A stretch of 64,000 nt of DNA, from assembly GCA_023250635.1 (NCBI GenBank), contig JAHFAI010000005.1:1-64000 (forward strand), written 5' to 3'. Source of the stretch: Deltaproteobacteria bacterium. GTDB taxonomy: Bacteria; Bdellovibrionota_B; Oligoflexia; Oligoflexales; Bog-1112. Positions 1-64,000 of this stretch are shown here, piece by piece (within the stretch, counting starts at the first letter, position 1; the number at the start of each line of letters is the position of its first letter). Below the pieces are notes generated by a model. It did no database searches, was not told where the DNA came from, and saw nothing but the letters and a program-made list of their open reading frames with translations. The position numbers and the translations under genes are program-made.

Positions 1-51
1 TTTGTTTTTTGGGAGAGCTCGTTTTTCGTCCTTCGCTCACCTCTTTGCAAG

Positions 52-127
52 GGCAGGGGGCTGAGGTGGTGTCAAATTTTATCCCCTTCGAGGGGATGGA
101 ATTTTATGCCACCGTAAGCCCCCTGCC
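52..127. repeat. Nested inverted repeat / long imperfect hairpin in non-coding DNA
   Basis: GGCAGGGGGCT (52-62) pairs with AGCCCCCTGCC (117-127). Inner GGTGG (65-69) pairs with CCACC (109-113). Apical perfect hairpin ATCCCCT-tcg-AGGGGAT (81-97). Read directly from the sequence. Confidence 0.6.
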
Positions 128-584
128 ATGCTGGGGGTGGCGAGGAGCGAAATCCACAAGGCTGGTGATGGGCTTTTCCCTAGCCTTTGAAATTTTCTGG
201 CAGTGACCGACAGGTTCGAGTTCAATAGCGGGGGTTTCCACATCCCCTTCGATTTTGTATCGCTGCTTAGTGCTGCAATACTTTTGAATTATGAGACAAC
301 TCTAATAATTTGAAGGGAGCACAAGAGTTTGGCAGTGTCTAAAACTCGAGGCGAGGGAATGACCTCCTCCTTGCTCGCAGCTACGAGCAATCGCCTTTAT
401 ATGGAACACCCTCGTTCTCGCTGCCTCGAGAGTGTGCCGAGTCCAAGCTTTTTTCGGGAGGCTAATCGACCGCTTTTCCCCCTCGGCCTTGCCATGCTGG
501 AGGCACGAGGGGAGAGAAGCTGCTGCGGGGAAGAAGATTTCTTTGATACTTTCCACAAGTGCAGAAAGAGGGGCTACGACGGGA

Positions 585-628
585 CGCTCAGGATAACGGG
601 ATTTCGCGCTACTCCGTCATCCTGAGCG
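585..628. repeat. 15-bp inverted repeat (one mismatch) about 30 nt downstream of the minus-strand Cys-rich gene stop
   Basis: CGCTCAGGATAACGG (585-599) versus CCGTCATCCTGAGCG (614-628) with a 14-nt loop. No U-run follows on the minus strand, so it is not a canonical intrinsic terminator. Confidence 0.55.
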
Positions 629-659
629 GAGCGAAGGACCTCCCCAAGCATCAGGTGGT

Positions 660-1007
660 TTATTTCCAAGCACAACAAGTTACCTTCATTCCAGCAACAA
701 CATTAGAAACGTCAGAGCACGCCTTCGCATCCTTTATCGTCGGATCATCACATCTATTACTGCAAGTTTTTATTTGATTCATTATAGCATCAAATGAGCA
801 GTATTTCTTCGTGCATGGCTCAATTAAGTCCGGATGTTTTACATTCATTACAGCACATAGACGGCATATACCGTCGAGGTAATCCTGCCCCCCATTTTTC
901 GTGCATTTTGTCCCTCCAAACAAGGAAGAAGTGAAAGAAAATACTGTCAACAATAGAAATACTCTCACCACAAAAGAAAGTTTAAATCCATTTAGCATAG
1001 AAAGCAT
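660..1007 (-). CDS. Small secreted cysteine-rich protein, paralog A (115 aa, 10 Cys in the mature part)
   Basis: Hydrophobic N-terminal signal ending SSLFGG. RBS AGAGGAAAG lies upstream of the ATG. The Cys framework and the C-terminal CCAWK are shared with the neighbouring paralog. No family recognised. Confidence 0.7.
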   Translation of the reverse strand: MLSMLNGFKLSFVVRVFLLLTVFSFTSSLFGGTKCTKNGGQDYLDGICRLCAVMNVKHPDLIEPCTKKYCSFDAIMNQIKTCSNRCDDPTIKDAKACSDVSNVVAGMKVTCCAWK

Positions 1008-1175
1008 TTTTCTTTCCTCTACAATAAAATTGCACTCGTATAACTATACCCATCGGGTTTTTTGCAACAAGGCGCGAGAAAAAAACGCGACGCAGCTAGC
1101 CTTTTTGCCTATGAGGAGCGTTCTTGACGAGCAACACCGTTGCCGACTAAAACCTGCTGGGTAGAGAACACCGCT

Positions 1176-1514
1176 TTACTGCCAAACACAGCAATTAACT
1201 GCAGAACTATTACTTTCAATAGTAGCCCCTTCACAAGCAGCTTGACTCGTAATTGGCTTACTATATTTCATACAAGCATCTACTTGACTCTGTATCTGAG
1301 CCCCCGAACAAAAACTCGTAATACAAGCAGCAATCATCGACTGATTATCTGGGAAAGATGCAAAAGCTGTTCCGCAGGTGCCCTTACAATTATCTAAAAG
1401 AGCATCCTTGCTCTTCATTTTACATGTTCCCCCTCCCCCAAACAGAGAAGAAGCCCAAGCAAATGCCGTTAACAACAACAATGCTCTTATCCAAAAAGAG
1501 AATTTAACCAACAT
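1176..1514 (-). CDS. Small secreted cysteine-rich protein, paralog B (112 aa, 9 Cys in the mature part)
   Basis: Signal peptide ending SSLFGGGG. RBS GGGGAGGAA lies 5 nt upstream of the ATG. Cys spacing is conserved with paralog A and the C-terminus is CCVWQ. Confidence 0.7.
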   Translation of the reverse strand: MLVKFSFWIRALLLLTAFAWASSLFGGGGTCKMKSKDALLDNCKGTCGTAFASFPDNQSMIAACITSFCSGAQIQSQVDACMKYSKPITSQAACEGATIESNSSAVNCCVWQ

Positions 1515-1659
1515 AATTATTCCTCCCCACCTGCAAGCTGCAGTGACCCATACAAATATTTGACCATGACTTCATCGCAAAATCAATCTATACTCCCCTT
1601 CTTTTAACCGGTGTTGTCATACCCACAGTAAAAATTATTTTCCCTCGTCCGGAGTTGCG

Positions 1660-2619
1660 GTGAATTGGCTACAGCGAAATCTTAGCTATTTTTGTGCTTT
1701 GTCCTCAGTTATTAGCCACGCCAACACCCCGCCCTCCGCAAGGGCTCCTCACTACAGGGAAGGCCCCGGTCTCTTCAGTTTTGTACCCCGTGCCTTTAGC
1801 GATGTTCCTGCTTTTGTCAAAGCCCTCGACCCACGGGATAATTGGCGCGAATATCTGCTGATCGGTGGCATGACCGGTATTTTGCTTGCCCTCGACCAAC
1901 CTATACTAGATGGCAGCCAACGCTTTGCAAAACATATAGGCTTGCTGAGCGAAGGAGATGATGGTCGCCAGACCACCGTGGTGGCGAGTGTTAACCTCTT
2001 CGGCATCAAGGCACCACTGCATGTTCCCCGGGGCCCCGTAGCAACGATGTATTATCTTGGCGACGGCCTTACCGCCCTCTCCATCGTGGGCGGCTTAGCC
2101 ACGTACGGCAGCCTGCTCAGCGATCGTCGTGCCCAGCATACTGCCAGCCAAATCATGGAGGCTCTCCTGCTCACCGGCATGGGCAGCGTAATTCTAAAGA
2201 CCTCCACCGGGCGAGAATCTCCCTTTAAAGCCACAGCTCCCGGAGGCGTCTGGCGTCCCTTTCCCGGTCCCAAACGCTATTTGCAGGACGTTCCCAACTA
2301 CGATGCCTTCCCCTCGGGACACGTGGCCACCCTTATGGCCACGCTGCGTGTTCTCGCCGAAAACTACCCCGAAAAAATCTGGATTCGCCCCCTTGGCTAC
2401 TCGGCCCTCGGCCTGCTGAGTTTTGGTATGCTCGCCAACGGCGTACATTGGGCCAGCGATTATCCCCTGGGGATGGCCATGGGCTATGTTGCCGCCGGGG
2501 TGGTCTTACAACGGCGCTTGCCCGAAGTTCCTCCTGCTGGGGGAAGGCTGAGTTGGCAGGGCTTTTCCCCTGGTTTTTTTGCCGAGGGTACCGCGGTGAT
2601 GGCCAGTTGGAGTTTTTAA
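1660..2619 (+). CDS. PAP2-superfamily-like membrane phosphatase (divergent motifs), copy 1
   Basis: Has PSGH (FPSGHVATL) and H-x3-D (HWASD) motifs plus a K-x6-SP segment (KTSTGRESP) where PAP2 has K-x6-RP. GTG start preceded by GGAG. Paralogous to the next gene. Confidence 0.6.
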   Translation: MNWLQRNLSYFCALSSVISHANTPPSARAPHYREGPGLFSFVPRAFSDVPAFVKALDPRDNWREYLLIGGMTGILLALDQPILDGSQRFAKHIGLLSEGDDGRQTTVVASVNLFGIKAPLHVPRGPVATMYYLGDGLTALSIVGGLATYGSLLSDRRAQHTASQIMEALLLTGMGSVILKTSTGRESPFKATAPGGVWRPFPGPKRYLQDVPNYDAFPSGHVATLMATLRVLAENYPEKIWIRPLGYSALGLLSFGMLANGVHWASDYPLGMAMGYVAAGVVLQRRLPEVPPAGGRLSWQGFSPGFFAEGTAVMASWSF

Positions 2620-2620
2620 C

Positions 2621-3502
2621 ATGCGATGCCTAGTATTCCTCCTCCTCGCCTTCTCTGGTCCCAGCTTCGCCTGGGCTCCGGCAAGGCGCTTTTTTGCCGA
2701 ACTCAATCCCCTTAGCCAGTGGCAAACCTATGCCATAGTAGGAGGAGCAAGCCTCAGTTTATCCCTTCTCGATCAATGGGCGGTGGATCATAGCCAAAAA
2801 TTCTCGTCAAAACTGGGTATCATGCACGAGGGCGAAAGCGGCAAGGAGACCGGGGATCTTTTCAAAATACATGCCTTTGGGCATAGCTCCGGCCTCAGGT
2901 ATCCCACCAGCACCAACGCGTTTTTTTGGTTTATTGGCGATGGCTCAACTTCCCTGGCGGTAATCGCTGGTTTTGCCGGCTATGGCTATTTAGGCGCCAG
3001 CGCCTATGCCCTGGAAACAGCCAGCCAAATAGCTCAGGGACTGCTGCTTACCGGTACCCTGGTCATAGGACTCAAGCTCTTAAGTGGGCGAGAGTCTCCG
3101 GAACGCGCCACCGTTGACGGAGGAAAATGGCAGGGATATCCTGGCCTCAAGGCATATATTGCCGACCAGCCCCGGTATTACTCCTATCCCTCGGGGCACA
3201 CAGCCACTGCCGTCACCGTCTTCGGCGTACTGATCCAACGCTACCCCGAACAGCGCTGGCTTAAACCAGCTGCGTTTGTCGGTACGGGAGCCCTGATGCT
3301 ATCCCTGGTTAATAATCGCGACCATTGGCCCAGCGACTTTCCTCTGGCTATTGCCATTGGTCTCGCTGCCTCTCGGGCAGTGGTCGCTGGGGGAAGCAGC
3401 GAAACTGCCGCAACCCAAAACCAAGGCCTGGGCTGGGAAGGAGTCCATGCCCTTCCCCATCCCGAGGGAGGGGTTCTCGTCAGCACGGCTTGGCACTGGT
3501 AA
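2621..3502 (+). CDS. PAP2-superfamily-like membrane phosphatase (divergent motifs), copy 2
   Basis: Motifs KLLSGRESP, YPSGHTATA and HWPSD. N-terminal signal/TM segment. The start lies 1 nt after the stop of copy 1. Confidence 0.6.
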   Translation: MRCLVFLLLAFSGPSFAWAPARRFFAELNPLSQWQTYAIVGGASLSLSLLDQWAVDHSQKFSSKLGIMHEGESGKETGDLFKIHAFGHSSGLRYPTSTNAFFWFIGDGSTSLAVIAGFAGYGYLGASAYALETASQIAQGLLLTGTLVIGLKLLSGRESPERATVDGGKWQGYPGLKAYIADQPRYYSYPSGHTATAVTVFGVLIQRYPEQRWLKPAAFVGTGALMLSLVNNRDHWPSDFPLAIAIGLAASRAVVAGGSSETAATQNQGLGWEGVHALPHPEGGVLVSTAWHW

Positions 3503-3544
3503 AAAACCCAGGTATTTTCCCCAGGGATTTGCTAAGGGATGCCT

Positions 3545-5365
3545 ATGACTCTACTACGCGACAAACTGCAGCATCTTCCCCTCGAACCCGGCGTTTATGT
3601 CATGAAAGACGTAAACGGGCGGATAATCTACGTGGGCAAAGCCAAGCTGCTCAAGAACCGGGTCAGCAGTTATTTTCGTACTAAGCCACACGAGAACAGC
3701 AGAATTCAGGCCTTAGTCGCTCGCATCGACGATTTTTCTGTCTTTGTAGTCCGGCAAGAACATGAAGCCCTGATGCTTGAACGCAGCTTAATTCGTCAGC
3801 ATCGCCCCCTCTATAATGTGTTATTTACCGACGATAAAGAATACCCGCTGCTGCGGGTGAGCACCCAGGAGGACTGGCCCCGTTTTAGCATTGCGAGAAG
3901 ACGCCGCAACGACGGCGCCACCTATTTGGGCCCCTTTGGCAGCAGCTTGGCCCTGCAGCAATTACTCAAAGTTATTTTCAAAATTTTCCCCCTGGTACGC
4001 TGCTCGGCCCGAGAATTCGCCCAAGCAAAACGCCCCTGCAACTATTACGCGATGAAGCAGTGTTTAGCTCCCTGCACCCTTCCCGTAGAAAAAGCGCTCT
4101 ATGGAACCATGGTCCAGCAAGCAATCGAGGTCCTGCACGGCAAGAATCAGGAGGTGCGACAGGTGCTCCGCCGCTCCATGGAAGCAGCCTCGGCAGAACT
4201 ACGCTATGAAGAGGCCCTTATCCTCCGCAATCAATTACAGGCCATGGATGGGGCCCGTGCCGCTGAACAGGTGGTGCTGGATAACCACTTGGGTGATTGC
4301 GATCTCTTTGGTCTCGCCGCAAATGCCAGCACCCTGAGCCTCTGTCTACTTAAGATCCGCGCCAGCCGCCTGGTGGAAAATTCCCCCTTTGTGGTCGCCA
4401 TGCCCCTGGGCGAAGTTGACGAAGCTTTATTTGAGTTTCTGCTGCAATACTACGGTGAGCAGCCCCTACCTCGAGAAATTATTCTTTCCCGTGAACCAGC
4501 CTTTGTTGAAGAATTGCGCGAATTTTTTACCCCCCAGCATAAGCTGAGCCTTGCCCTGCGCGGCAAGAAAAAAGCCTTGCTCAACATCGCCTCACGGAAT
4601 GCTGAGCTGAGTTTGGCTGAAGCCGAGCGCGAAGAGCTTAAAAAACAGCAGCGTCTGAGTGAACTGCAGCAGTTTTTAAACCTACCTTCTCTACCTGCAG
4701 TAATCGAATGCCTCGATATTTCTCATCACCAGGGCAGCGCTACGGTGGCCAGCATTGTCTGTTTTCGTGAGGGACTGCCCAGCAAAAAGGACTATCGACA
4801 CTACACGCTTTCTGAGGCCATCACCGGCCCTGATGATTTTGCGAGCATCAGCGAAATTATGCGCCGACGTCTGCAAAAAGCTAACGAGGGTCGAGCCCCC
4901 ATGCCTGATCTGATGGTGATCGACGGGGGCAAGGGCCAACTCAGTGCCGCAGAAAAAGCCCGGGCCGGCTTTCCTGAGTTGAGATTTTCCTTGGTGGCCT
5001 TAGCAAAGAGCCGCTTACGGAACAACTCCGGCCCCCTTGTGCGCTCGCCTGAACGCGTGTTTGTGGGGGACACGGGGGAAGCCCTTTCTTTAAGGGAGGG
5101 CAGCGAGAGCTTTCGCTTACTTACCCACCTGCGCAATGAAGCACATCGTTTTGCCCTTAGCTTTCATCGTAAAAAGCAGGGAAAAATAACCTCCTCTCTT
5201 GATCAGCTCAAGGGGGTGGGAAGGGTGCTCCGCCAACGAATTCTCGCCCATTTCCCTAGCCAGGAAGCCCTCCGCCAGGCAAGCCCGGCAGAGCTCAGCC
5301 AGATAAAAGGAGTCTCCGCTCCCCTCGCTCAGGAAATTCATGGTTATTTTCAGCGGCAGCTCTAA
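3545..5365 (+). CDS. uvrC: Excinuclease ABC subunit C
   Basis: N-terminal GIY-YIG motif (PGVYVMKD...IIYVGKAKLLKNRVSSYF) and about 606 aa. ATG 3545 is preferred over 3539 because the AAGGGA RBS abuts 3539. Confidence 0.93.
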   Translation: MTLLRDKLQHLPLEPGVYVMKDVNGRIIYVGKAKLLKNRVSSYFRTKPHENSRIQALVARIDDFSVFVVRQEHEALMLERSLIRQHRPLYNVLFTDDKEYPLLRVSTQEDWPRFSIARRRRNDGATYLGPFGSSLALQQLLKVIFKIFPLVRCSAREFAQAKRPCNYYAMKQCLAPCTLPVEKALYGTMVQQAIEVLHGKNQEVRQVLRRSMEAASAELRYEEALILRNQLQAMDGARAAEQVVLDNHLGDCDLFGLAANASTLSLCLLKIRASRLVENSPFVVAMPLGEVDEALFEFLLQYYGEQPLPREIILSREPAFVEELREFFTPQHKLSLALRGKKKALLNIASRNAELSLAEAEREELKKQQRLSELQQFLNLPSLPAVIECLDISHHQGSATVASIVCFREGLPSKKDYRHYTLSEAITGPDDFASISEIMRRRLQKANEGRAPMPDLMVIDGGKGQLSAAEKARAGFPELRFSLVALAKSRLRNNSGPLVRSPERVFVGDTGEALSLREGSESFRLLTHLRNEAHRFALSFHRKKQGKITSSLDQLKGVGRVLRQRILAHFPSQEALRQASPAELSQIKGVSAPLAQEIHGYFQRQL

Positions 5366-5491
5366 GCACGTGTTTTGCAGGTGCTCGAAATGGCATTTCA
5401 AGTATATTTACATTTGTTCCCCAGCATGGTAGTGATTGGTGACCGGGAATTGTATGCCCTCTCCTGACGAATTTTGAGCAAGCGAGTTGTT

Positions 5492-5971
5492 ATGAAAAAT
5501 ATCGAGTTGATTCCCTTTACCAAAGACGGTTTTGTTTATTTTTCCAAAGAGCTCGAGCTCCTCAAATCCATCGAGCGTCCCAAGATTATCCAGGCCATTG
5601 CCGATGCTCGCCTCCATGGTGATCTTAAGGAAAACGCGGAATATCATGCTGCTCGTGAAAAACAAGGCCTTATTGAAGCACGAATCACCGACCTTGAGGA
5701 TAAATTATCTCGAGCTCAGGTGATCGATCTCTCCTCCGCCCAAACAGGCAACGTACGTTTTGGTGCGTGGGTGCATCTGCGTGATGAGAATACTGAAGAA
5801 GAGAAAAACTTCCGCCTGGTCGGTGATCTTGAAGCGGATATTACCAAGAATTTTCTCTCGATTTCTAGTCCCTTAGGCAAGGCCCTGCTCGGCAAAAAAG
5901 AAAATGATCTAGTAGAACTTACCGCTCCTAAGGGAACCAAGGAATTTGTGATTTTAAAAATATCCTATTAG
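5492..5971 (+). CDS. greA: Transcription elongation factor GreA
   Basis: Coiled-coil tip signature [23 protein letters not shown] at 5492 gives 159 aa; the track's TTG at 5474 is less likely. Confidence 0.9.
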
Positions 5972-7242
5972 CAAGCTTGGCGAGGAGAAGCGACCACCAG
6001 CTCTCCCCCTATCCACACACTGGCAGGAAGCTGCTGGCCCATATCTGCAAGGTAGGCCTCGAGGCTCCCCGCAGGATGGAGGATAAAATCAGCATCGTAG
6101 CCCTTAGCCAGGCAACCTTTGCGCTCACCAAGAGCGAGGGAACAAGCCGGCACGTAGGTAATCCCTGCGAGAATTTCCCAGGGACGCAGCTGGCAATGCA
6201 CTCCGGCAATACTGGCAATAAGGGGTAAATTGCCTAAATAACAGCTTCCCGGATTAAAATCGCTGCCTAGCGCAACTCGACAACCTGCCGCAATAACCTT
6301 GCGTCCATCAACAAAGGGAATCCCCGTGTAGAGGGAGGTTCCCGGGAGCAGCGTCGCCACGACTCCTGCGGCAGCCATCGCCTTAAGCCCTTGGTTGCTT
6401 GCCTGTTGGAGATGATCTGCACTCTGCGCTCCCCAGTGCGCGGCTGCCTCTGCACCACCGGCATCAGAGAACTCATCGGCATGAATCCTGATGCTCAGGC
6501 CCAATTTTTGTGCGGTGCGCATATATTCATGACAATCGCCAGGGGAAAAATAGCCATTTTCGATAAAGGCATCAACCCCATCAGCAAGCTGCTGGCGAGC
6601 CAGGCTTGGCAAGAGCTCTTCGCTCATCGCCTCAACATAGGCGCGAGTCGAAGCAAATTCTCGACCTACGGCGTGAAGCGCTAGACACGTGACCCTCAGG
6701 GTTTGCGAGCTGTGTTGTTTAAGACGGTGGAGTATCCTTACGCCACGCAGCTCCTCGGCGACGCTCAGCCCATAGCCGGTTTTAACCTCGCAGGTTGTCA
6801 CCCCATAAGCCAAAAATCCTGCTAAACGTTGCTGGCATAAACGATGCAGCTCCTCATCCCTTGCCTGGCGGGTAGCCTGTACGGTAGCAGCAATGCCTCC
6901 ACCTGCAGCTGCAATTTCTTGATAGGTCTTACCAGCAAGACGAGCTGCAAATTCATTGCTCCGCTCGCCAGCAAAAAGCGGATGCGTGTGACTATCCACC
7001 AGACCGGGAAGACAAAGCGCCCCCTCGGCATCAACCTCGATCAGAGCAGCTTGATTTTTAATTGCTGCTGGAACAGGCATCGGCCCATAGTCACAAACTT
7101 TTCCTGCTACTACCAGCAACCAGGCGTTCTCAAGGGAACCAAGGTCAGCTGCCTCAATAGGCTCCCCGTAAGGCTTCACCCTCAGGGGAGCAAGACTGAG
7201 CAATTGACCAATATGGCTAATCAGGGTTGCCTTAGTAAGCAT
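5968..7242 (-). CDS. hutI: Imidazolonepropionase-like amidohydrolase
   Basis: Motifs [16 protein letters not shown]...AAGGGI, IRIHADE and LGSDFNPGS are typical of HutI. Its RBS lies inside the end of cysS. Confidence 0.8.
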
Positions 7243-7250
7243 GGGGATCC

Positions 7251-8678
7251 TCAGCCTCGTTGCACAATGGTCCAGGTGGTGCCCTGAGGCCCGTCTTTAA
7301 GCAGGATACCACGAGCCTCGAGGCGAGCTCGCAGCGCATCACTCTCCTGCCAGTCTTTATTAGTGCGAGCAGTTTGGCGAGCGGTAATTTCCGCGAGAAT
7401 TTCTCCTTCGCTGATCCCCAGACTAGCGATGATCTGCTCTTTAATAGTAGCAATCATTGAGCTGGGCTCCAGCAAAAACAAGCCGAGCACCTCACCCCAC
7501 TGACGGATAAGGGTGAGGGCGGCACTGCCCAATTCACTGCGAGCGGCACTGGGTTTTTTGCTGAGTTCTTGATTCAGCAAACGCATCAGTTGATTGATAG
7601 CAGCCATGGCCTGAGGAGTATTAAAATCATCGCTCAGCCCCTCGTGAAATTCCTTAACCAAGGCTTTAAGCTCTGCTGGTTGGAGGTGTTCCTGGCACGG
7701 CTCAATATCCGCAAATTCTCCTAAGGCGGCTAGGGTTTCATAGTAGTACAGTAACTTCATCCGATTGGCGGCAAAGAGCGCTTCACTAAAATCAATCGGC
7801 GAGCGGTAATGATTAGACAAATAACTCAGACGCAAGACTTCCGCAGGCCAACGTTTTAAAAAATCAGCGATGGTTATGGAATTCTTAAGGCTCTTCGACA
7901 TTTTTTGCTTATTGACGCTCAAAAGTCCCGAGTGCATCCACACCCGTGCATAGGGGCAGCCGTTTGCTGATTCTGATTGGGCGATTTCATTTTCGTGATG
8001 AGGAAAAATTAAATCCTGTCCACCCCCGTGAATATCAATCTCGGCCCCCAGATGTTTCTTGGCCATGGCCGAACACTCGATATGCCATCCCGGTCGCCCC
8101 GTCCCCCAGGGACTGGGCCAGGAGGCTCCCAGGGTGCTGTCGTTTTTCCACAAAGCAAAATCCAGGGGATCTTCCTTGTCCCCTTCAACTAAGGCACGAG
8201 TGCCGCTGAGCAGCTCGTCGATTTTGCGACGCGAGAGTTTGCCGTAGTCAGTTTTGCCCCGTACCCGGTAATACACATCTCCGCTCCGAGTCGCATAAGC
8301 AGCTTGGCTGGTAATCAAGGTTGCGATCATCGCGATTATTTCGGGAATAGATTCGGATACCTTGGGTTCCACATCTGCGGGATGCACCCCCAGAGCTTTA
8401 AAATCGCGCTCACAACTCTCGATTATTCGTGCGGAGAGAACTCGCGGATCAAGGGATAGTTCTGCAGCCCGCTCGATAATTTTATCGTCAACATCAGTGT
8501 AATTGCGAACATAGGTGACCTGATAGCCACGGAAAACCAGATAGCGACGCAGGACATCAAAAAAAATTGCCTGCATGGCATGGCCAATATGGCTGTCATC
8601 ATAGGTGGTGACCCCACAGGCATAAATTTTTACCTGATTAGGAAGATAGGGCTCAAGGGGCTGCTTTTGCCGTAGCAT
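7251..8678 (-). CDS. cysS: Cysteine--tRNA ligase
   Basis: HIGH (SHIGHAM) and KMSKS (KMSKSLKN) motifs, and YACG about 20 aa from the chosen ATG. The start at 8678 was chosen by length comparison with CysRS; the longer ORF to 8870 is treated as spurious. Confidence 0.88.
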   Translation of the reverse strand: MLRQKQPLEPYLPNQVKIYACGVTTYDDSHIGHAMQAIFFDVLRRYLVFRGYQVTYVRNYTDVDDKIIERAAELSLDPRVLSARIIESCERDFKALGVHPADVEPKVSESIPEIIAMIATLITSQAAYATRSGDVYYRVRGKTDYGKLSRRKIDELLSGTRALVEGDKEDPLDFALWKNDSTLGASWPSPWGTGRPGWHIECSAMAKKHLGAEIDIHGGGQDLIFPHHENEIAQSESANGCPYARVWMHSGLLSVNKQKMSKSLKNSITIADFLKRWPAEVLRLSYLSNHYRSPIDFSEALFAANRMKLLYYYETLAALGEFADIEPCQEHLQPAELKALVKEFHEGLSDDFNTPQAMAAINQLMRLLNQELSKKPSAARSELGSAALTLIRQWGEVLGLFLLEPSSMIATIKEQIIASLGISEGEILAEITARQTARTNKDWQESDALRARLEARGILLKDGPQGTTWTIVQRG

Positions 8679-8750
8679 TGAATTGTAGAGTTTAATCGCT
8701 GGTAACACAAACACTCCTACGCCAATAAAAACCAAGAAAAAGCCTCCCCT

Positions 8751-8803
8751 TTTTAGCACAGCTGCCCCCCCCCTGGCTAGCCTGGGGAGCACCTGTGCTA
8801 AAA
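8751..8803. repeat. Perfect 11-bp inverted repeat TTTTAGCACAG / CTGTGCTAAAA with a 31-nt GC-rich spacer
   Basis: Arms at 8751-8761 and 8793-8803, read directly. The half-sites TTAGCAC/GTGCTAA equal the outer 7-mers of the CIRCE consensus, but the spacing is far from N9. Confidence 0.6.
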
Positions 8804-8809
8804 TAAAGG

Positions 8810-8843
8810 TACGTAGTTGATGCAGTGCTGAGTAGTTACAAAT
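8810..8843. repeat. Solo copy of the right end of the 57548-57692 element
   Basis: CTGAGTAGTTAC at 8828-8839 is identical to 57681-57692. The flanking GTAGTTGA...AGT.CTGAGTAGTTACAAA is also shared. Confidence 0.55.
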
Positions 8844-8860
8844 AAACAAGGACATGCGCC

Positions 8861-9160
8861 ATGAAGCCACTACGCCCCCTCCTGTTTAGCTGGTCCCTGG
8901 GGATCAGCATCGATCTTCTGGTGATCGGAGCTTCACTCTTGTTTTTTATTCGCGTGCTCTCCCCGATGTTTCAAATAGAAGGACGGACCACCTACGAATT
9001 GCTGGTTCTTGAATATACCACCCTGGTCAATTTGCTGGGTGCCCCTCTCTGCTTACTCCTTCTGGGAGGGATAAGTGCGGTCTATTTAGCTATATTTTGG
9101 TGTTTTACTGCGGGAAGCATTGGAGGCTACGTACGAAAACTCCTGAGCCCCAAAAACTAA
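8861..9160 (+). CDS. Hypothetical small membrane protein (99 aa)
   Basis: Two or three hydrophobic segments. AAGGA lies upstream of the ATG. No family recognised. Confidence 0.4.
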   Translation: MKPLRPLLFSWSLGISIDLLVIGASLLFFIRVLSPMFQIEGRTTYELLVLEYTTLVNLLGAPLCLLLLGGISAVYLAIFWCFTAGSIGGYVRKLLSPKN

Positions 9161-9201
9161 TCGTGATTTAGCTTGGCATTTTTACCAAAAAACAGGGATT
9201 C

Positions 9202-9230
9202 TTGACGCCCCCTTCGCCACACGTTATAGT
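9202..9230 (+). promoter_or_regulatory. Sigma70-like promoter
   Basis: TTGACG (9202-9207), a 17-nt spacer and TATAGT (9225-9230), about 50 nt upstream of the 9279 ATG. Confidence 0.5.
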
Positions 9231-9278
9231 TAGCGTAGACCCCACTAGGTATTTGCCTTAAGAATTTTTGGAGGAGTG

Positions 9279-10202
9279 ATGCGACGCTCTGGAACCACGA
9301 AGTTTCAAAATTCCGTGCAGTTATTTAAATTTTGCCAGAAAGTACTCTCCGAAATCAAAGGCGGTAAAATCAACGATCAGGCAGTCGGGGCGATTCTCAA
9401 CTTCAATCCTTCGGATTGCAGTCATTGGAAACGAGGAGAGAAGAATATCAAATCGATTTTTTCTCTCGAAAAACTCGCAAAAGAACTTGGTCTCGAAATT
9501 TCCTTAATTCATGATCTCACTAGTGGCAGCATTACGGTCGACGAAGCCTATTTTGAATTTAGTGAAGCCAATAACTATCAACGCACCATCAAACAAGCGA
9601 AGCTTGCTCACCCCCAGGGGTATCAAGAAGTTCGCAAGACCATCACCAATTTCACCAGTTTTCTCCTAAAGCAAAGCAATTTCAACACGCCTCCCCTCTA
9701 CTTGCCCGAGGTCTTACGCTTCTTTCCCTTTATCAGTCTCCAGCCAGTGGAAATTCTCGATAAACTTTCGCGGATTTTACGGATTAAAAAGGGAAGCTAT
9801 ATCATCCAATTTAAGAAGGGCGAGCTCAAGCCACAAACGCGGATGAGTATCATCAAAGACGTAGCAAAAATCCTCTTCGAAGGGGAGCGTGAACGCTACC
9901 CCCAGCTCGGGGCTCGTCGAGAAGCGCTGGTCAATGTGGAGAAGCTTTTGTTTACCGCCGAGCTCCTCGCCCCCAAGCAGTTGCTGATTAGCGAAACCAC
10001 CAAAAGCGAAGCCCGGCAAAACATTATTGCTGAACAGGCTGCCCTCTTTTGGGTACCGAAGTCTCTGATTTGTTTTCAGTTGCAGGAAATTCTGCTGCAC
10101 GAACAGACCAGCAAGACAAGCAGCCAAGCAGAGACTCTCCGCGGCGGAGTCTATACAGAGCCCCTCCAGGGAGCCACGAGAAACGACGCCCAGCTACGCT
10201 AG
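9279..10202 (+). CDS. HTH (XRE-like) protein with a degenerate ImmA/IrrE-like C-terminal region
   Basis: The N-terminal about 90 aa looks like a helix-turn-helix module. The C-terminal segment ...TRMSIIKDVAKILFEGE...LLFTAELLAPKQLL resembles the ImmA/IrrE layout but has no HExxH. GGAGGAG RBS. Confidence 0.45.
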   Translation: MRRSGTTKFQNSVQLFKFCQKVLSEIKGGKINDQAVGAILNFNPSDCSHWKRGEKNIKSIFSLEKLAKELGLEISLIHDLTSGSITVDEAYFEFSEANNYQRTIKQAKLAHPQGYQEVRKTITNFTSFLLKQSNFNTPPLYLPEVLRFFPFISLQPVEILDKLSRILRIKKGSYIIQFKKGELKPQTRMSIIKDVAKILFEGERERYPQLGARREALVNVEKLLFTAELLAPKQLLISETTKSEARQNIIAEQAALFWVPKSLICFQLQEILLHEQTSKTSSQAETLRGGVYTEPLQGATRNDAQLR

Positions 10203-10287
10203 AACTACGGCGGTGAAGCGAGGCGACTGCCAGCCATCGCGCCAACGATTACCGTAAGATAGACAATATTTTCGTAGAGAAGGCAGA

Positions 10288-11358
10288 TTATCGCCCTTTG
10301 CGTCCGCGTTTAGAAGCTGCTTTTTTCTTGATCGCTGGCGCTTTGCGGGCCTTAAGCTTTGCAGCTGCTTTTTTCTTTTTGGCTACCCTCGTTTTTGCCA
10401 CCTTTTTCTTCTTCGCCAGCGGCCTCTTCGCTGCAGGCTTCTTCGCTTTAACAACAGGCTTCTTCGCTTTAACAACAGGCTTCTTCGCTTTAACAACAGG
10501 CTTCTTCGCTGCAGGCTTCTTCGCTTTAACAACAGGCTTCTTCGCTGCAGGCTTCTTCCCTACGGGCTTCTTCGCTGCAGGCTTCTTCCCTATTTTTTTC
10601 TTCTTCGCCCCAGCCACCTTCTTGGCTACCTTTTTCTTCTTCCCTACAGCAGTCTTTTTCACTGCTTTTTTCTTCTTCCCTACGCTCTTCTTAGCCAGCG
10701 GTTTTTTAGCTGCCGGCTTCTTCGCTACCTTAGCTTGTGCCTTAGCCTTCTTCCCAGCTGCTTTTTTCTTCTTCATCCCCAGCTTTGCGTGCGGTGCAGA
10801 TTTTTTCTTAGCAGCCCGGCGAGCAACGGGTTCTTCGCCATAGGCGTGCTCAGGGTCGAGTACTAACTCCACCTCTTCAAAATCATCGCCGGCATCATCA
10901 TCAGCATTGCTAAAGGAAAAAACCTCTTCTTCACCGCTCAGATCTTCAGCATCGCCTAAATCCCGAGGCTCGATTTCAATCTCCTCATGGTCATGGGAGG
11001 CAACATCGGCGGCGGCGCTGGTCAGCAATTCATCTTCATCTTCATGGGCTAAATCATCGTCGTCGCTATCGTCGTCATCATCTTCAGTGCTAAAAAAACG
11101 GTGGTCATCCCCGTCTTCTTCATCTTCGTCTTCATGGTGTTCGCGCGAACTAATTTCTATATAATCAAGAGTCTCATCTTCGTCTTGGTGATCGTTACTC
11201 CGGCCCTCCGCAAAAAGCCCGCGGCGCTGCTCTTCACCAGGAAAGCTTCCCTCCTCGTGGGCATGGATCGTGCGATCGTCTTCAAGCGCTGCAGGTGCTT
11301 TTACCGGGGCGAAGGGAGACTGTTCATCCTTGTTTGTAACATCATCATGCTCTGCCAT
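10288..11358 (-). CDS. Bipartite acidic / lysine-rich histone-H1-like protein (356 aa)
   Basis: The N-terminal about 185 aa is extremely D/E-rich. The C-terminal about 170 aa consists of KKPAAKKPVVKAKKP-type repeats. RBS AAGGTGAGAG. The antisense ORF is a low-complexity mirror. Confidence 0.8.
   Translation of the reverse strand: MAEHDDVTNKDEQSPFAPVKAPAALEDDRTIHAHEEGSFPGEEQRRGLFAEGRSNDHQDEDETLDYIEISSREHHEDEDEEDGDDHRFFSTEDDDDDSDDDDLAHEDEDELLTSAAADVASHDHEEIEIEPRDLGDAEDLSGEEEVFSFSNADDDAGDDFEEVELVLDPEHAYGEEPVARRAAKKKSAPHAKLGMKKKKAAGKKAKAQAKVAKKPAAKKPLAKKSVGKKKKAVKKTAVGKKKKVAKKVAGAKKKKIGKKPAAKKPVGKKPAAKKPVVKAKKPAAKKPVVKAKKPVVKAKKPVVKAKKPAAKRPLAKKKKVAKTRVAKKKKAAAKLKARKAPAIKKKAASKRGRKGR
10421..10592. 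repeat. In-frame tandem repeats (21-bp and 15-bp units) inside the lysine-rich CDS
   Basis: GGCTTCTTCGCTTTAACAACA occurs three times in tandem (10436-10498) and once more at 10514-10534. It is interleaved with GGCTTCTTCGCTGCA units. These encode the AKKPVVK / AAKKP repeats. Confidence 0.9.
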
Positions 11359-11500
11359 GTTCTCTCACCTTAAATAGACAATTAATTAAAATATAAAATA
11401 CTTCAAAAAAATTATTGTGCAAATCTGTCGCAGAAATAATTTACCTTTAAACACTCTAGTTATGATACAGCAAAATGTAAATGTAAAGTCCCGATAGTAT

Positions 11501-13321
11501 TCAAATCAACACCGAAATAATCTTTCCTGCTTCCACATCAACCAAACCTCGATCTGTAATTTTCAGCGCCCCAATTACCGGCAATGCCAAAAAAGACAAT
11601 TGAATAAAGGGCTGTTCTATATCGCACCCCATTGATTTTATTAATCTAATCAAGCTTGATACCGTTTCCGCAAGCAGCGCTGCCGGCTCAAAACTCATCA
11701 ATCCGGCAAGGGGCAGCGCAAGATGTTCTTTTTCATTATGGTTTTTCCAGACAACTATACCCCCATCGATTTCCCGGAGGTAAGCGACGCTTGCCGCCAT
11801 CGCTTCGGCATCTACTCCCACCACAATAATATTGTGACAATCGTGAGCAATGGTTGAGGCAATAGCCCCACAACGCAACTTAAATCCTTGCACAAATGCG
11901 CTGGCAAACCGCCCGCTCTCAAGGTGGCGTTCAATCACCGAGATTTTTAAAATATCTCGGCTCAGATCGGCGCCGACTTCCCCGCAAGAAACCGCCAGAG
12001 AAAGCGTGCGGTTTTCAGTGACCAGACTATTGCTGATCAACCCGATTACTCGTGCCCATACCTGCTCGGGATGCTCTGCCGCTTCAGCTGCAGGTCCCCA
12101 GGGAACGGCGATCTTAAACCAATCCTCGCAGATTTCGCCAAGCCGTATATTCCTCTGCCCCTCAGGGAAATAACGCTGGTGAGCAGCAGGAGAATCGTCG
12201 TAAGCAGCAAACATCTCCGCTGCGACCTCCTTGCCTTCCTTAAGGACCTGGCGAATCACAAAGCCATCGCCCCAAGCAGACTCGCCCCCTCGAGGCTCTA
12301 TCAGGCAAAGATCTGCTAAAAATCCCGGAGCCACTACCCCTCGATCATCAAGGCCGTAGGCTCGAGCTGCGGCAAAACTCGCCACCCGAAAAAGATCTTC
12401 CGGTCGATAGCCCAGTGCCAAACCCTGATGAATAAGAGCATCAATATGGCCATCAGCAGCCATATCCACGGGATTGCGGTCATCGCTACAAAAACACAGC
12501 ACTGCCGAACTGTAAGCCGTCAACAGCGGCAGAAGCGTGCGAGCGTTTTTAGCGCACGAACCTTCGCGAATTAAAACATGCATGCCTTTTTGTAACTTTT
12601 CCCGAGCCTCGGCGAGTTCGCTGGATTCGTGACAACTATGGATGCCACTAGCTGCATAAGCATTCAATTCCTTACCGCTCAATCCGGGGCAGTGACCATC
12701 GCGCTTTGTCCGACTAAATAAGCTTAATTTAGCTAAAGTTTCTTTTTCGCCGGCTAGGACACTGGGATAATCCATCATCTCGGCTAGCCCTAACACCCGG
12801 GGGTGCTCTTTAAAACAGGCGAGCTCTGCAGCACTGAGGCAAAAAGCACCAGTCTCAAGATTGCGGAAGCGATCGGTAGACGGTACGCAGCTGGGCAACA
12901 TCAATAAAATATCGAGGGCTAAGCCTGCCGATACTCCCAGGGCCCACTCAAGGCCAGCTTTTCCTTTTACATTAGCAATTTCATGGGGATCCCAAATTGC
13001 CGTCGTTGTCCCGCGCGGAAGGACGGCCGATGCAAAGTGATGAGGAGTCATCAAGCTCGATTCGATATGCACATGGGTATCAATAAATCCCGGCACCACC
13101 ACACAGCCTCGCCCATCGAGGTAGCGCCTACCCTCGTAAGAGCCCCCGGTTGCCGCGATATGGGCAGCCGACAAGGCGATATCTCCCGCAATGAACTCAC
13201 CACTATACACATCGAGAAAACGAGCGTTTTTAATAACCAGGTCGGCTAGCTCAAGGCCTCGTGCTACCATAATTGTTTGGCGAAGAACTTCCTCGCTGGG
13301 ATAGGCTGCCTTAAAACGCAT
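11501..13321 (-). CDS. ade: Adenine deaminase
   Basis: PGFIDTHVHIESS metal-binding motif and about 606 aa, typical of adenine deaminase. Confidence 0.85.
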   Translation of the reverse strand: MRFKAAYPSEEVLRQTIMVARGLELADLVIKNARFLDVYSGEFIAGDIALSAAHIAATGGSYEGRRYLDGRGCVVVPGFIDTHVHIESSLMTPHHFASAVLPRGTTTAIWDPHEIANVKGKAGLEWALGVSAGLALDILLMLPSCVPSTDRFRNLETGAFCLSAAELACFKEHPRVLGLAEMMDYPSVLAGEKETLAKLSLFSRTKRDGHCPGLSGKELNAYAASGIHSCHESSELAEAREKLQKGMHVLIREGSCAKNARTLLPLLTAYSSAVLCFCSDDRNPVDMAADGHIDALIHQGLALGYRPEDLFRVASFAAARAYGLDDRGVVAPGFLADLCLIEPRGGESAWGDGFVIRQVLKEGKEVAAEMFAAYDDSPAAHQRYFPEGQRNIRLGEICEDWFKIAVPWGPAAEAAEHPEQVWARVIGLISNSLVTENRTLSLAVSCGEVGADLSRDILKISVIERHLESGRFASAFVQGFKLRCGAIASTIAHDCHNIIVVGVDAEAMAASVAYLREIDGGIVVWKNHNEKEHLALPLAGLMSFEPAALLAETVSSLIRLIKSMGCDIEQPFIQLSFLALPVIGALKITDRGLVDVEAGKIISVLI

Positions 13322-13464
13322 ATTTTTTCTTTCCTAGAAGAAGCGTTATTAGGTATACCTTCAAGGCTTACTAGAAAAAGCCGTGGTCAACACTTTAGCA
13401 ACTACTGCTTAAAAGTCATTAAAAAACAAGATGATACTAACTTTTTAAGCCTACCAGGTGATTT

Positions 13465-14991
13465 ATGAACAAAGCGGTGCGTCATGCCATTAGTCCCAGG
13501 CGAGCAGAAAACTACCCCGAATGGTATCAGCAAACCATCAAAGCGGCGGATTTGGGCGAAAACTCTCCGGTTCGGGGTTGCATGGTCATCAAACCCTGGG
13601 GCTACGCTATTTGGGAGCTTATGCAAAAATTCCTTGATGCAAAAATCAAGGAAACCGGGCATGAAAATGCCTATTTCCCCCTACTCATTCCCCTGAGTTT
13701 TTTGGAAAAAGAAGCCTCCCATGTGGAAGGCTTTGCCAAGGAATGCGCCGTGGTCACCCATCATCGGCTCGAGACAGGCCCCGAGGGTGGCTTAATACCA
13801 GCAGGCCCTCTGCAAGAACCTTACGTGATCAGGCCCACCAGCGAGACCATTATCGGTTATTTTTATAGCAAATGGATAAACTCCCACCGCGATCTGCCCC
13901 TCTTGATCAACCAATGGGCAAACGTTATGCGTTGGGAAATGCGTCCCCGGCTTTTTTTGCGCACCAGCGAGTTTCTCTGGCAAGAAGGGCACACCGCTCA
14001 CGCCACTGCCCAAGAGGCTGAAGAAGAAACCCTACGCATGCTTGATGTCTACGTGGATTTTGCCGAGAACTGCTTGGCGATGCCGGTAATCAAAGGCAGC
14101 AAAACTGCCGGTGAGCGCTTTCCTGGAGCGGTCGACACCTACTGCATCGAAGCAATGATGCAAGATGGCAAGGCGATTCAAGCGGGAACCTCCCACTTTC
14201 TCGGACAGAATTTTGCTAAAAGCTCAGAGATTAAGTTTGCTGATATGGATGGCTCCGAAAAATATGCCTGGACCACCTCGTGGGGGGTGACCACCCGTTT
14301 GATTGGTGGTTTAATTATGACCCATGGGGATGACGATGGTCTTATTCTTCCGCCCCGGGTTGCGCCACGCCAGCTGGTGATCCTGCCTATCTACAAATCC
14401 CCCGAAGAGCGCCAGGAGGTTCTAGCTTACTGTCGTTGCTTACAAGCTTCCTGGCAAGAACTGCGCTTCGCTGATGAAAAAATTCGCGTGGCCATCGATG
14501 ATCGCGATATCCGCGGTGGCGAAAAAGCCTGGTCCCAGGTAAAAAAAGGCGTTCCCCTACGGGTTGAAATCGGTCCCAAGGAAGTGCGTGATCACAAAAT
14601 TTGCTATGCTCGTCGTGATCAGCCGAGCAGTGCCAAGCAGTTTGTCGCGAGCAGCGAATTCACCGCTCAGCTTCCCCAACTACTCGCTGATATGCAGCAG
14701 GGTTTATTTGCCAAGGCTCTTAGGGAACGCCAAGCCCGTACTCGAGAAATCAACTCGCTTGCCGAATTTGAAGCTTTCTTTAAAGAAGATGCCGGTCTTG
14801 CTGGTGGTGGTTTTGCCCTCTGTCACTTTGATGAATCAGCGAGCGATCATGAACTCCTTAAAACTTACAAAGTAAGTCCCCGTTGTTATCCCCTGGAGCA
14901 GGCCACCTTTACACCAAGGGCCGAGGTCGGCAGCTGTCTCTTTACCGGCAAAACTTCTACTCGTCGGGTGATCATGGCAAAATCCTATTAA
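13465..14991 (+). CDS. proS: Proline--tRNA ligase, archaeal/eukaryote-like type
   Basis: N-terminal NYPEWYQQTIKAADL...VRGCMVIKPWGYAIWE. No bacterial INS editing insertion. About 508 aa, ending in the conserved C-terminal Tyr (...MAKSY). Confidence 0.92.
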   Translation: MNKAVRHAISPRRAENYPEWYQQTIKAADLGENSPVRGCMVIKPWGYAIWELMQKFLDAKIKETGHENAYFPLLIPLSFLEKEASHVEGFAKECAVVTHHRLETGPEGGLIPAGPLQEPYVIRPTSETIIGYFYSKWINSHRDLPLLINQWANVMRWEMRPRLFLRTSEFLWQEGHTAHATAQEAEEETLRMLDVYVDFAENCLAMPVIKGSKTAGERFPGAVDTYCIEAMMQDGKAIQAGTSHFLGQNFAKSSEIKFADMDGSEKYAWTTSWGVTTRLIGGLIMTHGDDDGLILPPRVAPRQLVILPIYKSPEERQEVLAYCRCLQASWQELRFADEKIRVAIDDRDIRGGEKAWSQVKKGVPLRVEIGPKEVRDHKICYARRDQPSSAKQFVASSEFTAQLPQLLADMQQGLFAKALRERQARTREINSLAEFEAFFKEDAGLAGGGFALCHFDESASDHELLKTYKVSPRCYPLEQATFTPRAEVGSCLFTGKTSTRRVIMAKSY

Positions 14992-15017
14992 AAATGCTGA
15001 AGCGAGATTTATTTTAG

Positions 15018-15716
15018 ATGAAACATAAGCGCTTTATTCTTACCCTCATGGCGGTGCTTATCCCCTTAGGGATTATCGTAGTTTACGGGGGCAAGAAGAT
15101 GTTAAATGCCCGCCCCGGAGCTAGCCAGTATTTTAATGAAGCAAGTGCTGCCTACCATGCTAAGGATTTTGTTAAGGCAGGCGCAATAATCGCTGCCCAG
15201 CAAAGCAAAATTCTCGCTGAAGCAGAGGGCTGTGAACTTATTATTTCTGTCTATGCCGAGCTCGCAAATTTTTCGGCTTTGGAGGAGGTTTCACGAAGCT
15301 GCATCGCCACAAATCGAGCTGAGGGTATCGCTCATGAGGGGCTCGCCTTTAGTCTCTCCTCTCAGGGAAAAATTGCTGAAGCACTTACTGCTCTTGAAGC
15401 CGAGCAGCACAAAAAACCTGAGGTCCCGCGCATTGCCATCGCCTTGGCCCGCTTATTAGTTATGAGCGGGCAGGAGGAGCGAGGGGGCACGCTTTTTATA
15501 AGGGTTATCGAGAAAGAAACAAGCTGGTCCATGTGGCTTGCCGAAGCCCTCAAACAATCAGCCCTGCTCAAGCAGGCTAATTTTGTAGAAAAACTCAGCC
15601 AAGTAGTGTTAAAAAAAGAACTGGTATTTGCCCAACTGGAGGAAAAACTCGAAGCTGCTGCCCGAGCCCTTGAGCTTAAAGAGCTTGCCGAACTTCTAGC
15701 AGATCGGCACAAGTAA
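15018..15716 (+). CDS. Hypothetical membrane-anchored helical-repeat (TPR-like) protein
   Basis: N-terminal TM segment (FILTLMAVLIPLGIIVVY) followed by an Ala/Leu/Glu-rich helical region. No clear RBS. Confidence 0.45.
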   Translation: MKHKRFILTLMAVLIPLGIIVVYGGKKMLNARPGASQYFNEASAAYHAKDFVKAGAIIAAQQSKILAEAEGCELIISVYAELANFSALEEVSRSCIATNRAEGIAHEGLAFSLSSQGKIAEALTALEAEQHKKPEVPRIAIALARLLVMSGQEERGGTLFIRVIEKETSWSMWLAEALKQSALLKQANFVEKLSQVVLKKELVFAQLEEKLEAAARALELKELAELLADRHK

Positions 15717-15735
15717 CCCTAAGAGGAATTCTGCT

Positions 15736-17064
15736 ATGAAGACCCTATCAAGCCTTTTTGGCGAGCATCTCAGCATCCTCAACCAGCGTTTTATCCCCAT
15801 CTTAGAAAAAAATGCTTTACCCGGTTTGGTGATTGCGGCAGGTGCCCCCATGCTGCACTACGCTGATGATCGCTCTGCCTATTTTTACCCCACCCCGCAT
15901 TTTGCTTATTGGTGCCCGGCCCAGGGCCCCCATCATCTGCTGGTGATTCGCCCCGGAGAGAAAACTCAGGTATTTTTGCTGCGCGAGAACGATTATTGGC
16001 ACGAGGCGCCGGTGGCTCCCGAAGCGTTTTGGGCTGAGCACATGACGGTGGAGCTCTGTCACGATAAAGCTTCCCTGTGGAAGGATCTCCCTGCATGGAA
16101 AAACTTTGGCTATATCGGCCCCGAGGCTGAGCTCAGTGGACGCCACCATCAACTGCTGGTCAATCCTCCTCGGCTTTTAGCTAACGCCGATTGGGCCAGG
16201 GCACAAAAAACTGCTTATGAGATTCATTGCTTGCGGGAAGCAAACAAAAAAGCTGCCCTCGGCCACCAAGCCGTGCGCTCTGCCTTTGCCAGCGGAGCCT
16301 CGGAGCGCCAGCTGCATCAATTGTATGTCACCACCCTCGGCTGCACTGATGATGAGCTCCCCTACCACACCATCATTGGTATCGATAAATTTTCGAGTAT
16401 TCTTCATTATCAAAACAAACGAGATATTCGCGATGGTTCGGTGCTCCTAATCGACGCCGGTGCAAAATACTATCAGTATGGTTCCGATATTACCCGCACC
16501 TATGCGCGCGCTTCGGCTCCTGAGAGCTTTCGCAATCTCCTCGGCGCTATGGAAGCCCTCCAGCAGGAGCTCTGCAATGCGGTGAGCGCTGGAATTAGCT
16601 TTGCTGAACTCCACGAAAAATGCCATATCCTCCTCGCCCAAGTACTGCTCGATCAGCAGCTGCTCAAAAACTGCAGTATTGACGAAGCCATAGATCGCAA
16701 TCTGACCTTTGCGTTTCTCCCCCATGGTCTCGGTCATATGCTGGGTGTCCAGGTGCACGATGTATCGGGTAAGCAGGCTGATGAAGATGGCTCCCCCTGC
16801 ATCCCTGTGCCCCGCTTTCCCCTGCTCCGTACCTTGCGGCCTCTCCGTGATCAGGATGTGGTAACCATCGAGCCGGGACTGTATTTTATTCCGCTATTAC
16901 TAGAAAAAATGCAGCAGGGTGAGCTGGGACGCTATGGCAATTTCCCCCTGCTGGCTGAGTTGATCCCTTATGGGGGGATTCGCATTGAGGACGACGTGGT
17001 GGTTGGCCGGGCTAGTCGAGAAAATCTGACTCGGCAATTTTTGGGCAATGAGTTTCTTCTCTAG
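15736..17064 (+). CDS. pepQ: Xaa-Pro dipeptidase (M24B)
   Basis: Pita-bread metal-ligand motifs LIDAGAKYYQYGSDITRT, HGLGHMLG, IEPGLYF and GGIRIEDDV. AGAGGA RBS. Confidence 0.85.
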   Translation: MKTLSSLFGEHLSILNQRFIPILEKNALPGLVIAAGAPMLHYADDRSAYFYPTPHFAYWCPAQGPHHLLVIRPGEKTQVFLLRENDYWHEAPVAPEAFWAEHMTVELCHDKASLWKDLPAWKNFGYIGPEAELSGRHHQLLVNPPRLLANADWARAQKTAYEIHCLREANKKAALGHQAVRSAFASGASERQLHQLYVTTLGCTDDELPYHTIIGIDKFSSILHYQNKRDIRDGSVLLIDAGAKYYQYGSDITRTYARASAPESFRNLLGAMEALQQELCNAVSAGISFAELHEKCHILLAQVLLDQQLLKNCSIDEAIDRNLTFAFLPHGLGHMLGVQVHDVSGKQADEDGSPCIPVPRFPLLRTLRPLRDQDVVTIEPGLYFIPLLLEKMQQGELGRYGNFPLLAELIPYGGIRIEDDVVVGRASRENLTRQFLGNEFLL

Positions 17065-17070
17065 AAGAGA

Positions 17071-18090
17071 TTAGCCACTAGAAAAACTAAACTCCGGTTT
17101 ATAAGCAGTGAAAAAAACTTTCTGGGTAGGGGCTAGTCCCTCTACCTTACAGGGGATCTCATAAATATCTTGATCAAATATCCCCGCAATTTTTAGGGAG
17201 AAATCACCAATTTTCTCCCGTGCAACAAACACCAGCTCAAGCCGAGCTAGCAGAGTTAAAGCATTGCCCGCTTCTCCCTCCAATTCAAGCCGAGCTGAAA
17301 TCGGTGATGCCAACTGCCTATTGAGCTCTACCCGCACCCCCCGCCGCAAGAGAATCGCTATGGGGGAGAACATCGCCTCTCGTTCCCCGCAAGCAATAAA
17401 CTCCTGCTCTTTACGCTTTAGTTCGAGCCGAGCTTCGAGCAATTCTAAGGGAATACTCAGGGAAAATCTCAGAGTTTTTTCCTCGCGAAACAACTCGGCA
17501 GAGGGACTATGGAGGAGCAGTACCCGAGGAGAAAGCTCTCCAGCTTTTTTTCGCCAAGAAAAGCCAACGGAATATCTGTTACCCCCATTAGTTAAACGCG
17601 CTGGTCGCAGCATGCCTCGTCCCCCCTGACTTACCGTCACCTCCATTAAGGCCGGTAACGAGCTCCCCCCGGGAAAGAGCTGATAGAAAGTCAGCAGGCG
17701 CACCCGTTTAACGGGATAGACGAGATAATAGGTAACTGTTTTGGCCATAAGCTCGCTTACCCTGAGGCCGTGAGGCCCCACCCTCATGGCTTTAGTCTGG
17801 ATAAGCTTCCCGCTAAGTCTACGCCCACTTTGTTCATGGAGATGCAAACACTCAAGGAGAAAAGCCCCGTGGCCCTTGATTGCTTGCTGGAGTACTTGCT
17901 GCCCAAGAAAACCCTGTTCATTCGCCTGGGCTGCTTGATACAAGGTGAAATCTTCATACATCACCGTAAGGGCAACCCGCACCTGTTCAGCACTTACTTC
18001 CACCTGCGCCGTGGTCAATGAAATGGGGTGGGCAAAGGACACTGCCCTCACCAGCACCAGTACCACTATCAGCACCCCTGATTTCAACAT
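17071..18090 (-). CDS. Hypothetical secreted protein whose predicted mature N-terminus starts with His
   Basis: Signal peptide ...VRAVSFA followed by HPISLTTAQVEV...MYEDF. From memory this pattern resembles DUF6702-type proteins (unverified). The start overlaps the GH38 stop by 7 nt. Confidence 0.55.
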   Translation of the reverse strand: MLKSGVLIVVLVLVRAVSFAHPISLTTAQVEVSAEQVRVALTVMYEDFTLYQAAQANEQGFLGQQVLQQAIKGHGAFLLECLHLHEQSGRRLSGKLIQTKAMRVGPHGLRVSELMAKTVTYYLVYPVKRVRLLTFYQLFPGGSSLPALMEVTVSQGGRGMLRPARLTNGGNRYSVGFSWRKKAGELSPRVLLLHSPSAELFREEKTLRFSLSIPLELLEARLELKRKEQEFIACGEREAMFSPIAILLRRGVRVELNRQLASPISARLELEGEAGNALTLLARLELVFVAREKIGDFSLKIAGIFDQDIYEIPCKVEGLAPTQKVFFTAYKPEFSFSSG

Positions 18091-21000
18091 CCCCCAGCCT
18101 CATCACAAAGGGCTGGACTCTGGGGTTGGAGCACCTGTCGCCCCGAGAAATCATCGTAAAGTGGCCAGGCAGGTTCAAGCTCCGCTGTGGGATCAGCGGC
18201 CACACTTACCGCAAAAATAGCCAGCTGGGGATTACGCGGCAAAGTAAGCTGACTGGCTCCCGGCTTCAATGGCAGCACATACTTGAATAAATATGAAAAG
18301 GTATAAGAGTCATTTTTGCCCGAGGCAAGATGGCGATGAGTAGCGAACCAGGCAATGGGTGCACGCTTAATGAAACCTGGTTCTATACGGATTACCTGGT
18401 CTTGGAGGGTGAAAATACGATTATCATAATCGCCAATCTTACCGTACCACTGTTGGATCGTACGCTGATAGATTTCATCATCGATGCTAAACGCAACCTC
18501 AGTATCTGAGCTTGCCGCAGCGAGCAGATACAGGCGATTATACGAGCCTGCAGGTAAAGCCAGCACCTGTCCTGCGGCAATAACCCCCTGCTGTTTACCA
18601 GCAGCAAGCACAAAACGTACCCCCTCACTGGTCAGCTCAGAGGGAAACTGCTCGGCTGGATAATTGGCTCCATCGCCAGGGAACGAGCCTACTCGCGCTT
18701 CCCCATCCCGAGAGGTAAATTGCCCATTAAAGGGCAAATCCACTGCGGTCGAAACCACCAAAACAGGCGGCTTTTCATCGACAACAAACTCCACCGCAAA
18801 ACTGCGTGGACTATAGGTTCCAAGCTCGGTAAGCAGCTGCTTATCAGCATAAACTGCTTCCCCTATTTTTCGTTCTTGAGCGTCAACTTCCCAGGCCTGA
18901 GCTATAGGCGCAGCAAAGCTCACCGTAAGGGAAGCATTCGCCATACCCCAGAGCTCTTGCAAGCGGATAATCGTCGCGGAACCGCTCTCTGCTTTTTTTA
19001 GCGCTCGTATTCCTACCTGGGGCGTACTGAGCTGGGCAAAAGAAAAACTTCGCCCCAGGTCGCCCGGATGGCGTTCACTGCGAAAAGCCTGGGGTTTTTG
19101 ATTAAGGCGTTCGCCCTGTTCATAAGTCAAATCGCTGCGCCAATCCCCGCGGTGCGGGAATATCCCATAGGTGAAATCATGATGCCCCCAGTCCTGAGAA
19201 GCCTCGTAGTGGTAGCCACCGCGTTCGGTGTTAGGCGTATAGAGAAGGGTCAGACGCACTTCATTATCGGAGGGTTTGTCAGAGCCAAATTTGCCGTCTT
19301 CGAGGATACTCACCCCGTAACTACCATCGCCAAGACTCAGGTCAAACCACTGATGACTTGGTACCTCGAATTTTCGTGGATGATTGTTATTGCGTTCGAT
19401 GGTCCCCAAACCCCAGTTATAGGTGGCGAGAGGATTAGCAATGGTCAGGGGAAAGCTTGCTTTTAATGACGAATTTTTGCTCAACCAATCGATAGCATTC
19501 CCTACCCACACAACCCGCGAACCGCGCACTAAGCTGAAACGCTGGACAAAGGTCGAATCCAAGGTTTTACGGCTTACCTGGAGGCTTACCCGTACCGGCC
19601 CCTGTTCTAATATCTCTATTTTTGCCGGACCACTTACGTGGGCGTAGGGTGGTTTTTGCCGATCGGCCCAGTCCATATTCCAAGCAGGAAATGCTTGGGG
19701 TTGCTCGTATTGAAAGACCAGCTGGGCAGGCTGAGCTAAGAGCTCACGTTCACCGTTTTCAAGATCGCGAATGCTTGCCACGTCTCCCTCAGGGTTGAGT
19801 TGCACCGCCAACAGACCATTGGTGAGGGAAGTTGCGGTCACTCCCAGAGGAGAGACCGTACGCTCCCCTTCACGGGCTGTACGCAGTGAGAACACCTCAA
19901 AACTAAGAGGGGCTAGTTCAGGAGCAAACACCACCACACTCGCGCCTGTCTCAAGACTGCTCACTTGCACCGGCCAGGCTCGACCCTGGGCATCTTCAGC
20001 TATCAGGGGCTGGGAGGGGAGTTCTTCGCGGGTAAAGTGCGCCTCCACTACATCCTGGCGAGGAATGGCCAGAGGGTTGTAGACCAGCAGCGGTAAAGGA
20101 ACCCTCGTCTCCAGGCGGCTTGCCACCGCCCCAACACTATAAAGCAGGGATGCGGCAAAACCATTAAGGGCAATCAGCTCATCGTTGTAGGAATATTCAT
20201 AGGCCTTAGGGAGACTCGTTCCCGGTAAGATATCGTGCATTTGGCTGCCGAGCACTCGCAGCCACGAGCGATTTATTTTTTCTTGGGGATAAGCAGCCTT
20301 GGCAAGCACAGAAGCTACCACCGCCGCCCGTTCCGCACTATCGGCCAGCTGCTCATTACGCCGATTCCACCGTTTCATATAAGCCTGGGAAGTTAACGTT
20401 CCTGCGGAATGTTCGGTGAGCAGCATATCTCCTTTATAGCGGGGCAAGAGCGCTTTTTGCTCATCACTAAGATCGCGAAAGAGTTGATCTGATGCCGCGG
20501 AAAGTACCGTGATCGGACCTCCAGGCTTGAGGCTTGCCATCACCTGCTTAACATCTTGTTCCCGGGGGGCTCCACCCTGGTCACCGACCCCGTAGTAGTG
20601 ATAGTCGGTATAAACCCCATATTTTAAGCCATTATCATTAACCCGTTCCACCCATTGTGGATCTGTATTGAGGGGTTGATGGACCTGTCCCACGTATTCA
20701 CCAGGATTCAGCGCCGCCACAATAGTTTTACCATCGGGTCCCTCCCACAGACCGAGATTAAAGGGAATACCTACCGCAGACCCCCAGGTAAGTTTCTGAG
20801 TAGAGAAACCTTTGAGTCCTGCATGAGCCCAAATACTCGGCATCGAGGCAGGAAAGCCAAAGCAGTCGGGCAGCATATAGTCAACACTTTCCCGATTAAA
20901 CTCGCGGCGAAAATAATTATTTCCGAGCAAAATTTGCCGGAAAATCGCTTCAGGAGAGGGCACATTAACATCGCCCTCATCCACCGACGAGCCCGAAACA

Positions 21001-21308
21001 AACCAACGATTTTGCTGGATATATGCTTTTAACTGCGCATAGTGCTGGGGAAAATACTCCTCCATCATCGCGTAGCGAATTGAACCGGTGAAATTAAAAT
21101 TATACTGGGGATAACGCTCAAAAAGAGCAAAATTGTCTTCGAGGGTACGTTTGATGAATTCATCGATGGTAACCTGGTAGGTCCACAGCCACTGGGTATC
21201 CAAGTGGGCATAAGCAACGACATAGAGGGTCTTGTCTTTGCTAAGATCAGCTTTGGCGATAAGCAAAGGTGGAGACAGCAAGAACAGTAGCGAAAGTTTT
21301 TTGAACAC
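18084..21308 (-). CDS. Secreted GH38 alpha-mannosidase
   Basis: GH38 N-terminal signature YVVAYAHLDTQWLW...NFNFTGS and about 1074 aa. GTG at 21308 is preceded by GGAGAGGA and followed by the signal-like KKLSLLFLLSPPLLIAKA. The longer track ORF would overlap the upstream gene by 128 nt. Confidence 0.85.
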   Translation of the reverse strand: MFKKLSLLFLLSPPLLIAKADLSKDKTLYVVAYAHLDTQWLWTYQVTIDEFIKRTLEDNFALFERYPQYNFNFTGSIRYAMMEEYFPQHYAQLKAYIQQNRWFVSGSSVDEGDVNVPSPEAIFRQILLGNNYFRREFNRESVDYMLPDCFGFPASMPSIWAHAGLKGFSTQKLTWGSAVGIPFNLGLWEGPDGKTIVAALNPGEYVGQVHQPLNTDPQWVERVNDNGLKYGVYTDYHYYGVGDQGGAPREQDVKQVMASLKPGGPITVLSAASDQLFRDLSDEQKALLPRYKGDMLLTEHSAGTLTSQAYMKRWNRRNEQLADSAERAAVVASVLAKAAYPQEKINRSWLRVLGSQMHDILPGTSLPKAYEYSYNDELIALNGFAASLLYSVGAVASRLETRVPLPLLVYNPLAIPRQDVVEAHFTREELPSQPLIAEDAQGRAWPVQVSSLETGASVVVFAPELAPLSFEVFSLRTAREGERTVSPLGVTATSLTNGLLAVQLNPEGDVASIRDLENGERELLAQPAQLVFQYEQPQAFPAWNMDWADRQKPPYAHVSGPAKIEILEQGPVRVSLQVSRKTLDSTFVQRFSLVRGSRVVWVGNAIDWLSKNSSLKASFPLTIANPLATYNWGLGTIERNNNHPRKFEVPSHQWFDLSLGDGSYGVSILEDGKFGSDKPSDNEVRLTLLYTPNTERGGYHYEASQDWGHHDFTYGIFPHRGDWRSDLTYEQGERLNQKPQAFRSERHPGDLGRSFSFAQLSTPQVGIRALKKAESGSATIIRLQELWGMANASLTVSFAAPIAQAWEVDAQERKIGEAVYADKQLLTELGTYSPRSFAVEFVVDEKPPVLVVSTAVDLPFNGQFTSRDGEARVGSFPGDGANYPAEQFPSELTSEGVRFVLAAGKQQGVIAAGQVLALPAGSYNRLYLLAAASSDTEVAFSIDDEIYQRTIQQWYGKIGDYDNRIFTLQDQVIRIEPGFIKRAPIAWFATHRHLASGKNDSYTFSYLFKYVLPLKPGASQLTLPRNPQLAIFAVSVAADPTAELEPAWPLYDDFSGRQVLQPQSPALCDEAGGC

Positions 21309-21327
21309 GTATCCTCTCCGTAAAAAT

Positions 21328-22404
21328 TCAAGTGCCGTATAGCATGCTGCGCTCAACAAACCAATATATACCGATAAGCAGACAAACAGCACTGGCAAGC
21401 CGATAGACCGGCAGCAACGTTCGCACCGTCCACAAGAGCGGGTAATACATCGCAATAACCAAAAACTGCCCTAGTTCTACCCCGCAATTAAAAAAGAGGA
21501 GAGCCAGAATCTGCTGATCGGCAAGCAGCGAAAGATCCTGCATAACATTAGCAAAGCCAAAGCCATGAATTAAGCCTAGGGCAAAGATAATCACCAGGGA
21601 ATCACCCCAAAAATGCCAGAAATTATTCACCGCAACGAGACTAATAGATAAAGCAATTGCTGCTTCTATGAAGCCGACCGAAGGCGAACAAATTTTTAGC
21701 CCGGCGAGCGCTAAAGTGAGAGAATGGCCTAGGGTAAAAGCCGTGCAATAACGCAGAACCTGCAATAAGCGCTGACGATGAGTCGCTACACCTTCGCCAA
21801 AAAAGAGGGGTAACAACAAGGCAAATAAAAATAAGAGATGATCATAACCCTCGAGAATATGGCTTACCCCCTCCATAATAAGCGACCAAAATAGCTGACT
21901 ACTCGCTATCTTCTCCTGCAAAAATACCTTGACCGAGGGTACGGTTGCGCTGAGCATGGCGGTATACGGAGAGCCCTGATTACCTGCCCGCACAAAGGTA
22001 CGATGTTCGGCATCTGCAGCAAACATAAAGGTCGAAGTTATGCGGAGGTGCTCGATCTTATTGGCACAGGCAACACTGAAGGCAAGGCTCAGATAGCTCT
22101 CTCGTGGCAGCTTGTTTTCGAGTTGAGTGAGAGAACGGGGAGTGAGCATGCAGGCCTGGGGACCATTGTCTACGGTCAAGCGGCTGAGCAAGTATGCCGT
22201 GGCCCTCTCCCGAGGGGGGAGCTCCTCGGGAGAGAGACCAAGGGCAAAGGCCACATCACTCACCGCAATATTCCACGAAGCAAGTACCACTCGCTCGCCG
22301 CTCGTTTGCGTAAAGCGTAGATAGCTATAGGCGGAATGATGAGCAGACAAAGAAGCTGCGAAGCCCGTTAGGCTTATTAGTATAATGAGTATAGATTGAT
22401 TCAT
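21328..22404 (-). CDS. HupE/UreJ-family membrane protein with an N-terminal periplasmic domain
   Basis: HILEGYDHLLFLFALLLP motif and a multi-TM C-terminal half. Signal peptide ...ASLSA followed by HHSAYSYLRF. Confidence 0.7.
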   Translation of the reverse strand: MNQSILIILISLTGFAASLSAHHSAYSYLRFTQTSGERVVLASWNIAVSDVAFALGLSPEELPPRERATAYLLSRLTVDNGPQACMLTPRSLTQLENKLPRESYLSLAFSVACANKIEHLRITSTFMFAADAEHRTFVRAGNQGSPYTAMLSATVPSVKVFLQEKIASSQLFWSLIMEGVSHILEGYDHLLFLFALLLPLFFGEGVATHRQRLLQVLRYCTAFTLGHSLTLALAGLKICSPSVGFIEAAIALSISLVAVNNFWHFWGDSLVIIFALGLIHGFGFANVMQDLSLLADQQILALLFFNCGVELGQFLVIAMYYPLLWTVRTLLPVYRLASAVCLLIGIYWFVERSMLYGT

Positions 22405-22437
22405 GTCACCACTATATTCCCAAGCAAGGAGCAGAGC

Positions 22438-22803
22438 ATGGCCAAACCACCGCGGAAAACTTCTCTAGGCGAAATAGCTGAAGAAGTAAGCAATGATGAT
22501 TTTCCCAGCGTCGATGATACATCCGATTCCCGTGAAGAACGAAAAAATGGTGAAGTAAAAATCCGCCTCCAGCTGAATGCTCCCAAAGATCATCCTCTCA
22601 GCTGGTTTAGTGAGGAAGTTAAAATGCGCGGCATCAAAAATTTGGATCTTAACACCCTGGTGCTTACCGCCATAAGTGAGCTCGGCGATTCCTGGTGGCG
22701 TCAGATCCTTGAAGAACATACTCCTCTCGAGTATAAAATATCCGCAGCCTTAGCAGATCCGGCGATGCGCGAAAAACTAAAGTTGCTCCTCGCCAGCCAA
22801 TAA
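22438..22803 (+). CDS. Hypothetical protein (121 aa)
   Basis: ATG at 22438 preceded by AGGAG. Acidic N-terminus. No family recognised. Confidence 0.45.
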   Translation: MAKPPRKTSLGEIAEEVSNDDFPSVDDTSDSREERKNGEVKIRLQLNAPKDHPLSWFSEEVKMRGIKNLDLNTLVLTAISELGDSWWRQILEEHTPLEYKISAALADPAMREKLKLLLASQ

Positions 22804-22844
22804 GCTCGCTCCACGGAGAATGCTAACCAACGAAAGGAAGCCCC

Positions 22845-24233
22845 ATGACAACACGCCTCGAATCGGACTCTAGCGGCGAAATCGCCGTCCCTGCTGCCGC
22901 CTATTGGGGAGCACAAACCCAACGCTCCCTCGAAAATTTCACCATCGGCGGCCAACGTTTTAGTCGGACCATGATTTGGGCCATGGGTATGGTGAAAAAA
23001 GCTGCAGCTCAGGTTAACGGCGACCTAGGGAAGCTTTCTGCTGACAAGGTTTCAGCTATCTCACAGGCCTGCGATGAAGTTATCGCCGGCTCCCTCGATC
23101 AGGAATTTCCCCTGGTGGTGTGGCAGACCGGCTCAGGCACCCAAAGCAATATGAATGCCAACGAAGTCATTGCCAATAAAGCTATTGAGCTGCTAGGCGG
23201 TCAACTCGGCAGCAAACATCCCATCCATCCTAACGACGATGTTAATAAATCCCAGTCGTCAAACGATGCCTTCCCTACCTTTATGCACGTAGCTGCGGTG
23301 AAAGATCTCCAAGGCAAACTATTACCCGCACTCAGCGCTCTTGAAAGGGTTCTCCACAAAAAATCTCAGGATTTTAAAGATATTATTAAAATCGGACGCA
23401 CCCACTTGATGGATGCCACCCCCCTGTCCCTTGGTCAGGAAATCGGGGGCTGGGCGGCCCAATTGGCTTATGCCCGTAACGAAGTCGAACGCACCAGTGT
23501 AGGTCTCTACTCCCTGGCCATGGGAGGCACTGCAGTGGGCACTGGCCTGAATACCCACCCGCAGTTTGCCGAGCGCTCAGCCAAAAAACTCGCTACCCTG
23601 ACCGGCTATCCTTTTATTACGGCGGTGGATAAATTTGCTGCACTGAGTGCCCACGATGCCATAGTGGCGATGAGTGGCGCTCTCAAAACGTTGGCCACCG
23701 CCTGCATGAAGATCGCCAATGACCTACGTTTCTTGGCTAGCGGTCCGCGCTGTGGTATCGGCGAATTGCTTATCCCTGCAAATGAGCCGGGGAGCTCCAT
23801 TATGCCGGGCAAGGTAAATCCCACCCAATGTGAAGCGATGACCATGGTGGCTGCTCAAGTTATGGGCAATGATGTAACCATCGCTATCGCAGGAAGTAAC
23901 GGGCATTTTCAGCTTAACGTCTTTAAGCCCGTACTGATTCATAACCTGCTTGAATCCATCAATCTTCTCGCTGATTCGCTCTCCTGTTTCACCGCCAAAT
24001 GTGCCTCCGGCATCGAGCCTAATCGTGCCGTCATTAGCAAAAATCTTAATAATTCCCTTATGCTGGTCACTGCGCTGAACCAGCTGATCGGCTATGACAA
24101 GGCTGCGGAAATCGCTAAAAAAGCCTGGAAAGAGGATAGCAGCCTTAAAGAGGCGGCCATTAAGTCTGGGTATATTTCCGCCGAAGATTTTGACAAATAC
24201 GTTCGCCCTGAGCAGATGATTGCTCCACACTAG
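22845..24233 (+). CDS. fumC: Fumarate hydratase class II
   Basis: [15 protein letters not shown] signature, 462 aa, AAGGAAG RBS. Confidence 0.95.
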
Positions 24234-24369
24234 GGAGAGCTTCCGTAGTTTTTCATTGCGAGAATACAGAAAATTGGTAGAATCATCGGCTTGTTGCCCA
24301 GGCTCTGCCAATTTAGGCATAAAGTTAATTATTACAATATCTTATTAAGATCTTTTGAGGAGTATGGTC

Positions 24370-24537
24370 ATGGCGCGTTCTAATCGCCGCGAAAAAGTTA
24401 AGCTTGTTTCCACTGCCAATACCGGTGTGTATTACACCGTCAACAAGTTGAAAGGCAAAGACAAGCTGAACCTAAAAAAATACGACCCCAAGGTTCGTAA
24501 GCATGTGGAGTTTAAAGAAGCCAAGCTCACAAAATAA
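24370..24537 (+). CDS. rpmG: 50S ribosomal protein L33
   Basis: [30 protein letters not shown]... is typical of L33. GAGGAG lies 8 nt upstream of ATG 24370. Confidence 0.88.
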
Positions 24538-24574
24538 CGACCCCCAAGCCTTGAGTCGTTGGTATGTTAAGTAT

Positions 24575-27118
24575 CTATGCCTGCAGAATCACCGGTTCGG
24601 CTAAAATCGCGCCGGTGATCTTGATCAACTTCTCCAGTAACTCATCTTCGCTCTTTTTACCCTGTTTTGGCCACGCTAAGGCATGCATCAACACCTCATC
24701 CATATGTTCTACCGGCACAAAAGTCATGCTGGCCCGTACCGCCTCCGGTATTTCACTCAGGTCCTTGATATTATCCTTAGGGAAAATCACCGTGGTCAGG
24801 CCGCTGCGATGAGCTGCCAAAGCCTTTTCCTTAAGTCCGCCAATGGGCAGGGACTTGCCCCTCAGGGTGATTTCCCCGGTCATCGCCACGTTTTTGCGAA
24901 TCGGACGTTGGGTCAGTGCACTGGTTAAGGCCGTGGCCATGGTCAGGCCCGCCGATGGTCCATCCTTGGGAATAGCCCCTTCAGGCACATGAATATGTAT
25001 ATCGAGAATCTGGTAAAAATCCTCGGCCAGGCCAAGAAACTTTGCCCGCGAGCGCACATAACTCATGGCCGCTTGAGCCGACTCCTGCATGACATCACCC
25101 AGCTTGCCGGTGATGGTTAATTTACCCTTGCCCGGCAAAACCACCACCTCGATCAATAACAGCTCGCCCCCCGCCTGGGTCCAGGCCAAGCCTGTACACA
25201 CGCCAATCTCATCACACTCACTCTGGGGGCTAAAGCGATGGCGACGCGGCCCAAGATAGTCCTGCACTGATTGGGCGGTTATTTCCTCGTAGAAGCCCCC
25301 GGTAAGTTCAGAGACTTTGGCCTCGGCGGGTGCTGTTTTTTTGCTGGTTTTTTTGGCACGAGCACTGGTGGCTGTTTCACCCGGGGGATTTAAAGCAGCG
25401 GCTTTCAAATGCTGGCGAGCTGATTTGCGCAACAACGAGGCTAGCTCCCGCTCGAGACCTCGTACGCCTGCCTCTCGGGTATAATAACGGATTAGCTCGG
25501 TGATCGCCCCGCGCTCAAAGCTGATGTGGGATTTTTCCAGCCCATGTTCCTTAATTTGCTTAGTAACCAAATATTTGGTGGCAATTTGCAGTTTTTCATC
25601 TTCGGTATAGCCGGCGATTCTAATCAACTCCATCCGGTCGAGCAGCGGTCCGGGTATTCCTTCCGTTGAATTGGCCGTAGCAATAAATAGACAGTGGGAG
25701 AGATCAAAATCGAGGTCAAGATAATGGTCATTAAAAGCACAGTTCTGCTCGGGGTCAAGCACTTCCAGCATTGCCGCAGCAGGGTCACCGCGATAGTCAT
25801 TGCCCATTTTATCAATCTCATCAAGGAGAATTACCGGATTGGCCGTACCAGCACGCTTGAGTGCGGCAATTATTTTGCCGGGCATAGAGCCAATATAGGT
25901 TTTGCGATGCCCACGAATTTCTGCCTGATCCTTGACCCCACCTAAGGAAATACGGACAAATTTGCGGTTTACTGCCTCGGCAACACTGCGCGCTAAGGAG
26001 GTTTTACCAACCCCAGGAGGACCAACGATACAGAGAATCGGCCCCTTCATTTGCTCTACAATATTACGTATGGCTAAATATTCGAGTATCCGATCCTTAA
26101 CTTTTTCCAAACCAAAATGATCACGATTCAGTACCTCTTCGGCAAAAGCGATATTTTTAATGTCTTCGCTATAGGATTGCCACGGTAGGGAAAGCACCGT
26201 CTCGATAAAATTACGAACGACGGTGGCTTCTGCCGACATCGCTGACATAGTCTTGAGCTTTTTGATTTCTTTGGCGATCTTTTGCTGAGCATCAGCAGAG
26301 AGCTTTACTTTTTTGAGCTGGGCCTCCATTTCGCGTAATTCGCTGCGGCTATCGTCTTTCTCTCCTAGTTCCTTTTGAATCGCGGTGATCTGTTCATTAA
26401 GATAATATTCCTTCTGGGTTTTCTCCATTTGCCGTTTTACTCGGGCGCGAATTTTTTTCTCGACCCGCATTATCTCAATTTCTGACTGAATCGAACCAAA
26501 GACCTGCTCCAGACGGAGACGGGGATTTACCTCTTCCAGCAATTTTTGCTTAGCTTCGAGTTTCAGGTTAGATAAATGGGAAACCAAGGTATCAGCAAGC
26601 TTCGACTCGTCGTCAATTTGACTTATTGAAAGCAGCAATTCAGCGGGAATACGCTTATTAAGCCGGACATAGTTATCAAAAGCAACTTTGACGGTGCGGA
26701 CGATGGCTTCATTTTCAAAACCGACTTGTTTTTTTTCCTCGAGGACGACTGCCTCAACCGTATAAAAATCGTCACATTTGGTAAATTTCAGAATTTTTGC
26801 ACGTTTTTTGCCTTCCACCAGCACTTTTACCGTGCCATCAGGAAGGCGGAGGAGCTGCAAAATAGTCGCCAAGGTCCCGATTTCGTAAAGGTCCTCACTG
26901 GTGGGGTCGGTGGTTTTAGCTTTTTTTTGCGCCACCAAAAAAACATCCTTTTTTTCCTCCATCGCCTGTTCGAGCGCGCGGATTGATTTATCCCGACCGA
27001 CAAACAGCGGCACAATGGTTGCAGGAAAAATAATGATATCTCTCAGGGGGAGAAGAGGGACGCTGATCTTTTGGTAGACCCGGGCTTTGCCAGGCTTGTT
27101 CTCATTCGCCTCAGACAT
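24575..27118 (-). CDS. lon: ATP-dependent Lon protease
   Basis: Walker [10 protein letters not shown], Walker B ILLDEIDK, and the Ser-Lys dyad context PKDGPSAG / [11 protein letters not shown] 27118 is preceded by AAGGAGGAG. Confidence 0.95.
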
Positions 27119-27167
27119 AAAGCTCTCCTCCTTTAAATGGTTTAGCGAGCAAAACTCCACAGCAGGG

Positions 27168-27209
27168 GCCAGCAGCACTACCAGGTAGAAGACGGGTAGT
27201 GCTGCTGGC
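27168..27209. promoter_or_regulatory. Perfect 15-bp inverted repeat 50-90 nt upstream of the lon start
   Basis: GCCAGCAGCACTACC (27168-27182), a 12-nt loop and GGTAGTGCTGCTGGC (27195-27209). It contains AGCACT-N18-AGTGCT. Confidence 0.5.
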
Positions 27210-27411
27210 AACCACAGCTGGCGATAACAAGGGATTTGCAAGTACCGAAGAGAGGAGAGCCAAACTCACCACCCTACTGCTCAAAAAAAAAACAGACTGG
27301 CTATAGAGGGACTACACTTAAGTATAGTATAAACGATATTTAGTGTGGTGACGAGTCTTGGCAAAGAAACCTAGAGGAATAACCCATCCAGCTTAAAGAG
27401 GAAATTACTAC

Positions 27412-28725
27412 CTAGCGCAGCGGATCAGTACCGGTATTGCCACTGCTGGCTTCACCTTTAGTGCGATTTAGCGTCTCCTCGTCTTTATCATCTTTGGAAC
27501 GAAACACCATAATCGGCTCTGATTTAAGCTCGATACACTCCTCGGTGATAATGACTTCCCGCAGCTCGGGCTGGCTGGGTAATTCGTACATAATATCAAG
27601 CATGGCCTCTTCCAAAATTGCCCGCAAACCACGTGCGCCGGTTTTTCGTTTTTGGGCTTCTCGGACTACGGCGACCAGCGCTCCCTCAGTAAACTTCAGA
27701 GCAACTTTTTCGAATTCGAACAACTTTTTAAATTGTTTGACAATCGCGTTCTTGGGCAAAGTAAGGATTTTAATTAAGGTCTGCTCATCGAGCTCAGTCA
27801 GCGCACAAATTACCGGCACCCGTCCGACAAATTCAGGGATCAAGCCAAAGCGCATCAGGTCTTCAGTGCGCACCTGGAGCAGCACATTCTCCATGCGTTC
27901 CTGTTTGCGGCGTTTAACATCCGCACCAAAGCCCATGGTATTGACCTCTACCCGCTGGAGGATAATTTTTTCCAAACCCGCAAAGGCCCCGCCACAGATA
28001 AAAAGGATATTGGTGGTGTCCACCTGGAGAAATTCCTGCTGGGGGTGCTTACGTCCTCCCCGCGGCGGGACATTAGCGATGGTACCTTCCATGATCTTCA
28101 GCAAGGCTTGCTGCACCCCTTCTCCGGAGACATCCCGAGTAATCGAGGGGTTCTCGCCCTTGCGAGCAATTTTGTCGATTTCATCGATATAGGCTATACC
28201 CCGTTGGGCGAGCTCCACATCGTAATCGGCACTTTGCAGCAGATTAAGGATGATGTTTTCCACGTCCTCACCCACATAACCCGCTTCAGTTAAATTGGTG
28301 GCGTCAGAGATGGTAAAGGGCACATGCAGAATCCGAGCCAGAGTTTGTGCTAAGAGGGTTTTGCCACTTCCGGTTGGACCGATAAGCAGAATATTGGATT
28401 TGGCCAATTCCACTTCATCGTCTTTGTCTTTAAAACGGGCATCGATACGTTTGTAGTGGTTATGCACGGCAACGGCTAAGGTTTTCTTCGCCTGGTCTTG
28501 ACCGACGATGTAGTCGTCGAGAACTTTGCGAATATCTTTGGGGTTAGGTACCTTCCCTGTGGGCTCGAGGAGTTCTTCTTTTTCGACCTCCTCGGCGATT
28601 ATATCGTTACACAGCTGAATACACTCATCGCAGATATAGACGCTTGGTCCAGCGATAAGCTTTTTTACTTCCCGCTGGCCCTTGCCACAGAAGCTACAAT
28701 GTAATCCACCGTCTTTAGTTACCAT
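27412..28725 (-). CDS. clpX: ATP-dependent Clp protease ATP-binding subunit ClpX
   Basis: Zn-finger CSFCGK...CDEC, Walker A GPTGSGKT, pore loop GYVG, RKH loop [10 protein letters not shown]. The ClpP-docking loop reads MGF where the canonical sequence is IGF. Confidence 0.95.
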
Positions 28726-28758
28726 ATCTCCCTCGTCCTCAGACGCCTATGGCGCAAA

Positions 28759-29358
28759 CTAGGATTTTTCTCTGGTTTTGGCGCTGCCTACCACTTCGTC
28801 TACTATGCCGTAGTCGCGTGCCATTTTTGCCGACATGTAATTATAGCGGTCTATATCGCTTATAACCTTCTCGTAAGGCTTGGCCGTATGCAGCGCTAAA
28901 ATCTCGCACATCCGTTTGCGCTGCGCCAATACTTCCTGAGCCTGAATATTGATATCGGTAGCCTGTCCAGTCGCACCGCCAAAAGGCTGATGGATCATAA
29001 TGCGCGAATTCGGTAGGGCATAACGCTTGCCTGCTTGTCCTGCAGCTAAGAGCCAGGCCCCCATATTAGCACATTGGCCGATACAATAGGTGCGCACATT
29101 AGAGCGAATATGCTGCATCGCATCGTAAATCGCCATTCCCGCTGAAACTGAGCCCCCGGGAGAATTGATATACAGATGAATATCCTTTTCCGGATCCTCG
29201 CTCTCCAAAAACAAGAGCTGGGCAACTACCACGTTGGCGATCTCATCAACAATGGGAGTCCCTAAAATAATGATACGGTCACGCAGCAGGCGCGAATAAA
29301 TATCCCACGACCGCTCACCTCTGCTGGTGCTTTCTACTACAATCGGTACTAATGCCAT
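28759..29358 (-). CDS. clpP: ClpP-family subunit with a non-canonical triad (Asn98-His123-Tyr172); predicted catalytically inactive, ClpR-like
   Basis: Collinear, ungapped match to my remembered E. coli and B. subtilis ClpP sequences. [11 protein letters not shown] aligns with GQAASMGAF, with AAT at 29065-29067. [11 protein letters not shown] aligns with RDTERDRFLSA, with TAT at 28843-28845. IMIHQP is retained. ATG 29358 is preceded by AGAGGAG. Confidence 0.85.
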
Positions 29359-29430
29359 GCTCAAAGCTCCTCTACCCTAAATTCGCTGCTAGCCCCACCA
29401 TAAGTCAGAACTGCACAGCTGACAAGTTAA

Positions 29431-29461
29431 AGCACCGTCACCCCGGGGGCCTGACAGTGCT
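29431..29461. promoter_or_regulatory. Inverted repeat about 70-100 nt upstream of clpP and 28 nt downstream of the tig stop
   Basis: AGCACCGTCA (29431-29440), an 11-nt spacer CCCCGGGGGCC and TGACAGTGCT (29452-29461). The geometry is AGCACC-N19-AGTGCT. The minus strand reads TTAGCACTG..., which is like a CIRCE half-site. Confidence 0.45.
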
Positions 29462-29489
29462 AAACGAGAAAGAGAGAGAGACTCTGTTT

Positions 29490-30773
29490 TTACAGCACCA
29501 CGGGAGTTGTACTACAGATGGCAGAGGCCAGAGCTAGCTGCATAGCTTTTTCAAGTAAGATGCTTTCTCGTACCTGCTGACCAACCTTTTCCATAAGCGT
29601 CGCAAGTTGCTGACTCGTCGCCTTGGCTAATTCAGCATAGCGCTTGAGCAGCTCCTCGTGCACTTCGCTATCGCTTACTTCAATGGCCTCTTCCTTGCCT
29701 ATTTGCCAGAGAATCAGGGTATTTTTAACCTTGGTAGTCGCCTCAGCTCGCAGCGATTTACGCACTTCAGAGTCGCGTTGGGCTTTTTTCTTATCTTCAT
29801 CATTGAGAAAAGTATATTCCTGAATCATGGAGTCGATGGTTTGATCCACCAGTACCGGAGGAACTTCAAAATCCAACTGAGTACTCAACGCTTTAAAAAA
29901 TTCTTCGCGCTTGGAACGATCCTCTTGCTCAGCGCTATATTGGTGTAACTGCTCGCGAATTTTTTGACGCAATTCACCGAGATCGGCACAATTCATATCT
30001 TTAGCAAATTGATCGTCGATTACCGGGATGCTCAATTGCTTAAGGTCTTCAAGAATCACCGTCAGCGCTACTGCTTTACCAGCAAGAGCGGCATCACCAT
30101 AATCACCGGGCAAGGAGAAAGCCAATTCTTTGCTCTCGCCTTTTTTCATCCCGAGCATGCCTGCTTCTAACATCGGTAAGACTTCGCCTTCACCAAGGGC
30201 AATCGCTGCCGACTTTACCTCCACGGCAGGATGCGCCACCCCATCCACCGTGCCATGATGAGTGATGGTGCCTAAATGTCCCTGGGCAGCGGCAACCCCT
30301 TCAGCAAGATCACTGGCCGTAGCCATCCTTCGCGCCAAGGCCTTGAGTTCACGATCCACGGTGGTTTCAGTAAAGCTATATTCCTTAGGGGCGAGGCTTA
30401 GCCCCTTGTAACAAGCGTTTAAAACCAGCTGGGGCATCAAATCAACGACTGCAGAGAAGCTGTACTCACTGTCCATTGACGGTACGTCACGGATTTCTAC
30501 GACTGGAGCCGAAATTACTTTAATCTGATTTTCGCTAATCGCTGAATAGAGATGATCATCCACTAACACATCAGCCACATCGCGAGCTGCTTGATGGCTA
30601 TACAGGCGTTTAATTACCGTGAGTGGAGCCTTGCCGGGGCGAAAGCCATCAATCCGGGCTTTTTTCTGTAAGCCAGCATAAACCTTATTAAAGGCTTTGG
30701 TAACCACATCGCTCGGCACCGTAATCGAAACCCGTCGCTGGACGGAATTAAGTTCTTCAACTGTTGCTTTCAT
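29490..30773 (-). CDS. tig: Trigger factor
   Basis: N-terminal MKATVEELNSVQRRVSITVP..., 427 aa, and a position upstream of clpP-clpX-lon. Confidence 0.93.
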   Translation of the reverse strand: MKATVEELNSVQRRVSITVPSDVVTKAFNKVYAGLQKKARIDGFRPGKAPLTVIKRLYSHQAARDVADVLVDDHLYSAISENQIKVISAPVVEIRDVPSMDSEYSFSAVVDLMPQLVLNACYKGLSLAPKEYSFTETTVDRELKALARRMATASDLAEGVAAAQGHLGTITHHGTVDGVAHPAVEVKSAAIALGEGEVLPMLEAGMLGMKKGESKELAFSLPGDYGDAALAGKAVALTVILEDLKQLSIPVIDDQFAKDMNCADLGELRQKIREQLHQYSAEQEDRSKREEFFKALSTQLDFEVPPVLVDQTIDSMIQEYTFLNDEDKKKAQRDSEVRKSLRAEATTKVKNTLILWQIGKEEAIEVSDSEVHEELLKRYAELAKATSQQLATLMEKVGQQVRESILLEKAMQLALASAICSTTPVVL

Positions 30774-30903
30774 AAAGGAGGATCTCCCCGTGCCAAGATG
30801 TTGCTGGAGTGCTGAGAATAGCCGGCTCCCTGCGACAATAGTGTAAGAAAAAACGCAATTTATAACTCGAAGACGCGCTCTGTCAACTACGGAACGCTAT
30901 GGC

Positions 30904-32220
30904 TTAAGGGAGGGATTCAAGAATTTCCTTAATAGTAGCCAAAAATTTTGCTCCTCCTTCACCATCAATTAGGCGATGATCAAAGGTAAGGCCGAGCTGA
31001 CAGAGGGGACGAGCCACAACCGCACCGTTTAGTAGCACCGGCTTATCAAGAATCGCGCCAATGCTCAAAATTGCCACCTGCGGCTGATTAATAATCGGCT
31101 GGGAATGGAGACTGCCAAACATGCCTGGGTTGGTAAGGGTAAAAGTCCCGCCATGTACATCCTCAGGCAGGAGTTTATTGTCCCGAGCTCGCTGAACCAA
31201 AACCCCAAGGCGAGCCGCTAGTTCCTGCAGCTCGAGCCCCCCAGCCAAATTCTTAAGCACCGGCACTAGCAAGCCGCGCGGGGTTGCCACCGCACAGCCG
31301 ATATTGATTTCTTTGCGCCAGAGAATTTCTTCTCCATCGAGTGCAGCATTTACCTCTGGGTGCTTCACCAAAGCTAGGGCTGCGGCATAGAGGAAATACG
31401 GGGTATAGCTTAAGGAAAAACCATGGGTGGTGGTAAAAGCCGCCTGATGAGCCTGACGATGGCGGCGAACCTTATCCAGATCAATTTCGAAGGTAGTCGT
31501 GACGTGAGGAGAAGTCCGCAGCGAACGGAGCATATGCTCGGCAGTAAGCCGGCGAATCCTTGTCATCGGCTCTCGAGTAATACTCGTGCCCTCGAGATAT
31601 TCCTGCTCTCCCTGCCAGGTGGTGGTCAGGCGGGGAGATTCTCCCAGCAGGGGGCTGGCAAGCGGCCTTGGACGAGAGAGGTGCTGGTGGGCGTGGTCGA
31701 GGACATCATCCTTGGTGATCCTCCCACTCAGCCCTGTTCCCGAAATTTCGGCAAGGGGTATTTGGTACTCGCGGGCAAGGGAGCAAGCCAGGGGGGAAGC
31801 AGAAACCCTGAGCAGTTGACGGCTAACCAGCAACTGCTCAGCAACACCGGCGATAGGGGGCGGAGCAACCCGGGCTCTAGATGCTGAGAGGGGACGAGAA
31901 GTCGTAACGGCTGCGGCCTTGCTTGCCACGGGGCTGAGTAAGGTTGCAGGAACGCTGGTATCAATGCTGGTGCCGAGCAAGGCAATTAGCTGATCCACCT
32001 GTGCAAACTCTCCGGCTGCGGAGAAAATTGCCAGGAGAAAGCCTTCGGCTGGAGAAGCAATTTCGGTATCAACTTTATCGGTGGAAATTTCCAGTAACGG
32101 CTCATTTTTTGTGACGTGATCGCCAACTTTTTTGAGCCATTTAACCACGCTTGCTTCTTGGATTCCCTCCCCCATTGAGGGCAGGGTAACCGGATGCAGA
32201 TCTTTAGGTAAGCTCTCCAC
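30904..32220 (-). CDS. 2-oxoacid dehydrogenase E2 (dihydrolipoamide acyltransferase); complex type not assigned
   Basis: Lipoyl domain EISTDKVDTEIASP, E3-binding segment ASPLACSLAREYQIPL...GTGLSGRITKDDV, catalytic DHRLIDG. Confidence 0.85.
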   Translation of the reverse strand: MESLPKDLHPVTLPSMGEGIQEASVVKWLKKVGDHVTKNEPLLEISTDKVDTEIASPAEGFLLAIFSAAGEFAQVDQLIALLGTSIDTSVPATLLSPVASKAAAVTTSRPLSASRARVAPPPIAGVAEQLLVSRQLLRVSASPLACSLAREYQIPLAEISGTGLSGRITKDDVLDHAHQHLSRPRPLASPLLGESPRLTTTWQGEQEYLEGTSITREPMTRIRRLTAEHMLRSLRTSPHVTTTFEIDLDKVRRHRQAHQAAFTTTHGFSLSYTPYFLYAAALALVKHPEVNAALDGEEILWRKEINIGCAVATPRGLLVPVLKNLAGGLELQELAARLGVLVQRARDNKLLPEDVHGGTFTLTNPGMFGSLHSQPIINQPQVAILSIGAILDKPVLLNGAVVARPLCQLGLTFDHRLIDGEGGAKFLATIKEILESLP

Positions 32221-32240
32221 TGAGTGTCATCCTCCACAAA

Positions 32241-33650
32241 TTAAAGATGTATGCCTCCCCCATCAGCCATGTGGGCCGCTTCCATAATGGTCTCGGCGAT
32301 GGTCGGATGAGGGTGAATCGCGTGACCAAATTCATCCACCGTGGCCTCGAGCATTTTGCCCAAGACAAATTCACTGATCAACTCGGTGGCTCGAGCCCCG
32401 ATAATATGCACCCCGAGAATTTCCCGATATTTGGTCCCATAGAGAATTTTTATAAAGCCATCACGGGCATTTTCAATCTTCGCCTTAGCCAGTGGAGCAA
32501 AGGGAAATGTAACCTTTTCGAAAGCAATACCTTCTTTGACCAGCAGGGCCTCAGTCATTCCTAAACTCGCTACTTCGGGATAGGTGTAAATCCCCGAGGG
32601 ATTGCTCGAGTAGTCGAGGGGAGTGAGGGAACGTCCCGCAATTATTTCCACGGCATGTTTTGCTTCCGCAGAAGCGGTATGGGCGAGGGCCGGGGTATTA
32701 ATGATATCGCCCACCGCAAAAATACCCGGCACACTGCTTTGATAATGGCTATCAACCCGCACAAAGGGACCATCCATGGCAAGCCCCAAGGCTTCAAGCC
32801 CCATATCTTTCACTTGCGCAAGACGCCCTATGGAGGTCAGCACTATCTCGGCACTGAGCTCACTGCTGGTCTCTGCTTGCGAGGTTTTATAGGTGACCTG
32901 TAGGCCTTTTTTGCTGAGTTTACAGCCGGTAAAGGTAGCTGCGGTGATCACCGTAACATTTTGTTTTTTGAGCAAGCGAGTAAGCTCACTGACCACTTCC
33001 ACATCTTCGCTTGGCAAAATTTGCTTTTGCATTTCGAGCACCGTTACCATCGAGCCAAAACGACCAAAGAGCGAGGCAAACTCCATCCCTACCACCCCCC
33101 CACCGATGATCACCATACTGCTTGGTACATGATCAATAGAAAGGATGGAATCCGAAGTAAAAATATGCTGGCCATCAGCGTGCGCTCCCGGCAACTCACG
33201 CACTGCCGACCCCGTTGCTAAGAGCACGGCTTTTTTTGCCCGCAGCTTAAACGTCTCTCCTCCCGCAGCAGCGACTACCACCAGGTTTTTTTCGCCGAGA
33301 CGAGCCCGTCCCACTACTCGGGTGACTTTGTTTTTTTTCATCAGAAAAGTAAGGCCATTGCGCTGCTGATTGACTACTTCGTTTTTGCGCGCAAGGATTT
33401 TTTCCCAACTAAAACTAAGATTTTCTGCTGCCAATCCCCAGTGACTCAACTGCTGCACCTGGCTCCACATTTTTGCCGATTCGATTAAAGCTTTGGTGGG
33501 TATACAACCGAAGTTCAGACAGGTGCCACCTAGATGCTCGTATTGTTCGACGATGGCAACGCTTAGCCCCAGCTGTGCGGCTCGGATTGCCCCCACCTCA
33601 CCAGCTGGTCCCGCCCCAATAATGATTAAATCATAGGAGTTTATTTCCAT
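32241..33650 (-). CDS. lpdA: Dihydrolipoyl dehydrogenase (E3)
   Basis: GAGPAG FAD motif, redox-active GGTCLNFGCIPTK, C-terminal HPHPTIAE. Confidence 0.9.
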   Translation of the reverse strand: MEINSYDLIIIGAGPAGEVGAIRAAQLGLSVAIVEQYEHLGGTCLNFGCIPTKALIESAKMWSQVQQLSHWGLAAENLSFSWEKILARKNEVVNQQRNGLTFLMKKNKVTRVVGRARLGEKNLVVVAAAGGETFKLRAKKAVLLATGSAVRELPGAHADGQHIFTSDSILSIDHVPSSMVIIGGGVVGMEFASLFGRFGSMVTVLEMQKQILPSEDVEVVSELTRLLKKQNVTVITAATFTGCKLSKKGLQVTYKTSQAETSSELSAEIVLTSIGRLAQVKDMGLEALGLAMDGPFVRVDSHYQSSVPGIFAVGDIINTPALAHTASAEAKHAVEIIAGRSLTPLDYSSNPSGIYTYPEVASLGMTEALLVKEGIAFEKVTFPFAPLAKAKIENARDGFIKILYGTKYREILGVHIIGARATELISEFVLGKMLEATVDEFGHAIHPHPTIAETIMEAAHMADGGGIHL

Positions 33651-33670
33651 GTGCTGTCCTCATAATGCTA

Positions 33671-34264
33671 CTAAAACTGTTGGCCAAGGCTTAACACCCG
33701 ATCTTGCAGCTCCCCCACCCCCTTGCCGGTAGAGTTAGAAATAAAATACAGGGCATCGACCGCAATTTTCTTACCCGTCAATACCTTGCTAATAGCAGTC
33801 TTACGTTTGGCTAAATCCTTGGCATTTACCTTGTCAATTTTGGTGAGGACAATAGAAAGTGGCACCTGGGCACTGAGCCGACGCATAAATGCCAACTCAA
33901 ACTCCTCCCAATCGCGGCGCACATCGCACAAACAGAGAAAGACTGCCAAATTAGGCCGCAAAAAATAAGCATCCATCAACTCTTGCCAATGCTGGGTAAC
34001 TTTACCTCCGGCACTTTGAAAGCCATAACCAGGCAAATCCGCAAAAATCATCTGCGCCGAAGCACTGAGCTCCAGCTGAAAAAAATTAACCATCTGGGTG
34101 CTTCCAGGACGGGCAGAGGTACGAGCAAGGCTTTTTCGTCCCATCAGGCTATTGAGAAGGGAAGACTTACCACTGTTGGATCGACCGATAAAGGCTATTT
34201 CCGGTAAACTGTAAGCCGGCAATTGGCTTGCATTTTGAGCACTGGTCAGATAGGAAGATTTCAT
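33671..34264 (-). CDS. engB: Ribosome biogenesis GTPase EngB/YsxC
   Basis: G1 GRSNSGKSS, G3 DLPGYG, G4 TKIDK. ATG 34264 gives 197 aa. Confidence 0.85.
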   Translation of the reverse strand: MKSSYLTSAQNASQLPAYSLPEIAFIGRSNSGKSSLLNSLMGRKSLARTSARPGSTQMVNFFQLELSASAQMIFADLPGYGFQSAGGKVTQHWQELMDAYFLRPNLAVFLCLCDVRRDWEEFELAFMRRLSAQVPLSIVLTKIDKVNAKDLAKRKTAISKVLTGKKIAVDALYFISNSTGKGVGELQDRVLSLGQQF

Positions 34265-34335
34265 ACAATACCTTTTTGGGGATAGAGACCTGGCAAGCAT
34301 TTACCCCTACCACCTTATCTAAAGGTACCGCTACC

Positions 34336-36201
34336 ATGGCACGCATACATTTGCTCGGCGATGATATTATTAATAAAATAGCGGCTGGCGAAGTAATTGA
34401 CCGACCGGCGAGCATCGTTAAAGAGCTCGTCGAAAATGCCATTGATGCCTCAAGCGACGCTATTACCATAGAACTTCTTGATGGCGGATGCAAACAGATC
34501 ATTATCCGAGATAATGGCTGCGGCATGCCCCCTGAGGATGCCCGCTTAGCCATCACCCGTCATGCCACCAGCAAAATTTCTTCAGCAGACGATTTATTTG
34601 CGATTCATTCTCTGGGCTTTCGTGGCGAAGCTCTTGCCGCTATTGCTAGCGTGAGCAAACTCTCCCTCAGTACCTTCGCTGAAGGAGAACATCACAGCGG
34701 AGGAATTACCCTCAGCTGGCATGGTGGCCAGCTGGTGGAAGAAAAAACGTGGTTCGCTCCCTCAGTCGGCACCGTTATTGCCATCGAGGATATTTTTTAT
34801 AATATTCCTGTTCGTGCCAAGTTCCTCAAAAGCCCCCTCGGCGAATTCGCCCAATGCTTTGAATTGATTCAGGCCTTTGCCCTGGCCCATCCCCGCATCA
34901 GTTTTCAGTTGCTGCATAACGGCAAAACTAAATTAGCAACCTTTGCTGAACGCAAGCGCGGTCAAGACGATGAGCAGAGTCTCTTTCCCCAACCAGCCCA
35001 GGTCAATGCCCGCATCGCCCAGGTCTGGGGAGAGGAGCTTGCCAGCAGATTGTTGCCCATTGTGGAAAGCAATCAGTTCGGTACGGTACAAGGCTTTATT
35101 TCTCCCCCTGGATTTGAAAAACAAACGGCAAAAAATATTGTCTTTATCGTCAACGGTCGCTACGTCAAAGATAAAGTCCTGCGCTTTGGCATGCAGCGCG
35201 GCTATCACAGTCATTTGCTCAAAGGGGCCTATCCTCAGCTCCTCTGTTTTATCAACTGCGATCCTTCCCTTATCGATGTCAATGTTCATCCCGCCAAAAC
35301 GGAACTGCGTTTCCAATACCCTGCTGAAGTACAGGCCCTGTTAGCCCGAGCTATTCGCCAGGGACTCAGGGCTGCCCAGTGGGCGGGCAGTGATGAACCA
35401 GCTCCGCCAGCCCCAGAGGCAGGGATTCCCTTTCTACCCTCCTATCTTTCATCTGCTTCGCCGCGTCCGCTGGAAGAGAAATTCCCCCGCCTAGCCGTCA
35501 AGCCAACGGAAAAACCAAAGGTGGAATTTTCACCGAAATTTCGTGCGGAAGGACCAGCGCTTTTTGTCCCTCATGCACCAGCCACGGCGGAAATTATCCC
35601 CTGGGCAAGCATGCAGCGCATCGGTTCCCTCTTTAATTGCTACGTCATCCTCGAAGCCCAGGGACGAGTATTGGTGGTCGATCAACATGCCTTCCACGAG
35701 CGCATTCTCTACGAACGCTATAGCAATGACCCGGCATTGATTAAAGATCAGCAGCCGCTGATTATACCAGAGTTGATAAAGCTGGAAGCCCATGCCCTGG
35801 CTGAACTCCAAAACTGCCGGGCCGAGCTGGCTGACCATGGTTTTATATTCCGCTTACTCGAAAGCGAGGAGGAGGGCGGAGTTCCCGCGGAAGAGGGCTG
35901 GCTGGAGATTCAAGGAGTGCCCTTAGTGGTCGCCGGTCGAGACCTTGAGAGACTCTTTCGCGATCTACTCAGTGGAGCTCAGGAACACCCCCTGGAAAAT
36001 CATCATCGCCTCGTGCACCATATTCTTGCCACCCTTGCCTGCCATAGCGCTGTTCGTGCTGGCGAGGAACTGAGCAACACCGATTGGCTTGCCCTGTTAG
36101 CTGCGGCTGAGAAGGTGGATTTTTATCATAATTGCCCTCACGGACGCCGGGTTTTTAAGTGGTTTTCACGACGAGAAGTGGAGGCTTGGTTTGATCGCTA
36201 A
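34336..36201 (+). CDS. mutL: DNA mismatch repair protein MutL (endonuclease-type)
   Basis: GHKL ATPase motif AAGEVIDRPASIVKELVENAIDA and C-terminal endonuclease motif DQHAFHERILYE. ATG 34336 was chosen over the longer track ORF. Confidence 0.93.
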   Translation: MARIHLLGDDIINKIAAGEVIDRPASIVKELVENAIDASSDAITIELLDGGCKQIIIRDNGCGMPPEDARLAITRHATSKISSADDLFAIHSLGFRGEALAAIASVSKLSLSTFAEGEHHSGGITLSWHGGQLVEEKTWFAPSVGTVIAIEDIFYNIPVRAKFLKSPLGEFAQCFELIQAFALAHPRISFQLLHNGKTKLATFAERKRGQDDEQSLFPQPAQVNARIAQVWGEELASRLLPIVESNQFGTVQGFISPPGFEKQTAKNIVFIVNGRYVKDKVLRFGMQRGYHSHLLKGAYPQLLCFINCDPSLIDVNVHPAKTELRFQYPAEVQALLARAIRQGLRAAQWAGSDEPAPPAPEAGIPFLPSYLSSASPRPLEEKFPRLAVKPTEKPKVEFSPKFRAEGPALFVPHAPATAEIIPWASMQRIGSLFNCYVILEAQGRVLVVDQHAFHERILYERYSNDPALIKDQQPLIIPELIKLEAHALAELQNCRAELADHGFIFRLLESEEEGGVPAEEGWLEIQGVPLVVAGRDLERLFRDLLSGAQEHPLENHHRLVHHILATLACHSAVRAGEELSNTDWLALLAAAEKVDFYHNCPHGRRVFKWFSRREVEAWFDR

Positions 36202-37066
36202 GATTCCCTATGTCTGCATCTACGGCGCCACAGGGAGCGGTAAATCCGCGTATGCCCTGAGCCTGGCCAAGAGCGAGCGGGGAGAAATCATCAATGCCGA
36301 CTCGGTGCAATTTTATCGGGGCTTTGCCATAGGCGCTGCCAAGCCCAGTCCTGAAGAACAAGCCGCCATTCCCCACCACCTGCTCGATATCCTCCATAGT
36401 CATGAGGAATTTACCGCTGCTGATTTTGCCCGGCGCGCCCGGCAATTGATTGGCGGGATTTGGCAGCGCGGTAAATTGCCCATTGTGGTGGGTGGCTCGG
36501 GGCTCTATCTACGCTGTCTCTGGGGGGAGAAATTCCACGATCTTCCTGCTGATGCTAGTCTGCAGCAGCAGCTGCGGCAACGAGAGAGCACGGAACTATA
36601 CCGCGAATTACAAACGCGCGACCCTCAACGGGCAGCTGAGCTGCATATCCATGATCGCGTGCGAGTAATGAGATCCCTCGAAGTGTGTCTCTTAAGCGGT
36701 ACAAACTATAGCGAGCTCACCCGCATTGCTGAAGACGAAGATTTTCCTCCCCAGCAACGAATTTTTCTCAATCCTCCGCGGCAACTACTCCTGGAGCGAC
36801 TGGGTAAGCGTACCAGCAAAATGCTTGCTGCCGGCTTAATTGAGGAGGTGGAAGGGCTGCTAGCAGCCTCTTGTTCGCCACAGGCCAAGCCAATGCAGAG
36901 TATTGGGTATAAACAGGTGCTGATGTTTTTGAACGGAGAAATATCCAGCCGAGCAGAACTTGAAGAAAAAATCTACATCGCAACCCGTCAGTACGCTAAA
37001 CGGCAAGTAACCTGGTTTAAAAATTTGAAGCACGATGTAGTCGTCGTGCCCTCGGATCAGGATTAA
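36191..37066 (+). CDS. miaA: tRNA dimethylallyltransferase
   Basis: P-loop GATGSGKS and INADSVQFYRGFAIGAAKPS. The TTG start overlaps the end of mutL. Confidence 0.88.
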   Translation: MIAKIPYVCIYGATGSGKSAYALSLAKSERGEIINADSVQFYRGFAIGAAKPSPEEQAAIPHHLLDILHSHEEFTAADFARRARQLIGGIWQRGKLPIVVGGSGLYLRCLWGEKFHDLPADASLQQQLRQRESTELYRELQTRDPQRAAELHIHDRVRVMRSLEVCLLSGTNYSELTRIAEDEDFPPQQRIFLNPPRQLLLERLGKRTSKMLAAGLIEEVEGLLAASCSPQAKPMQSIGYKQVLMFLNGEISSRAELEEKIYIATRQYAKRQVTWFKNLKHDVVVVPSDQD

Positions 37067-37395
37067 GCGAGCTGATCTTCCTGAGCCTTCTCAGTTCCCA
37101 ACCAATGCCGCCATCCTTGCCAGCCCTTGGTTTTGTAGATGCCATCCGGATGAGCAGGAACATCGTTTGGCCGCACCGGTAAACCGGCGTTTGTACCTTT
37201 GACATAATCACGCCATTGTTTGCGCGACTGCAGATTCAAGCCAGCGGCAAAGAGACGCGCCTCCTCAAAAGACCGGTATTTCTTGGCGCGATTACGCGAG
37301 GCCTTAGCCATTCCCAAAACGCCTGAGGCCACAGCCTCACTGCCTTTTTCACCCCTAAAACCACGACTATCTTTGAATTGATTTTCGATTTCCAT
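37063..37395 (-). CDS. Small protein with one W-x2-Y...GW-x-GW-x2-WLG module ('integrase-repeat'-like)
   Basis: YRSFEEARLFAAGLNLQSRKQWRDYVKG...PNDVPAHPDGIYKTKGWQGWRHWLGT. From memory this matches a repeat unit seen in mobile-element or methylase-associated proteins (name unverified). Confidence 0.5.
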   Translation of the reverse strand: MEIENQFKDSRGFRGEKGSEAVASGVLGMAKASRNRAKKYRSFEEARLFAAGLNLQSRKQWRDYVKGTNAGLPVRPNDVPAHPDGIYKTKGWQGWRHWLGTEKAQEDQLA

Positions 37396-37636
37396 GACCT
37401 TATCCTTTGCTTGCGATTTATCGTTAGCTAAAAAATATAAAGCTTCTTCAAGGTGCTTTTAGGCACGTTCTCGGAGGTTCTTGTGCTTGTTACATGCTAC
37501 CTACGTAGCCTTTATTCCCTACCTCTCGATATAATAGAGCGGCCATCGGTGTCAATCTGAATCGCCATATTCATGAATGGAAGGGAGATGCGCAGCAAAC
37601 AAAGGAGAGGTGTAACGACAAAACGTAGGAGGGATT

Positions 37637-37888
37637 TTATCGAGACGTCACCTCGCATACATGTTTTATCCCAAGGACATTGCCGCAGCGCGTGCATATC
37701 TCAATAATGGTTTCATCGTTTCTCTCAACCCGAGCTTCTCTAAAAGAACGTGCGGCTCGTGCCCCTCCCTGACTATGACCAAATAAAAAGGGAGAAATCC
37801 CCAAGGTTCTCAGCAATTTTTTAAACCACTGTTGAGCAAGAAAAAAACCAACAAGCCACACGCTTATTTTAAATAACAGCGCAATCAT
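37637..37888 (-). CDS. Hypothetical membrane-anchored small protein (83 aa) with C-terminal CxxC
   Basis: N-terminal TM segment and C-terminal ICTRCGN...HVC. Its ATG overlaps the upstream gene's stop (ATGA). Confidence 0.4.
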   Translation of the reverse strand: MIALLFKISVWLVGFFLAQQWFKKLLRTLGISPFLFGHSQGGARAARSFREARVERNDETIIEICTRCGNVLGIKHVCEVTSR

Positions 37889-38829
37889 CGCCCCACTCCC
37901 CGAGCTGCAAGCAAGTACAAGGCCGAGCCAGCAAGGATCACGGTAAAGATAATTGCCACGAGATACAAGTAATTTCGCTCTTTAGGAATACCAGTAATCT
38001 CTACCCTTCGTAGGGCTCCTGCAGCTAAATCCTTACTCAGAATACCTCGATAGGTTCCTGAAGAGAGCATGGCGGGAAGGCCCTCGCTAAACTCTTCCCG
38101 CGCACCGCTATTGCTTACCAGCACCCCACTACCAAGGGTCGAAGCCAGTGAAAATTCTCCGATGGCAAAGGGAGCAACAAAGGTAAGCTGATCTCGAGAA
38201 AATTTCGCAACCTTGGTTTGAAAGCCAATACTGAGGAGAGAGATACCCGGTGCGAATTCTTTCTCTAGGAAGATTTTTCCATGGTGATCGAGCTGCAAAT
38301 TTTCGGCAGTGAGACCCTCGAGAGCCTGAAAATCAACGGTTTCCCGGGGAAGCATTACCTCACTACGAAAACGTTGAGGCTGATTGCTTTTATTGTGCAC
38401 CGCAAAAAAATACTGCCCCCACACGGTATCTAAGTCAGCATTGACTAAGACAATATGGCGAAGCGTTCGTGCAATGCTTGCTTCATCAGCCTCAAGAGGA
38501 GCTGAGCCGAGAAATATCCCCATTCCCGCCATGCCCGCAAGCAAGACCCCAAGCCTGGACAAATGCTGTAATCGGCGCCCGAGGTCTACGTAACGGTTGC
38601 CTAAGTAACGCTGACGAATCTGCCATTCTCGCTGGCTAATAGCGCCCTGCTTATACGCCTCTTCATCGGCAAGATACGCATCCAGTAGCTTTGTTTGCCG
38701 ACGTTTGAGCTCCTCAGGGTTGTTAGCAATTGTTGCCGGCAGGAGCACCCCTTCATCACACAACCAAAAAGGCGAGAGTAGCGTAATCAGCAAGGAGACG
38801 GCTAGCAGCCCACAGATAACCACAACCAT
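37885..38829 (-). CDS. Hypothetical polytopic membrane protein, translationally coupled to ccmH
   Basis: Three TM segments at the N-terminus, around residue 95 and at the C-terminus. A charged helical loop sits between TM1 and TM2, followed by a domain of about 170 aa. One-nt overlap with the ccmH stop. Confidence 0.55.
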   Translation of the reverse strand: MVVVICGLLAVSLLITLLSPFWLCDEGVLLPATIANNPEELKRRQTKLLDAYLADEEAYKQGAISQREWQIRQRYLGNRYVDLGRRLQHLSRLGVLLAGMAGMGIFLGSAPLEADEASIARTLRHIVLVNADLDTVWGQYFFAVHNKSNQPQRFRSEVMLPRETVDFQALEGLTAENLQLDHHGKIFLEKEFAPGISLLSIGFQTKVAKFSRDQLTFVAPFAIGEFSLASTLGSGVLVSNSGAREEFSEGLPAMLSSGTYRGILSKDLAAGALRRVEITGIPKERNYLYLVAIIFTVILAGSALYLLAARGVGR

Positions 38830-39383
38830 TAGCTTCTCTCCTCTGTCTGCTGCTGAGCACGCAGTCGCCGCCGTTCAGCCAAAGCCTGGTGCATGGTGTC
38901 CATAAGTTCTCGTCGTCCAAGGAGCTCATTACGCCCAGACTTCCCCCCCGCCGCAGCCATGCGACGCTGGCGCCGTCGCTCGCGAAAGCGCAGATAGACC
39001 AAAACGCCGGGGCCGCTGATCAGCAAGCCGCAAGGCAAAAGCCAGGCCAGAAGATGAAAGCCTTCACGGGGAGGCTCGCGCAGAATCCATAGACCATAGC
39101 GCTCCACAAAAAAGCTCAGAATTTCCTCTTTGCTGCGCTTCTCCCGCACCTTTTCCAACACCGCTGTACGCATTTGGAGGGAAAACGGCGCATCTGATTC
39201 TAAGACGCTTAAGCCCGTGCAGGTGGGACAGCGCAGTTCATTGGCCACCTCACGAACCTCGCCGCGCTCGGTTTCGCTCAGTTTGGCAAACTCTTCGGCA
39301 AAGGAGCGAATATCCGCCGCCTCTAAGCTGGCACTGCCCAGCAGCAACAGCAGCAGCACGATGAGCAAGGGATGGTTTTTCAT
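38829..39383 (-). CDS. ccmH: Cytochrome c-type biogenesis protein CcmH
   Basis: LRCPTCTGLSVLESDAP motif and a signal peptide. ATG 39383 overlaps the ccmF stop (ATGA). Confidence 0.8.
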   Translation of the reverse strand: MKNHPLLIVLLLLLLGSASLEAADIRSFAEEFAKLSETERGEVREVANELRCPTCTGLSVLESDAPFSLQMRTAVLEKVREKRSKEEILSFFVERYGLWILREPPREGFHLLAWLLPCGLLISGPGVLVYLRFRERRRQRRMAAAGGKSGRNELLGRRELMDTMHQALAERRRLRAQQQTEERS

Positions 39384-41386
39384 GGTCGTAGCTCCACTAG
39401 TGCCGGGCCTACCCCAAGGCGGCCCCGTCTTCGCTTCCCGCTTAAACCACGAGGGGTGCCCAACAAGGCGAGCAATCCTCCGCCAACCATAAAAAAGGCG
39501 CTGAGCCATACCACGCGAACGGTGGGGTTCACATGAATTTGCACGGTCACCGTATGTTCGGGGCTATCAAAATCAAATTCCGCAAGCACCAGATAGAGAT
39601 CATTCCACAGGGAGCCCCACAGACCGACTTCATGGAGCAATTCCGCTTTGGTAGGATACTTGCTGCGAGCAGGAACCACCACCGCCAAGGGGACACCATC
39701 ACGACTCACTGCAAACGGCGCTTGAAAAAGCTGCACATTATCGCGAGTCGCGGTGGTGATCCCCTGAGACTCGAAGACAAAACCAAAAAGCTCGGCCTGC
39801 TCACCTTTTTTTAAGGTAATGGTTTGCTCCAAGCCGCGATAGTTACCTAAAAAGCCAAAAATAGCGATAATCACCCCCAGGTGCGCCGCATATGCCCCGA
39901 GGATACGCAGATGATCGCGGCCATAGCGCCACCAGCCCAAAGGATAGCGTCGAGCTTTCGCTGCCAAGGAAAAACTCAGCATCAACAGAGCCGCCGCACA
40001 AAGGAAAGTCCCGAGCACTTGCATCCCTAAGGCAAAACCCCGAGAACGCCAGATTTCTCCCCAATAGCCCAAGAACAGGGCGAAGGGCAGAGCCAGGAGG
40101 AGGGCTGCTATCAGCGGTCTCCGCCCCCCCTCGAGGCGGCCCGAGCGAAAACGCAGCATATTGCCGATGCTGATTGCCACAATAAAACCAAAGCCGACAA
40201 AAGGTGCAAAAGAATTAAAATAGGGAGCTTGAATATTAAAGCGTACCCCCGTAAGCGCTTCGGAGACTATGGGATAGACGGTGCCAATAAAAATAATCAC
40301 CGCAAAGGTCAGCAACAGAAACTGACCGAGGAGCATAAAGGATTCTTTGCTCCACCCCCAGACCTTGTTTTTTTCTCCCGGAAGAATCGAAGGACTGCGC
40401 CAGTGATACAAAACCATGCAGCCCAAGACCAGTACTGCCAAATAAACCAAATAATACGCTCCCACCGAGGATTGAGCAAAGGCATGCACCGAGCCAATTA
40501 TCCCCGAGCGGGTGATAAACGTACCAAAATAGCTAAAGAAGAACGCGAGAAAACTATTGATCAAACTCATCCGTTTGAGTTGTCCGAGACGATGGTGAAC
40601 CACCAAGGTATGGAGCAGGGCAGTGGCAAAAATCCACGGTACTAAACTCGAGTTTTCTACGGGGTCCCAGGCCCAATAGCCGCTCCATCCCAGCACCACA
40701 TAAGCCCAGCGTCCACCCAAAAAAATCCCCAGAGTTAAAAACGTCCAGGCAAAGAGCGTCCAGCGACGAACACTACTCAACCAGCCCTCGGTAATATCTC
40801 CGTAAGCTAAGGCCGCGACAGAAAAAGCAAAGGGAATTGCCAGAGCCGTGTAACCAATAAACAACGAGGGGGGATGAAAAGCCATGTAGGGATTTTGGAG
40901 CAGCACGTTCATCCCTAAGCCCTGAGCAGCAGCAGGAAAATGCTGCATAAAAGGATTAGAGGCGGTGACCGCGAGGAAAAACATCCATGCTAAAATAAGC
41001 TGCAAGGTGGCGCTTACATAGGGCATCAAATGTTCGTTATCCCGAGTGGCTGCCAGATGGGCGAGAGCCGAAAATGTCGCCAAAAATAAGGTCCACAAGA
41101 GATGCGAGCCTTCTAAAGCAGACCAAAACGCCGTGAACGTATACAAGAGAGGCAGATCGTCACTAGAATTATTAACCACATACCCATCGCTATAATCACG
41201 AGAAAAAAGCATATACCACAGCAGCAAGGCCGCTGCCCAGACCAAGACGGTTGCCGCTATAGCTGCTACTTTTGCTGAGTAATAGAGACGGCGCTGCCCA
41301 AACCAACTTGCCCCCAAGGCAGCAAGGGCGCCATAGCTTGTCGCCAGCATAGCGAGCAGAATCAGAAAAAATCCATAATCTGCCAT
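39380..41386 (-). CDS. ccmF: Cytochrome c heme lyase subunit CcmF
   Basis: Trp-rich motif GYWAWDPVENSS, polytopic, 668 aa. Confidence 0.9.
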   Translation of the reverse strand: MADYGFFLILLAMLATSYGALAALGASWFGQRRLYYSAKVAAIAATVLVWAAALLLWYMLFSRDYSDGYVVNNSSDDLPLLYTFTAFWSALEGSHLLWTLFLATFSALAHLAATRDNEHLMPYVSATLQLILAWMFFLAVTASNPFMQHFPAAAQGLGMNVLLQNPYMAFHPPSLFIGYTALAIPFAFSVAALAYGDITEGWLSSVRRWTLFAWTFLTLGIFLGGRWAYVVLGWSGYWAWDPVENSSLVPWIFATALLHTLVVHHRLGQLKRMSLINSFLAFFFSYFGTFITRSGIIGSVHAFAQSSVGAYYLVYLAVLVLGCMVLYHWRSPSILPGEKNKVWGWSKESFMLLGQFLLLTFAVIIFIGTVYPIVSEALTGVRFNIQAPYFNSFAPFVGFGFIVAISIGNMLRFRSGRLEGGRRPLIAALLLALPFALFLGYWGEIWRSRGFALGMQVLGTFLCAAALLMLSFSLAAKARRYPLGWWRYGRDHLRILGAYAAHLGVIIAIFGFLGNYRGLEQTITLKKGEQAELFGFVFESQGITTATRDNVQLFQAPFAVSRDGVPLAVVVPARSKYPTKAELLHEVGLWGSLWNDLYLVLAEFDFDSPEHTVTVQIHVNPTVRVVWLSAFFMVGGGLLALLGTPRGLSGKRRRGRLGVGPALVELRP

Positions 41387-41423
41387 GAGGTATCCCTTAT
41401 GCGAAGAAGAAAGGAGATAGGGG

Positions 41424-42239
41424 CTACCACTTTACCACAGGAGGTAAAGAGACAAAAATTGCCTCGACATCCCCCCCGCTTTTTAAACCAAACTTGGTGC
41501 CCTCATCATAGATAAGATTAAATTCAGCGTAGCGACCGCGCCAATAAAGCTGTTCCTCTTTGAGAGCCTCGGTAAAGGCTAGATCTTTGCGGCGGGCAAT
41601 AATGCGTGGATACACCTCACTATAGGCGGTCACCACCCCAACAATAAAAGCTAAGTTTCGCGAAAAATCTCCCCTTAGTTTATCGAAAAAAATCCCTCCC
41701 ACTCCCCGCACCTGCTGGCGATGAGGAATGAAAAAATACTGGTCACACCACGCGGCAAAACGCGGATAGTAGTCACGATCGAATTGTTCACAGTGGACTC
41801 GTAAGCTCTGATGAAAATCCTGGGTATCCTCTGCATAGGGAAGAAAGGGAGTCAGATCAGCTCCCCCCCCAAACCACAGCCGCTCCCCCACGTTAAAGAG
41901 ACGCACATTCATATGTCCAATCGGGGCATGAGGATTGTACATATGGGTGATGGTGGAAAGACCCGTCGCAAAAAAATCTTCCCCCTGTTCCCCCCGAGCA
42001 GCAAAGGCATCTTCGCGATAATCGCTGCCAAAGACTGAGGAAACATTGACCCCGGCTTTTTCCACCACCGTCCCCCGCAAGACTCCCATGGTGCCACCAC
42101 CCCCGCCACTGCGTTCCCAGGAACGAAACTGGGGTAGAGCGCTCCCATCAACCGCAGCGAGTTTACTAAGCAAGGTTTGTTGCAAGTCTTGCAAAGTGGT
42201 GACAACATCATCCTGTTGGCGGGAAGTAAGTGCTTGCAT
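41424..42239 (-). CDS. hemF: Oxygen-dependent coproporphyrinogen III oxidase
   Basis: Motifs GGGGTMGVLRG...EKAGVNVS, WFGGGADLTP and VRGVGGIFFD. Confidence 0.88.
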   Translation of the reverse strand: MQALTSRQQDDVVTTLQDLQQTLLSKLAAVDGSALPQFRSWERSGGGGGTMGVLRGTVVEKAGVNVSSVFGSDYREDAFAARGEQGEDFFATGLSTITHMYNPHAPIGHMNVRLFNVGERLWFGGGADLTPFLPYAEDTQDFHQSLRVHCEQFDRDYYPRFAAWCDQYFFIPHRQQVRGVGGIFFDKLRGDFSRNLAFIVGVVTAYSEVYPRIIARRKDLAFTEALKEEQLYWRGRYAEFNLIYDEGTKFGLKSGGDVEAIFVSLPPVVKW

Positions 42240-42303
42240 ACCATTAAAATCCTGCGGTTAATACTTGCTCTCTGGCCAAAATTACGCTAAAAACCAGCGC
42301 TAA

Positions 42304-42331
42304 TTTATAACAATCAGTTTATAATAATCAG
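42304..42331. repeat. Tandem 14-bp direct repeat in the hemF / mtaB divergent intergenic region
   Basis: TTTATAACAATCAG (42304-42317) followed directly by TTTATAATAATCAG (42318-42331). Confidence 0.6.
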
Positions 42332-42348
42332 TCAACAAACGAGACCCA

Positions 42349-43695
42349 ATGCCAACTGTTTATATCAAAACCCTCGGTTGTAAAGTAAATACCTTCGATT
42401 CTTCCGCCTTGCATCGTGAGTTTAACGATAAAGGTTATACGGTTACCAACGATCCCGGCAATGCCTCCATTATTGTCGTCAATACTTGCAGCGTAACGGA
42501 GCGTGCTGAGAAAGAAGCTCGTTATCTGCTCCGCCGTTACTCCCGCGAAAGTCCTCAGGCCTTCAAAGTCGTGACCGGCTGCTACGCGCAGACCGCAGCC
42601 GAAACCCTCGCCGCCAGTGACGACGTGGATCTGGTGGTTACCAACGAAGCAAAACCTCTGCTGATTTCCTATATTGAACAGCGTCAAAACGGCACCCTCA
42701 CGGCTAAGCTTCCCCTGCTCAAGTCACCAGGAGAAGGCAAAAATCTTCAGTTTAAAACCGCCCATACTTTTTTTGCTACCCCGGTGGTGGAGCGGGTGCG
42801 AGGATTTTTGAAAATTCAGGATGGCTGCGATGGTTTTTGCGCTTACTGTCAAATCCCCTATTCTCGCGGAGCTAGTCGCAGTGTGCCCCCTGCGCAAGTC
42901 ATTCACGCCGCACGGGAAATCGTAGCTACAGGCATCAAAGAAATCACCCTGACCGGAATTCATATCGGCGATTATGGACAAGATTCCTTCACCGGCGCTG
43001 ATCTCGGGGGTGAGGGAAAATCCATCCTTGCCGTCCTCAAGGAGCTACTCACCCTCCCTGGCCTCAAACGTCTGCGTATTTCTTCCCTCGAGCCTTCCGA
43101 GGTAAGTCCGGAGCTTCTTGATTTATTAGCCGAGCATCCTGCGGTGTTTTGCGATCACTTTCATTTACCCCTGCAGGCAGGTAGTGATCGAATTCTCAAA
43201 TCTATGGGTCGAGCCTACGATCTCGCTTATTATGCCGACACGATCACCGCCATTCGTCAGCGATTTCCCGCCGCTCAGCTCAGTGCTGATGTGTTACCCG
43301 GCTTTCCGGGGGAAACCGAGCAAGACTTTGCCGATACTCTCGCCTTTGTGAAGAGCTGCGGCTTTGGTGGTCTGCATGTGTTTCCCTACTCGAAGCGCCC
43401 CCATACTCGGGCCCTGCGCTTTCCCGGACACCTTTCCCCGGAGATAATTCGCGATCGCGCCAAAATTCTGCGTAAACTTGGCGAAGAGTTGAGCTACGAA
43501 TTCCGCCATAATCTTATGGGTAGCAGCCAACAGGTTTTATGGGAATCATGGGACCAAAAAACGCGGCGTTTTAGTGGCAAGACAAAAAATTATGTTTCGG
43601 TATTAAGCGCTGAAGATCGCCCTACTGAGGTGGGAACAATCTCTGAGGTGACGATTAAAGGATTCTTGAGTAAGGACTCCCTCCTTGCTTGGTGA
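42349..43695 (+). CDS. mtaB: MiaB-like tRNA methylthiotransferase (MtaB family)
   Basis: N-terminal UPF0004 cysteines (LGCKVN, NTCSVT, TGCYAQ), radical-SAM CDGFCAYC and a C-terminal TRAM-like region. Confidence 0.82.
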   Translation: MPTVYIKTLGCKVNTFDSSALHREFNDKGYTVTNDPGNASIIVVNTCSVTERAEKEARYLLRRYSRESPQAFKVVTGCYAQTAAETLAASDDVDLVVTNEAKPLLISYIEQRQNGTLTAKLPLLKSPGEGKNLQFKTAHTFFATPVVERVRGFLKIQDGCDGFCAYCQIPYSRGASRSVPPAQVIHAAREIVATGIKEITLTGIHIGDYGQDSFTGADLGGEGKSILAVLKELLTLPGLKRLRISSLEPSEVSPELLDLLAEHPAVFCDHFHLPLQAGSDRILKSMGRAYDLAYYADTITAIRQRFPAAQLSADVLPGFPGETEQDFADTLAFVKSCGFGGLHVFPYSKRPHTRALRFPGHLSPEIIRDRAKILRKLGEELSYEFRHNLMGSSQQVLWESWDQKTRRFSGKTKNYVSVLSAEDRPTEVGTISEVTIKGFLSKDSLLAW

Positions 43696-43705
43696 GACAA
43701 GAGAG

Positions 43706-43782
43706 TGGAGCGGGAAAAGGGACTTGAACCCTCGACCTTCGCGATGGCAACGCGACGCTCTAGCCAACTGAGCTACTCCCGC
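43706..43782 (-). tRNA. tRNA-Gly (anticodon GCC), CCA encoded
   Basis: Hand-folded cloverleaf: acceptor GCGGGAG/TTCCCGC, D-arm GCTC-AGTTGGCTA-GAGC, anticodon stem TCGCG/CGCGA with loop TTGCCAT, T-arm GAGGG-TTCAAGT-CCCTT. 77 nt. Confidence 0.9.
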
Positions 43783-43806
43783 AATGCACTTGTAGGTGCG
43801 AGTAAG

Positions 43807-43835
43807 TAATTAATGGTAACAAGCTTTTCTGTCAA
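43807..43835 (-). promoter_or_regulatory. Sigma70-like promoter for tRNA-Gly
   Basis: On the minus strand: TTGACA (43835-43830), a 17-nt spacer and TAATTA (43812-43807), about 25 nt upstream of the tRNA 5' end. Confidence 0.45.
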
Positions 43836-43945
43836 GGTTTCTCTCATCTATTGACGCCGCCAGATTTCCCGGTGAAACTAGTTAAAGAGGAAGATCTTTT
43901 TTTAGACGAAGCTGCAGGAGCCGCCACCCCCATTCAGGACCGATT

Positions 43946-44578
43946 ATGCTCTCCTTTGATATCGTTAAAGCGTTTTTGACGGTCGCCCTCTTCGGCGCTC
44001 AATGGGTACTCTGGCTTCTGGTGCTCTTAAGCATTCTCTCTTTAGCGCTGATTAGCGAACGAGCCTATTTTTTCTTTAGTACCCGCCTTGACTACGGGCT
44101 CTTTAATCGTGAGCTCACCGCCTTGCTCAGCGAGGGAGATCTGGAAAAAGCCCGGCGCCTCTGTCGCAAAAACCCGAGTATCGAAGCCCGCGTAGCCCTC
44201 TTCGGACTATCTCATCAGGGGCGAAGCTATCAAACCATGGAGGGGAGCATGGAGGGTTTTGCCATCGGCGAGAAATACAAGCTTGATCGCGGTCTCGTCG
44301 TTCTGGGAACCCTGGGCAATAACGCCCCCTTTATCGGCCTGTTTGGTACGGTCATCGGCATTATCAAAGCCTTTCACGATCTCGCTGCCAGCCCGAGCGG
44401 AGGACCCTCCCTGGTAATGGGTGGTATTTCCGAAGCCCTAGTGGCCACTGCGGTCGGACTGTTGGTGGCCATCCCTGCGGTCATTGCCTTCAACACCTTT
44501 AGTCGCATGGTTAAACGCCATATGGCTAATGTCCAGGCAATCATCAAGGTCATCCTGGTGCATCAGGGAGGCAACTAG
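43946..44578 (+). CDS. exbB: MotA/TolQ/ExbB proton-channel protein
   Basis: GNNAPFIGLFGTVIGIIKAF signature, three TM segments, 210 aa. Confidence 0.82.
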   Translation: MLSFDIVKAFLTVALFGAQWVLWLLVLLSILSLALISERAYFFFSTRLDYGLFNRELTALLSEGDLEKARRLCRKNPSIEARVALFGLSHQGRSYQTMEGSMEGFAIGEKYKLDRGLVVLGTLGNNAPFIGLFGTVIGIIKAFHDLAASPSGGPSLVMGGISEALVATAVGLLVAIPAVIAFNTFSRMVKRHMANVQAIIKVILVHQGGN

Positions 44579-44580
44579 AC

Positions 44581-45006
44581 ATGGCGGTTTCCTTGGACGA
44601 TGAGGGCGATGAAATTACCGGCATTAATATCACCCCCCTGGTAGATGTCATGCTCGTGCTGCTGATTATTTTTATGGTAACCACCAGCTATATTGTAACT
44701 CGGGGGATCGAACTTACTTTGCCCCAGGCCGAAACCGGGCACAGGGAAACCCAGGCCAGCGCCCCCCTGGTCTTTGCCCTCACTCTTCACGGCGCGTTGA
44801 CGCTTAATAACGAAGGGCTGAGCTGGGAAAGCATCCCTGCAAAAATTGCCGCTGCTCGGGCCAGCAATCCTCAAAACACCACTCTTTCTGCAGAAATAAG
44901 CGCTGATAAAGAGCTCCCTCATGGTCAGGTAATTAAGCTTATTGATGCGATCCGTAAAGGAGGAATCACCAACTTTTCCATCACCGTTGAATCCCCCGGG
45001 CAATAA
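44581..45006 (+). CDS. exbD: ExbD/TolR biopolymer transport protein
   Basis: INITPLVDVMLVLLIIFMV motif and 141 aa, immediately after the ExbB-like gene. Confidence 0.82.
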   Translation: MAVSLDDEGDEITGINITPLVDVMLVLLIIFMVTTSYIVTRGIELTLPQAETGHRETQASAPLVFALTLHGALTLNNEGLSWESIPAKIAAARASNPQNTTLSAEISADKELPHGQVIKLIDAIRKGGITNFSITVESPGQ

Positions 45007-45145
45007 GCAACAACGATTTCACTCGCACTCTTCTGCAAAAAACTTTACACAATCCTGGGGTCTGGCTTGCCCTTCGACAACTTCTTATACCCTTGTCTTC
45101 AGCGATCCTGCTAGAATGGCCTTCCCCTACTAAGGAATCTTTGCA

Positions 45146-46597
45146 ATGGATACGCCTCACACTACTTCTCAGCGGCTTAACCAAGACCTCTGCCTTGCCT
45201 ATATAGCCAAGAATTTATTGGCGCTCGCTCCCGCAAATCTATCCGCTACTACTTTTGGTATTGAGCTTGAAGTTTTGCCTTTTTTTTGCCCAGCCGAGAA
45301 GCAAAAAAAACCAGCTCTGCGCCCGCAACTGCTGCCGTTTAACCAGGGCAAACCGAACCTTTTTGCTCTGCTGCATGAATTGGTGCAAGCACAAGCTTGG
45401 CAGCTCCTTCTCGAGGAACATTCCAGTGCTCAGCGCCCATTACTCGGCAAAATAGTTACCGATCACCACGATTATTTTACCTGCGAACCTGGGGGACAAT
45501 TGGAGTTTTCTTCAGCTCCCTTTGTCAGCTTCAGCGCCGCGCGCCTCCGCCTCACCGCTGTGCAACGCCAACTCGATCAACTATTTGCAGCTCACCACGC
45601 CACCCTCCTCCAAGTGGGGGCAAATCCCTGGTACTCGGTCGAAGAAATTGGTCTGCGCTTCACCAAACCTCGCTATCTAGCGATGGATGCTTATTTTTCC
45701 CGGCTGAGTCCCCTGGGACGCAAAATGATGCGCCAAACCGCCTCAATTCAAGTGAGCCTTGATGCCGGTAACGACGAAGAGACCATGGTAGAACGCTATC
45801 TTGCCAGTCAATTACTCAGTCCCTTTGCTGCCGCTTTGTTTGCTAATTCTCCGTATATCGGCGGTGAAAAACCCAGCTCCATCGACGGACATCGAGCCCA
45901 CATTTGGGCCAATTTTGAAGCTGCACGCAGCGGTTTTCCCGCCCTTACAAAAATCTGCAACGAACGAAGCCTGGCTGCCTGTCAACAGAGTTATCTGGAT
46001 TTTTTACTTGCCGCTCCGGTAATTTTCATCAGTTCCCTCGATTTTCGTGTTCCCACTGCTCCTCTCACTTTTGCTCACTGGCTGCGAGAAGGCTACCAAG
46101 GGATCATGCCAAGCATTGAGGATTTTAGCGTCCATTGCTCCCTCCATTTTCCTGAAGTACGCCCCCGCGGTACCTTTCTTGAATTACGCTCTGTGGATTG
46201 CCAAGCACGCCTCTGGCAATTAGTGCCGGCCGCGTTTTTTGCTGGCCTGCTCTACGACTCCAAGGCCCGCCAAGCGATACTGGGCCGTTTGCTACCCTTT
46301 GTCGACAAACTCCCGCAACTCCATGGGGCTGCAGCGTATGGCTTGCAACAAGCAGAAATTGCCGAGATTGCGGCCTTTCTCATGAGCCAAGCCGAAGCGG
46401 GATTTTCCCGTTTACCAGCGAATTTTCGCGATCCCGAAACAACACAAGCCTTACAGCTTTTTAACAAATGTTTTACTGCCGAGGGCAAAACTCCGGGCGG
46501 AGCACTACGCCAAGCCGTGCTGGCTGAGGGAAGAGACTTTCCTCATCTTGACACCTACCGGCGAATAGAGGAACACTGGCAAGACTTATTCGCCTAA
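45146..46597 (+). CDS. gshA: Glutamate--cysteine ligase, plant/alphaproteobacterial type (GCS2 family)
   Basis: Motifs FGIELEVLPF, CEPGGQLEFSSAP and MMRQTASIQVSLD; about 483 aa. Confidence 0.72.
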   Translation: MDTPHTTSQRLNQDLCLAYIAKNLLALAPANLSATTFGIELEVLPFFCPAEKQKKPALRPQLLPFNQGKPNLFALLHELVQAQAWQLLLEEHSSAQRPLLGKIVTDHHDYFTCEPGGQLEFSSAPFVSFSAARLRLTAVQRQLDQLFAAHHATLLQVGANPWYSVEEIGLRFTKPRYLAMDAYFSRLSPLGRKMMRQTASIQVSLDAGNDEETMVERYLASQLLSPFAAALFANSPYIGGEKPSSIDGHRAHIWANFEAARSGFPALTKICNERSLAACQQSYLDFLLAAPVIFISSLDFRVPTAPLTFAHWLREGYQGIMPSIEDFSVHCSLHFPEVRPRGTFLELRSVDCQARLWQLVPAAFFAGLLYDSKARQAILGRLLPFVDKLPQLHGAAAYGLQQAEIAEIAAFLMSQAEAGFSRLPANFRDPETTQALQLFNKCFTAEGKTPGGALRQAVLAEGRDFPHLDTYRRIEEHWQDLFA

Positions 46598-46630
46598 GCT
46601 TTTGCCAGACGAATTTATTAAGAGGACACC

Positions 46631-49600
46631 ATGAGCCACACCATAGATACCAACGATAACGAAAAGGTAGATTCAGTGGAAACCCATGAGGACCATATCG
46701 ATCGCGAGTTTCAGTTTGAAAAAACCGGTGAAGCTCTGGAAGAGTACATCCAAGATATCGCTGAAACGGTGCGCATCGGTCTTGACCAGAGCATTGCCAT
46801 TTTAACCCCCTGGTTTTTTAATAACTTACCCCGTATTTACTATCAAACCACCCCACGAGCAGAGAAAGTTCGTCACCTCTCGGCAGTTATTACCGGCCAT
46901 GTTTTTGAAACAAAACAAACTGTTGAACTATGGGATCGCAGCCATAATAAAGTGACCTATATTGGCCCTGGAGGTGACCGTGCAATTATCATCGATATGG
47001 CAAGTAAATTAGAACCCCTGGCTTTGAAGATGGGTTCACTGTATTTTTCTCGGGATAAACTCCTCTTTCTTTCAACCTTTTTTTGTCAGGGGCATAAACC
47101 CTTTGATCCCAAAAACGACCATGTAGCCAAAAAAATCGCCAGCGCTCAGCAGAGCATGCTCGATGAATTTCCGAACCATATCAAAGAAATCGATAACTTC
47201 ATCGCTAATCTTGATCACGATTTTACTGTTTATGCCACCCCCTTACGCATTCACTCGACCTTTCGCATGGTCCTCCATATGCTTTCCCACGAGGGAGCCC
47301 ATACCTTTGTTGAGCCCTTTCAAAATTCGCCTACCATTCGCTTAACCTTGGGGCTCAAAGGCATTCAAATCGCCAAGGTGCTTAAGAATATTCTCTATAT
47401 GATCAATCGCTACGAATTCGATATCTACCGCTCTTTTATCATCCAGTTTGAAGAGGGCTATGCAGAGCCGATCAGTATTTTGCACTTTGTTATGCGCCAT
47501 GCGAGCGAAGAGCAAGTCTCCATGCAACAAGCCCCCCTAGCCCGCTTAGTAAAAGCGCTACGGACCTTGGCGCTGATTGATTCTGACGACTATAACGATT
47601 TTATGAAGGCGCCTTTTCAGTTTTCTATAAACGCTGCAAATCTCATCAGAAGTATTGCCTCCTGGATCCATATCCTGCTCAGCAAAGAGAATATTTACTA
47701 TTATTCCCCTTATAAAATCGGCCAAACCTTTCGCACCTATCCCGAACTTACCTCCGAGCTAGTAACGTTATTCAGGCTTAAATTCGATCCTGGCCTCGAA
47801 GAGGAGCGTCGCGCTGATACCTATGAGCTGCATCGTCAGCAGTTTAGCGAACACCTGAAGGAAATGGTTGATCGAGTCGAACGCCATATCTTTAAAGAGA
47901 GCCTTAACTTTATTGATCATCTCTTGAAAACCAATTATTTTCTTTATACTCGCACCGGCTTAGCCTTTCGCCTCTCCCCCGAAGTTCTCGATTCAAAGTA
48001 TTACCCCCAGAAACCCTTTGGGATATTTTTCATTACCGGCCTCGGCTACCGCTTTTTTCATGTGCGTTGGAAAAACATCGCCCGCGGCGGCTTGCGAGTG
48101 GTAATGCCCCACAATGAAGCGGATTATAGCTTTGCGCTTTCGGGGCTATTTGATGAGGTCTATGGTTTGAGCCTGGCCCAACAACTTAAGAATAAAGATA
48201 TCCCCGAGGGCGGCTCCAAAGCCGTTATGTTATTGCAACCTGCAGCCAATCGCGAACGGGCGGTACGCGGAGGGATCAATGCCTTACTTGATCTCCTCGT
48301 TTCGGAAGATGAATCCCACGAAATTAAAGCAAGCAAACAAGTTTCCTACTATGCCGAACAAGAGATCATCTATCTTGGTCCCGACGAGAACGTCACCAAT
48401 GAACTGATCGAGTGGATTCCTCATCAGGCCGAACGACGCGGCTATGCCTATGCAAAAGCCTTTATGTCGTCAAAACCAAACGGCGGAATTAACCACAAAA
48501 TATATGGGGTAACCTCCGAGGGCCTCAATGTTTTCGTCAACCATATGCTGCATTTTTTGGGTATAGATCCCAAAACCCAAGGATTCACCGTCAAAATGAC
48601 CGGAGGCCCTAATGGCGATGTTGCCGGCAACGAGCTTAAAATTCTCTATCGCGAATATAAGGAAAACGCCAGAATTCTCTGTATTACTGATGGCGAAGGA
48701 GCTGCGTACGATCCCCAGGGCCTCGACTGGACAGAACTGCTGCGCTTGATACACCAGGAAAAGACCATCAACTGCTTTGATCCTGCCAAGCTCCACCCGT
48801 CCCCAGAAGCTTTTGTCATTACCGCAGACTCCCCGGATAATAATCGCAAGCGCAACGAGTTTTATGCAGGCGTAGCCAGCGATATCTTTATCCCGGCTGG
48901 CGGACGCCCCTATACCTTTAACGAGCATAATTGCCATAAGCTCTTGCTCAATAACCATAGCCCGTCATGCCGTTCAATTGTTGAAGGTGCCAATATTTTC
49001 TTTACCAAGGAAGCACGCACTTTTTTGCAAAAACACGGGGTATTTGTTATTAAAGACTCAAGCGCAAATAAGACCGGGGTAATCTGTTCTTCCTACGAAG
49101 TAATTGCCTCCCTGCTCCTCAGCGACCAGGAGTTTTTGGCAATCAAAGATATCTATGTCAAACAGGTAATTGAAATTCTGCGTAGCAAAGCCGGGATGGA
49201 AGCCCAATTGCTTTTCAACGAGTTTCAGGCAAAATCACGAGAAATTAGTTTGGTGGACTTATCGTTGGAGATTTCAAACGAAATCAATCAAATTACCGAT
49301 ATCTTACTCGATGAATTTTCCCGTGCCCCCGACACCATTCTTGGCGAAGATCTTGCCCACGAGATTCTTCTCCACCATTGTCCGGCGATTTTACAAGAAC
49401 ACTATGCTGAGCGCATCATCAAGCAATTACCCTCTGCCCATCGCGTCGCTATTCTAGCCTCATCAATTGCCAGTCATATTGTCTATCAGGAGGGGCTTGG
49501 CTGGTTGGACTCCATTGCTGCGGGAAAAATTGCTGCGGGAAAACGCTTCCAAGCGGCAATGATTTATATGCGTCACTCGCAAAAAACCAAGGAACTGATA

Positions 49601-49717
49601 GCGAGCGTCCGCGAATCGCCACTTCCCAATAAAGAGACGATCGCCTCGATTTTGCAGGTAAGCGCTGCCCGCAACCTCACCTTACTTGATTTGGCTCAGC
49701 TAGCGCGCGGGGAGTAG
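46631..49717 (+). CDS. gdh: NAD-specific glutamate dehydrogenase, large (about 115 kDa) type
   Basis: Motifs RGGLRVVMP, KDIPEGGSKAV, LGPDENVT, TGGPNGDVAGNE and IPAGGRP; 1028 aa. Confidence 0.8.
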   Translation: MSHTIDTNDNEKVDSVETHEDHIDREFQFEKTGEALEEYIQDIAETVRIGLDQSIAILTPWFFNNLPRIYYQTTPRAEKVRHLSAVITGHVFETKQTVELWDRSHNKVTYIGPGGDRAIIIDMASKLEPLALKMGSLYFSRDKLLFLSTFFCQGHKPFDPKNDHVAKKIASAQQSMLDEFPNHIKEIDNFIANLDHDFTVYATPLRIHSTFRMVLHMLSHEGAHTFVEPFQNSPTIRLTLGLKGIQIAKVLKNILYMINRYEFDIYRSFIIQFEEGYAEPISILHFVMRHASEEQVSMQQAPLARLVKALRTLALIDSDDYNDFMKAPFQFSINAANLIRSIASWIHILLSKENIYYYSPYKIGQTFRTYPELTSELVTLFRLKFDPGLEEERRADTYELHRQQFSEHLKEMVDRVERHIFKESLNFIDHLLKTNYFLYTRTGLAFRLSPEVLDSKYYPQKPFGIFFITGLGYRFFHVRWKNIARGGLRVVMPHNEADYSFALSGLFDEVYGLSLAQQLKNKDIPEGGSKAVMLLQPAANRERAVRGGINALLDLLVSEDESHEIKASKQVSYYAEQEIIYLGPDENVTNELIEWIPHQAERRGYAYAKAFMSSKPNGGINHKIYGVTSEGLNVFVNHMLHFLGIDPKTQGFTVKMTGGPNGDVAGNELKILYREYKENARILCITDGEGAAYDPQGLDWTELLRLIHQEKTINCFDPAKLHPSPEAFVITADSPDNNRKRNEFYAGVASDIFIPAGGRPYTFNEHNCHKLLLNNHSPSCRSIVEGANIFFTKEARTFLQKHGVFVIKDSSANKTGVICSSYEVIASLLLSDQEFLAIKDIYVKQVIEILRSKAGMEAQLLFNEFQAKSREISLVDLSLEISNEINQITDILLDEFSRAPDTILGEDLAHEILLHHCPAILQEHYAERIIKQLPSAHRVAILASSIASHIVYQEGLGWLDSIAAGKIAAGKRFQAAMIYMRHSQKTKELIASVRESPLPNKETIASILQVSAARNLTLLDLAQLARGE

Positions 49718-51697
49718 GAGCTGGGCAAGGGCATAATACTCATCCAGTACCCGGGGATTCTCCATGGCCTGAAGATTGTCAATGGGTATTCCGGCCAGTG
49801 CCTGGGTAACCACAAGCTCCATTTTTTTACCGCTGCGCGTATAGGGTATCGCCTTGACTTTGATTATTTTTCGCGGCACATGACGAGGGGAAAGCTGCTC
49901 GCGTAAGCGTTTTTTTATGGCCAACTGCAGGGCACTGTCAAGGACACTTTCACCTGCCATGGTGACGAATAAAATGATCTGGGTGTCGTCATGAACCGGA
50001 AGCCCAATGGCTAAAGCATCACTGAGCTGCTCAATTTCTTCCAACTGGCTATAGATTTCCGCTGTACCGATACGCACCCCTCCAGGATTGAGTACCGCAT
50101 CACTACGTCCATAGACAATGACCCCCCCGCGCTCAGTAATTTCCACAAAGTCCCCATGACGCCAGACTTCTTCATCCTTAAAAAAACTAAAGTAGGTGTC
50201 CTGGTAGCGCTTACCCTCCGGATCACCTACCAAGCCCAAGGGCATTGCCACAAAAGGCTGGGTACAAATAAGCTCGCCTTTTTCAGCGATTAAGCGCTGA
50301 GGACTGTCCTGACGACGAACAGCAATTGCCATACCCAGCCCTGCTGCTTGAATCTCTCCTTCATAGACGGGGAGCAGGGGATTACCAAGCATAAAACAAG
50401 AGACGATATCAGTTCCTCCTGACATCGAAGCTATCTGGACCTCCGCCTTTACCTGCTTGTAAATCCATTGACTATGAGCCGCGAGCAGCGGTGAACCCGT
50501 AGTCAGAATGCTGCGCAAAGCAGAAAAATCACCCGTGGTTTTTGGAGAAATCTCGCTTTTTAGCGACACACTCACGAATTTAGGGCTTGTGCCGAGCACG
50601 GTTAAGCGTTGCTCAGCGCACAGCTGCCATAAAAAACGTGGGCTCGGATAGGCTGGAGAACCATCATAGGTAAGCAGTTCCACCCCGAGAGCCAGAGCGG
50701 AAACCATCCAATGCCACATCATCCACCCGCAGGTGGTATAAAAAAGAAAGCGATCGTGGCGACCAAAATCGCCATGCAGCTGCTGCTCTTTTTTGTGCTG
50801 CAGCAGTGTTCTCCCCGCAGCGTGTACTAAACCTTTTGGTTTACCGGTAGTCCCCGAGGTGAAGAGGACATAAAGCGGGTGATCAAAAGGCAGCTCGGCA
50901 AAACTGAGTTCGTCCATCTGCTCAGAAAAAGCATGGCTCCCACGCCTTATAAACTCCTGGTAACTCTCCCAGTTTTCTCCGCCACCATCCTCCTGGTCAA
51001 CGAGGGAGGGATAGGGAAGGCCAATTCCTCGGACCGCACCTAAACTTCGTAAGCTGCTCGTTATTTTTTCGCGACAGGAGATATAAACACCGTTGTACTG
51101 GTAGCCCAGGGAGAAAAAAATTAGCTTTGCCTGCACCTGGAGCAAGCGCTCTACCAGGGCACTTTCACCAAAATCGGGAGAAACCGAGCACCAGACCGCT
51201 CCTAAAGAAGCTGCCGCCAGCATAATAACGATGGCCTCGCTCCCATTGACTAAGACTCCCCCTATATAATCTCCGCGAACGATTCCCAGGGCTCGCATTC
51301 CCGCTTGCACTGCGCTTACTTCCCGACGAAGCTCGCGCGCGCTGAGATGGCGTCGATATTTGTTTTCGTAGATACTGGTCAAGACGATCTGCTCACTGGC
51401 CACGGGTAGAAGGTTTTCGGCAAAATTAAGGGTTCCCTCCCCAAACCATTCCGCGGTACGCATTCCTCCCTGCTGGTTACGATAACTAAAACGGGGAGGG
51501 TTTTGCCATTTGATCTGGCAAAACTCAGCAAGCAAGCCCCAAAAATCAGCGATCTCCGTCAGTGACCAAGCATAGAGTTGCTCCCAGGAAAACAGGGATT
51601 TTCCCGTTTTTTCGTTAACAAAATTTAGAAAAGCATTCATCTGGCTTTGACGAACGTATGCGGGGCTCGCCTGCCACATCTGAGTAGCTCGTATCAT
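49700..51697 (-). CDS. Acetoacetyl-CoA synthetase
   Basis: N-terminus typical of acetoacetate-CoA ligases (...FLNFVNEKTGKSLFSWEQLYAWS...FW) and AMP-binding motif FTSGTTGKPKG; 665 aa. Confidence 0.82.
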   Translation of the reverse strand: MIRATQMWQASPAYVRQSQMNAFLNFVNEKTGKSLFSWEQLYAWSLTEIADFWGLLAEFCQIKWQNPPRFSYRNQQGGMRTAEWFGEGTLNFAENLLPVASEQIVLTSIYENKYRRHLSARELRREVSAVQAGMRALGIVRGDYIGGVLVNGSEAIVIMLAAASLGAVWCSVSPDFGESALVERLLQVQAKLIFFSLGYQYNGVYISCREKITSSLRSLGAVRGIGLPYPSLVDQEDGGGENWESYQEFIRRGSHAFSEQMDELSFAELPFDHPLYVLFTSGTTGKPKGLVHAAGRTLLQHKKEQQLHGDFGRHDRFLFYTTCGWMMWHWMVSALALGVELLTYDGSPAYPSPRFLWQLCAEQRLTVLGTSPKFVSVSLKSEISPKTTGDFSALRSILTTGSPLLAAHSQWIYKQVKAEVQIASMSGGTDIVSCFMLGNPLLPVYEGEIQAAGLGMAIAVRRQDSPQRLIAEKGELICTQPFVAMPLGLVGDPEGKRYQDTYFSFFKDEEVWRHGDFVEITERGGVIVYGRSDAVLNPGGVRIGTAEIYSQLEEIEQLSDALAIGLPVHDDTQIILFVTMAGESVLDSALQLAIKKRLREQLSPRHVPRKIIKVKAIPYTRSGKKMELVVTQALAGIPIDNLQAMENPRVLDEYYALAQLLLPAR

Positions 51698-51911
51698 CTA
51701 GAGGATTCCTTGCAGGGAAATTCTTATGGCAAAAACGGCGTGATCATGCACCCCATTAGCGGGGGCAGTTGCCTTGCACTAGTCAAATTTGTATGATATT
51801 TACAACATATTTGCAAAGGATTATGCCTTCGACTTAGGGCCTTTAATACCCGCTTGGAAAAGGGTCCAGCTACGGTTTGTCTATCTACCTTGTCAATGAG
51901 TACCAACACCG

Positions 51912-53330
51912 GTGATTCATAAAAAAAGATTATCATTAGCGGTTTCAACAGGCATTGCCATTGAAACCGTCAACAAAATTGCCCCGCTGATTATTCTCCA
52001 TCTTGCCAAAAAGCGCCTGGGCTTAGAAATGTTTGGCTTTGCCCTCTTTGGTATTTCGTTTATCGAAATGGTGGTTCCCTTTGTCAGCTATGGTTATAGC
52101 CACCTTGGTTCTTTGCAGATAGCTGAGCAATTGAAGCAGCGCGCCAGGATTCCTGAGATTATCAATAATATCATTGCCCTAAGAATTATCCATAGCCTGG
52201 TAGTCTTTGCCTTATTCTGGTTGCTCTTTGTCTATTATCCCCCGTATTGGCAATACCGCAGCCTTTATTTGGCACTGAGCTTTATTCTTTTTTCTACCGC
52301 GATTGAAACTATTTGGGTCCACGTCGCTACCCAGGAAGTGACCCTGGTCAACCTAGCCATTGGGGTGGGACGATTCTTCAGTCTCGGCTGTATTTTTCTG
52401 TTTATCGGTTCTGCCGAAGATGCAATTCTCTTTGCCGTCCTCAACCTCTTCTCCAATGCATTAATTAATCTGCTGACCTTCATCAATACCCGACGCCACT
52501 ATTCTTGGACCCGGCCTAACTGGCCGATGATGAAGCTAACTTTTCGCCATGCCCATATTTTTGCACTTATTTCTTTTTTAATGGTTTACTTTGAACGTAT
52601 CGATGTGATGATCGTCGAAAAATATCTTGGTCTCACCAACGCCGCTCTCTATGCAGGCCCTGCGCGCATAGGCCACAGCCTTTATCAAGTAGCTAATGCT
52701 ATCGTCATCGCCTTTTTCTCGGAGATGATCGTCCAACCCGATAAGGATGGACTGACTAAGCACCTCCAGCTGGGACTCTGGGCGTTGATGGTCTTTATGG
52801 CACCAATCGTTGCAGGCGTCTGGTTTGTGGACCATACGGTTTTACAATTTATTTTTGGGGTTGAATATGTAGAGGTCAGCCCCATTCTCGGGATGATCGT
52901 CTCGAGCACCTTTCTTGCAGTACTAATTGCCGCATTGGGCTTACAAATTCTCGTAGTCAAACAAAAAACCAAAGCTTTGCTGATGAGTCTGTTGTGGGGA
53001 GCAGGACTAGGGACCTGCCTGGCGATTCGTCTGGTCGGTCCCTGGGGGATCTATGGGGTAAGCTTGGGATTGATTGTCGGCAAAGCTCTGACTCTTATCC
53101 TCATCATCAAAGAATCAAAGCCTTTTCTTCACAAATTTCCCATAAAAGAAATCTCCCTTACCCTGCTGCCTGCCTTGCTGATGGCAGCTCTCCTTTACTT
53201 ACTAAAATTCGACCAATGGGAGCAGAATATACTTGCCGGAGCCTTCTTTTATATCTTTTTTCTCCTTGGATTTAATCGCAGTCAATTGCTCAAATTTTAT
53301 CGATTGCTGACTAACAAAAAGGACAGATAA
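51912..53330 (+). CDS. Polytopic membrane protein, MOP/Wzx-like polysaccharide flippase
   Basis: About 12-14 hydrophobic segments and 472 aa. The call rests on overall resemblance to Wzx/MOP flippases, with no sharp motif. GTG start. Confidence 0.5.
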   Translation: MIHKKRLSLAVSTGIAIETVNKIAPLIILHLAKKRLGLEMFGFALFGISFIEMVVPFVSYGYSHLGSLQIAEQLKQRARIPEIINNIIALRIIHSLVVFALFWLLFVYYPPYWQYRSLYLALSFILFSTAIETIWVHVATQEVTLVNLAIGVGRFFSLGCIFLFIGSAEDAILFAVLNLFSNALINLLTFINTRRHYSWTRPNWPMMKLTFRHAHIFALISFLMVYFERIDVMIVEKYLGLTNAALYAGPARIGHSLYQVANAIVIAFFSEMIVQPDKDGLTKHLQLGLWALMVFMAPIVAGVWFVDHTVLQFIFGVEYVEVSPILGMIVSSTFLAVLIAALGLQILVVKQKTKALLMSLLWGAGLGTCLAIRLVGPWGIYGVSLGLIVGKALTLILIIKESKPFLHKFPIKEISLTLLPALLMAALLYLLKFDQWEQNILAGAFFYIFFLLGFNRSQLLKFYRLLTNKKDR

Positions 53331-53683
53331 CAAGCCGCGAATTGTCCTCTGCAAGAAACAATGCAAAAATTTCCTTTGCTTGCTCGCCGGAGTGTGGTTA
53401 AATTATTGGAGTTCTCGCTTAGTGCTAATCAGCTCTTCCGACGAGAGATAAACTCGAAGCTGGTTGCAAATAAGGCTCTTTGAAATTACTTAAATGATTT
53501 TAATTCAACTTTTGAAAAAAAATTATTAATTTTCTGGAGCAGTTTATGCTATTATTATTTTAGATATTGTTGTTTGCTCATGATTAACCTCTTTCTTAAT
53601 CGGATCGCAAACGACACCCCCAAAAAACTCCAGCTGGGCTAAACCCCGAGCTGGGCATCTCGATCACCTTGAGGAGGCTAGCG

Positions 53684-53998
53684 TTGGTTACCAAGAAAAA
53701 AGCAAAAGCAGCAAAAAAAGGCACCAAGAAGAAGAAAACCGCAAAAAGAAAGACCACCAAGAAAAAAGTAACCAAGAAGACCACCAAGAAAAAAGCGGCC
53801 AAGAAGACCACCAAGAAAAAAGCCACAAAAAGAAAAGTTGGTAAGAAAAAAGCGAAGAAAAAAGTCGCCAAGAAGAAGGCTACTAAAAGAAAAGCCGCAA
53901 AGAAAAAAACCACCAAGAAGACCACTAAGAAAAAAGCAGCCAAAAGAAAAGTTCGCAGAAAAGCGAAGAAAAAAGTCGTGGTTGTTCCTGTAGCGTAA
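53684..53998 (+). CDS. Lysine-rich histone-H1-like basic protein (about 104 aa)
   Basis: Almost entirely K/A/T/R repeats (KKTTKKKAAKK...). GAGGAGG (53671-53677) lies 6 nt upstream of TTG 53684. Both antisense ORFs are low-complexity mirrors. Confidence 0.65.
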   Translation: MVTKKKAKAAKKGTKKKKTAKRKTTKKKVTKKTTKKKAAKKTTKKKATKRKVGKKKAKKKVAKKKATKRKAAKKKTTKKTTKKKAAKRKVRRKAKKKVVVVPVA

Positions 53999-54030
53999 TT
54001 TTATACGTAAAAACGGCACATTACAATTTT

Positions 54031-54069
54031 AACCGGGCTCGTCCTTTTTGGGGGGGTCCGGTTTTTTTA
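54031..54069 (+). terminator. Putative Rho-independent terminator
   Basis: AACCGGGCTC pairs with GGGGTCCGGTT (about 10 bp including G-U pairs) and is followed by a T7 run. Confidence 0.5.
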
Positions 54070-54146
54070 TGGGTTTTTTCTGCTTTTATTCCTGGTAAAA
54101 TAAGTATAATACCGCAATCGATACACTCTCTTGGTAAAAGGTTGCT

Positions 54147-55304
54147 ATGTTTCGAGCACTTACCTTATACGCACTATCAGCTCGGCAATTAATTCGCCGT
54201 TTAATCTCTCATCTGGGAGAAGAACTGGTTATTGGTAGTTGTAGCCTGATACTGGTCGCGCTCTTTTACTATATCTTTAGTGATTTTATTGCCCACGAAG
54301 TCCAAGCAATCTCTCCTGAACTCAGTCAGACTTTGGGCACTGCTCTCGCCTTTCTTGTGCTCAGCGCCAGCGCCATGAAGGCTGGGGCATACCTCTGTAT
54401 CTCCCTTGCACAACCCGAACAGTTCGCCGCATTTGCAGCCCGTCTCGGTGAAAGCCCCCGGGTACTTACCTACCTGCGTCTGCTCTGGCTCCCCAGCCTC
54501 CTGCTCTATTTTTATGTACCAAGTTTTGTCTTGGTGAGCTGTGGTTTTGTCCATTGGCACACCGAAAACTACGCCGGTGCTTTTGCCTGCTGTCTACTCA
54601 TCACCGCTCTTTCGTGGGGAGTTTGTCGAATCCAGGAAAACAAAGGGCCGCAGCAGCTGACCTTGCTAAGCCCGAGCCCCTGGAAGAGGATCACCGTCAT
54701 TGACCATCCCTTGATAACCATGTGGTGGTGGCGATTCCAACAACTGGTTTTTCGCCATCCACGGGCCCGAGTATTTTTGCTCCTTGGCAGTGCTGGCTTG
54801 TTGCTGACCAATTACTGCCTGCTGAAAAGTGCAGCCGATCTGCTGGTAGTAGTGGCTGCCTATTTTACGGGAATCGCCGTAGCCTTCTCCTTGATTCTCT
54901 TTATTGCTGATGACTGCAAAAGCTTATGGATAGAAAAAGAATGTGGGGTATCTCATAACTTGTTTTTTGCCAGCCTCGAACTTTTAGGGCTCAGTATAGG
55001 AGCCGTTTTTCTTGTCCTCCAAGGAAGCCTGATGGGATTGGTGTGGGGATTTGCAGCTCCTCCCACTCTCGGAGGCTTGCTGATGCTAAAAATTGTAGCG
55101 ATCATGATCACCCCTTCATGTATCGTCCCCGCTTTGGCTTTACAAATCGATGGCAAACGCCCAGGGGTACAGATGATCAGCGTCATTCTTGTGAGCCTGC
55201 TACTGACGACAGCAATTTTTGCCCAGCTGCTCAGCGTACTACTCCTGCCCCTGGTGAGTTCCTATGGCCGTAGCTCCCAGCGCGATCGTTACTATTATCT
55301 TTAG
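54147..55304 (+). CDS. Uncharacterised polytopic membrane protein (putative ABC exporter permease partner)
   Basis: About 8-10 hydrophobic segments, directly upstream of an ABC ATPase. TATAAT at 54105-54110. No family recognised. Confidence 0.5.
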   Translation: MFRALTLYALSARQLIRRLISHLGEELVIGSCSLILVALFYYIFSDFIAHEVQAISPELSQTLGTALAFLVLSASAMKAGAYLCISLAQPEQFAAFAARLGESPRVLTYLRLLWLPSLLLYFYVPSFVLVSCGFVHWHTENYAGAFACCLLITALSWGVCRIQENKGPQQLTLLSPSPWKRITVIDHPLITMWWWRFQQLVFRHPRARVFLLLGSAGLLLTNYCLLKSAADLLVVVAAYFTGIAVAFSLILFIADDCKSLWIEKECGVSHNLFFASLELLGLSIGAVFLVLQGSLMGLVWGFAAPPTLGGLLMLKIVAIMITPSCIVPALALQIDGKRPGVQMISVILVSLLLTTAIFAQLLSVLLLPLVSSYGRSSQRDRYYYL

Positions 55305-55325
55305 AGCTAAGAAGGAAAATTGCCG

Positions 55326-56078
55326 ATGCTGTCCTCCTCCCCCCTTCTCGAAGTACATAATCTCAGCAGGAGACATCCTGGTGGTTTCGAGCTTCACTCC
55401 ACCAGTTTTTCTTTGTCGAGGGGTACTACCCACGCTATTTTAGGATTGAATGGGGCCGGTAAATCCACCTTATTCCAGCTACTCTCAGCCAATAGCTTTG
55501 CTGCTTCAGGAACGATACTGCTGCTCGGCAAAGTGCTGCGTCCCGAACACTATGCCCTCAAAAAAAACATCGGCTACCTACCCCAAAACTTACAACTACC
55601 CCCCTGGATTAGCGGTAAAGAGCTTTTGCACTATGCCGCACGGCTGTACGAAATTCCCGCAGCTGACCAGCGCATTAGCCACATGCTCGACTACTGGGAT
55701 TGCCAAAGTTTTGCCCAATTAGCCCTCGGCGCCTGCTCCCACGGCATGCAGAAACGTCTCGCCCTCTCCTTAGCCTTGCTCCACGACCCGCTACTCTTGA
55801 TCCTCGATGAACCTTTTTCAGGTTTGGACCTCCATCACACCAGAGCTTTAGAGAGGGAAATTCTCGCCCGTCGTGAAAACGGAAAACTCACCATCCTCAG
55901 CACCCATGTTATCCCCTACGTGGTTGACCTCTGCCAATCAACCGCCATTCTCGACAGAGGTCAGCTTACCCATCTCGAGGGCTGGGAAACGGGGGATGAC
56001 CTCACCAAAAAACAACGTATCGAAGACTTTTTTTTTAGGGATCAGGCCTTAGCAAACGGGAAATCGAGCCGACACTGA
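55326..56078 (+). CDS. ABC transporter ATP-binding protein
   Basis: Walker A GLNGAGKST, signature-like CSHGMQKRL, Walker B LLILDEP, H-loop ILSTHV. Confidence 0.85.
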   Translation: MLSSSPLLEVHNLSRRHPGGFELHSTSFSLSRGTTHAILGLNGAGKSTLFQLLSANSFAASGTILLLGKVLRPEHYALKKNIGYLPQNLQLPPWISGKELLHYAARLYEIPAADQRISHMLDYWDCQSFAQLALGACSHGMQKRLALSLALLHDPLLLILDEPFSGLDLHHTRALEREILARRENGKLTILSTHVIPYVVDLCQSTAILDRGQLTHLEGWETGDDLTKKQRIEDFFFRDQALANGKSSRH

Positions 56079-56640
56079 GCTCGAGATGCTGAGCAATTTG
56101 GCGAATGGTCAGCCCCTGGCCGCGAAGATCTTGCGCTTGCTCGATTTTCGCGGGGGTGATTTTTTTGGGGGCGCCAAGCACGACACCTTTTTTGCGAGCT
56201 GCAGCCAGACCGGCAACTACCCGTGCAACAATGGTTTCCCGTTCAATTTCCGCAATCTCGGCAAAAGCAGTCAATAGGGTCCGACGAAAGGGGTTTTCGT
56301 GGGCAAGATTTAAAACCGGCTGATTGACGGCAACAAAAGCCACCCCCACTTCGTCTAGTTGGAGAATAAGACGAATAGCTGTGGTGGCGTGGCGGCTAAA
56401 GCGATCCAAGCGGTAGACAACGATGGTGTCTACTTTTTTATTAAAGGCATCATCGAGCATTTTTTTTAGACCCGGACGATTTAAGGAGCGGCCCGAAATC
56501 CCCTCATCGCTATACTCATAGATTTTCTTGGGCTTATTCTCAGCCGATAAACCCTCGAGCCAACGAGCAATTTCTACCCGTTGGCTACCCAAATCTTGCC
56601 GATCGGTGGAAACGCGATAATAGACCGCAATATTCTGCAT
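56035..56640 (-). CDS. Serine recombinase (resolvase/invertase family)
   Basis: Catalytic-domain motifs AVYYRVSTDRQ and IVVYRLDRFSRH, with a C-terminal HTH (GLTIRQIAQHLELSVGSISRLL). Confidence 0.85.
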   Translation of the reverse strand: MQNIAVYYRVSTDRQDLGSQRVEIARWLEGLSAENKPKKIYEYSDEGISGRSLNRPGLKKMLDDAFNKKVDTIVVYRLDRFSRHATTAIRLILQLDEVGVAFVAVNQPVLNLAHENPFRRTLLTAFAEIAEIERETIVARVVAGLAAARKKGVVLGAPKKITPAKIEQAQDLRGQGLTIRQIAQHLELSVGSISRLLRPDP

Positions 56641-56723
56641 GCCTGAACTCCATCACTGTTTTCTTCTCGCTCAACTGAATAAAAAGCTCTAGAAGCTAGG
56701 TGATAATAAGATAATCTCAAACC

Positions 56724-57539
56724 ATGACCATAACAGATTTAACCATAAAGGACTCCCTCCCTATGCTCGCCAGTAAAGAACTGATCCCTTCCCTCGAACT
56801 ACTCTGTAGAAAAGTTGGCGCCTACCAGCTGAGCTTTTTTCGTCGCAATAATTTTTCCATAGCTCATAAATCGAGCGCCGCTGATTTAGTAACCTCGGTT
56901 GATCTTGGTTCCGACCAAATGATCAGTGCCGAATTAAAACGCCTCCTCCCTCATGCGGCAATTTTGACTGAGGAATCAGGGTTTACGAGTGGTGAATCTA
57001 GCTATAAGTGGATTGTCGACCCTCTCGATGGCACCAATAATTTTGCTCAAGGTATTCCTATTTTTACCATCTCCATCGCCCTCCATCATCACGATGAACC
57101 CTTCCTCGGGGTGATCTACAATCCCTGTCTCGATGAGTTTTATTGGGCAGTTAAAGGTGAGGGAGCCTATTGCAACGGCGAACGGTTGCAGGTCAGCAGC
57201 AAAACCACCCTTGCCACCTGTATCTTAGCCACGGGCTTTCCTTATGATAAAGATGCTCACCCCGTCAATAATCTCAATTATTTAGCAGCTCTTATTCCCA
57301 AGACTCGCGGGATTAGACGACTGGGCAGCGCCGCCTACGATCTATGTCTGACAGCGCGAGGAAATTTTGATGGCTACTGGGAGCTCAATTTGCAGATCTG
57401 GGATATCGCTGCAGGAGTACTCCTGGTCAGCGAAGCAGGGGGCACGGTAAACTCCTTTCGCACAGATAGATCCTACTCCATCGTCGCTGCAGCCCCGTGT
57501 ATAAGCGAGCTTTTGCTGAAGGAATTAGCCCAGATATAA
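56724..57539 (+). CDS. suhB: Inositol monophosphatase family protein
   Basis: Motifs TEESG, WIVDPLDGTNNF and WDIAAG. Confidence 0.85.
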   Translation: MTITDLTIKDSLPMLASKELIPSLELLCRKVGAYQLSFFRRNNFSIAHKSSAADLVTSVDLGSDQMISAELKRLLPHAAILTEESGFTSGESSYKWIVDPLDGTNNFAQGIPIFTISIALHHHDEPFLGVIYNPCLDEFYWAVKGEGAYCNGERLQVSSKTTLATCILATGFPYDKDAHPVNNLNYLAALIPKTRGIRRLGSAAYDLCLTARGNFDGYWELNLQIWDIAAGVLLVSEAGGTVNSFRTDRSYSIVAAAPCISELLLKELAQI

Positions 57540-57547
57540 AAAACCAC

Positions 57548-57692
57548 GTAACTACTCAGGTCTTGCTGCATCTTCGCCGCTTTCTTCGTTGCTGCGCGTG
57601 CTCACAGCCAGACGGCTGCTCCGCTGCTCGCTCCTTGAAAGCAGCAAAACTGCAGCAAGCCTTGAGTAGTTGAAAAAGTACTGAGTAGTTAC
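57548..57692. mobile_element. MITE-like 145-bp element with 12-bp perfect terminal inverted repeats and 8-bp flanking direct repeats
   Basis: TIRs are GTAACTACTCAG (57548-57559) and CTGAGTAGTTAC (57681-57692). AAAACCAC flanks the element immediately on both sides (57540-57547 and 57693-57700). Internal nested inverted repeats are CTTGCTGCA/TGCAGCAAG and TTGCTGC/GCAGCAA. Confidence 0.5.
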
Positions 57693-57809
57693 AAAACCAC
57701 TGTCGTTACCAAAAAATAAGTAGAGGACTAAAGCTCAGATACTGGCTGGCCGATAGAATCAAGAAAGCGGAAGGAAAGGCGAGCACCCCCTTGCTATCGA
57801 GATAACACC

Positions 57810-58025
57810 ATGAAAATTATCAAAATTCTCTTAAAAGTTTCCAAGAACATGAATGAGCAACAGCTCAAGGATTTTATCTACAAAAATCTCCCCCAGGAAC
57901 TGCTCGCTGGACTCGAGTACGATGACCCCAAAGCCATCGCCCTCACCCTTAAGATGCTCAATCTTAAAGCACCCAAAAAAGACCTGAGCGAAGACAATGA
58001 AGCTGACGACGACTCGCACTCTTAA
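57810..58025 (+). CDS. Possible small acidic protein (71 aa or shorter)
   Basis: Open frame only. No clear RBS and no family recognised. Confidence 0.25.
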   Translation: MKIIKILLKVSKNMNEQQLKDFIYKNLPQELLAGLEYDDPKAIALTLKMLNLKAPKKDLSEDNEADDDSHS

Positions 58026-58040
58026 GTCTTCAGCACTTTA

Positions 58041-59204
58041 TTAAAGGCGTTCCAGGACGGTGGCTATTCCCTGCCCGAAGCCAATGCACATGGCTGAAAC
58101 GCCAAATTGGCTCTGCCGTTGACCCATGAGATGAGCAAGGGTTCCGGTAATCCGAGCTCCGGAACAGCCAAGAGGATGACCGAGAGCAATGGCTCCCCCG
58201 TGGAGGTTTGCTACTTCGTCAAACCTCTCAGCCAAACCAAGGTCACGTAAAACCGGCAAGGACTGAGCAGCAAAAGCTTCGTTTAGTTCCAACACCCCGA
58301 TATCTTCTATGCTAAGACCAGCAATCTTCAATGCCTTATTTACTGCAGCTACCGGTCCATAACCCATAATTGCCGGAGCGATGCCCACACTGGCCATAGC
58401 GCGAACGCGGGCGAGTGGTTTACAACCGAGATTTCGTGCATGACTCTCCTCCATCACCAGCAAACAGGCTGCGCCATCGCTAATCGCCGAAGAATTACCG
58501 GCGGTAACCGTCCCCCCCCGAGGGGCAAAGACTGCGGGCAATTTAGCCAATGCCGCTAAGGTAGAATCACCACGGATAACCTCATCGCTCCCACACAGGG
58601 TCAGCGTTCCTTGGCTATTGTGGCCAGAAATAGGGATGATCTCTGCAGCGAAGCCCCCAGAAATACTTGCTTGGTAGGCGCGCTGATGAGAACGCAGCGC
58701 AAAAGCATCTTGATCGGCACGCGAGACCTGATGCAGTTTGGCAAGCAGTTCCGCAGTTACTCCCATCATTCCCGAAGCCTTGGCGTAATATTTGCTCCCC
58801 ACCAGGTCAAAATCAATTCCGTGACTCATGGGAACATGCCCCATGTGCTCCACCCCACCACACAGATAGACTTCCCCTTGCCCTGCAGCAATTGCTTGGG
58901 CGGCACTGTGGAGGGCCTGCATGGACGAGCCACATAAACGATTTATCGTCTGGGCCGGCACTTCCTCGGGAATCCCCGCTTGCAAGGAAATAAAACGGGC
59001 AATGTTATATCCCTGTTCCAAAGTCTGCTGCACACAGCCCCACAGCACATCATCAATCGTGCGTGGATCGAGCTGGGGATGACGCTTTAAAAGTCCGCGG
59101 ACCAAATCAGCAGAGATTCCAGCAGCGCGTCGGTTACGAAAAAAGCCACCTTTTGATCGTCCCATAGGGGTACGTACCGCATCGACAATAACAGCTTGTT
59201 TCAT
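58041..59204 (-). CDS. fadA: 3-ketoacyl-CoA thiolase
   Basis: Nucleophile context [10 protein letters not shown], then NEAFA and [11 protein letters not shown]; 387 aa, downstream of fadB. Confidence 0.9.
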
Positions 59205-59252
59205 CGGATTTGTTTCCTCTCAGTTAATAGAAATAAGCTTTAATAAGCTTAT

Positions 59253-61427
59253 TTAGTGATAAAAACGAGCACCATCGCCTTTAAGCATGGCCTCGGCTAA
59301 TGCGGGCAACTGGTAGCACGGACCGAGAACTGCCAGCGGCTCGGCACTGCGCGCAAAGTTTGCTAATCCTTGCTGGTCAACTGCTTTGAGGATGCCACCA
59401 CGAAAGGGAGGAAAACCGAGGCCATAAATTAGGGCCAGATCAAGCTCCATCGGTGTAGCCACTATCCCTTCTTCCAAACAGCGGATCGCTTCATTCGTCA
59501 TCGGCACCATTAAGCGCGCAACGATTTCCTCATCGCTCAAGCTGAGGTCTTTGCTGATGATATCGTCGAGAATAGCAAGCACCCCCGCATCGCTTTGTTT
59601 CTGTAGCTTAGCGTTCTTGTCTTTTTCATAGCGGTAAAATCCGCTCGCTGATTTTTGCCCGAGTCGCCCTGCCTGCTGGAGCACGGTCATCGCTGAGGGG
59701 CTGGCAAAAGCCATGCGTTCAGGAAAACCCTCGGCCATAACCCGAGCCGCATGTACGGCGGTGTCAATGCCGATCACATCAAGCAAAAAAGCTGGACCCA
59801 TGGGCCAACCATAGCGCTCCATTACCGTATCGATGCGCAGATAATCAACCCCATCAGCCAGCAATTGCATAAAACCAAAAAAATACGGAAATAAAATCCG
59901 ATTGACCAAAAATCCCGGACAATCACCCACCACAATAGGTTTTTTGCCGAGCTGAGTCGCCAGACTGACCGCCCGAGCAATGGTTTGATCACTGGTTTTT
60001 TTGCCCTTAATCACTTCCACCAGAGGCATGCGATGGACCGGATTAAAAAAATGAATGCCACAGAATTGTTCAGGGCGTTCGAGTTTTTCTGCCAACTGGG
60101 TAATAGAAATGGTCGAGGTATTGGAGGCAAGCACGCACTCAGCACTCACCACCTGCTCAAGCTCTGCCAACACCTTTTGCTTGATCCCTTGGTTTTCAAC
60201 GACCGCTTCAATAACCACAGCCGTGCGGATAAATTCTTCATAGCGAAGGGTTGCCGAGATAGAATTTAAGCCCCGAGCGAGCTCCGGAACACTTATTTTC
60301 TTGCGTTCTACTTGTCCCACAAACAGCTCAGCTGCTTCCTTAAGGCCTGCTTCCAAGGCGGCTTCAGTAATATCCTTCATTATGGTTTTTAACCCTGAAG
60401 AAGCTGCCTGATAGGCAATACCACCACCCATAATACCAGCACCAAGCACCCCGAGGAGCTTTGCTTCTGCCGCAGGAGGCGCTTTTTTGACTAAATCGTG
60501 AGTTTTTTTCTTGGTGAACTGCTCAGCGAGAAAAATACTAATCAGGGAATCAGCCACCGTCGAAGTAGCGAGGGTGATAAATCCGGCAATTTCTATATCC
60601 CGAGCTTCATCACGGCTTTTATGGGCCGAGGCTTCCATGGCGGAAATCGCGGCAATAGCGGCCGGATAATGAGGACCAGCCTTAGCTCCAACCACCGCTT
60701 TGGCACTCCCAAAAGCCATCATCCCTTCAAATTTACTGCCGAGGGTGAGGGGCGCGGTTTTTTCGCGCTGCCGTGCTTGCCAGTCGAGGTTTCCCTGATA
60801 AGCTTCACGCACTAGGGAACCACAGGCTTGGCGTAATTCTGCCAAGGACACTACCCCGTCAATGGCTCCCACTGCCAGGGCTTCTGCCGGGCTATAGCCT
60901 TTCGCTGAGGCAATCCATTCCACGGCATTGTCAGCACCTAGCAAGCGGGGTAGACGAATCGTCCCACCCCATCCTGGATAAATACCCAGTTTTGTTTCGG
61001 GCAAACCCACCTGCGCTCCTTCGGCAGCAAGGCGAAAGGAGGTGGCTAAGGCCAATTCAAAGCCTCCGCCTAAGCAAACCCCATTAATTGCCGTGACACT
61101 GGGATAGGGAAGATCTTCGATTGCTGCAAACAGCCGATGAGTTTCCCGAAGCCAGGCACTCATCACTTCGCGACCACCATGAAAATACCCCGCAAACTCG
61201 CTAATATCGGCACCCACAATAAAAACGCTCTTGTGGCTGCTAATAATAAGACCTTGAACTCCCGGAGTCTTCTGGAGGGCGGCAACGGCTTCAGCTAATT
61301 CGTTGAGGGTTTGCCTATCAAATTTGTTAACGGAAGCACTCGCGTGATTAAAGTTCAATTCAGCAATGCTCTCGTCACCCAGCAGGCAGACAAGATTCTT
61401 TCCTTGAAAAATATACCGATCAGCCAT
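59253..61427 (-). CDS. fadB: Fatty acid oxidation complex alpha subunit (enoyl-CoA hydratase / 3-hydroxyacyl-CoA dehydrogenase)
   Basis: Motifs GGGFELALA, PETKLGIYPGWGG, NAD motif GAGIMGGGIA and HFFNPVHRMPLVE; 724 aa. Confidence 0.9.
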   Translation of the reverse strand: MADRYIFQGKNLVCLLGDESIAELNFNHASASVNKFDRQTLNELAEAVAALQKTPGVQGLIISSHKSVFIVGADISEFAGYFHGGREVMSAWLRETHRLFAAIEDLPYPSVTAINGVCLGGGFELALATSFRLAAEGAQVGLPETKLGIYPGWGGTIRLPRLLGADNAVEWIASAKGYSPAEALAVGAIDGVVSLAELRQACGSLVREAYQGNLDWQARQREKTAPLTLGSKFEGMMAFGSAKAVVGAKAGPHYPAAIAAISAMEASAHKSRDEARDIEIAGFITLATSTVADSLISIFLAEQFTKKKTHDLVKKAPPAAEAKLLGVLGAGIMGGGIAYQAASSGLKTIMKDITEAALEAGLKEAAELFVGQVERKKISVPELARGLNSISATLRYEEFIRTAVVIEAVVENQGIKQKVLAELEQVVSAECVLASNTSTISITQLAEKLERPEQFCGIHFFNPVHRMPLVEVIKGKKTSDQTIARAVSLATQLGKKPIVVGDCPGFLVNRILFPYFFGFMQLLADGVDYLRIDTVMERYGWPMGPAFLLDVIGIDTAVHAARVMAEGFPERMAFASPSAMTVLQQAGRLGQKSASGFYRYEKDKNAKLQKQSDAGVLAILDDIISKDLSLSDEEIVARLMVPMTNEAIRCLEEGIVATPMELDLALIYGLGFPPFRGGILKAVDQQGLANFARSAEPLAVLGPCYQLPALAEAMLKGDGARFYH

Positions 61428-61649
61428 GGTTAATCCTTCTCCACGTAGTTACATACATACAAATGCCAGAGGCATCAGCAGACTACTCCTTTTGCAGGAC
61501 TTTTACCAGCGATGAGGTCACGCCAGATATAAATTTTTTGCTTAATTTCGTTAGCCATAGGCAGGCCAGGAAGGGCTAGGCTATACTGGAGGGAAAACCG
61601 CTCTGCTTTTAATGAATCCTATTCGTAGGCCTATTTGAGAGGATCCTCT

Positions 61650-62828
61650 ATGAAAAATTCTTTGGTGTTTTATCCCTCGTTTTTGCTCCTTGGCTGTGGC
61701 CTGGTACAGCCAGGCCTCCTGCATGCTAATCCCAACTTTTACGGCAATATTACCCCCGGCATTCTCATCTCAACCAACCAAAAAATCGACCAAACCAAAG
61801 ATGGGGTTGACATCGTTTGTCAGCAATATGCACCCACCAGACCAACGGATTGTGGACCGAGCGAAAACGAAAAATTTACCGCATTTTCCTACCAACATTC
61901 ATCATCCAGTGCCGGAATGAATTTTCTGATCTCTGATAAAGTAGCCGTCAATTTTGAGCTCGGTCCAATGCTGACAAACGATGTGGATAGCAGCGGCAAC
62001 TCCATAGATGCGGGCTTACCACTAGCCCTGCGCACCTATAGCTTTTCGGTTGATGTGGGCAAAGGCTCGGTGATGGTTGGGCGTCAGGCCCGTCCCTTTG
62101 CCGCCATCACCAGCGCCGCAAATAATATGAAATTTGTTTTTGATGATTCAGTTGCCGGCACCCTCAACCAGAAGCGCAATCTTGGGGTCACCTACCAATC
62201 TCATGAAGTGCTCGGCATGGTTAATCTTCATGCTGGTCTATTTAATCCCTCTAAACCAGGACCAAAACAAGAAAACAACAGCACCGAAACCCCCGCCGTT
62301 GATATTGCAGCTCATTTTACCTTCAGTCCCCAAGTAACCGCCTCCCTTGGACTGCTGATGGAAAATCTTAGCGACTATGTGGATAACAATTTTGTAAGCT
62401 ATAATGCCTCAATTTTCGGCTTTAATGTGATGGGAAATTTCGCCGGATTTAAAGGTACAATGAGCTATGCTAGCGGTAATCCCCTCTATAAAAAAGCCAC
62501 CCGCATGGCGAATTTAAACAAGGCAGCAAAAGAAAAAGTTGATGGCCTCGATTTCTGGCTAGAAACGCAACTGCGTGCGGTTCATCTGGGCATTTTCTAC
62601 GGCCTCGAAACCGGCCATCTTGCCGAAAGCGAAGGCCGCCGGAATAAAGACGATAATCCCGGAAATGTTCTCGAAGTGGGTAGTGCCCTAGGAATACATG
62701 TTGGTTACCAGTGGAATGATGTGGAATGGATGCTCGAGTACGGCAACCAAAAGCTCTCCTATGATGGGATTACCGTCAATAACAAAACTTATTTTGGGCT
62801 CGCAGCTAACCTCAATTGGGCCTCTTAG
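61650..62828 (+). CDS. Putative outer-membrane beta-barrel (porin-like) protein
   Basis: Signal peptide (MKNSLVFYPSFLLLGCGLVQPGLLHA) and an alternating, aromatic-rich, beta-strand-like sequence. GAGAGGA RBS upstream of ATG 61650. Confidence 0.5.
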   Translation: MKNSLVFYPSFLLLGCGLVQPGLLHANPNFYGNITPGILISTNQKIDQTKDGVDIVCQQYAPTRPTDCGPSENEKFTAFSYQHSSSSAGMNFLISDKVAVNFELGPMLTNDVDSSGNSIDAGLPLALRTYSFSVDVGKGSVMVGRQARPFAAITSAANNMKFVFDDSVAGTLNQKRNLGVTYQSHEVLGMVNLHAGLFNPSKPGPKQENNSTETPAVDIAAHFTFSPQVTASLGLLMENLSDYVDNNFVSYNASIFGFNVMGNFAGFKGTMSYASGNPLYKKATRMANLNKAAKEKVDGLDFWLETQLRAVHLGIFYGLETGHLAESEGRRNKDDNPGNVLEVGSALGIHVGYQWNDVEWMLEYGNQKLSYDGITVNNKTYFGLAANLNWAS

Positions 62829-64000
62829 CGGCCAAATAAGGCAATACACACATAAGGATTGAAGAGGCTTAGTTGGTCAAATTCCCAGCTCGCCCCCCCC
62901 ACCACAAGAGGTGGCAAGGACAGCTGCTGCAACTTTAAACTCTCAGCTCCTACCTGGCTTATGATGCTGAGAATTTCTCTAAATAATTCCTCGTCAAAAA
63001 ATTCATTGCCCGGATGATATCCGGGCGCCCACCTGCCCTTAACGGCAAAAACTGGATTCGCCAGCCCAAGGCTCATTACTCCGCGATGAACGGCAAGATC
63101 CATATGCAACTGGGCTCGTAGGTCGGTAAAGAAAAAATCCTGCCATTCTCCCGCCTTTTTCACCTGCCAGCGCAGCCCAATCTTAGGGACGACCATTTCA
63201 AGATAGGAAGGCTTGTTTTCAGGCTTTTTTATGGTAAAAAAGGGGGCTTCCGGCATACTCACAAAAAGATTTACCAACTCGGCTTCGCGCGGTAGATTTT
63301 CTAACTCTGGCCAAATGGTTTGCAATTCGTCGATTTTAAGAAAGCTAGCAAAGCGCTCATGCAGCGAGGTGGAAAGATGTATCTCCCTGCCCGTTTTACT
63401 CACCAATACCTGCAGCACTTTATTAATCACCGCAGTATTTACCCCCACTCGTGCTTGCCAGCTACGCTGCACTTCTGCTCGCTCTACAACAGCGGCATTG
63501 TGACTCGCTTCTGTAGCCTGACTCTTGCCTATAGTACTGCCGACCGAGGAGAGATTTCGTGGTGCAATCAAATCCACACTCATCCGAGCGAGCAGACGTT
63601 CGGGGCTAATGAGGAGCTCCCGAGGCTTGAGTTTTACCCCGAAATCAAGGGCAGGAATAAGCAGCATGCCGGGCAAAGAAAGCGGGTAAGTTAGTGCCAG
63701 ACGCTTGTTCAACTCCCCTTCAAGGGTTGGCAGCAACACCGCAACCTGAGTTTTTACTTCTTGTTCGAGCAAGCTGCGGGAGTTACTAAACAGGCGGTTG
63801 AGCACAAATTTGCTGACGTAATCGTTCACCCCAAAGGGGCCTTCACAGAATTGCGGGCCAAGAGCACGGAAGTTGTTTTCACTGATGGCAAAATCAAGGC
63901 GGGGATTATTGACCTGTACCTTTCCCTGATCATTTACCACCAGTCCCACAGCACCATGCACCTCAAGAGCTGAAGTATTAGTAATAACAATAGATGAGTC
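62825..64000 (-). CDS. Hypothetical protein, 5' end probably beyond the window edge
   Basis: The frame stays open from 63961 to the window end (13 further sense codons). No family recognised. Confidence 0.45.
   Translation of the reverse strand, partial: DSSIVITNTSALEVHGAVGLVVNDQGKVQVNNPRLDFAISENNFRALGPQFCEGPFGVNDYVSKFVLNRLFSNSRSLLEQEVKTQVAVLLPTLEGELNKRLALTYPLSLPGMLLIPALDFGVKLKPRELLISPERLLARMSVDLIAPRNLSSVGSTIGKSQATEASHNAAVVERAEVQRSWQARVGVNTAVINKVLQVLVSKTGREIHLSTSLHERFASFLKIDELQTIWPELENLPREAELVNLFVSMPEAPFFTIKKPENKPSYLEMVVPKIGLRWQVKKAGEWQDFFFTDLRAQLHMDLAVHRGVMSLGLANPVFAVKGRWAPGYHPGNEFFDEELFREILSIISQVGAESLKLQQLSLPPLVVGGASWEFDQLSLFNPYVCIALFGR

Follow-up and report, generated by a model that had tools for sequence, protein, structure and literature searches.

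A clpX-linked ClpP ortholog with two of its three catalytic triad residues replaced in an Oligoflexales bacterium, a putative pseudoprotease

The tig-clpP-clpX-lon locus

The stretch of DNA analysed in this study (64 kb, hereafter called the window) carries the genes tig, clpP, clpX and lon in this order on its minus strand. The features read from the locus, in order of coordinates, were the following.

24575..27118, minus strand: lon, 847 aa (gene call on an identical ENA contig; open reading frame and motifs)
27412..28725, minus strand: clpX, 437 aa, starting 33 nt 3' of clpP (open reading frame and motifs)
27928-27936, minus strand: MGF loop of ClpX for docking to ClpP (motif)
28045-28053, minus strand: RKH of ClpX (motif)
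28171-28191, minus strand: Walker B of ClpX (motif)
28270-28281, minus strand: GYVG pore loop of ClpX (motif)
28357-28380, minus strand: Walker A of ClpX (motif)
28759..29358, minus strand: clpP ortholog, 199 aa, with Asn98/His123/Tyr172 where Ser/His/Asp is canonical (open reading frame and translation)
29367..29372, minus strand: putative ribosome-binding site GAGGAG, 8 nt 5' of the clpP ATG (read from the sequence)
29397..29425, minus strand: weak sigma-70-like promoter match, TTGTCA-17-TATGGT, in the tig-clpP spacer (9/12 of the consensus)
29490..30773, minus strand: tig (trigger factor), 5' of clpP (open reading frame; Pfam Trigger_N/Trigger_C in the orthologs of loci L001, L004 and L107)

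The ATG at 29358 was taken as the start of clpP because of its spacing from the GAGGAG site, and this start agrees with the N-terminus of the homologs. The promoter is a consensus match only; the number of sigma-70-like sites in the region was not above the shuffled expectation. The clpX gene is probably co-transcribed with clpP. The same order of the four genes was found in L001, L004, L107 and L108, and tig-clpP-clpX(-lon) was found in L009, while the synteny with the Oligoflexales MAG DT_79 (L007) extends over miaA-mutL-engB-lpdA-E2-tig-clpP-clpX-lon. ClpX is fully canonical and strongly conserved, and across the lineages in which residue 98 of ClpP is Asn it has kept every motif, the docking loop among them, so that the statement of the initial annotation that this ClpX keeps its pore, RKH and docking loops was borne out. 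The MGF form of the docking loop was also considered as a co-adaptation to a dead ClpP and was rejected, as MGF is also found in loci L007, L010 and L013, whose ClpPs have Ser98. In Lon, the Walker A and the motifs of the Ser/Lys dyad (DGPSAG, GGLKEK) are intact.

Identity of the window ClpP and of its triad residues

The window protein matched Pfam PF00574 (CLP_protease) with E = 2.6e-76 over residues 13-191, passed the cutoff of NCBIfam NF001368 (308.5 bits, cutoff 249) and marginally missed that of the TIGR00493 equivalog (302.7 bits, cutoff 308.6). Its homology to ClpP is settled by HMMER alignments to solved ClpP structures in the PDB, which ran without gaps at E values of about 1e-72 to 2e-78. 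An AlphaFold2 monomer model built from a 53-sequence alignment was too poor for use (mean pLDDT 54, pTM 0.46). The codons at the three triad positions, placed by alignment and read directly from the DNA, are given below.

29065..29067, minus strand: codon 98, AAT (Asn), position of the nucleophile Ser
28990..28992, minus strand: codon 123, CAT (His), triad His kept
28843..28845, minus strand: codon 172, TAT (Tyr), position of the triad Asp

In the structure alignments, GQCANMGAW pairs with GQAASMGA, which places Asn98 at the nucleophile Ser; IMIHQP pairs with IMIHQP, which shows that His123 is retained; and DIDRYNYMS pairs with D(I/T)ERD(Y/N)FMS, which places Tyr172 at the triad Asp. The Ser-His-Asp triad is thus not present in the window ClpP, as was also seen in a MAFFT alignment of 120 homologs, and His123 was invariant in all of the 120 homologs examined. 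The assignment of N98/H123/Y172, made by eye in the initial annotation, was therefore reproduced by a rigorous gapless HMMER alignment to ClpP structures, and the profile alignment to ClpP which had been proposed there as a check placed neither Ser nor Asp at the triad positions. As judged from the loss of two triad residues, the window ClpP very probably has no peptidase activity, which lends the same degree of support to its earlier description as non-catalytic, and the protein would be the clpX-linked ClpP of the organism turned pseudoprotease.

Conservation and selection in the Asn98 clade

The five nearest relatives, which come from other metagenomes and share 84-89% identity with the window protein, all have Asn98 and Asn172. 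Together with the window they make up a six-member clade (JGI 3300045502, 3300072654 and 3300046304; SRR22388247; ERZ27296333; window) in which Asn98 is combined with Asn or Tyr at 172 in 6/6 members. Codon 98 is AAT in every coding sequence of the Asn98 lineages for which DNA was available, namely five of the clade from different samples, L009 and P0100, and it is mostly AGY in the Ser98 relatives, from which Asn is reached by one G-to-A transition. Codon 172 is AAT or AAC (Asn) in the clade relatives and GAY (Asp) in the Ser98 relatives; Tyr172 is confined to the window lineage, its nearest relatives having Asn172. The window sequence is 100% identical over 11.5 kb to ENA contig ERZ27280176 k141_701807, which belongs to a separate assembly and may derive from the same reads, so that Tyr172 is less firmly supported than Asn98; whatever the support for Tyr172, residue 172 of the window protein is not Asp.

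To describe how far the rest of the protein has been kept, the positions with a conservation of at least 95% among 113 Ser98 relatives, 89 in all, were used as the reference set. The results showed that 84 of the 89 are fully retained in the six-member clade, including residues 1-29, SPGG, HQP-GG and D170-R171, that positions 98 and 172 are the only ones changed clade-wide, and that the changes at the remaining three are sporadic and conservative (I64L, T72S and K147R). The only other clade-specific substitutions are D87N and E179M. The probability that two random hits among the 89 positions would fall on two of the three triad sites is about 3/3916. The N-terminal axial/gating region of the window ClpP (residues 1-29) is conserved, and its retention throughout the clade confirmed what had been noted from the window sequence. 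For between-lineage pairs within the clade, pS was 0.70-0.89 (saturated) and pN was 0.04-0.12, which gives a dN/dS of at most about 0.06, and the open reading frame is intact in every contig carrying an Asn98 clpP. The amino-acid distance to outgroups was 0.28-0.31 for the Asn98 proteins in comparison to 0.26-0.28 for the Ser98 relatives, showing no rate acceleration. The loss of the triad is surgical, with the rest of the protein under strong purifying selection, and since this selection is as strong as that on catalytic ClpPs, the window clpP has a function. The earlier argument that the two changes are not random error also stands, as a whole clade under purifying selection shares the change.

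A second Asn98 lineage and variation of the triad

A second lineage, made up of the GTDB MAG CANJLI01 (locus L009) and P0100, has Asn98/His123/Asp172, and the pN/pS between its two members was 0.06. When the triad columns were masked and a neighbour-joining tree was built, the six members of the clade came out as monophyletic in 86 of 100 bootstraps and P0100 and L009 were placed together in 100 of 100, while the two Asn98 lineages were joined in 0 of 100, so the Ser-to-Asn change at position 98 was acquired independently in two lineages. Counted together, seven protein clusters and the MAG locus L009 carry Asn98; they come from two lineages and at least six samples. The nearest Ser98 ortholog (P0007, Ser98/Asp172, 81% identity) and the Asn98 P0100 and L009 all lie in tig-clpP-clpX(-lon), and by its sequence and position the window ClpP is orthologous to the Ser98 ClpPs of the same locus.

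The triad varies in this group beyond Asn98. Among the Ser98 sequences of the 120 homologs listed, three are S-H-N and one is S-H-E, and Ser98/Asn172 is found in the relatives P0035, P0049, P0057 and L008. The triads of the best 80 GTDB matches, assigned by alignment, were SHD in 78 cases, SHN in one and NHD in one; both of the non-canonical triads belong to L007-L015, the nine loci nearest to the window, and the 71 other ClpPs have none. Such a relaxed triad fits a partly dispensable catalysis by the clpX-linked copy across the group. No member of the Asn98/Asn172 clade was found among the best 80 matches of a protein scan of GTDB representative genomes, in which the best match had 76% identity and Ser98, and a metagenome search with G-Q-C-x-N-M-x-A-W as GGNCARTGYNNNAAYATGNNNGCNTGG gave 20 matches of which 0 were ClpP by tblastn, these being chance hits.

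Search for a second ClpP and possible explanations

No second ClpP was found in the 64-kb window by tblastn, by Pfam scans of 30 ORFs or in the precomputed domains of the clp flank, and none was found within 10 kb on either side in 80 related genome loci (0/80). There was also no second CANJLI01 contig among the best 80 genome matches, whose identity goes as low as about 59%. Bdellovibrio bacteriovorus, which belongs to the same phylum, has only one ClpP, and this lowers the prior for a catalytic partner. A further observation that speaks against a partner is that the paralogs of known two-ClpP systems are usually far more diverged from canonical ClpP than the window protein is.

The best explanation in our view, to which we assign a probability of about 0.55, is that the window protein is a non-catalytic subunit for the docking of ClpX which works together with a catalytic ClpP from another locus of the genome. 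The Asn98 ClpP would still form heptameric rings, these rings would accept the ClpX hexamer through its MGF loops, and the unfolded polypeptide would be passed into the chamber, where the cutting sites, if any, would come from a second, intact ClpP. The result would be a functionally asymmetric Clp core, with either a docking ring and a cutting ring or mixed rings, and the features held by selection would be folding, ring formation, gating of the axial pore and docking of ClpX. There is precedent for such a division of labour: ClpP2 of Mycobacterium tuberculosis scaffolds chaperone binding, its own catalysis is dispensable in vivo, and degenerate clpP alleles have been noted only in bacteria with multiple clpP genes (PMC9067928), while a Streptomyces core of ClpP1 and ClpP2 S131A has full protease activity, ClpP2 being the ATPase-docking ring (PMC9765437). 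As a separate observation, the invariance of His123 and of the HQP/GG motifs speaks against a pure scaffold role, as scaffolding has no obvious need for it.

A possible alternative, clearly less probable than a docking subunit with a partner, is that the window protein is the sole ClpP of the organism and that ClpX with a dead ClpP makes up a non-proteolytic machine, in which ClpP would lend processivity or grip, regulate the unfoldase ClpX or provide a chamber for sequestration, with degradation left to Lon and other proteases. The outcome of the search for a second ClpP (none in the window, in the 80 loci within 10 kb on either side or in the best 80 genome matches) is in its favour, as are the origin of the protein as a recent near-canonical derivative of an apparently single-copy ortholog, selection equal to that on catalytic ClpPs, and a neighbouring Lon with catalytic motifs. 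It has also been reported that the grip of ClpP on substrate is independent of Ser97 and that S97A rescues an unfolding defect of ClpX (bioRxiv 10.1101/2022.05.14.491966). However, substrate would be caught stoichiometrically in a dead chamber, just as it is in the ClpP-trap variants of the laboratory, and this seems costly without a release route. The naturally degenerate ClpPs that we found described in the literature all co-occur with an intact paralog, and the partner search extended over 64 kb in one genome and 15-20 kb in each of the rest.

Hydrolysis by some other mechanism, whether through a water activated by His123, another nucleophile or new chemistry on the ClpP/crotonase oxyanion hole, is considered improbable. 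The invariance of His123, Gln124, Pro125, Gly68-Gly69 and Met99 in the Asn98 lineages, as well as the arrival of both independent lineages at Asn, could be read in this way, but no clade-specific Ser, Thr or Cys has been gained near the site, and no special selection is required for both lineages to have reached Asn, since Asn is the G-to-A transition product of an AGY Ser codon. The asparagine peptide lyases, in which Asn is the nucleophile, are single-turnover self-cleavers and not processive peptidases, which also counts against such a mechanism. Cys96 was examined as a compensating nucleophile and was rejected: it is present in 119 of the 120 homologs listed and was already there in 112 of the 113 Ser98 relatives. 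The least probable explanation, which can hardly be upheld, is that the two codons result from faulty sequencing or assembly, or that the gene is a decaying pseudogene. In its favour, one nucleotide separates each of the two codons from a Ser, Asp or Asn codon, and Tyr172 occurs in the window lineage only; against this stand the recurrence of Asn98 across clusters, samples and two lineages as counted above, the intact reading frames, the low dN/dS at saturated synonymous divergence and the identical sequence in a second assembly, and for position 98 an artefact is effectively refuted.

Significance

The current view of ClpP is that of an obligate serine protease. Its triad hardly varies, Ser-His-Asp being present in 78 of the best 80 GTDB matches. 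The locus looks like nature's version of the docking-ring experiments in Mycobacterium and Streptomyces, and a canonical clpP-clpX operon in which, with two origins, only catalytic residues have been lost could serve as a natural system for the non-cutting roles of ClpP, such as docking, gating, the grip on substrate and the allosteric control that it has over ClpX. If the Asn98 protein were the sole ClpP of these genomes, the universal ClpXP would have been made non-proteolytic in a free-living bacterial lineage and independently in a second one, with strong selection keeping the dead barrel for mechanical or regulatory tasks alone, such as substrate grip, tuning of ClpX or sequestration of clients. 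If there were no catalytic partner, we would know of no earlier case of a bacterial ClpXP that is kept as a non-protease. There is also a practical side, in that P0002-P0005 carry the JGI annotation "ATP-dependent Clp protease proteolytic subunit" and, judging by their residues, are almost certainly unable to cleave; the automated naming of Asn98 ClpPs as protease subunits is thus a warning.

Comparison with known ClpP systems

The window ClpP shares with canonical ClpP (MEROPS S14; E. coli, B. subtilis and S. aureus) its length, the LVPxVxExTxRGERxxDIYSRLL axial loop, SPGG, HQPxGG, Asp170-Arg171 and the tig-clpP-clpX-lon locus, while canonical ClpP has Ser98/Asp172 in comparison to Asn98/Tyr172 in the window ClpP (Asn172 in its relatives). 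The initial annotation had called the protein ClpR-type, and this holds in part. ClpR of cyanobacteria, plastids and apicoplasts likewise has a conserved ClpP fold without a working triad, and the window ClpP, like ClpR, is presumed to be structural in a Clp core. However, the ClpR family consists of paralogs that diverged long ago and are found in mixed ClpP/ClpR cores, whereas the window ClpP nests among canonical ClpP orthologs and is a recent derivative, made in place, of the canonical ortholog. ClpR typically lacks all three triad residues. Unlike ClpR, the window ClpP keeps His123, has no indels relative to ClpP, adjoins clpX and has no adjacent gene for a catalytic partner; membership in the ClpR family is contradicted by these gapless alignments, by the retained His123 and by the 81%-identical Ser98/Asp172 ortholog in the same locus. 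The accompanying view that such degeneracy is known from cyanobacteria and plastids was too narrow, since degenerate clpP alleles have been reported outside these groups (PMC9067928), as has ClpP1 of Listeria with Asn172 (PMC9765437), but the part that concerns the primary locus stood: in the literature, we found no description of a degenerate copy that is a clpX-adjacent, near-canonical ortholog, and nothing relevant on ClpP of Oligoflexia or Bdellovibrionota.

The best functional analogy is provided by actinobacterial ClpP2 (M. tuberculosis and Streptomyces), a ClpX/ClpC-docking ring that need not cut, as ClpP2 S110A in M. tuberculosis and ClpP2 S131A in Streptomyces support normal function (PMC9067928, PMC9765437). 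The difference is that ClpP2 has a full Ser-His-Asp triad and is encoded in clpP1-clpP2 operons, whereas the triad of the window ClpP has been lost naturally. ClpP1 of Listeria monocytogenes is Ser98/His123/Asn172, and its Asn172 matches that of the five nearest relatives and of the Ser98 sequences P0035, P0049, P0057 and L008. According to work cited in PMC9765437, its triad is aligned and active only in complex with ClpP2; Listeria ClpP1 keeps the Ser nucleophile and is active in the heterocomplex, whereas the window ClpP has no nucleophile and has Tyr172. The laboratory ClpP-trap variants (such as E. coli ClpP S97A) are similar to the window ClpP in that the nucleophile is gone and the rest is intact, and these variants assemble, bind ClpX, take in translocated substrate and grip it (bioRxiv 10.1101/2022.05.14.491966). 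The trap is engineered and carries Ala, whereas the window ClpP is a natural, selected allele and carries Asn.

The clpP gene and its catalytic triad

The genes lie in the order tig, clpP, clpX, lon, with a GAGGAG ribosome-binding site 8 nt ahead of the clpP ATG and with clpX starting 33 nt downstream of clpP:

29490-30773, minus strand, tig
28759-29358, minus strand, clpP, ATG start, 199 residues
27412-28725, minus strand, clpX
24575-27118, minus strand, lon

The lon ORF can also be read from a TTG (24575-27241, minus strand, 888 aa); the ATG at 27118 (847 aa, MSEANENK...) is favoured by the gene call on an identical ENA contig and by homologs.

The window ClpP matched Pfam CLP_protease (E = 2.6e-76), scored above the cutoff of the NCBIfam ClpP subfamily model NF001368 (308.5 versus 249 bits) and just below that of the equivalog TIGR00493 (302.7 versus 308.6 bits), and had 110 ClpP matches among PDB sequences by phmmer (best E 2e-78). 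The printed alignments to PDB ClpPs ran without gaps over about 190 residues.

Triad sites in the phmmer alignments to PDB ClpPs
Nucleophile: window GQCANMGAW, PDB ClpPs GQAASMGA
Histidine: window IMIHQP, PDB ClpPs IMIHQP
Aspartate: window DIDRYNYMS, PDB ClpPs DIERDYFMS and DTERDNFMS

This gapless pairing places the triad at Asn98 (AAT), His123 (CAT) and Tyr172 (TAT), and together with a direct codon check it reproduced exactly the residues and coordinates that the initial annotation had read by eye.

Selection on the Asn98 protein

A search over 5.8 billion proteins gave, among the matches listed, 119 relatives, which were aligned with the window protein (120 sequences). The closest of these matches, clusters P0002-P0006 (84-89% identity; from JGI 3300045502 with two contigs, 3300072654/SRR22388247, 3300046304 and ENA ERZ27296333), all five carry Asn98 and Asn172 and make up a six-member clade with the window ClpP, while P0007 (81% identity) has Ser98/Asp172, as have most of the more distant relatives. 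DNA was compared for the window and four of the five closest relatives, P0006 being left out, by between-lineage Nei-Gojobori counts. The pS was 0.70-0.89, which is saturated, pN was 0.04-0.12, and dN/dS was 0.02-0.06 where dS was computable. Codon 98 was AAT in each member with DNA; codon 172 was TAT in the window and AAT or AAC in the relatives, Tyr172 being confined to the window lineage. An ENA contig (ERZ27280176 k141_701807) equals window 18759-30256 at 100% identity and may derive from the same reads.

Among 89 positions at least 95% conserved across the 113 other sequences, which keep Ser98, 84 were fully kept in all six members, and the only clade-wide changes were at 98 and 172; the triad loss is thus surgical. 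Mean amino-acid distance to four outgroups was 0.28-0.31 for the Asn98 proteins versus 0.26-0.28 for the Ser98 relatives, so that evolution was not noticeably faster. Since Asn98 is clade-wide and constrained, with almost all the other conserved positions fully kept, neither sequencing error nor pseudogene decay can account for position 98, where the earlier argument against random error holds for all six members under purifying selection, and we give an artefact a negligible chance.

A second Asn98 lineage

Asn98/His123/Asp172 was found in cluster P0100 (L108/L109 1469-2074) and, by the GTDB scan, at locus L009 (10001-10600 of contig CANJLI010000032.1, MAG 'Deltaproteobacteria bacterium RH-23may17-178'). 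The two share 94% identity, each is about 71% identical to the window ClpP, and their pN/pS of 0.06 shows purifying selection. In a simple neighbour-joining tree of 189 columns, with the two triad columns masked, the six-member clade was monophyletic in 86 of 100 bootstraps, P0100 and L009 grouped in 100, and the two Asn98 lineages grouped in none. The tig-clpP-clpX(-lon) locus is common to P0007, the nearest Ser98 ortholog, and both Asn98 lineages, and the window shares the long order miaA-mutL-engB-lpdA-E2-tig-clpP-clpX-lon with the Oligoflexales MAG DT_79; the genes are thus in-place derivatives of an ortholog and not paralogs. Judged from these comparisons, Ser98 was lost twice, in place. 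Because the relatives mostly use AGY for Ser98 and GAY for Asp172, a single G->A transition gives Asn at either site, so that the convergence on Asn is unremarkable.

Other residues

In addition to the two Asn98 lineages, three S-H-N triads and one S-H-E triad were found among the 113 Ser98 sequences. Among the best 80 GTDB loci two triads were non-canonical, both within the nine nearest (L007-L015), versus none of the 71 other ClpPs. The triad of this Oligoflexales-like group is thus unusually loose, its third residue unusually variable, which hints that the group as a whole can partly do without catalysis by the clpX-linked copy, as a catalytic partner would allow. The position 172 variants among Ser98 relatives (P0035, P0049, P0057, P0020 and locus L008 259-849) carry Asn172, a Listeria ClpP1-like state, with one Glu172.

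Inside the conserved core, the only clade-specific changes besides 98 and 172 were D87N (codon 29098-29100) and E179M (codon 28822-28824), and a further one was at position 197 in the variable C-terminal tail. Codon 126 (28981-28983, Phe), next after HQP, encodes Phe or Tyr in all seven Asn98 sequences versus 12 of the 113 Ser98 sequences, most of which have Leu; as Phe is likewise found in P0007, P0034 and P0056, which are Ser98 sister lineages, Phe126 may be a permissive background and not have resulted from the triad loss.

ClpX, Lon and gene neighbourhood

ClpX in each Asn98 lineage keeps the zinc-finger N-domain, Walker A, Walker B, GYVG pore loop, RKH loop, sensor motifs and ClpP-docking tripeptide, which reads MGF, in agreement with the initial annotation, which had described intact pore, RKH and docking loops with MGF where IGF is canonical. 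MGF also occurs in the Ser98 relatives L007, L010 and L013; it is therefore a group feature, and a response to a dead ClpP is ruled out. The adjoining Lon has its Walker A and Ser/Lys motifs.

The other window genes are ordinary housekeeping genes (uvrC, greA, cysS, proS, pepQ, fumC, rpmG, E2/E3, engB, mutL, miaA, ccmF, hemF, NAD-GDH, acs, fadAB). No ClpA/ClpC-type gene appeared in Pfam scans of 30 window ORFs or in the precomputed domains of the clp flank. Of the named relatives of this uncultured bacterium, the closest are MAGs that bear the label Oligoflexales or an older one, 'Deltaproteobacteria' or 'Proteobacteria'; the group label rests on submitters' MAG names and ClpP/ClpX/Lon similarity. 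The dihydrolipoyl dehydrogenase gene, whole in the window (32241-33650, 469 aa), is two ORFs (309 and 148 aa) at L001 5614-7004, the JGI contig of P0003, probably through a frameshift or assembly error. Further features were:

56035-56640, minus strand, serine recombinase gene (Resolvase and HTH_38) amid housekeeping and metabolic genes, which may mark the edge of a mobile element or be left over from one
18084-21455, minus strand, large gene resembling GH38 alpha-mannosidases (Glyco_hydro_38N/C among the precomputed Pfam domains of the identical ENA contig), adjoining a HupE/UreJ-like membrane protein gene
9276-10202, 10288-11358, 15018-15716, 17071-18090, 37885-38829 and 54147-55304, six sizeable ORFs (232-385 aa) for which the window scans gave no Pfam match at E <= 1e-5; the gene corresponding to 17071-18090 has the precomputed annotation HupE_UreJ_2

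Probable function of the Asn98 ClpP

Serine proteases depend on the triad, and a ClpP active site that lacks both the Ser nucleophile and the Asp is not expected to cleave peptides; ClpP S->A variants are the standard inactive 'trap'. We put at roughly 55% the probability that the window ClpP is a non-catalytic subunit that docks ClpX in a functionally asymmetric core, the other ClpP of which is intact and encoded elsewhere in the genome. The Asn98 ClpP would perform no peptide hydrolysis of its own and would still assemble and dock ClpX, while a candidate intact ClpP from elsewhere in the genome would cut. The gating loop, ring motifs, Asp170-Arg171 pair and ClpX docking loop are all conserved, which argues for assembly and docking; an AlphaFold model reached a pLDDT of 54, too low to be of use. 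A non-cutting docking ring is a working design, since catalysis is essential for ClpP1 alone in M. tuberculosis, where ClpP2 'scaffolds chaperone binding' (PMC9067928), and Streptomyces ClpP1 with ClpP2 S131A is fully active, the ATPases binding the ClpP2 ring (PMC9765437). Degenerate clpP alleles are found in bacteria with several clpP genes, namely Nocardia, S. coelicolor and Leptospira (PMC9067928).

No second ClpP was found within the 64-kb window by tblastn or within 10 kb on either side at 80 related genome loci. The GTDB scan with the window ClpP gave no carrier of the main clade, and none of the best 80 genome hits, down to about 59% identity, was a second contig from the L009 MAG. There may be no catalytic partner, ClpX and the dead ClpP forming a non-proteolytic machine, which we consider possible but rather unlikely: catalysis-independent roles are documented, as E. 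coli ClpP keeps its grip on substrate under loads >40 pN with or without Ser97 and ClpP S97A rescues unfolding-defective ClpX (bioRxiv 10.1101/2022.05.14.491966), but a dead chamber would trap whatever enters. Residual or alternative catalysis by the Asn98 protein is quite improbable; no compensating nucleophile was seen among the clade-specific changes, and Cys96, already present in 112 of the 113 Ser98 relatives, is no compensating change.

Comparison with known systems

Non-catalytic ClpP subunits are an established concept. What appears new is the triad loss in a clpX-adjacent, near-canonical ortholog, twice and under strong constraint, for which no description was found in the searched literature. 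The initial annotation proposed a ClpR-type subunit, of which the non-catalytic, ClpR-like working is retained as a prediction, whereas membership of the ClpR family is not, the protein being a canonical ortholog that shares its locus and 81% identity with Ser98 proteins, has no indels and retains His123. The likeness to ClpR is thus in predicted working only, and in the same respect the window ClpP would resemble a naturally fixed version of ClpP2 S->A. Listeria ClpP1 has Ser98 with Asn172, unlike the window ClpP; the Listeria type does occur in several relatives of the window protein. Compared with canonical ClpP, the window protein has, judged by sequence and gene context, each structural and contextual feature, and it lacks the defining catalytic triad.
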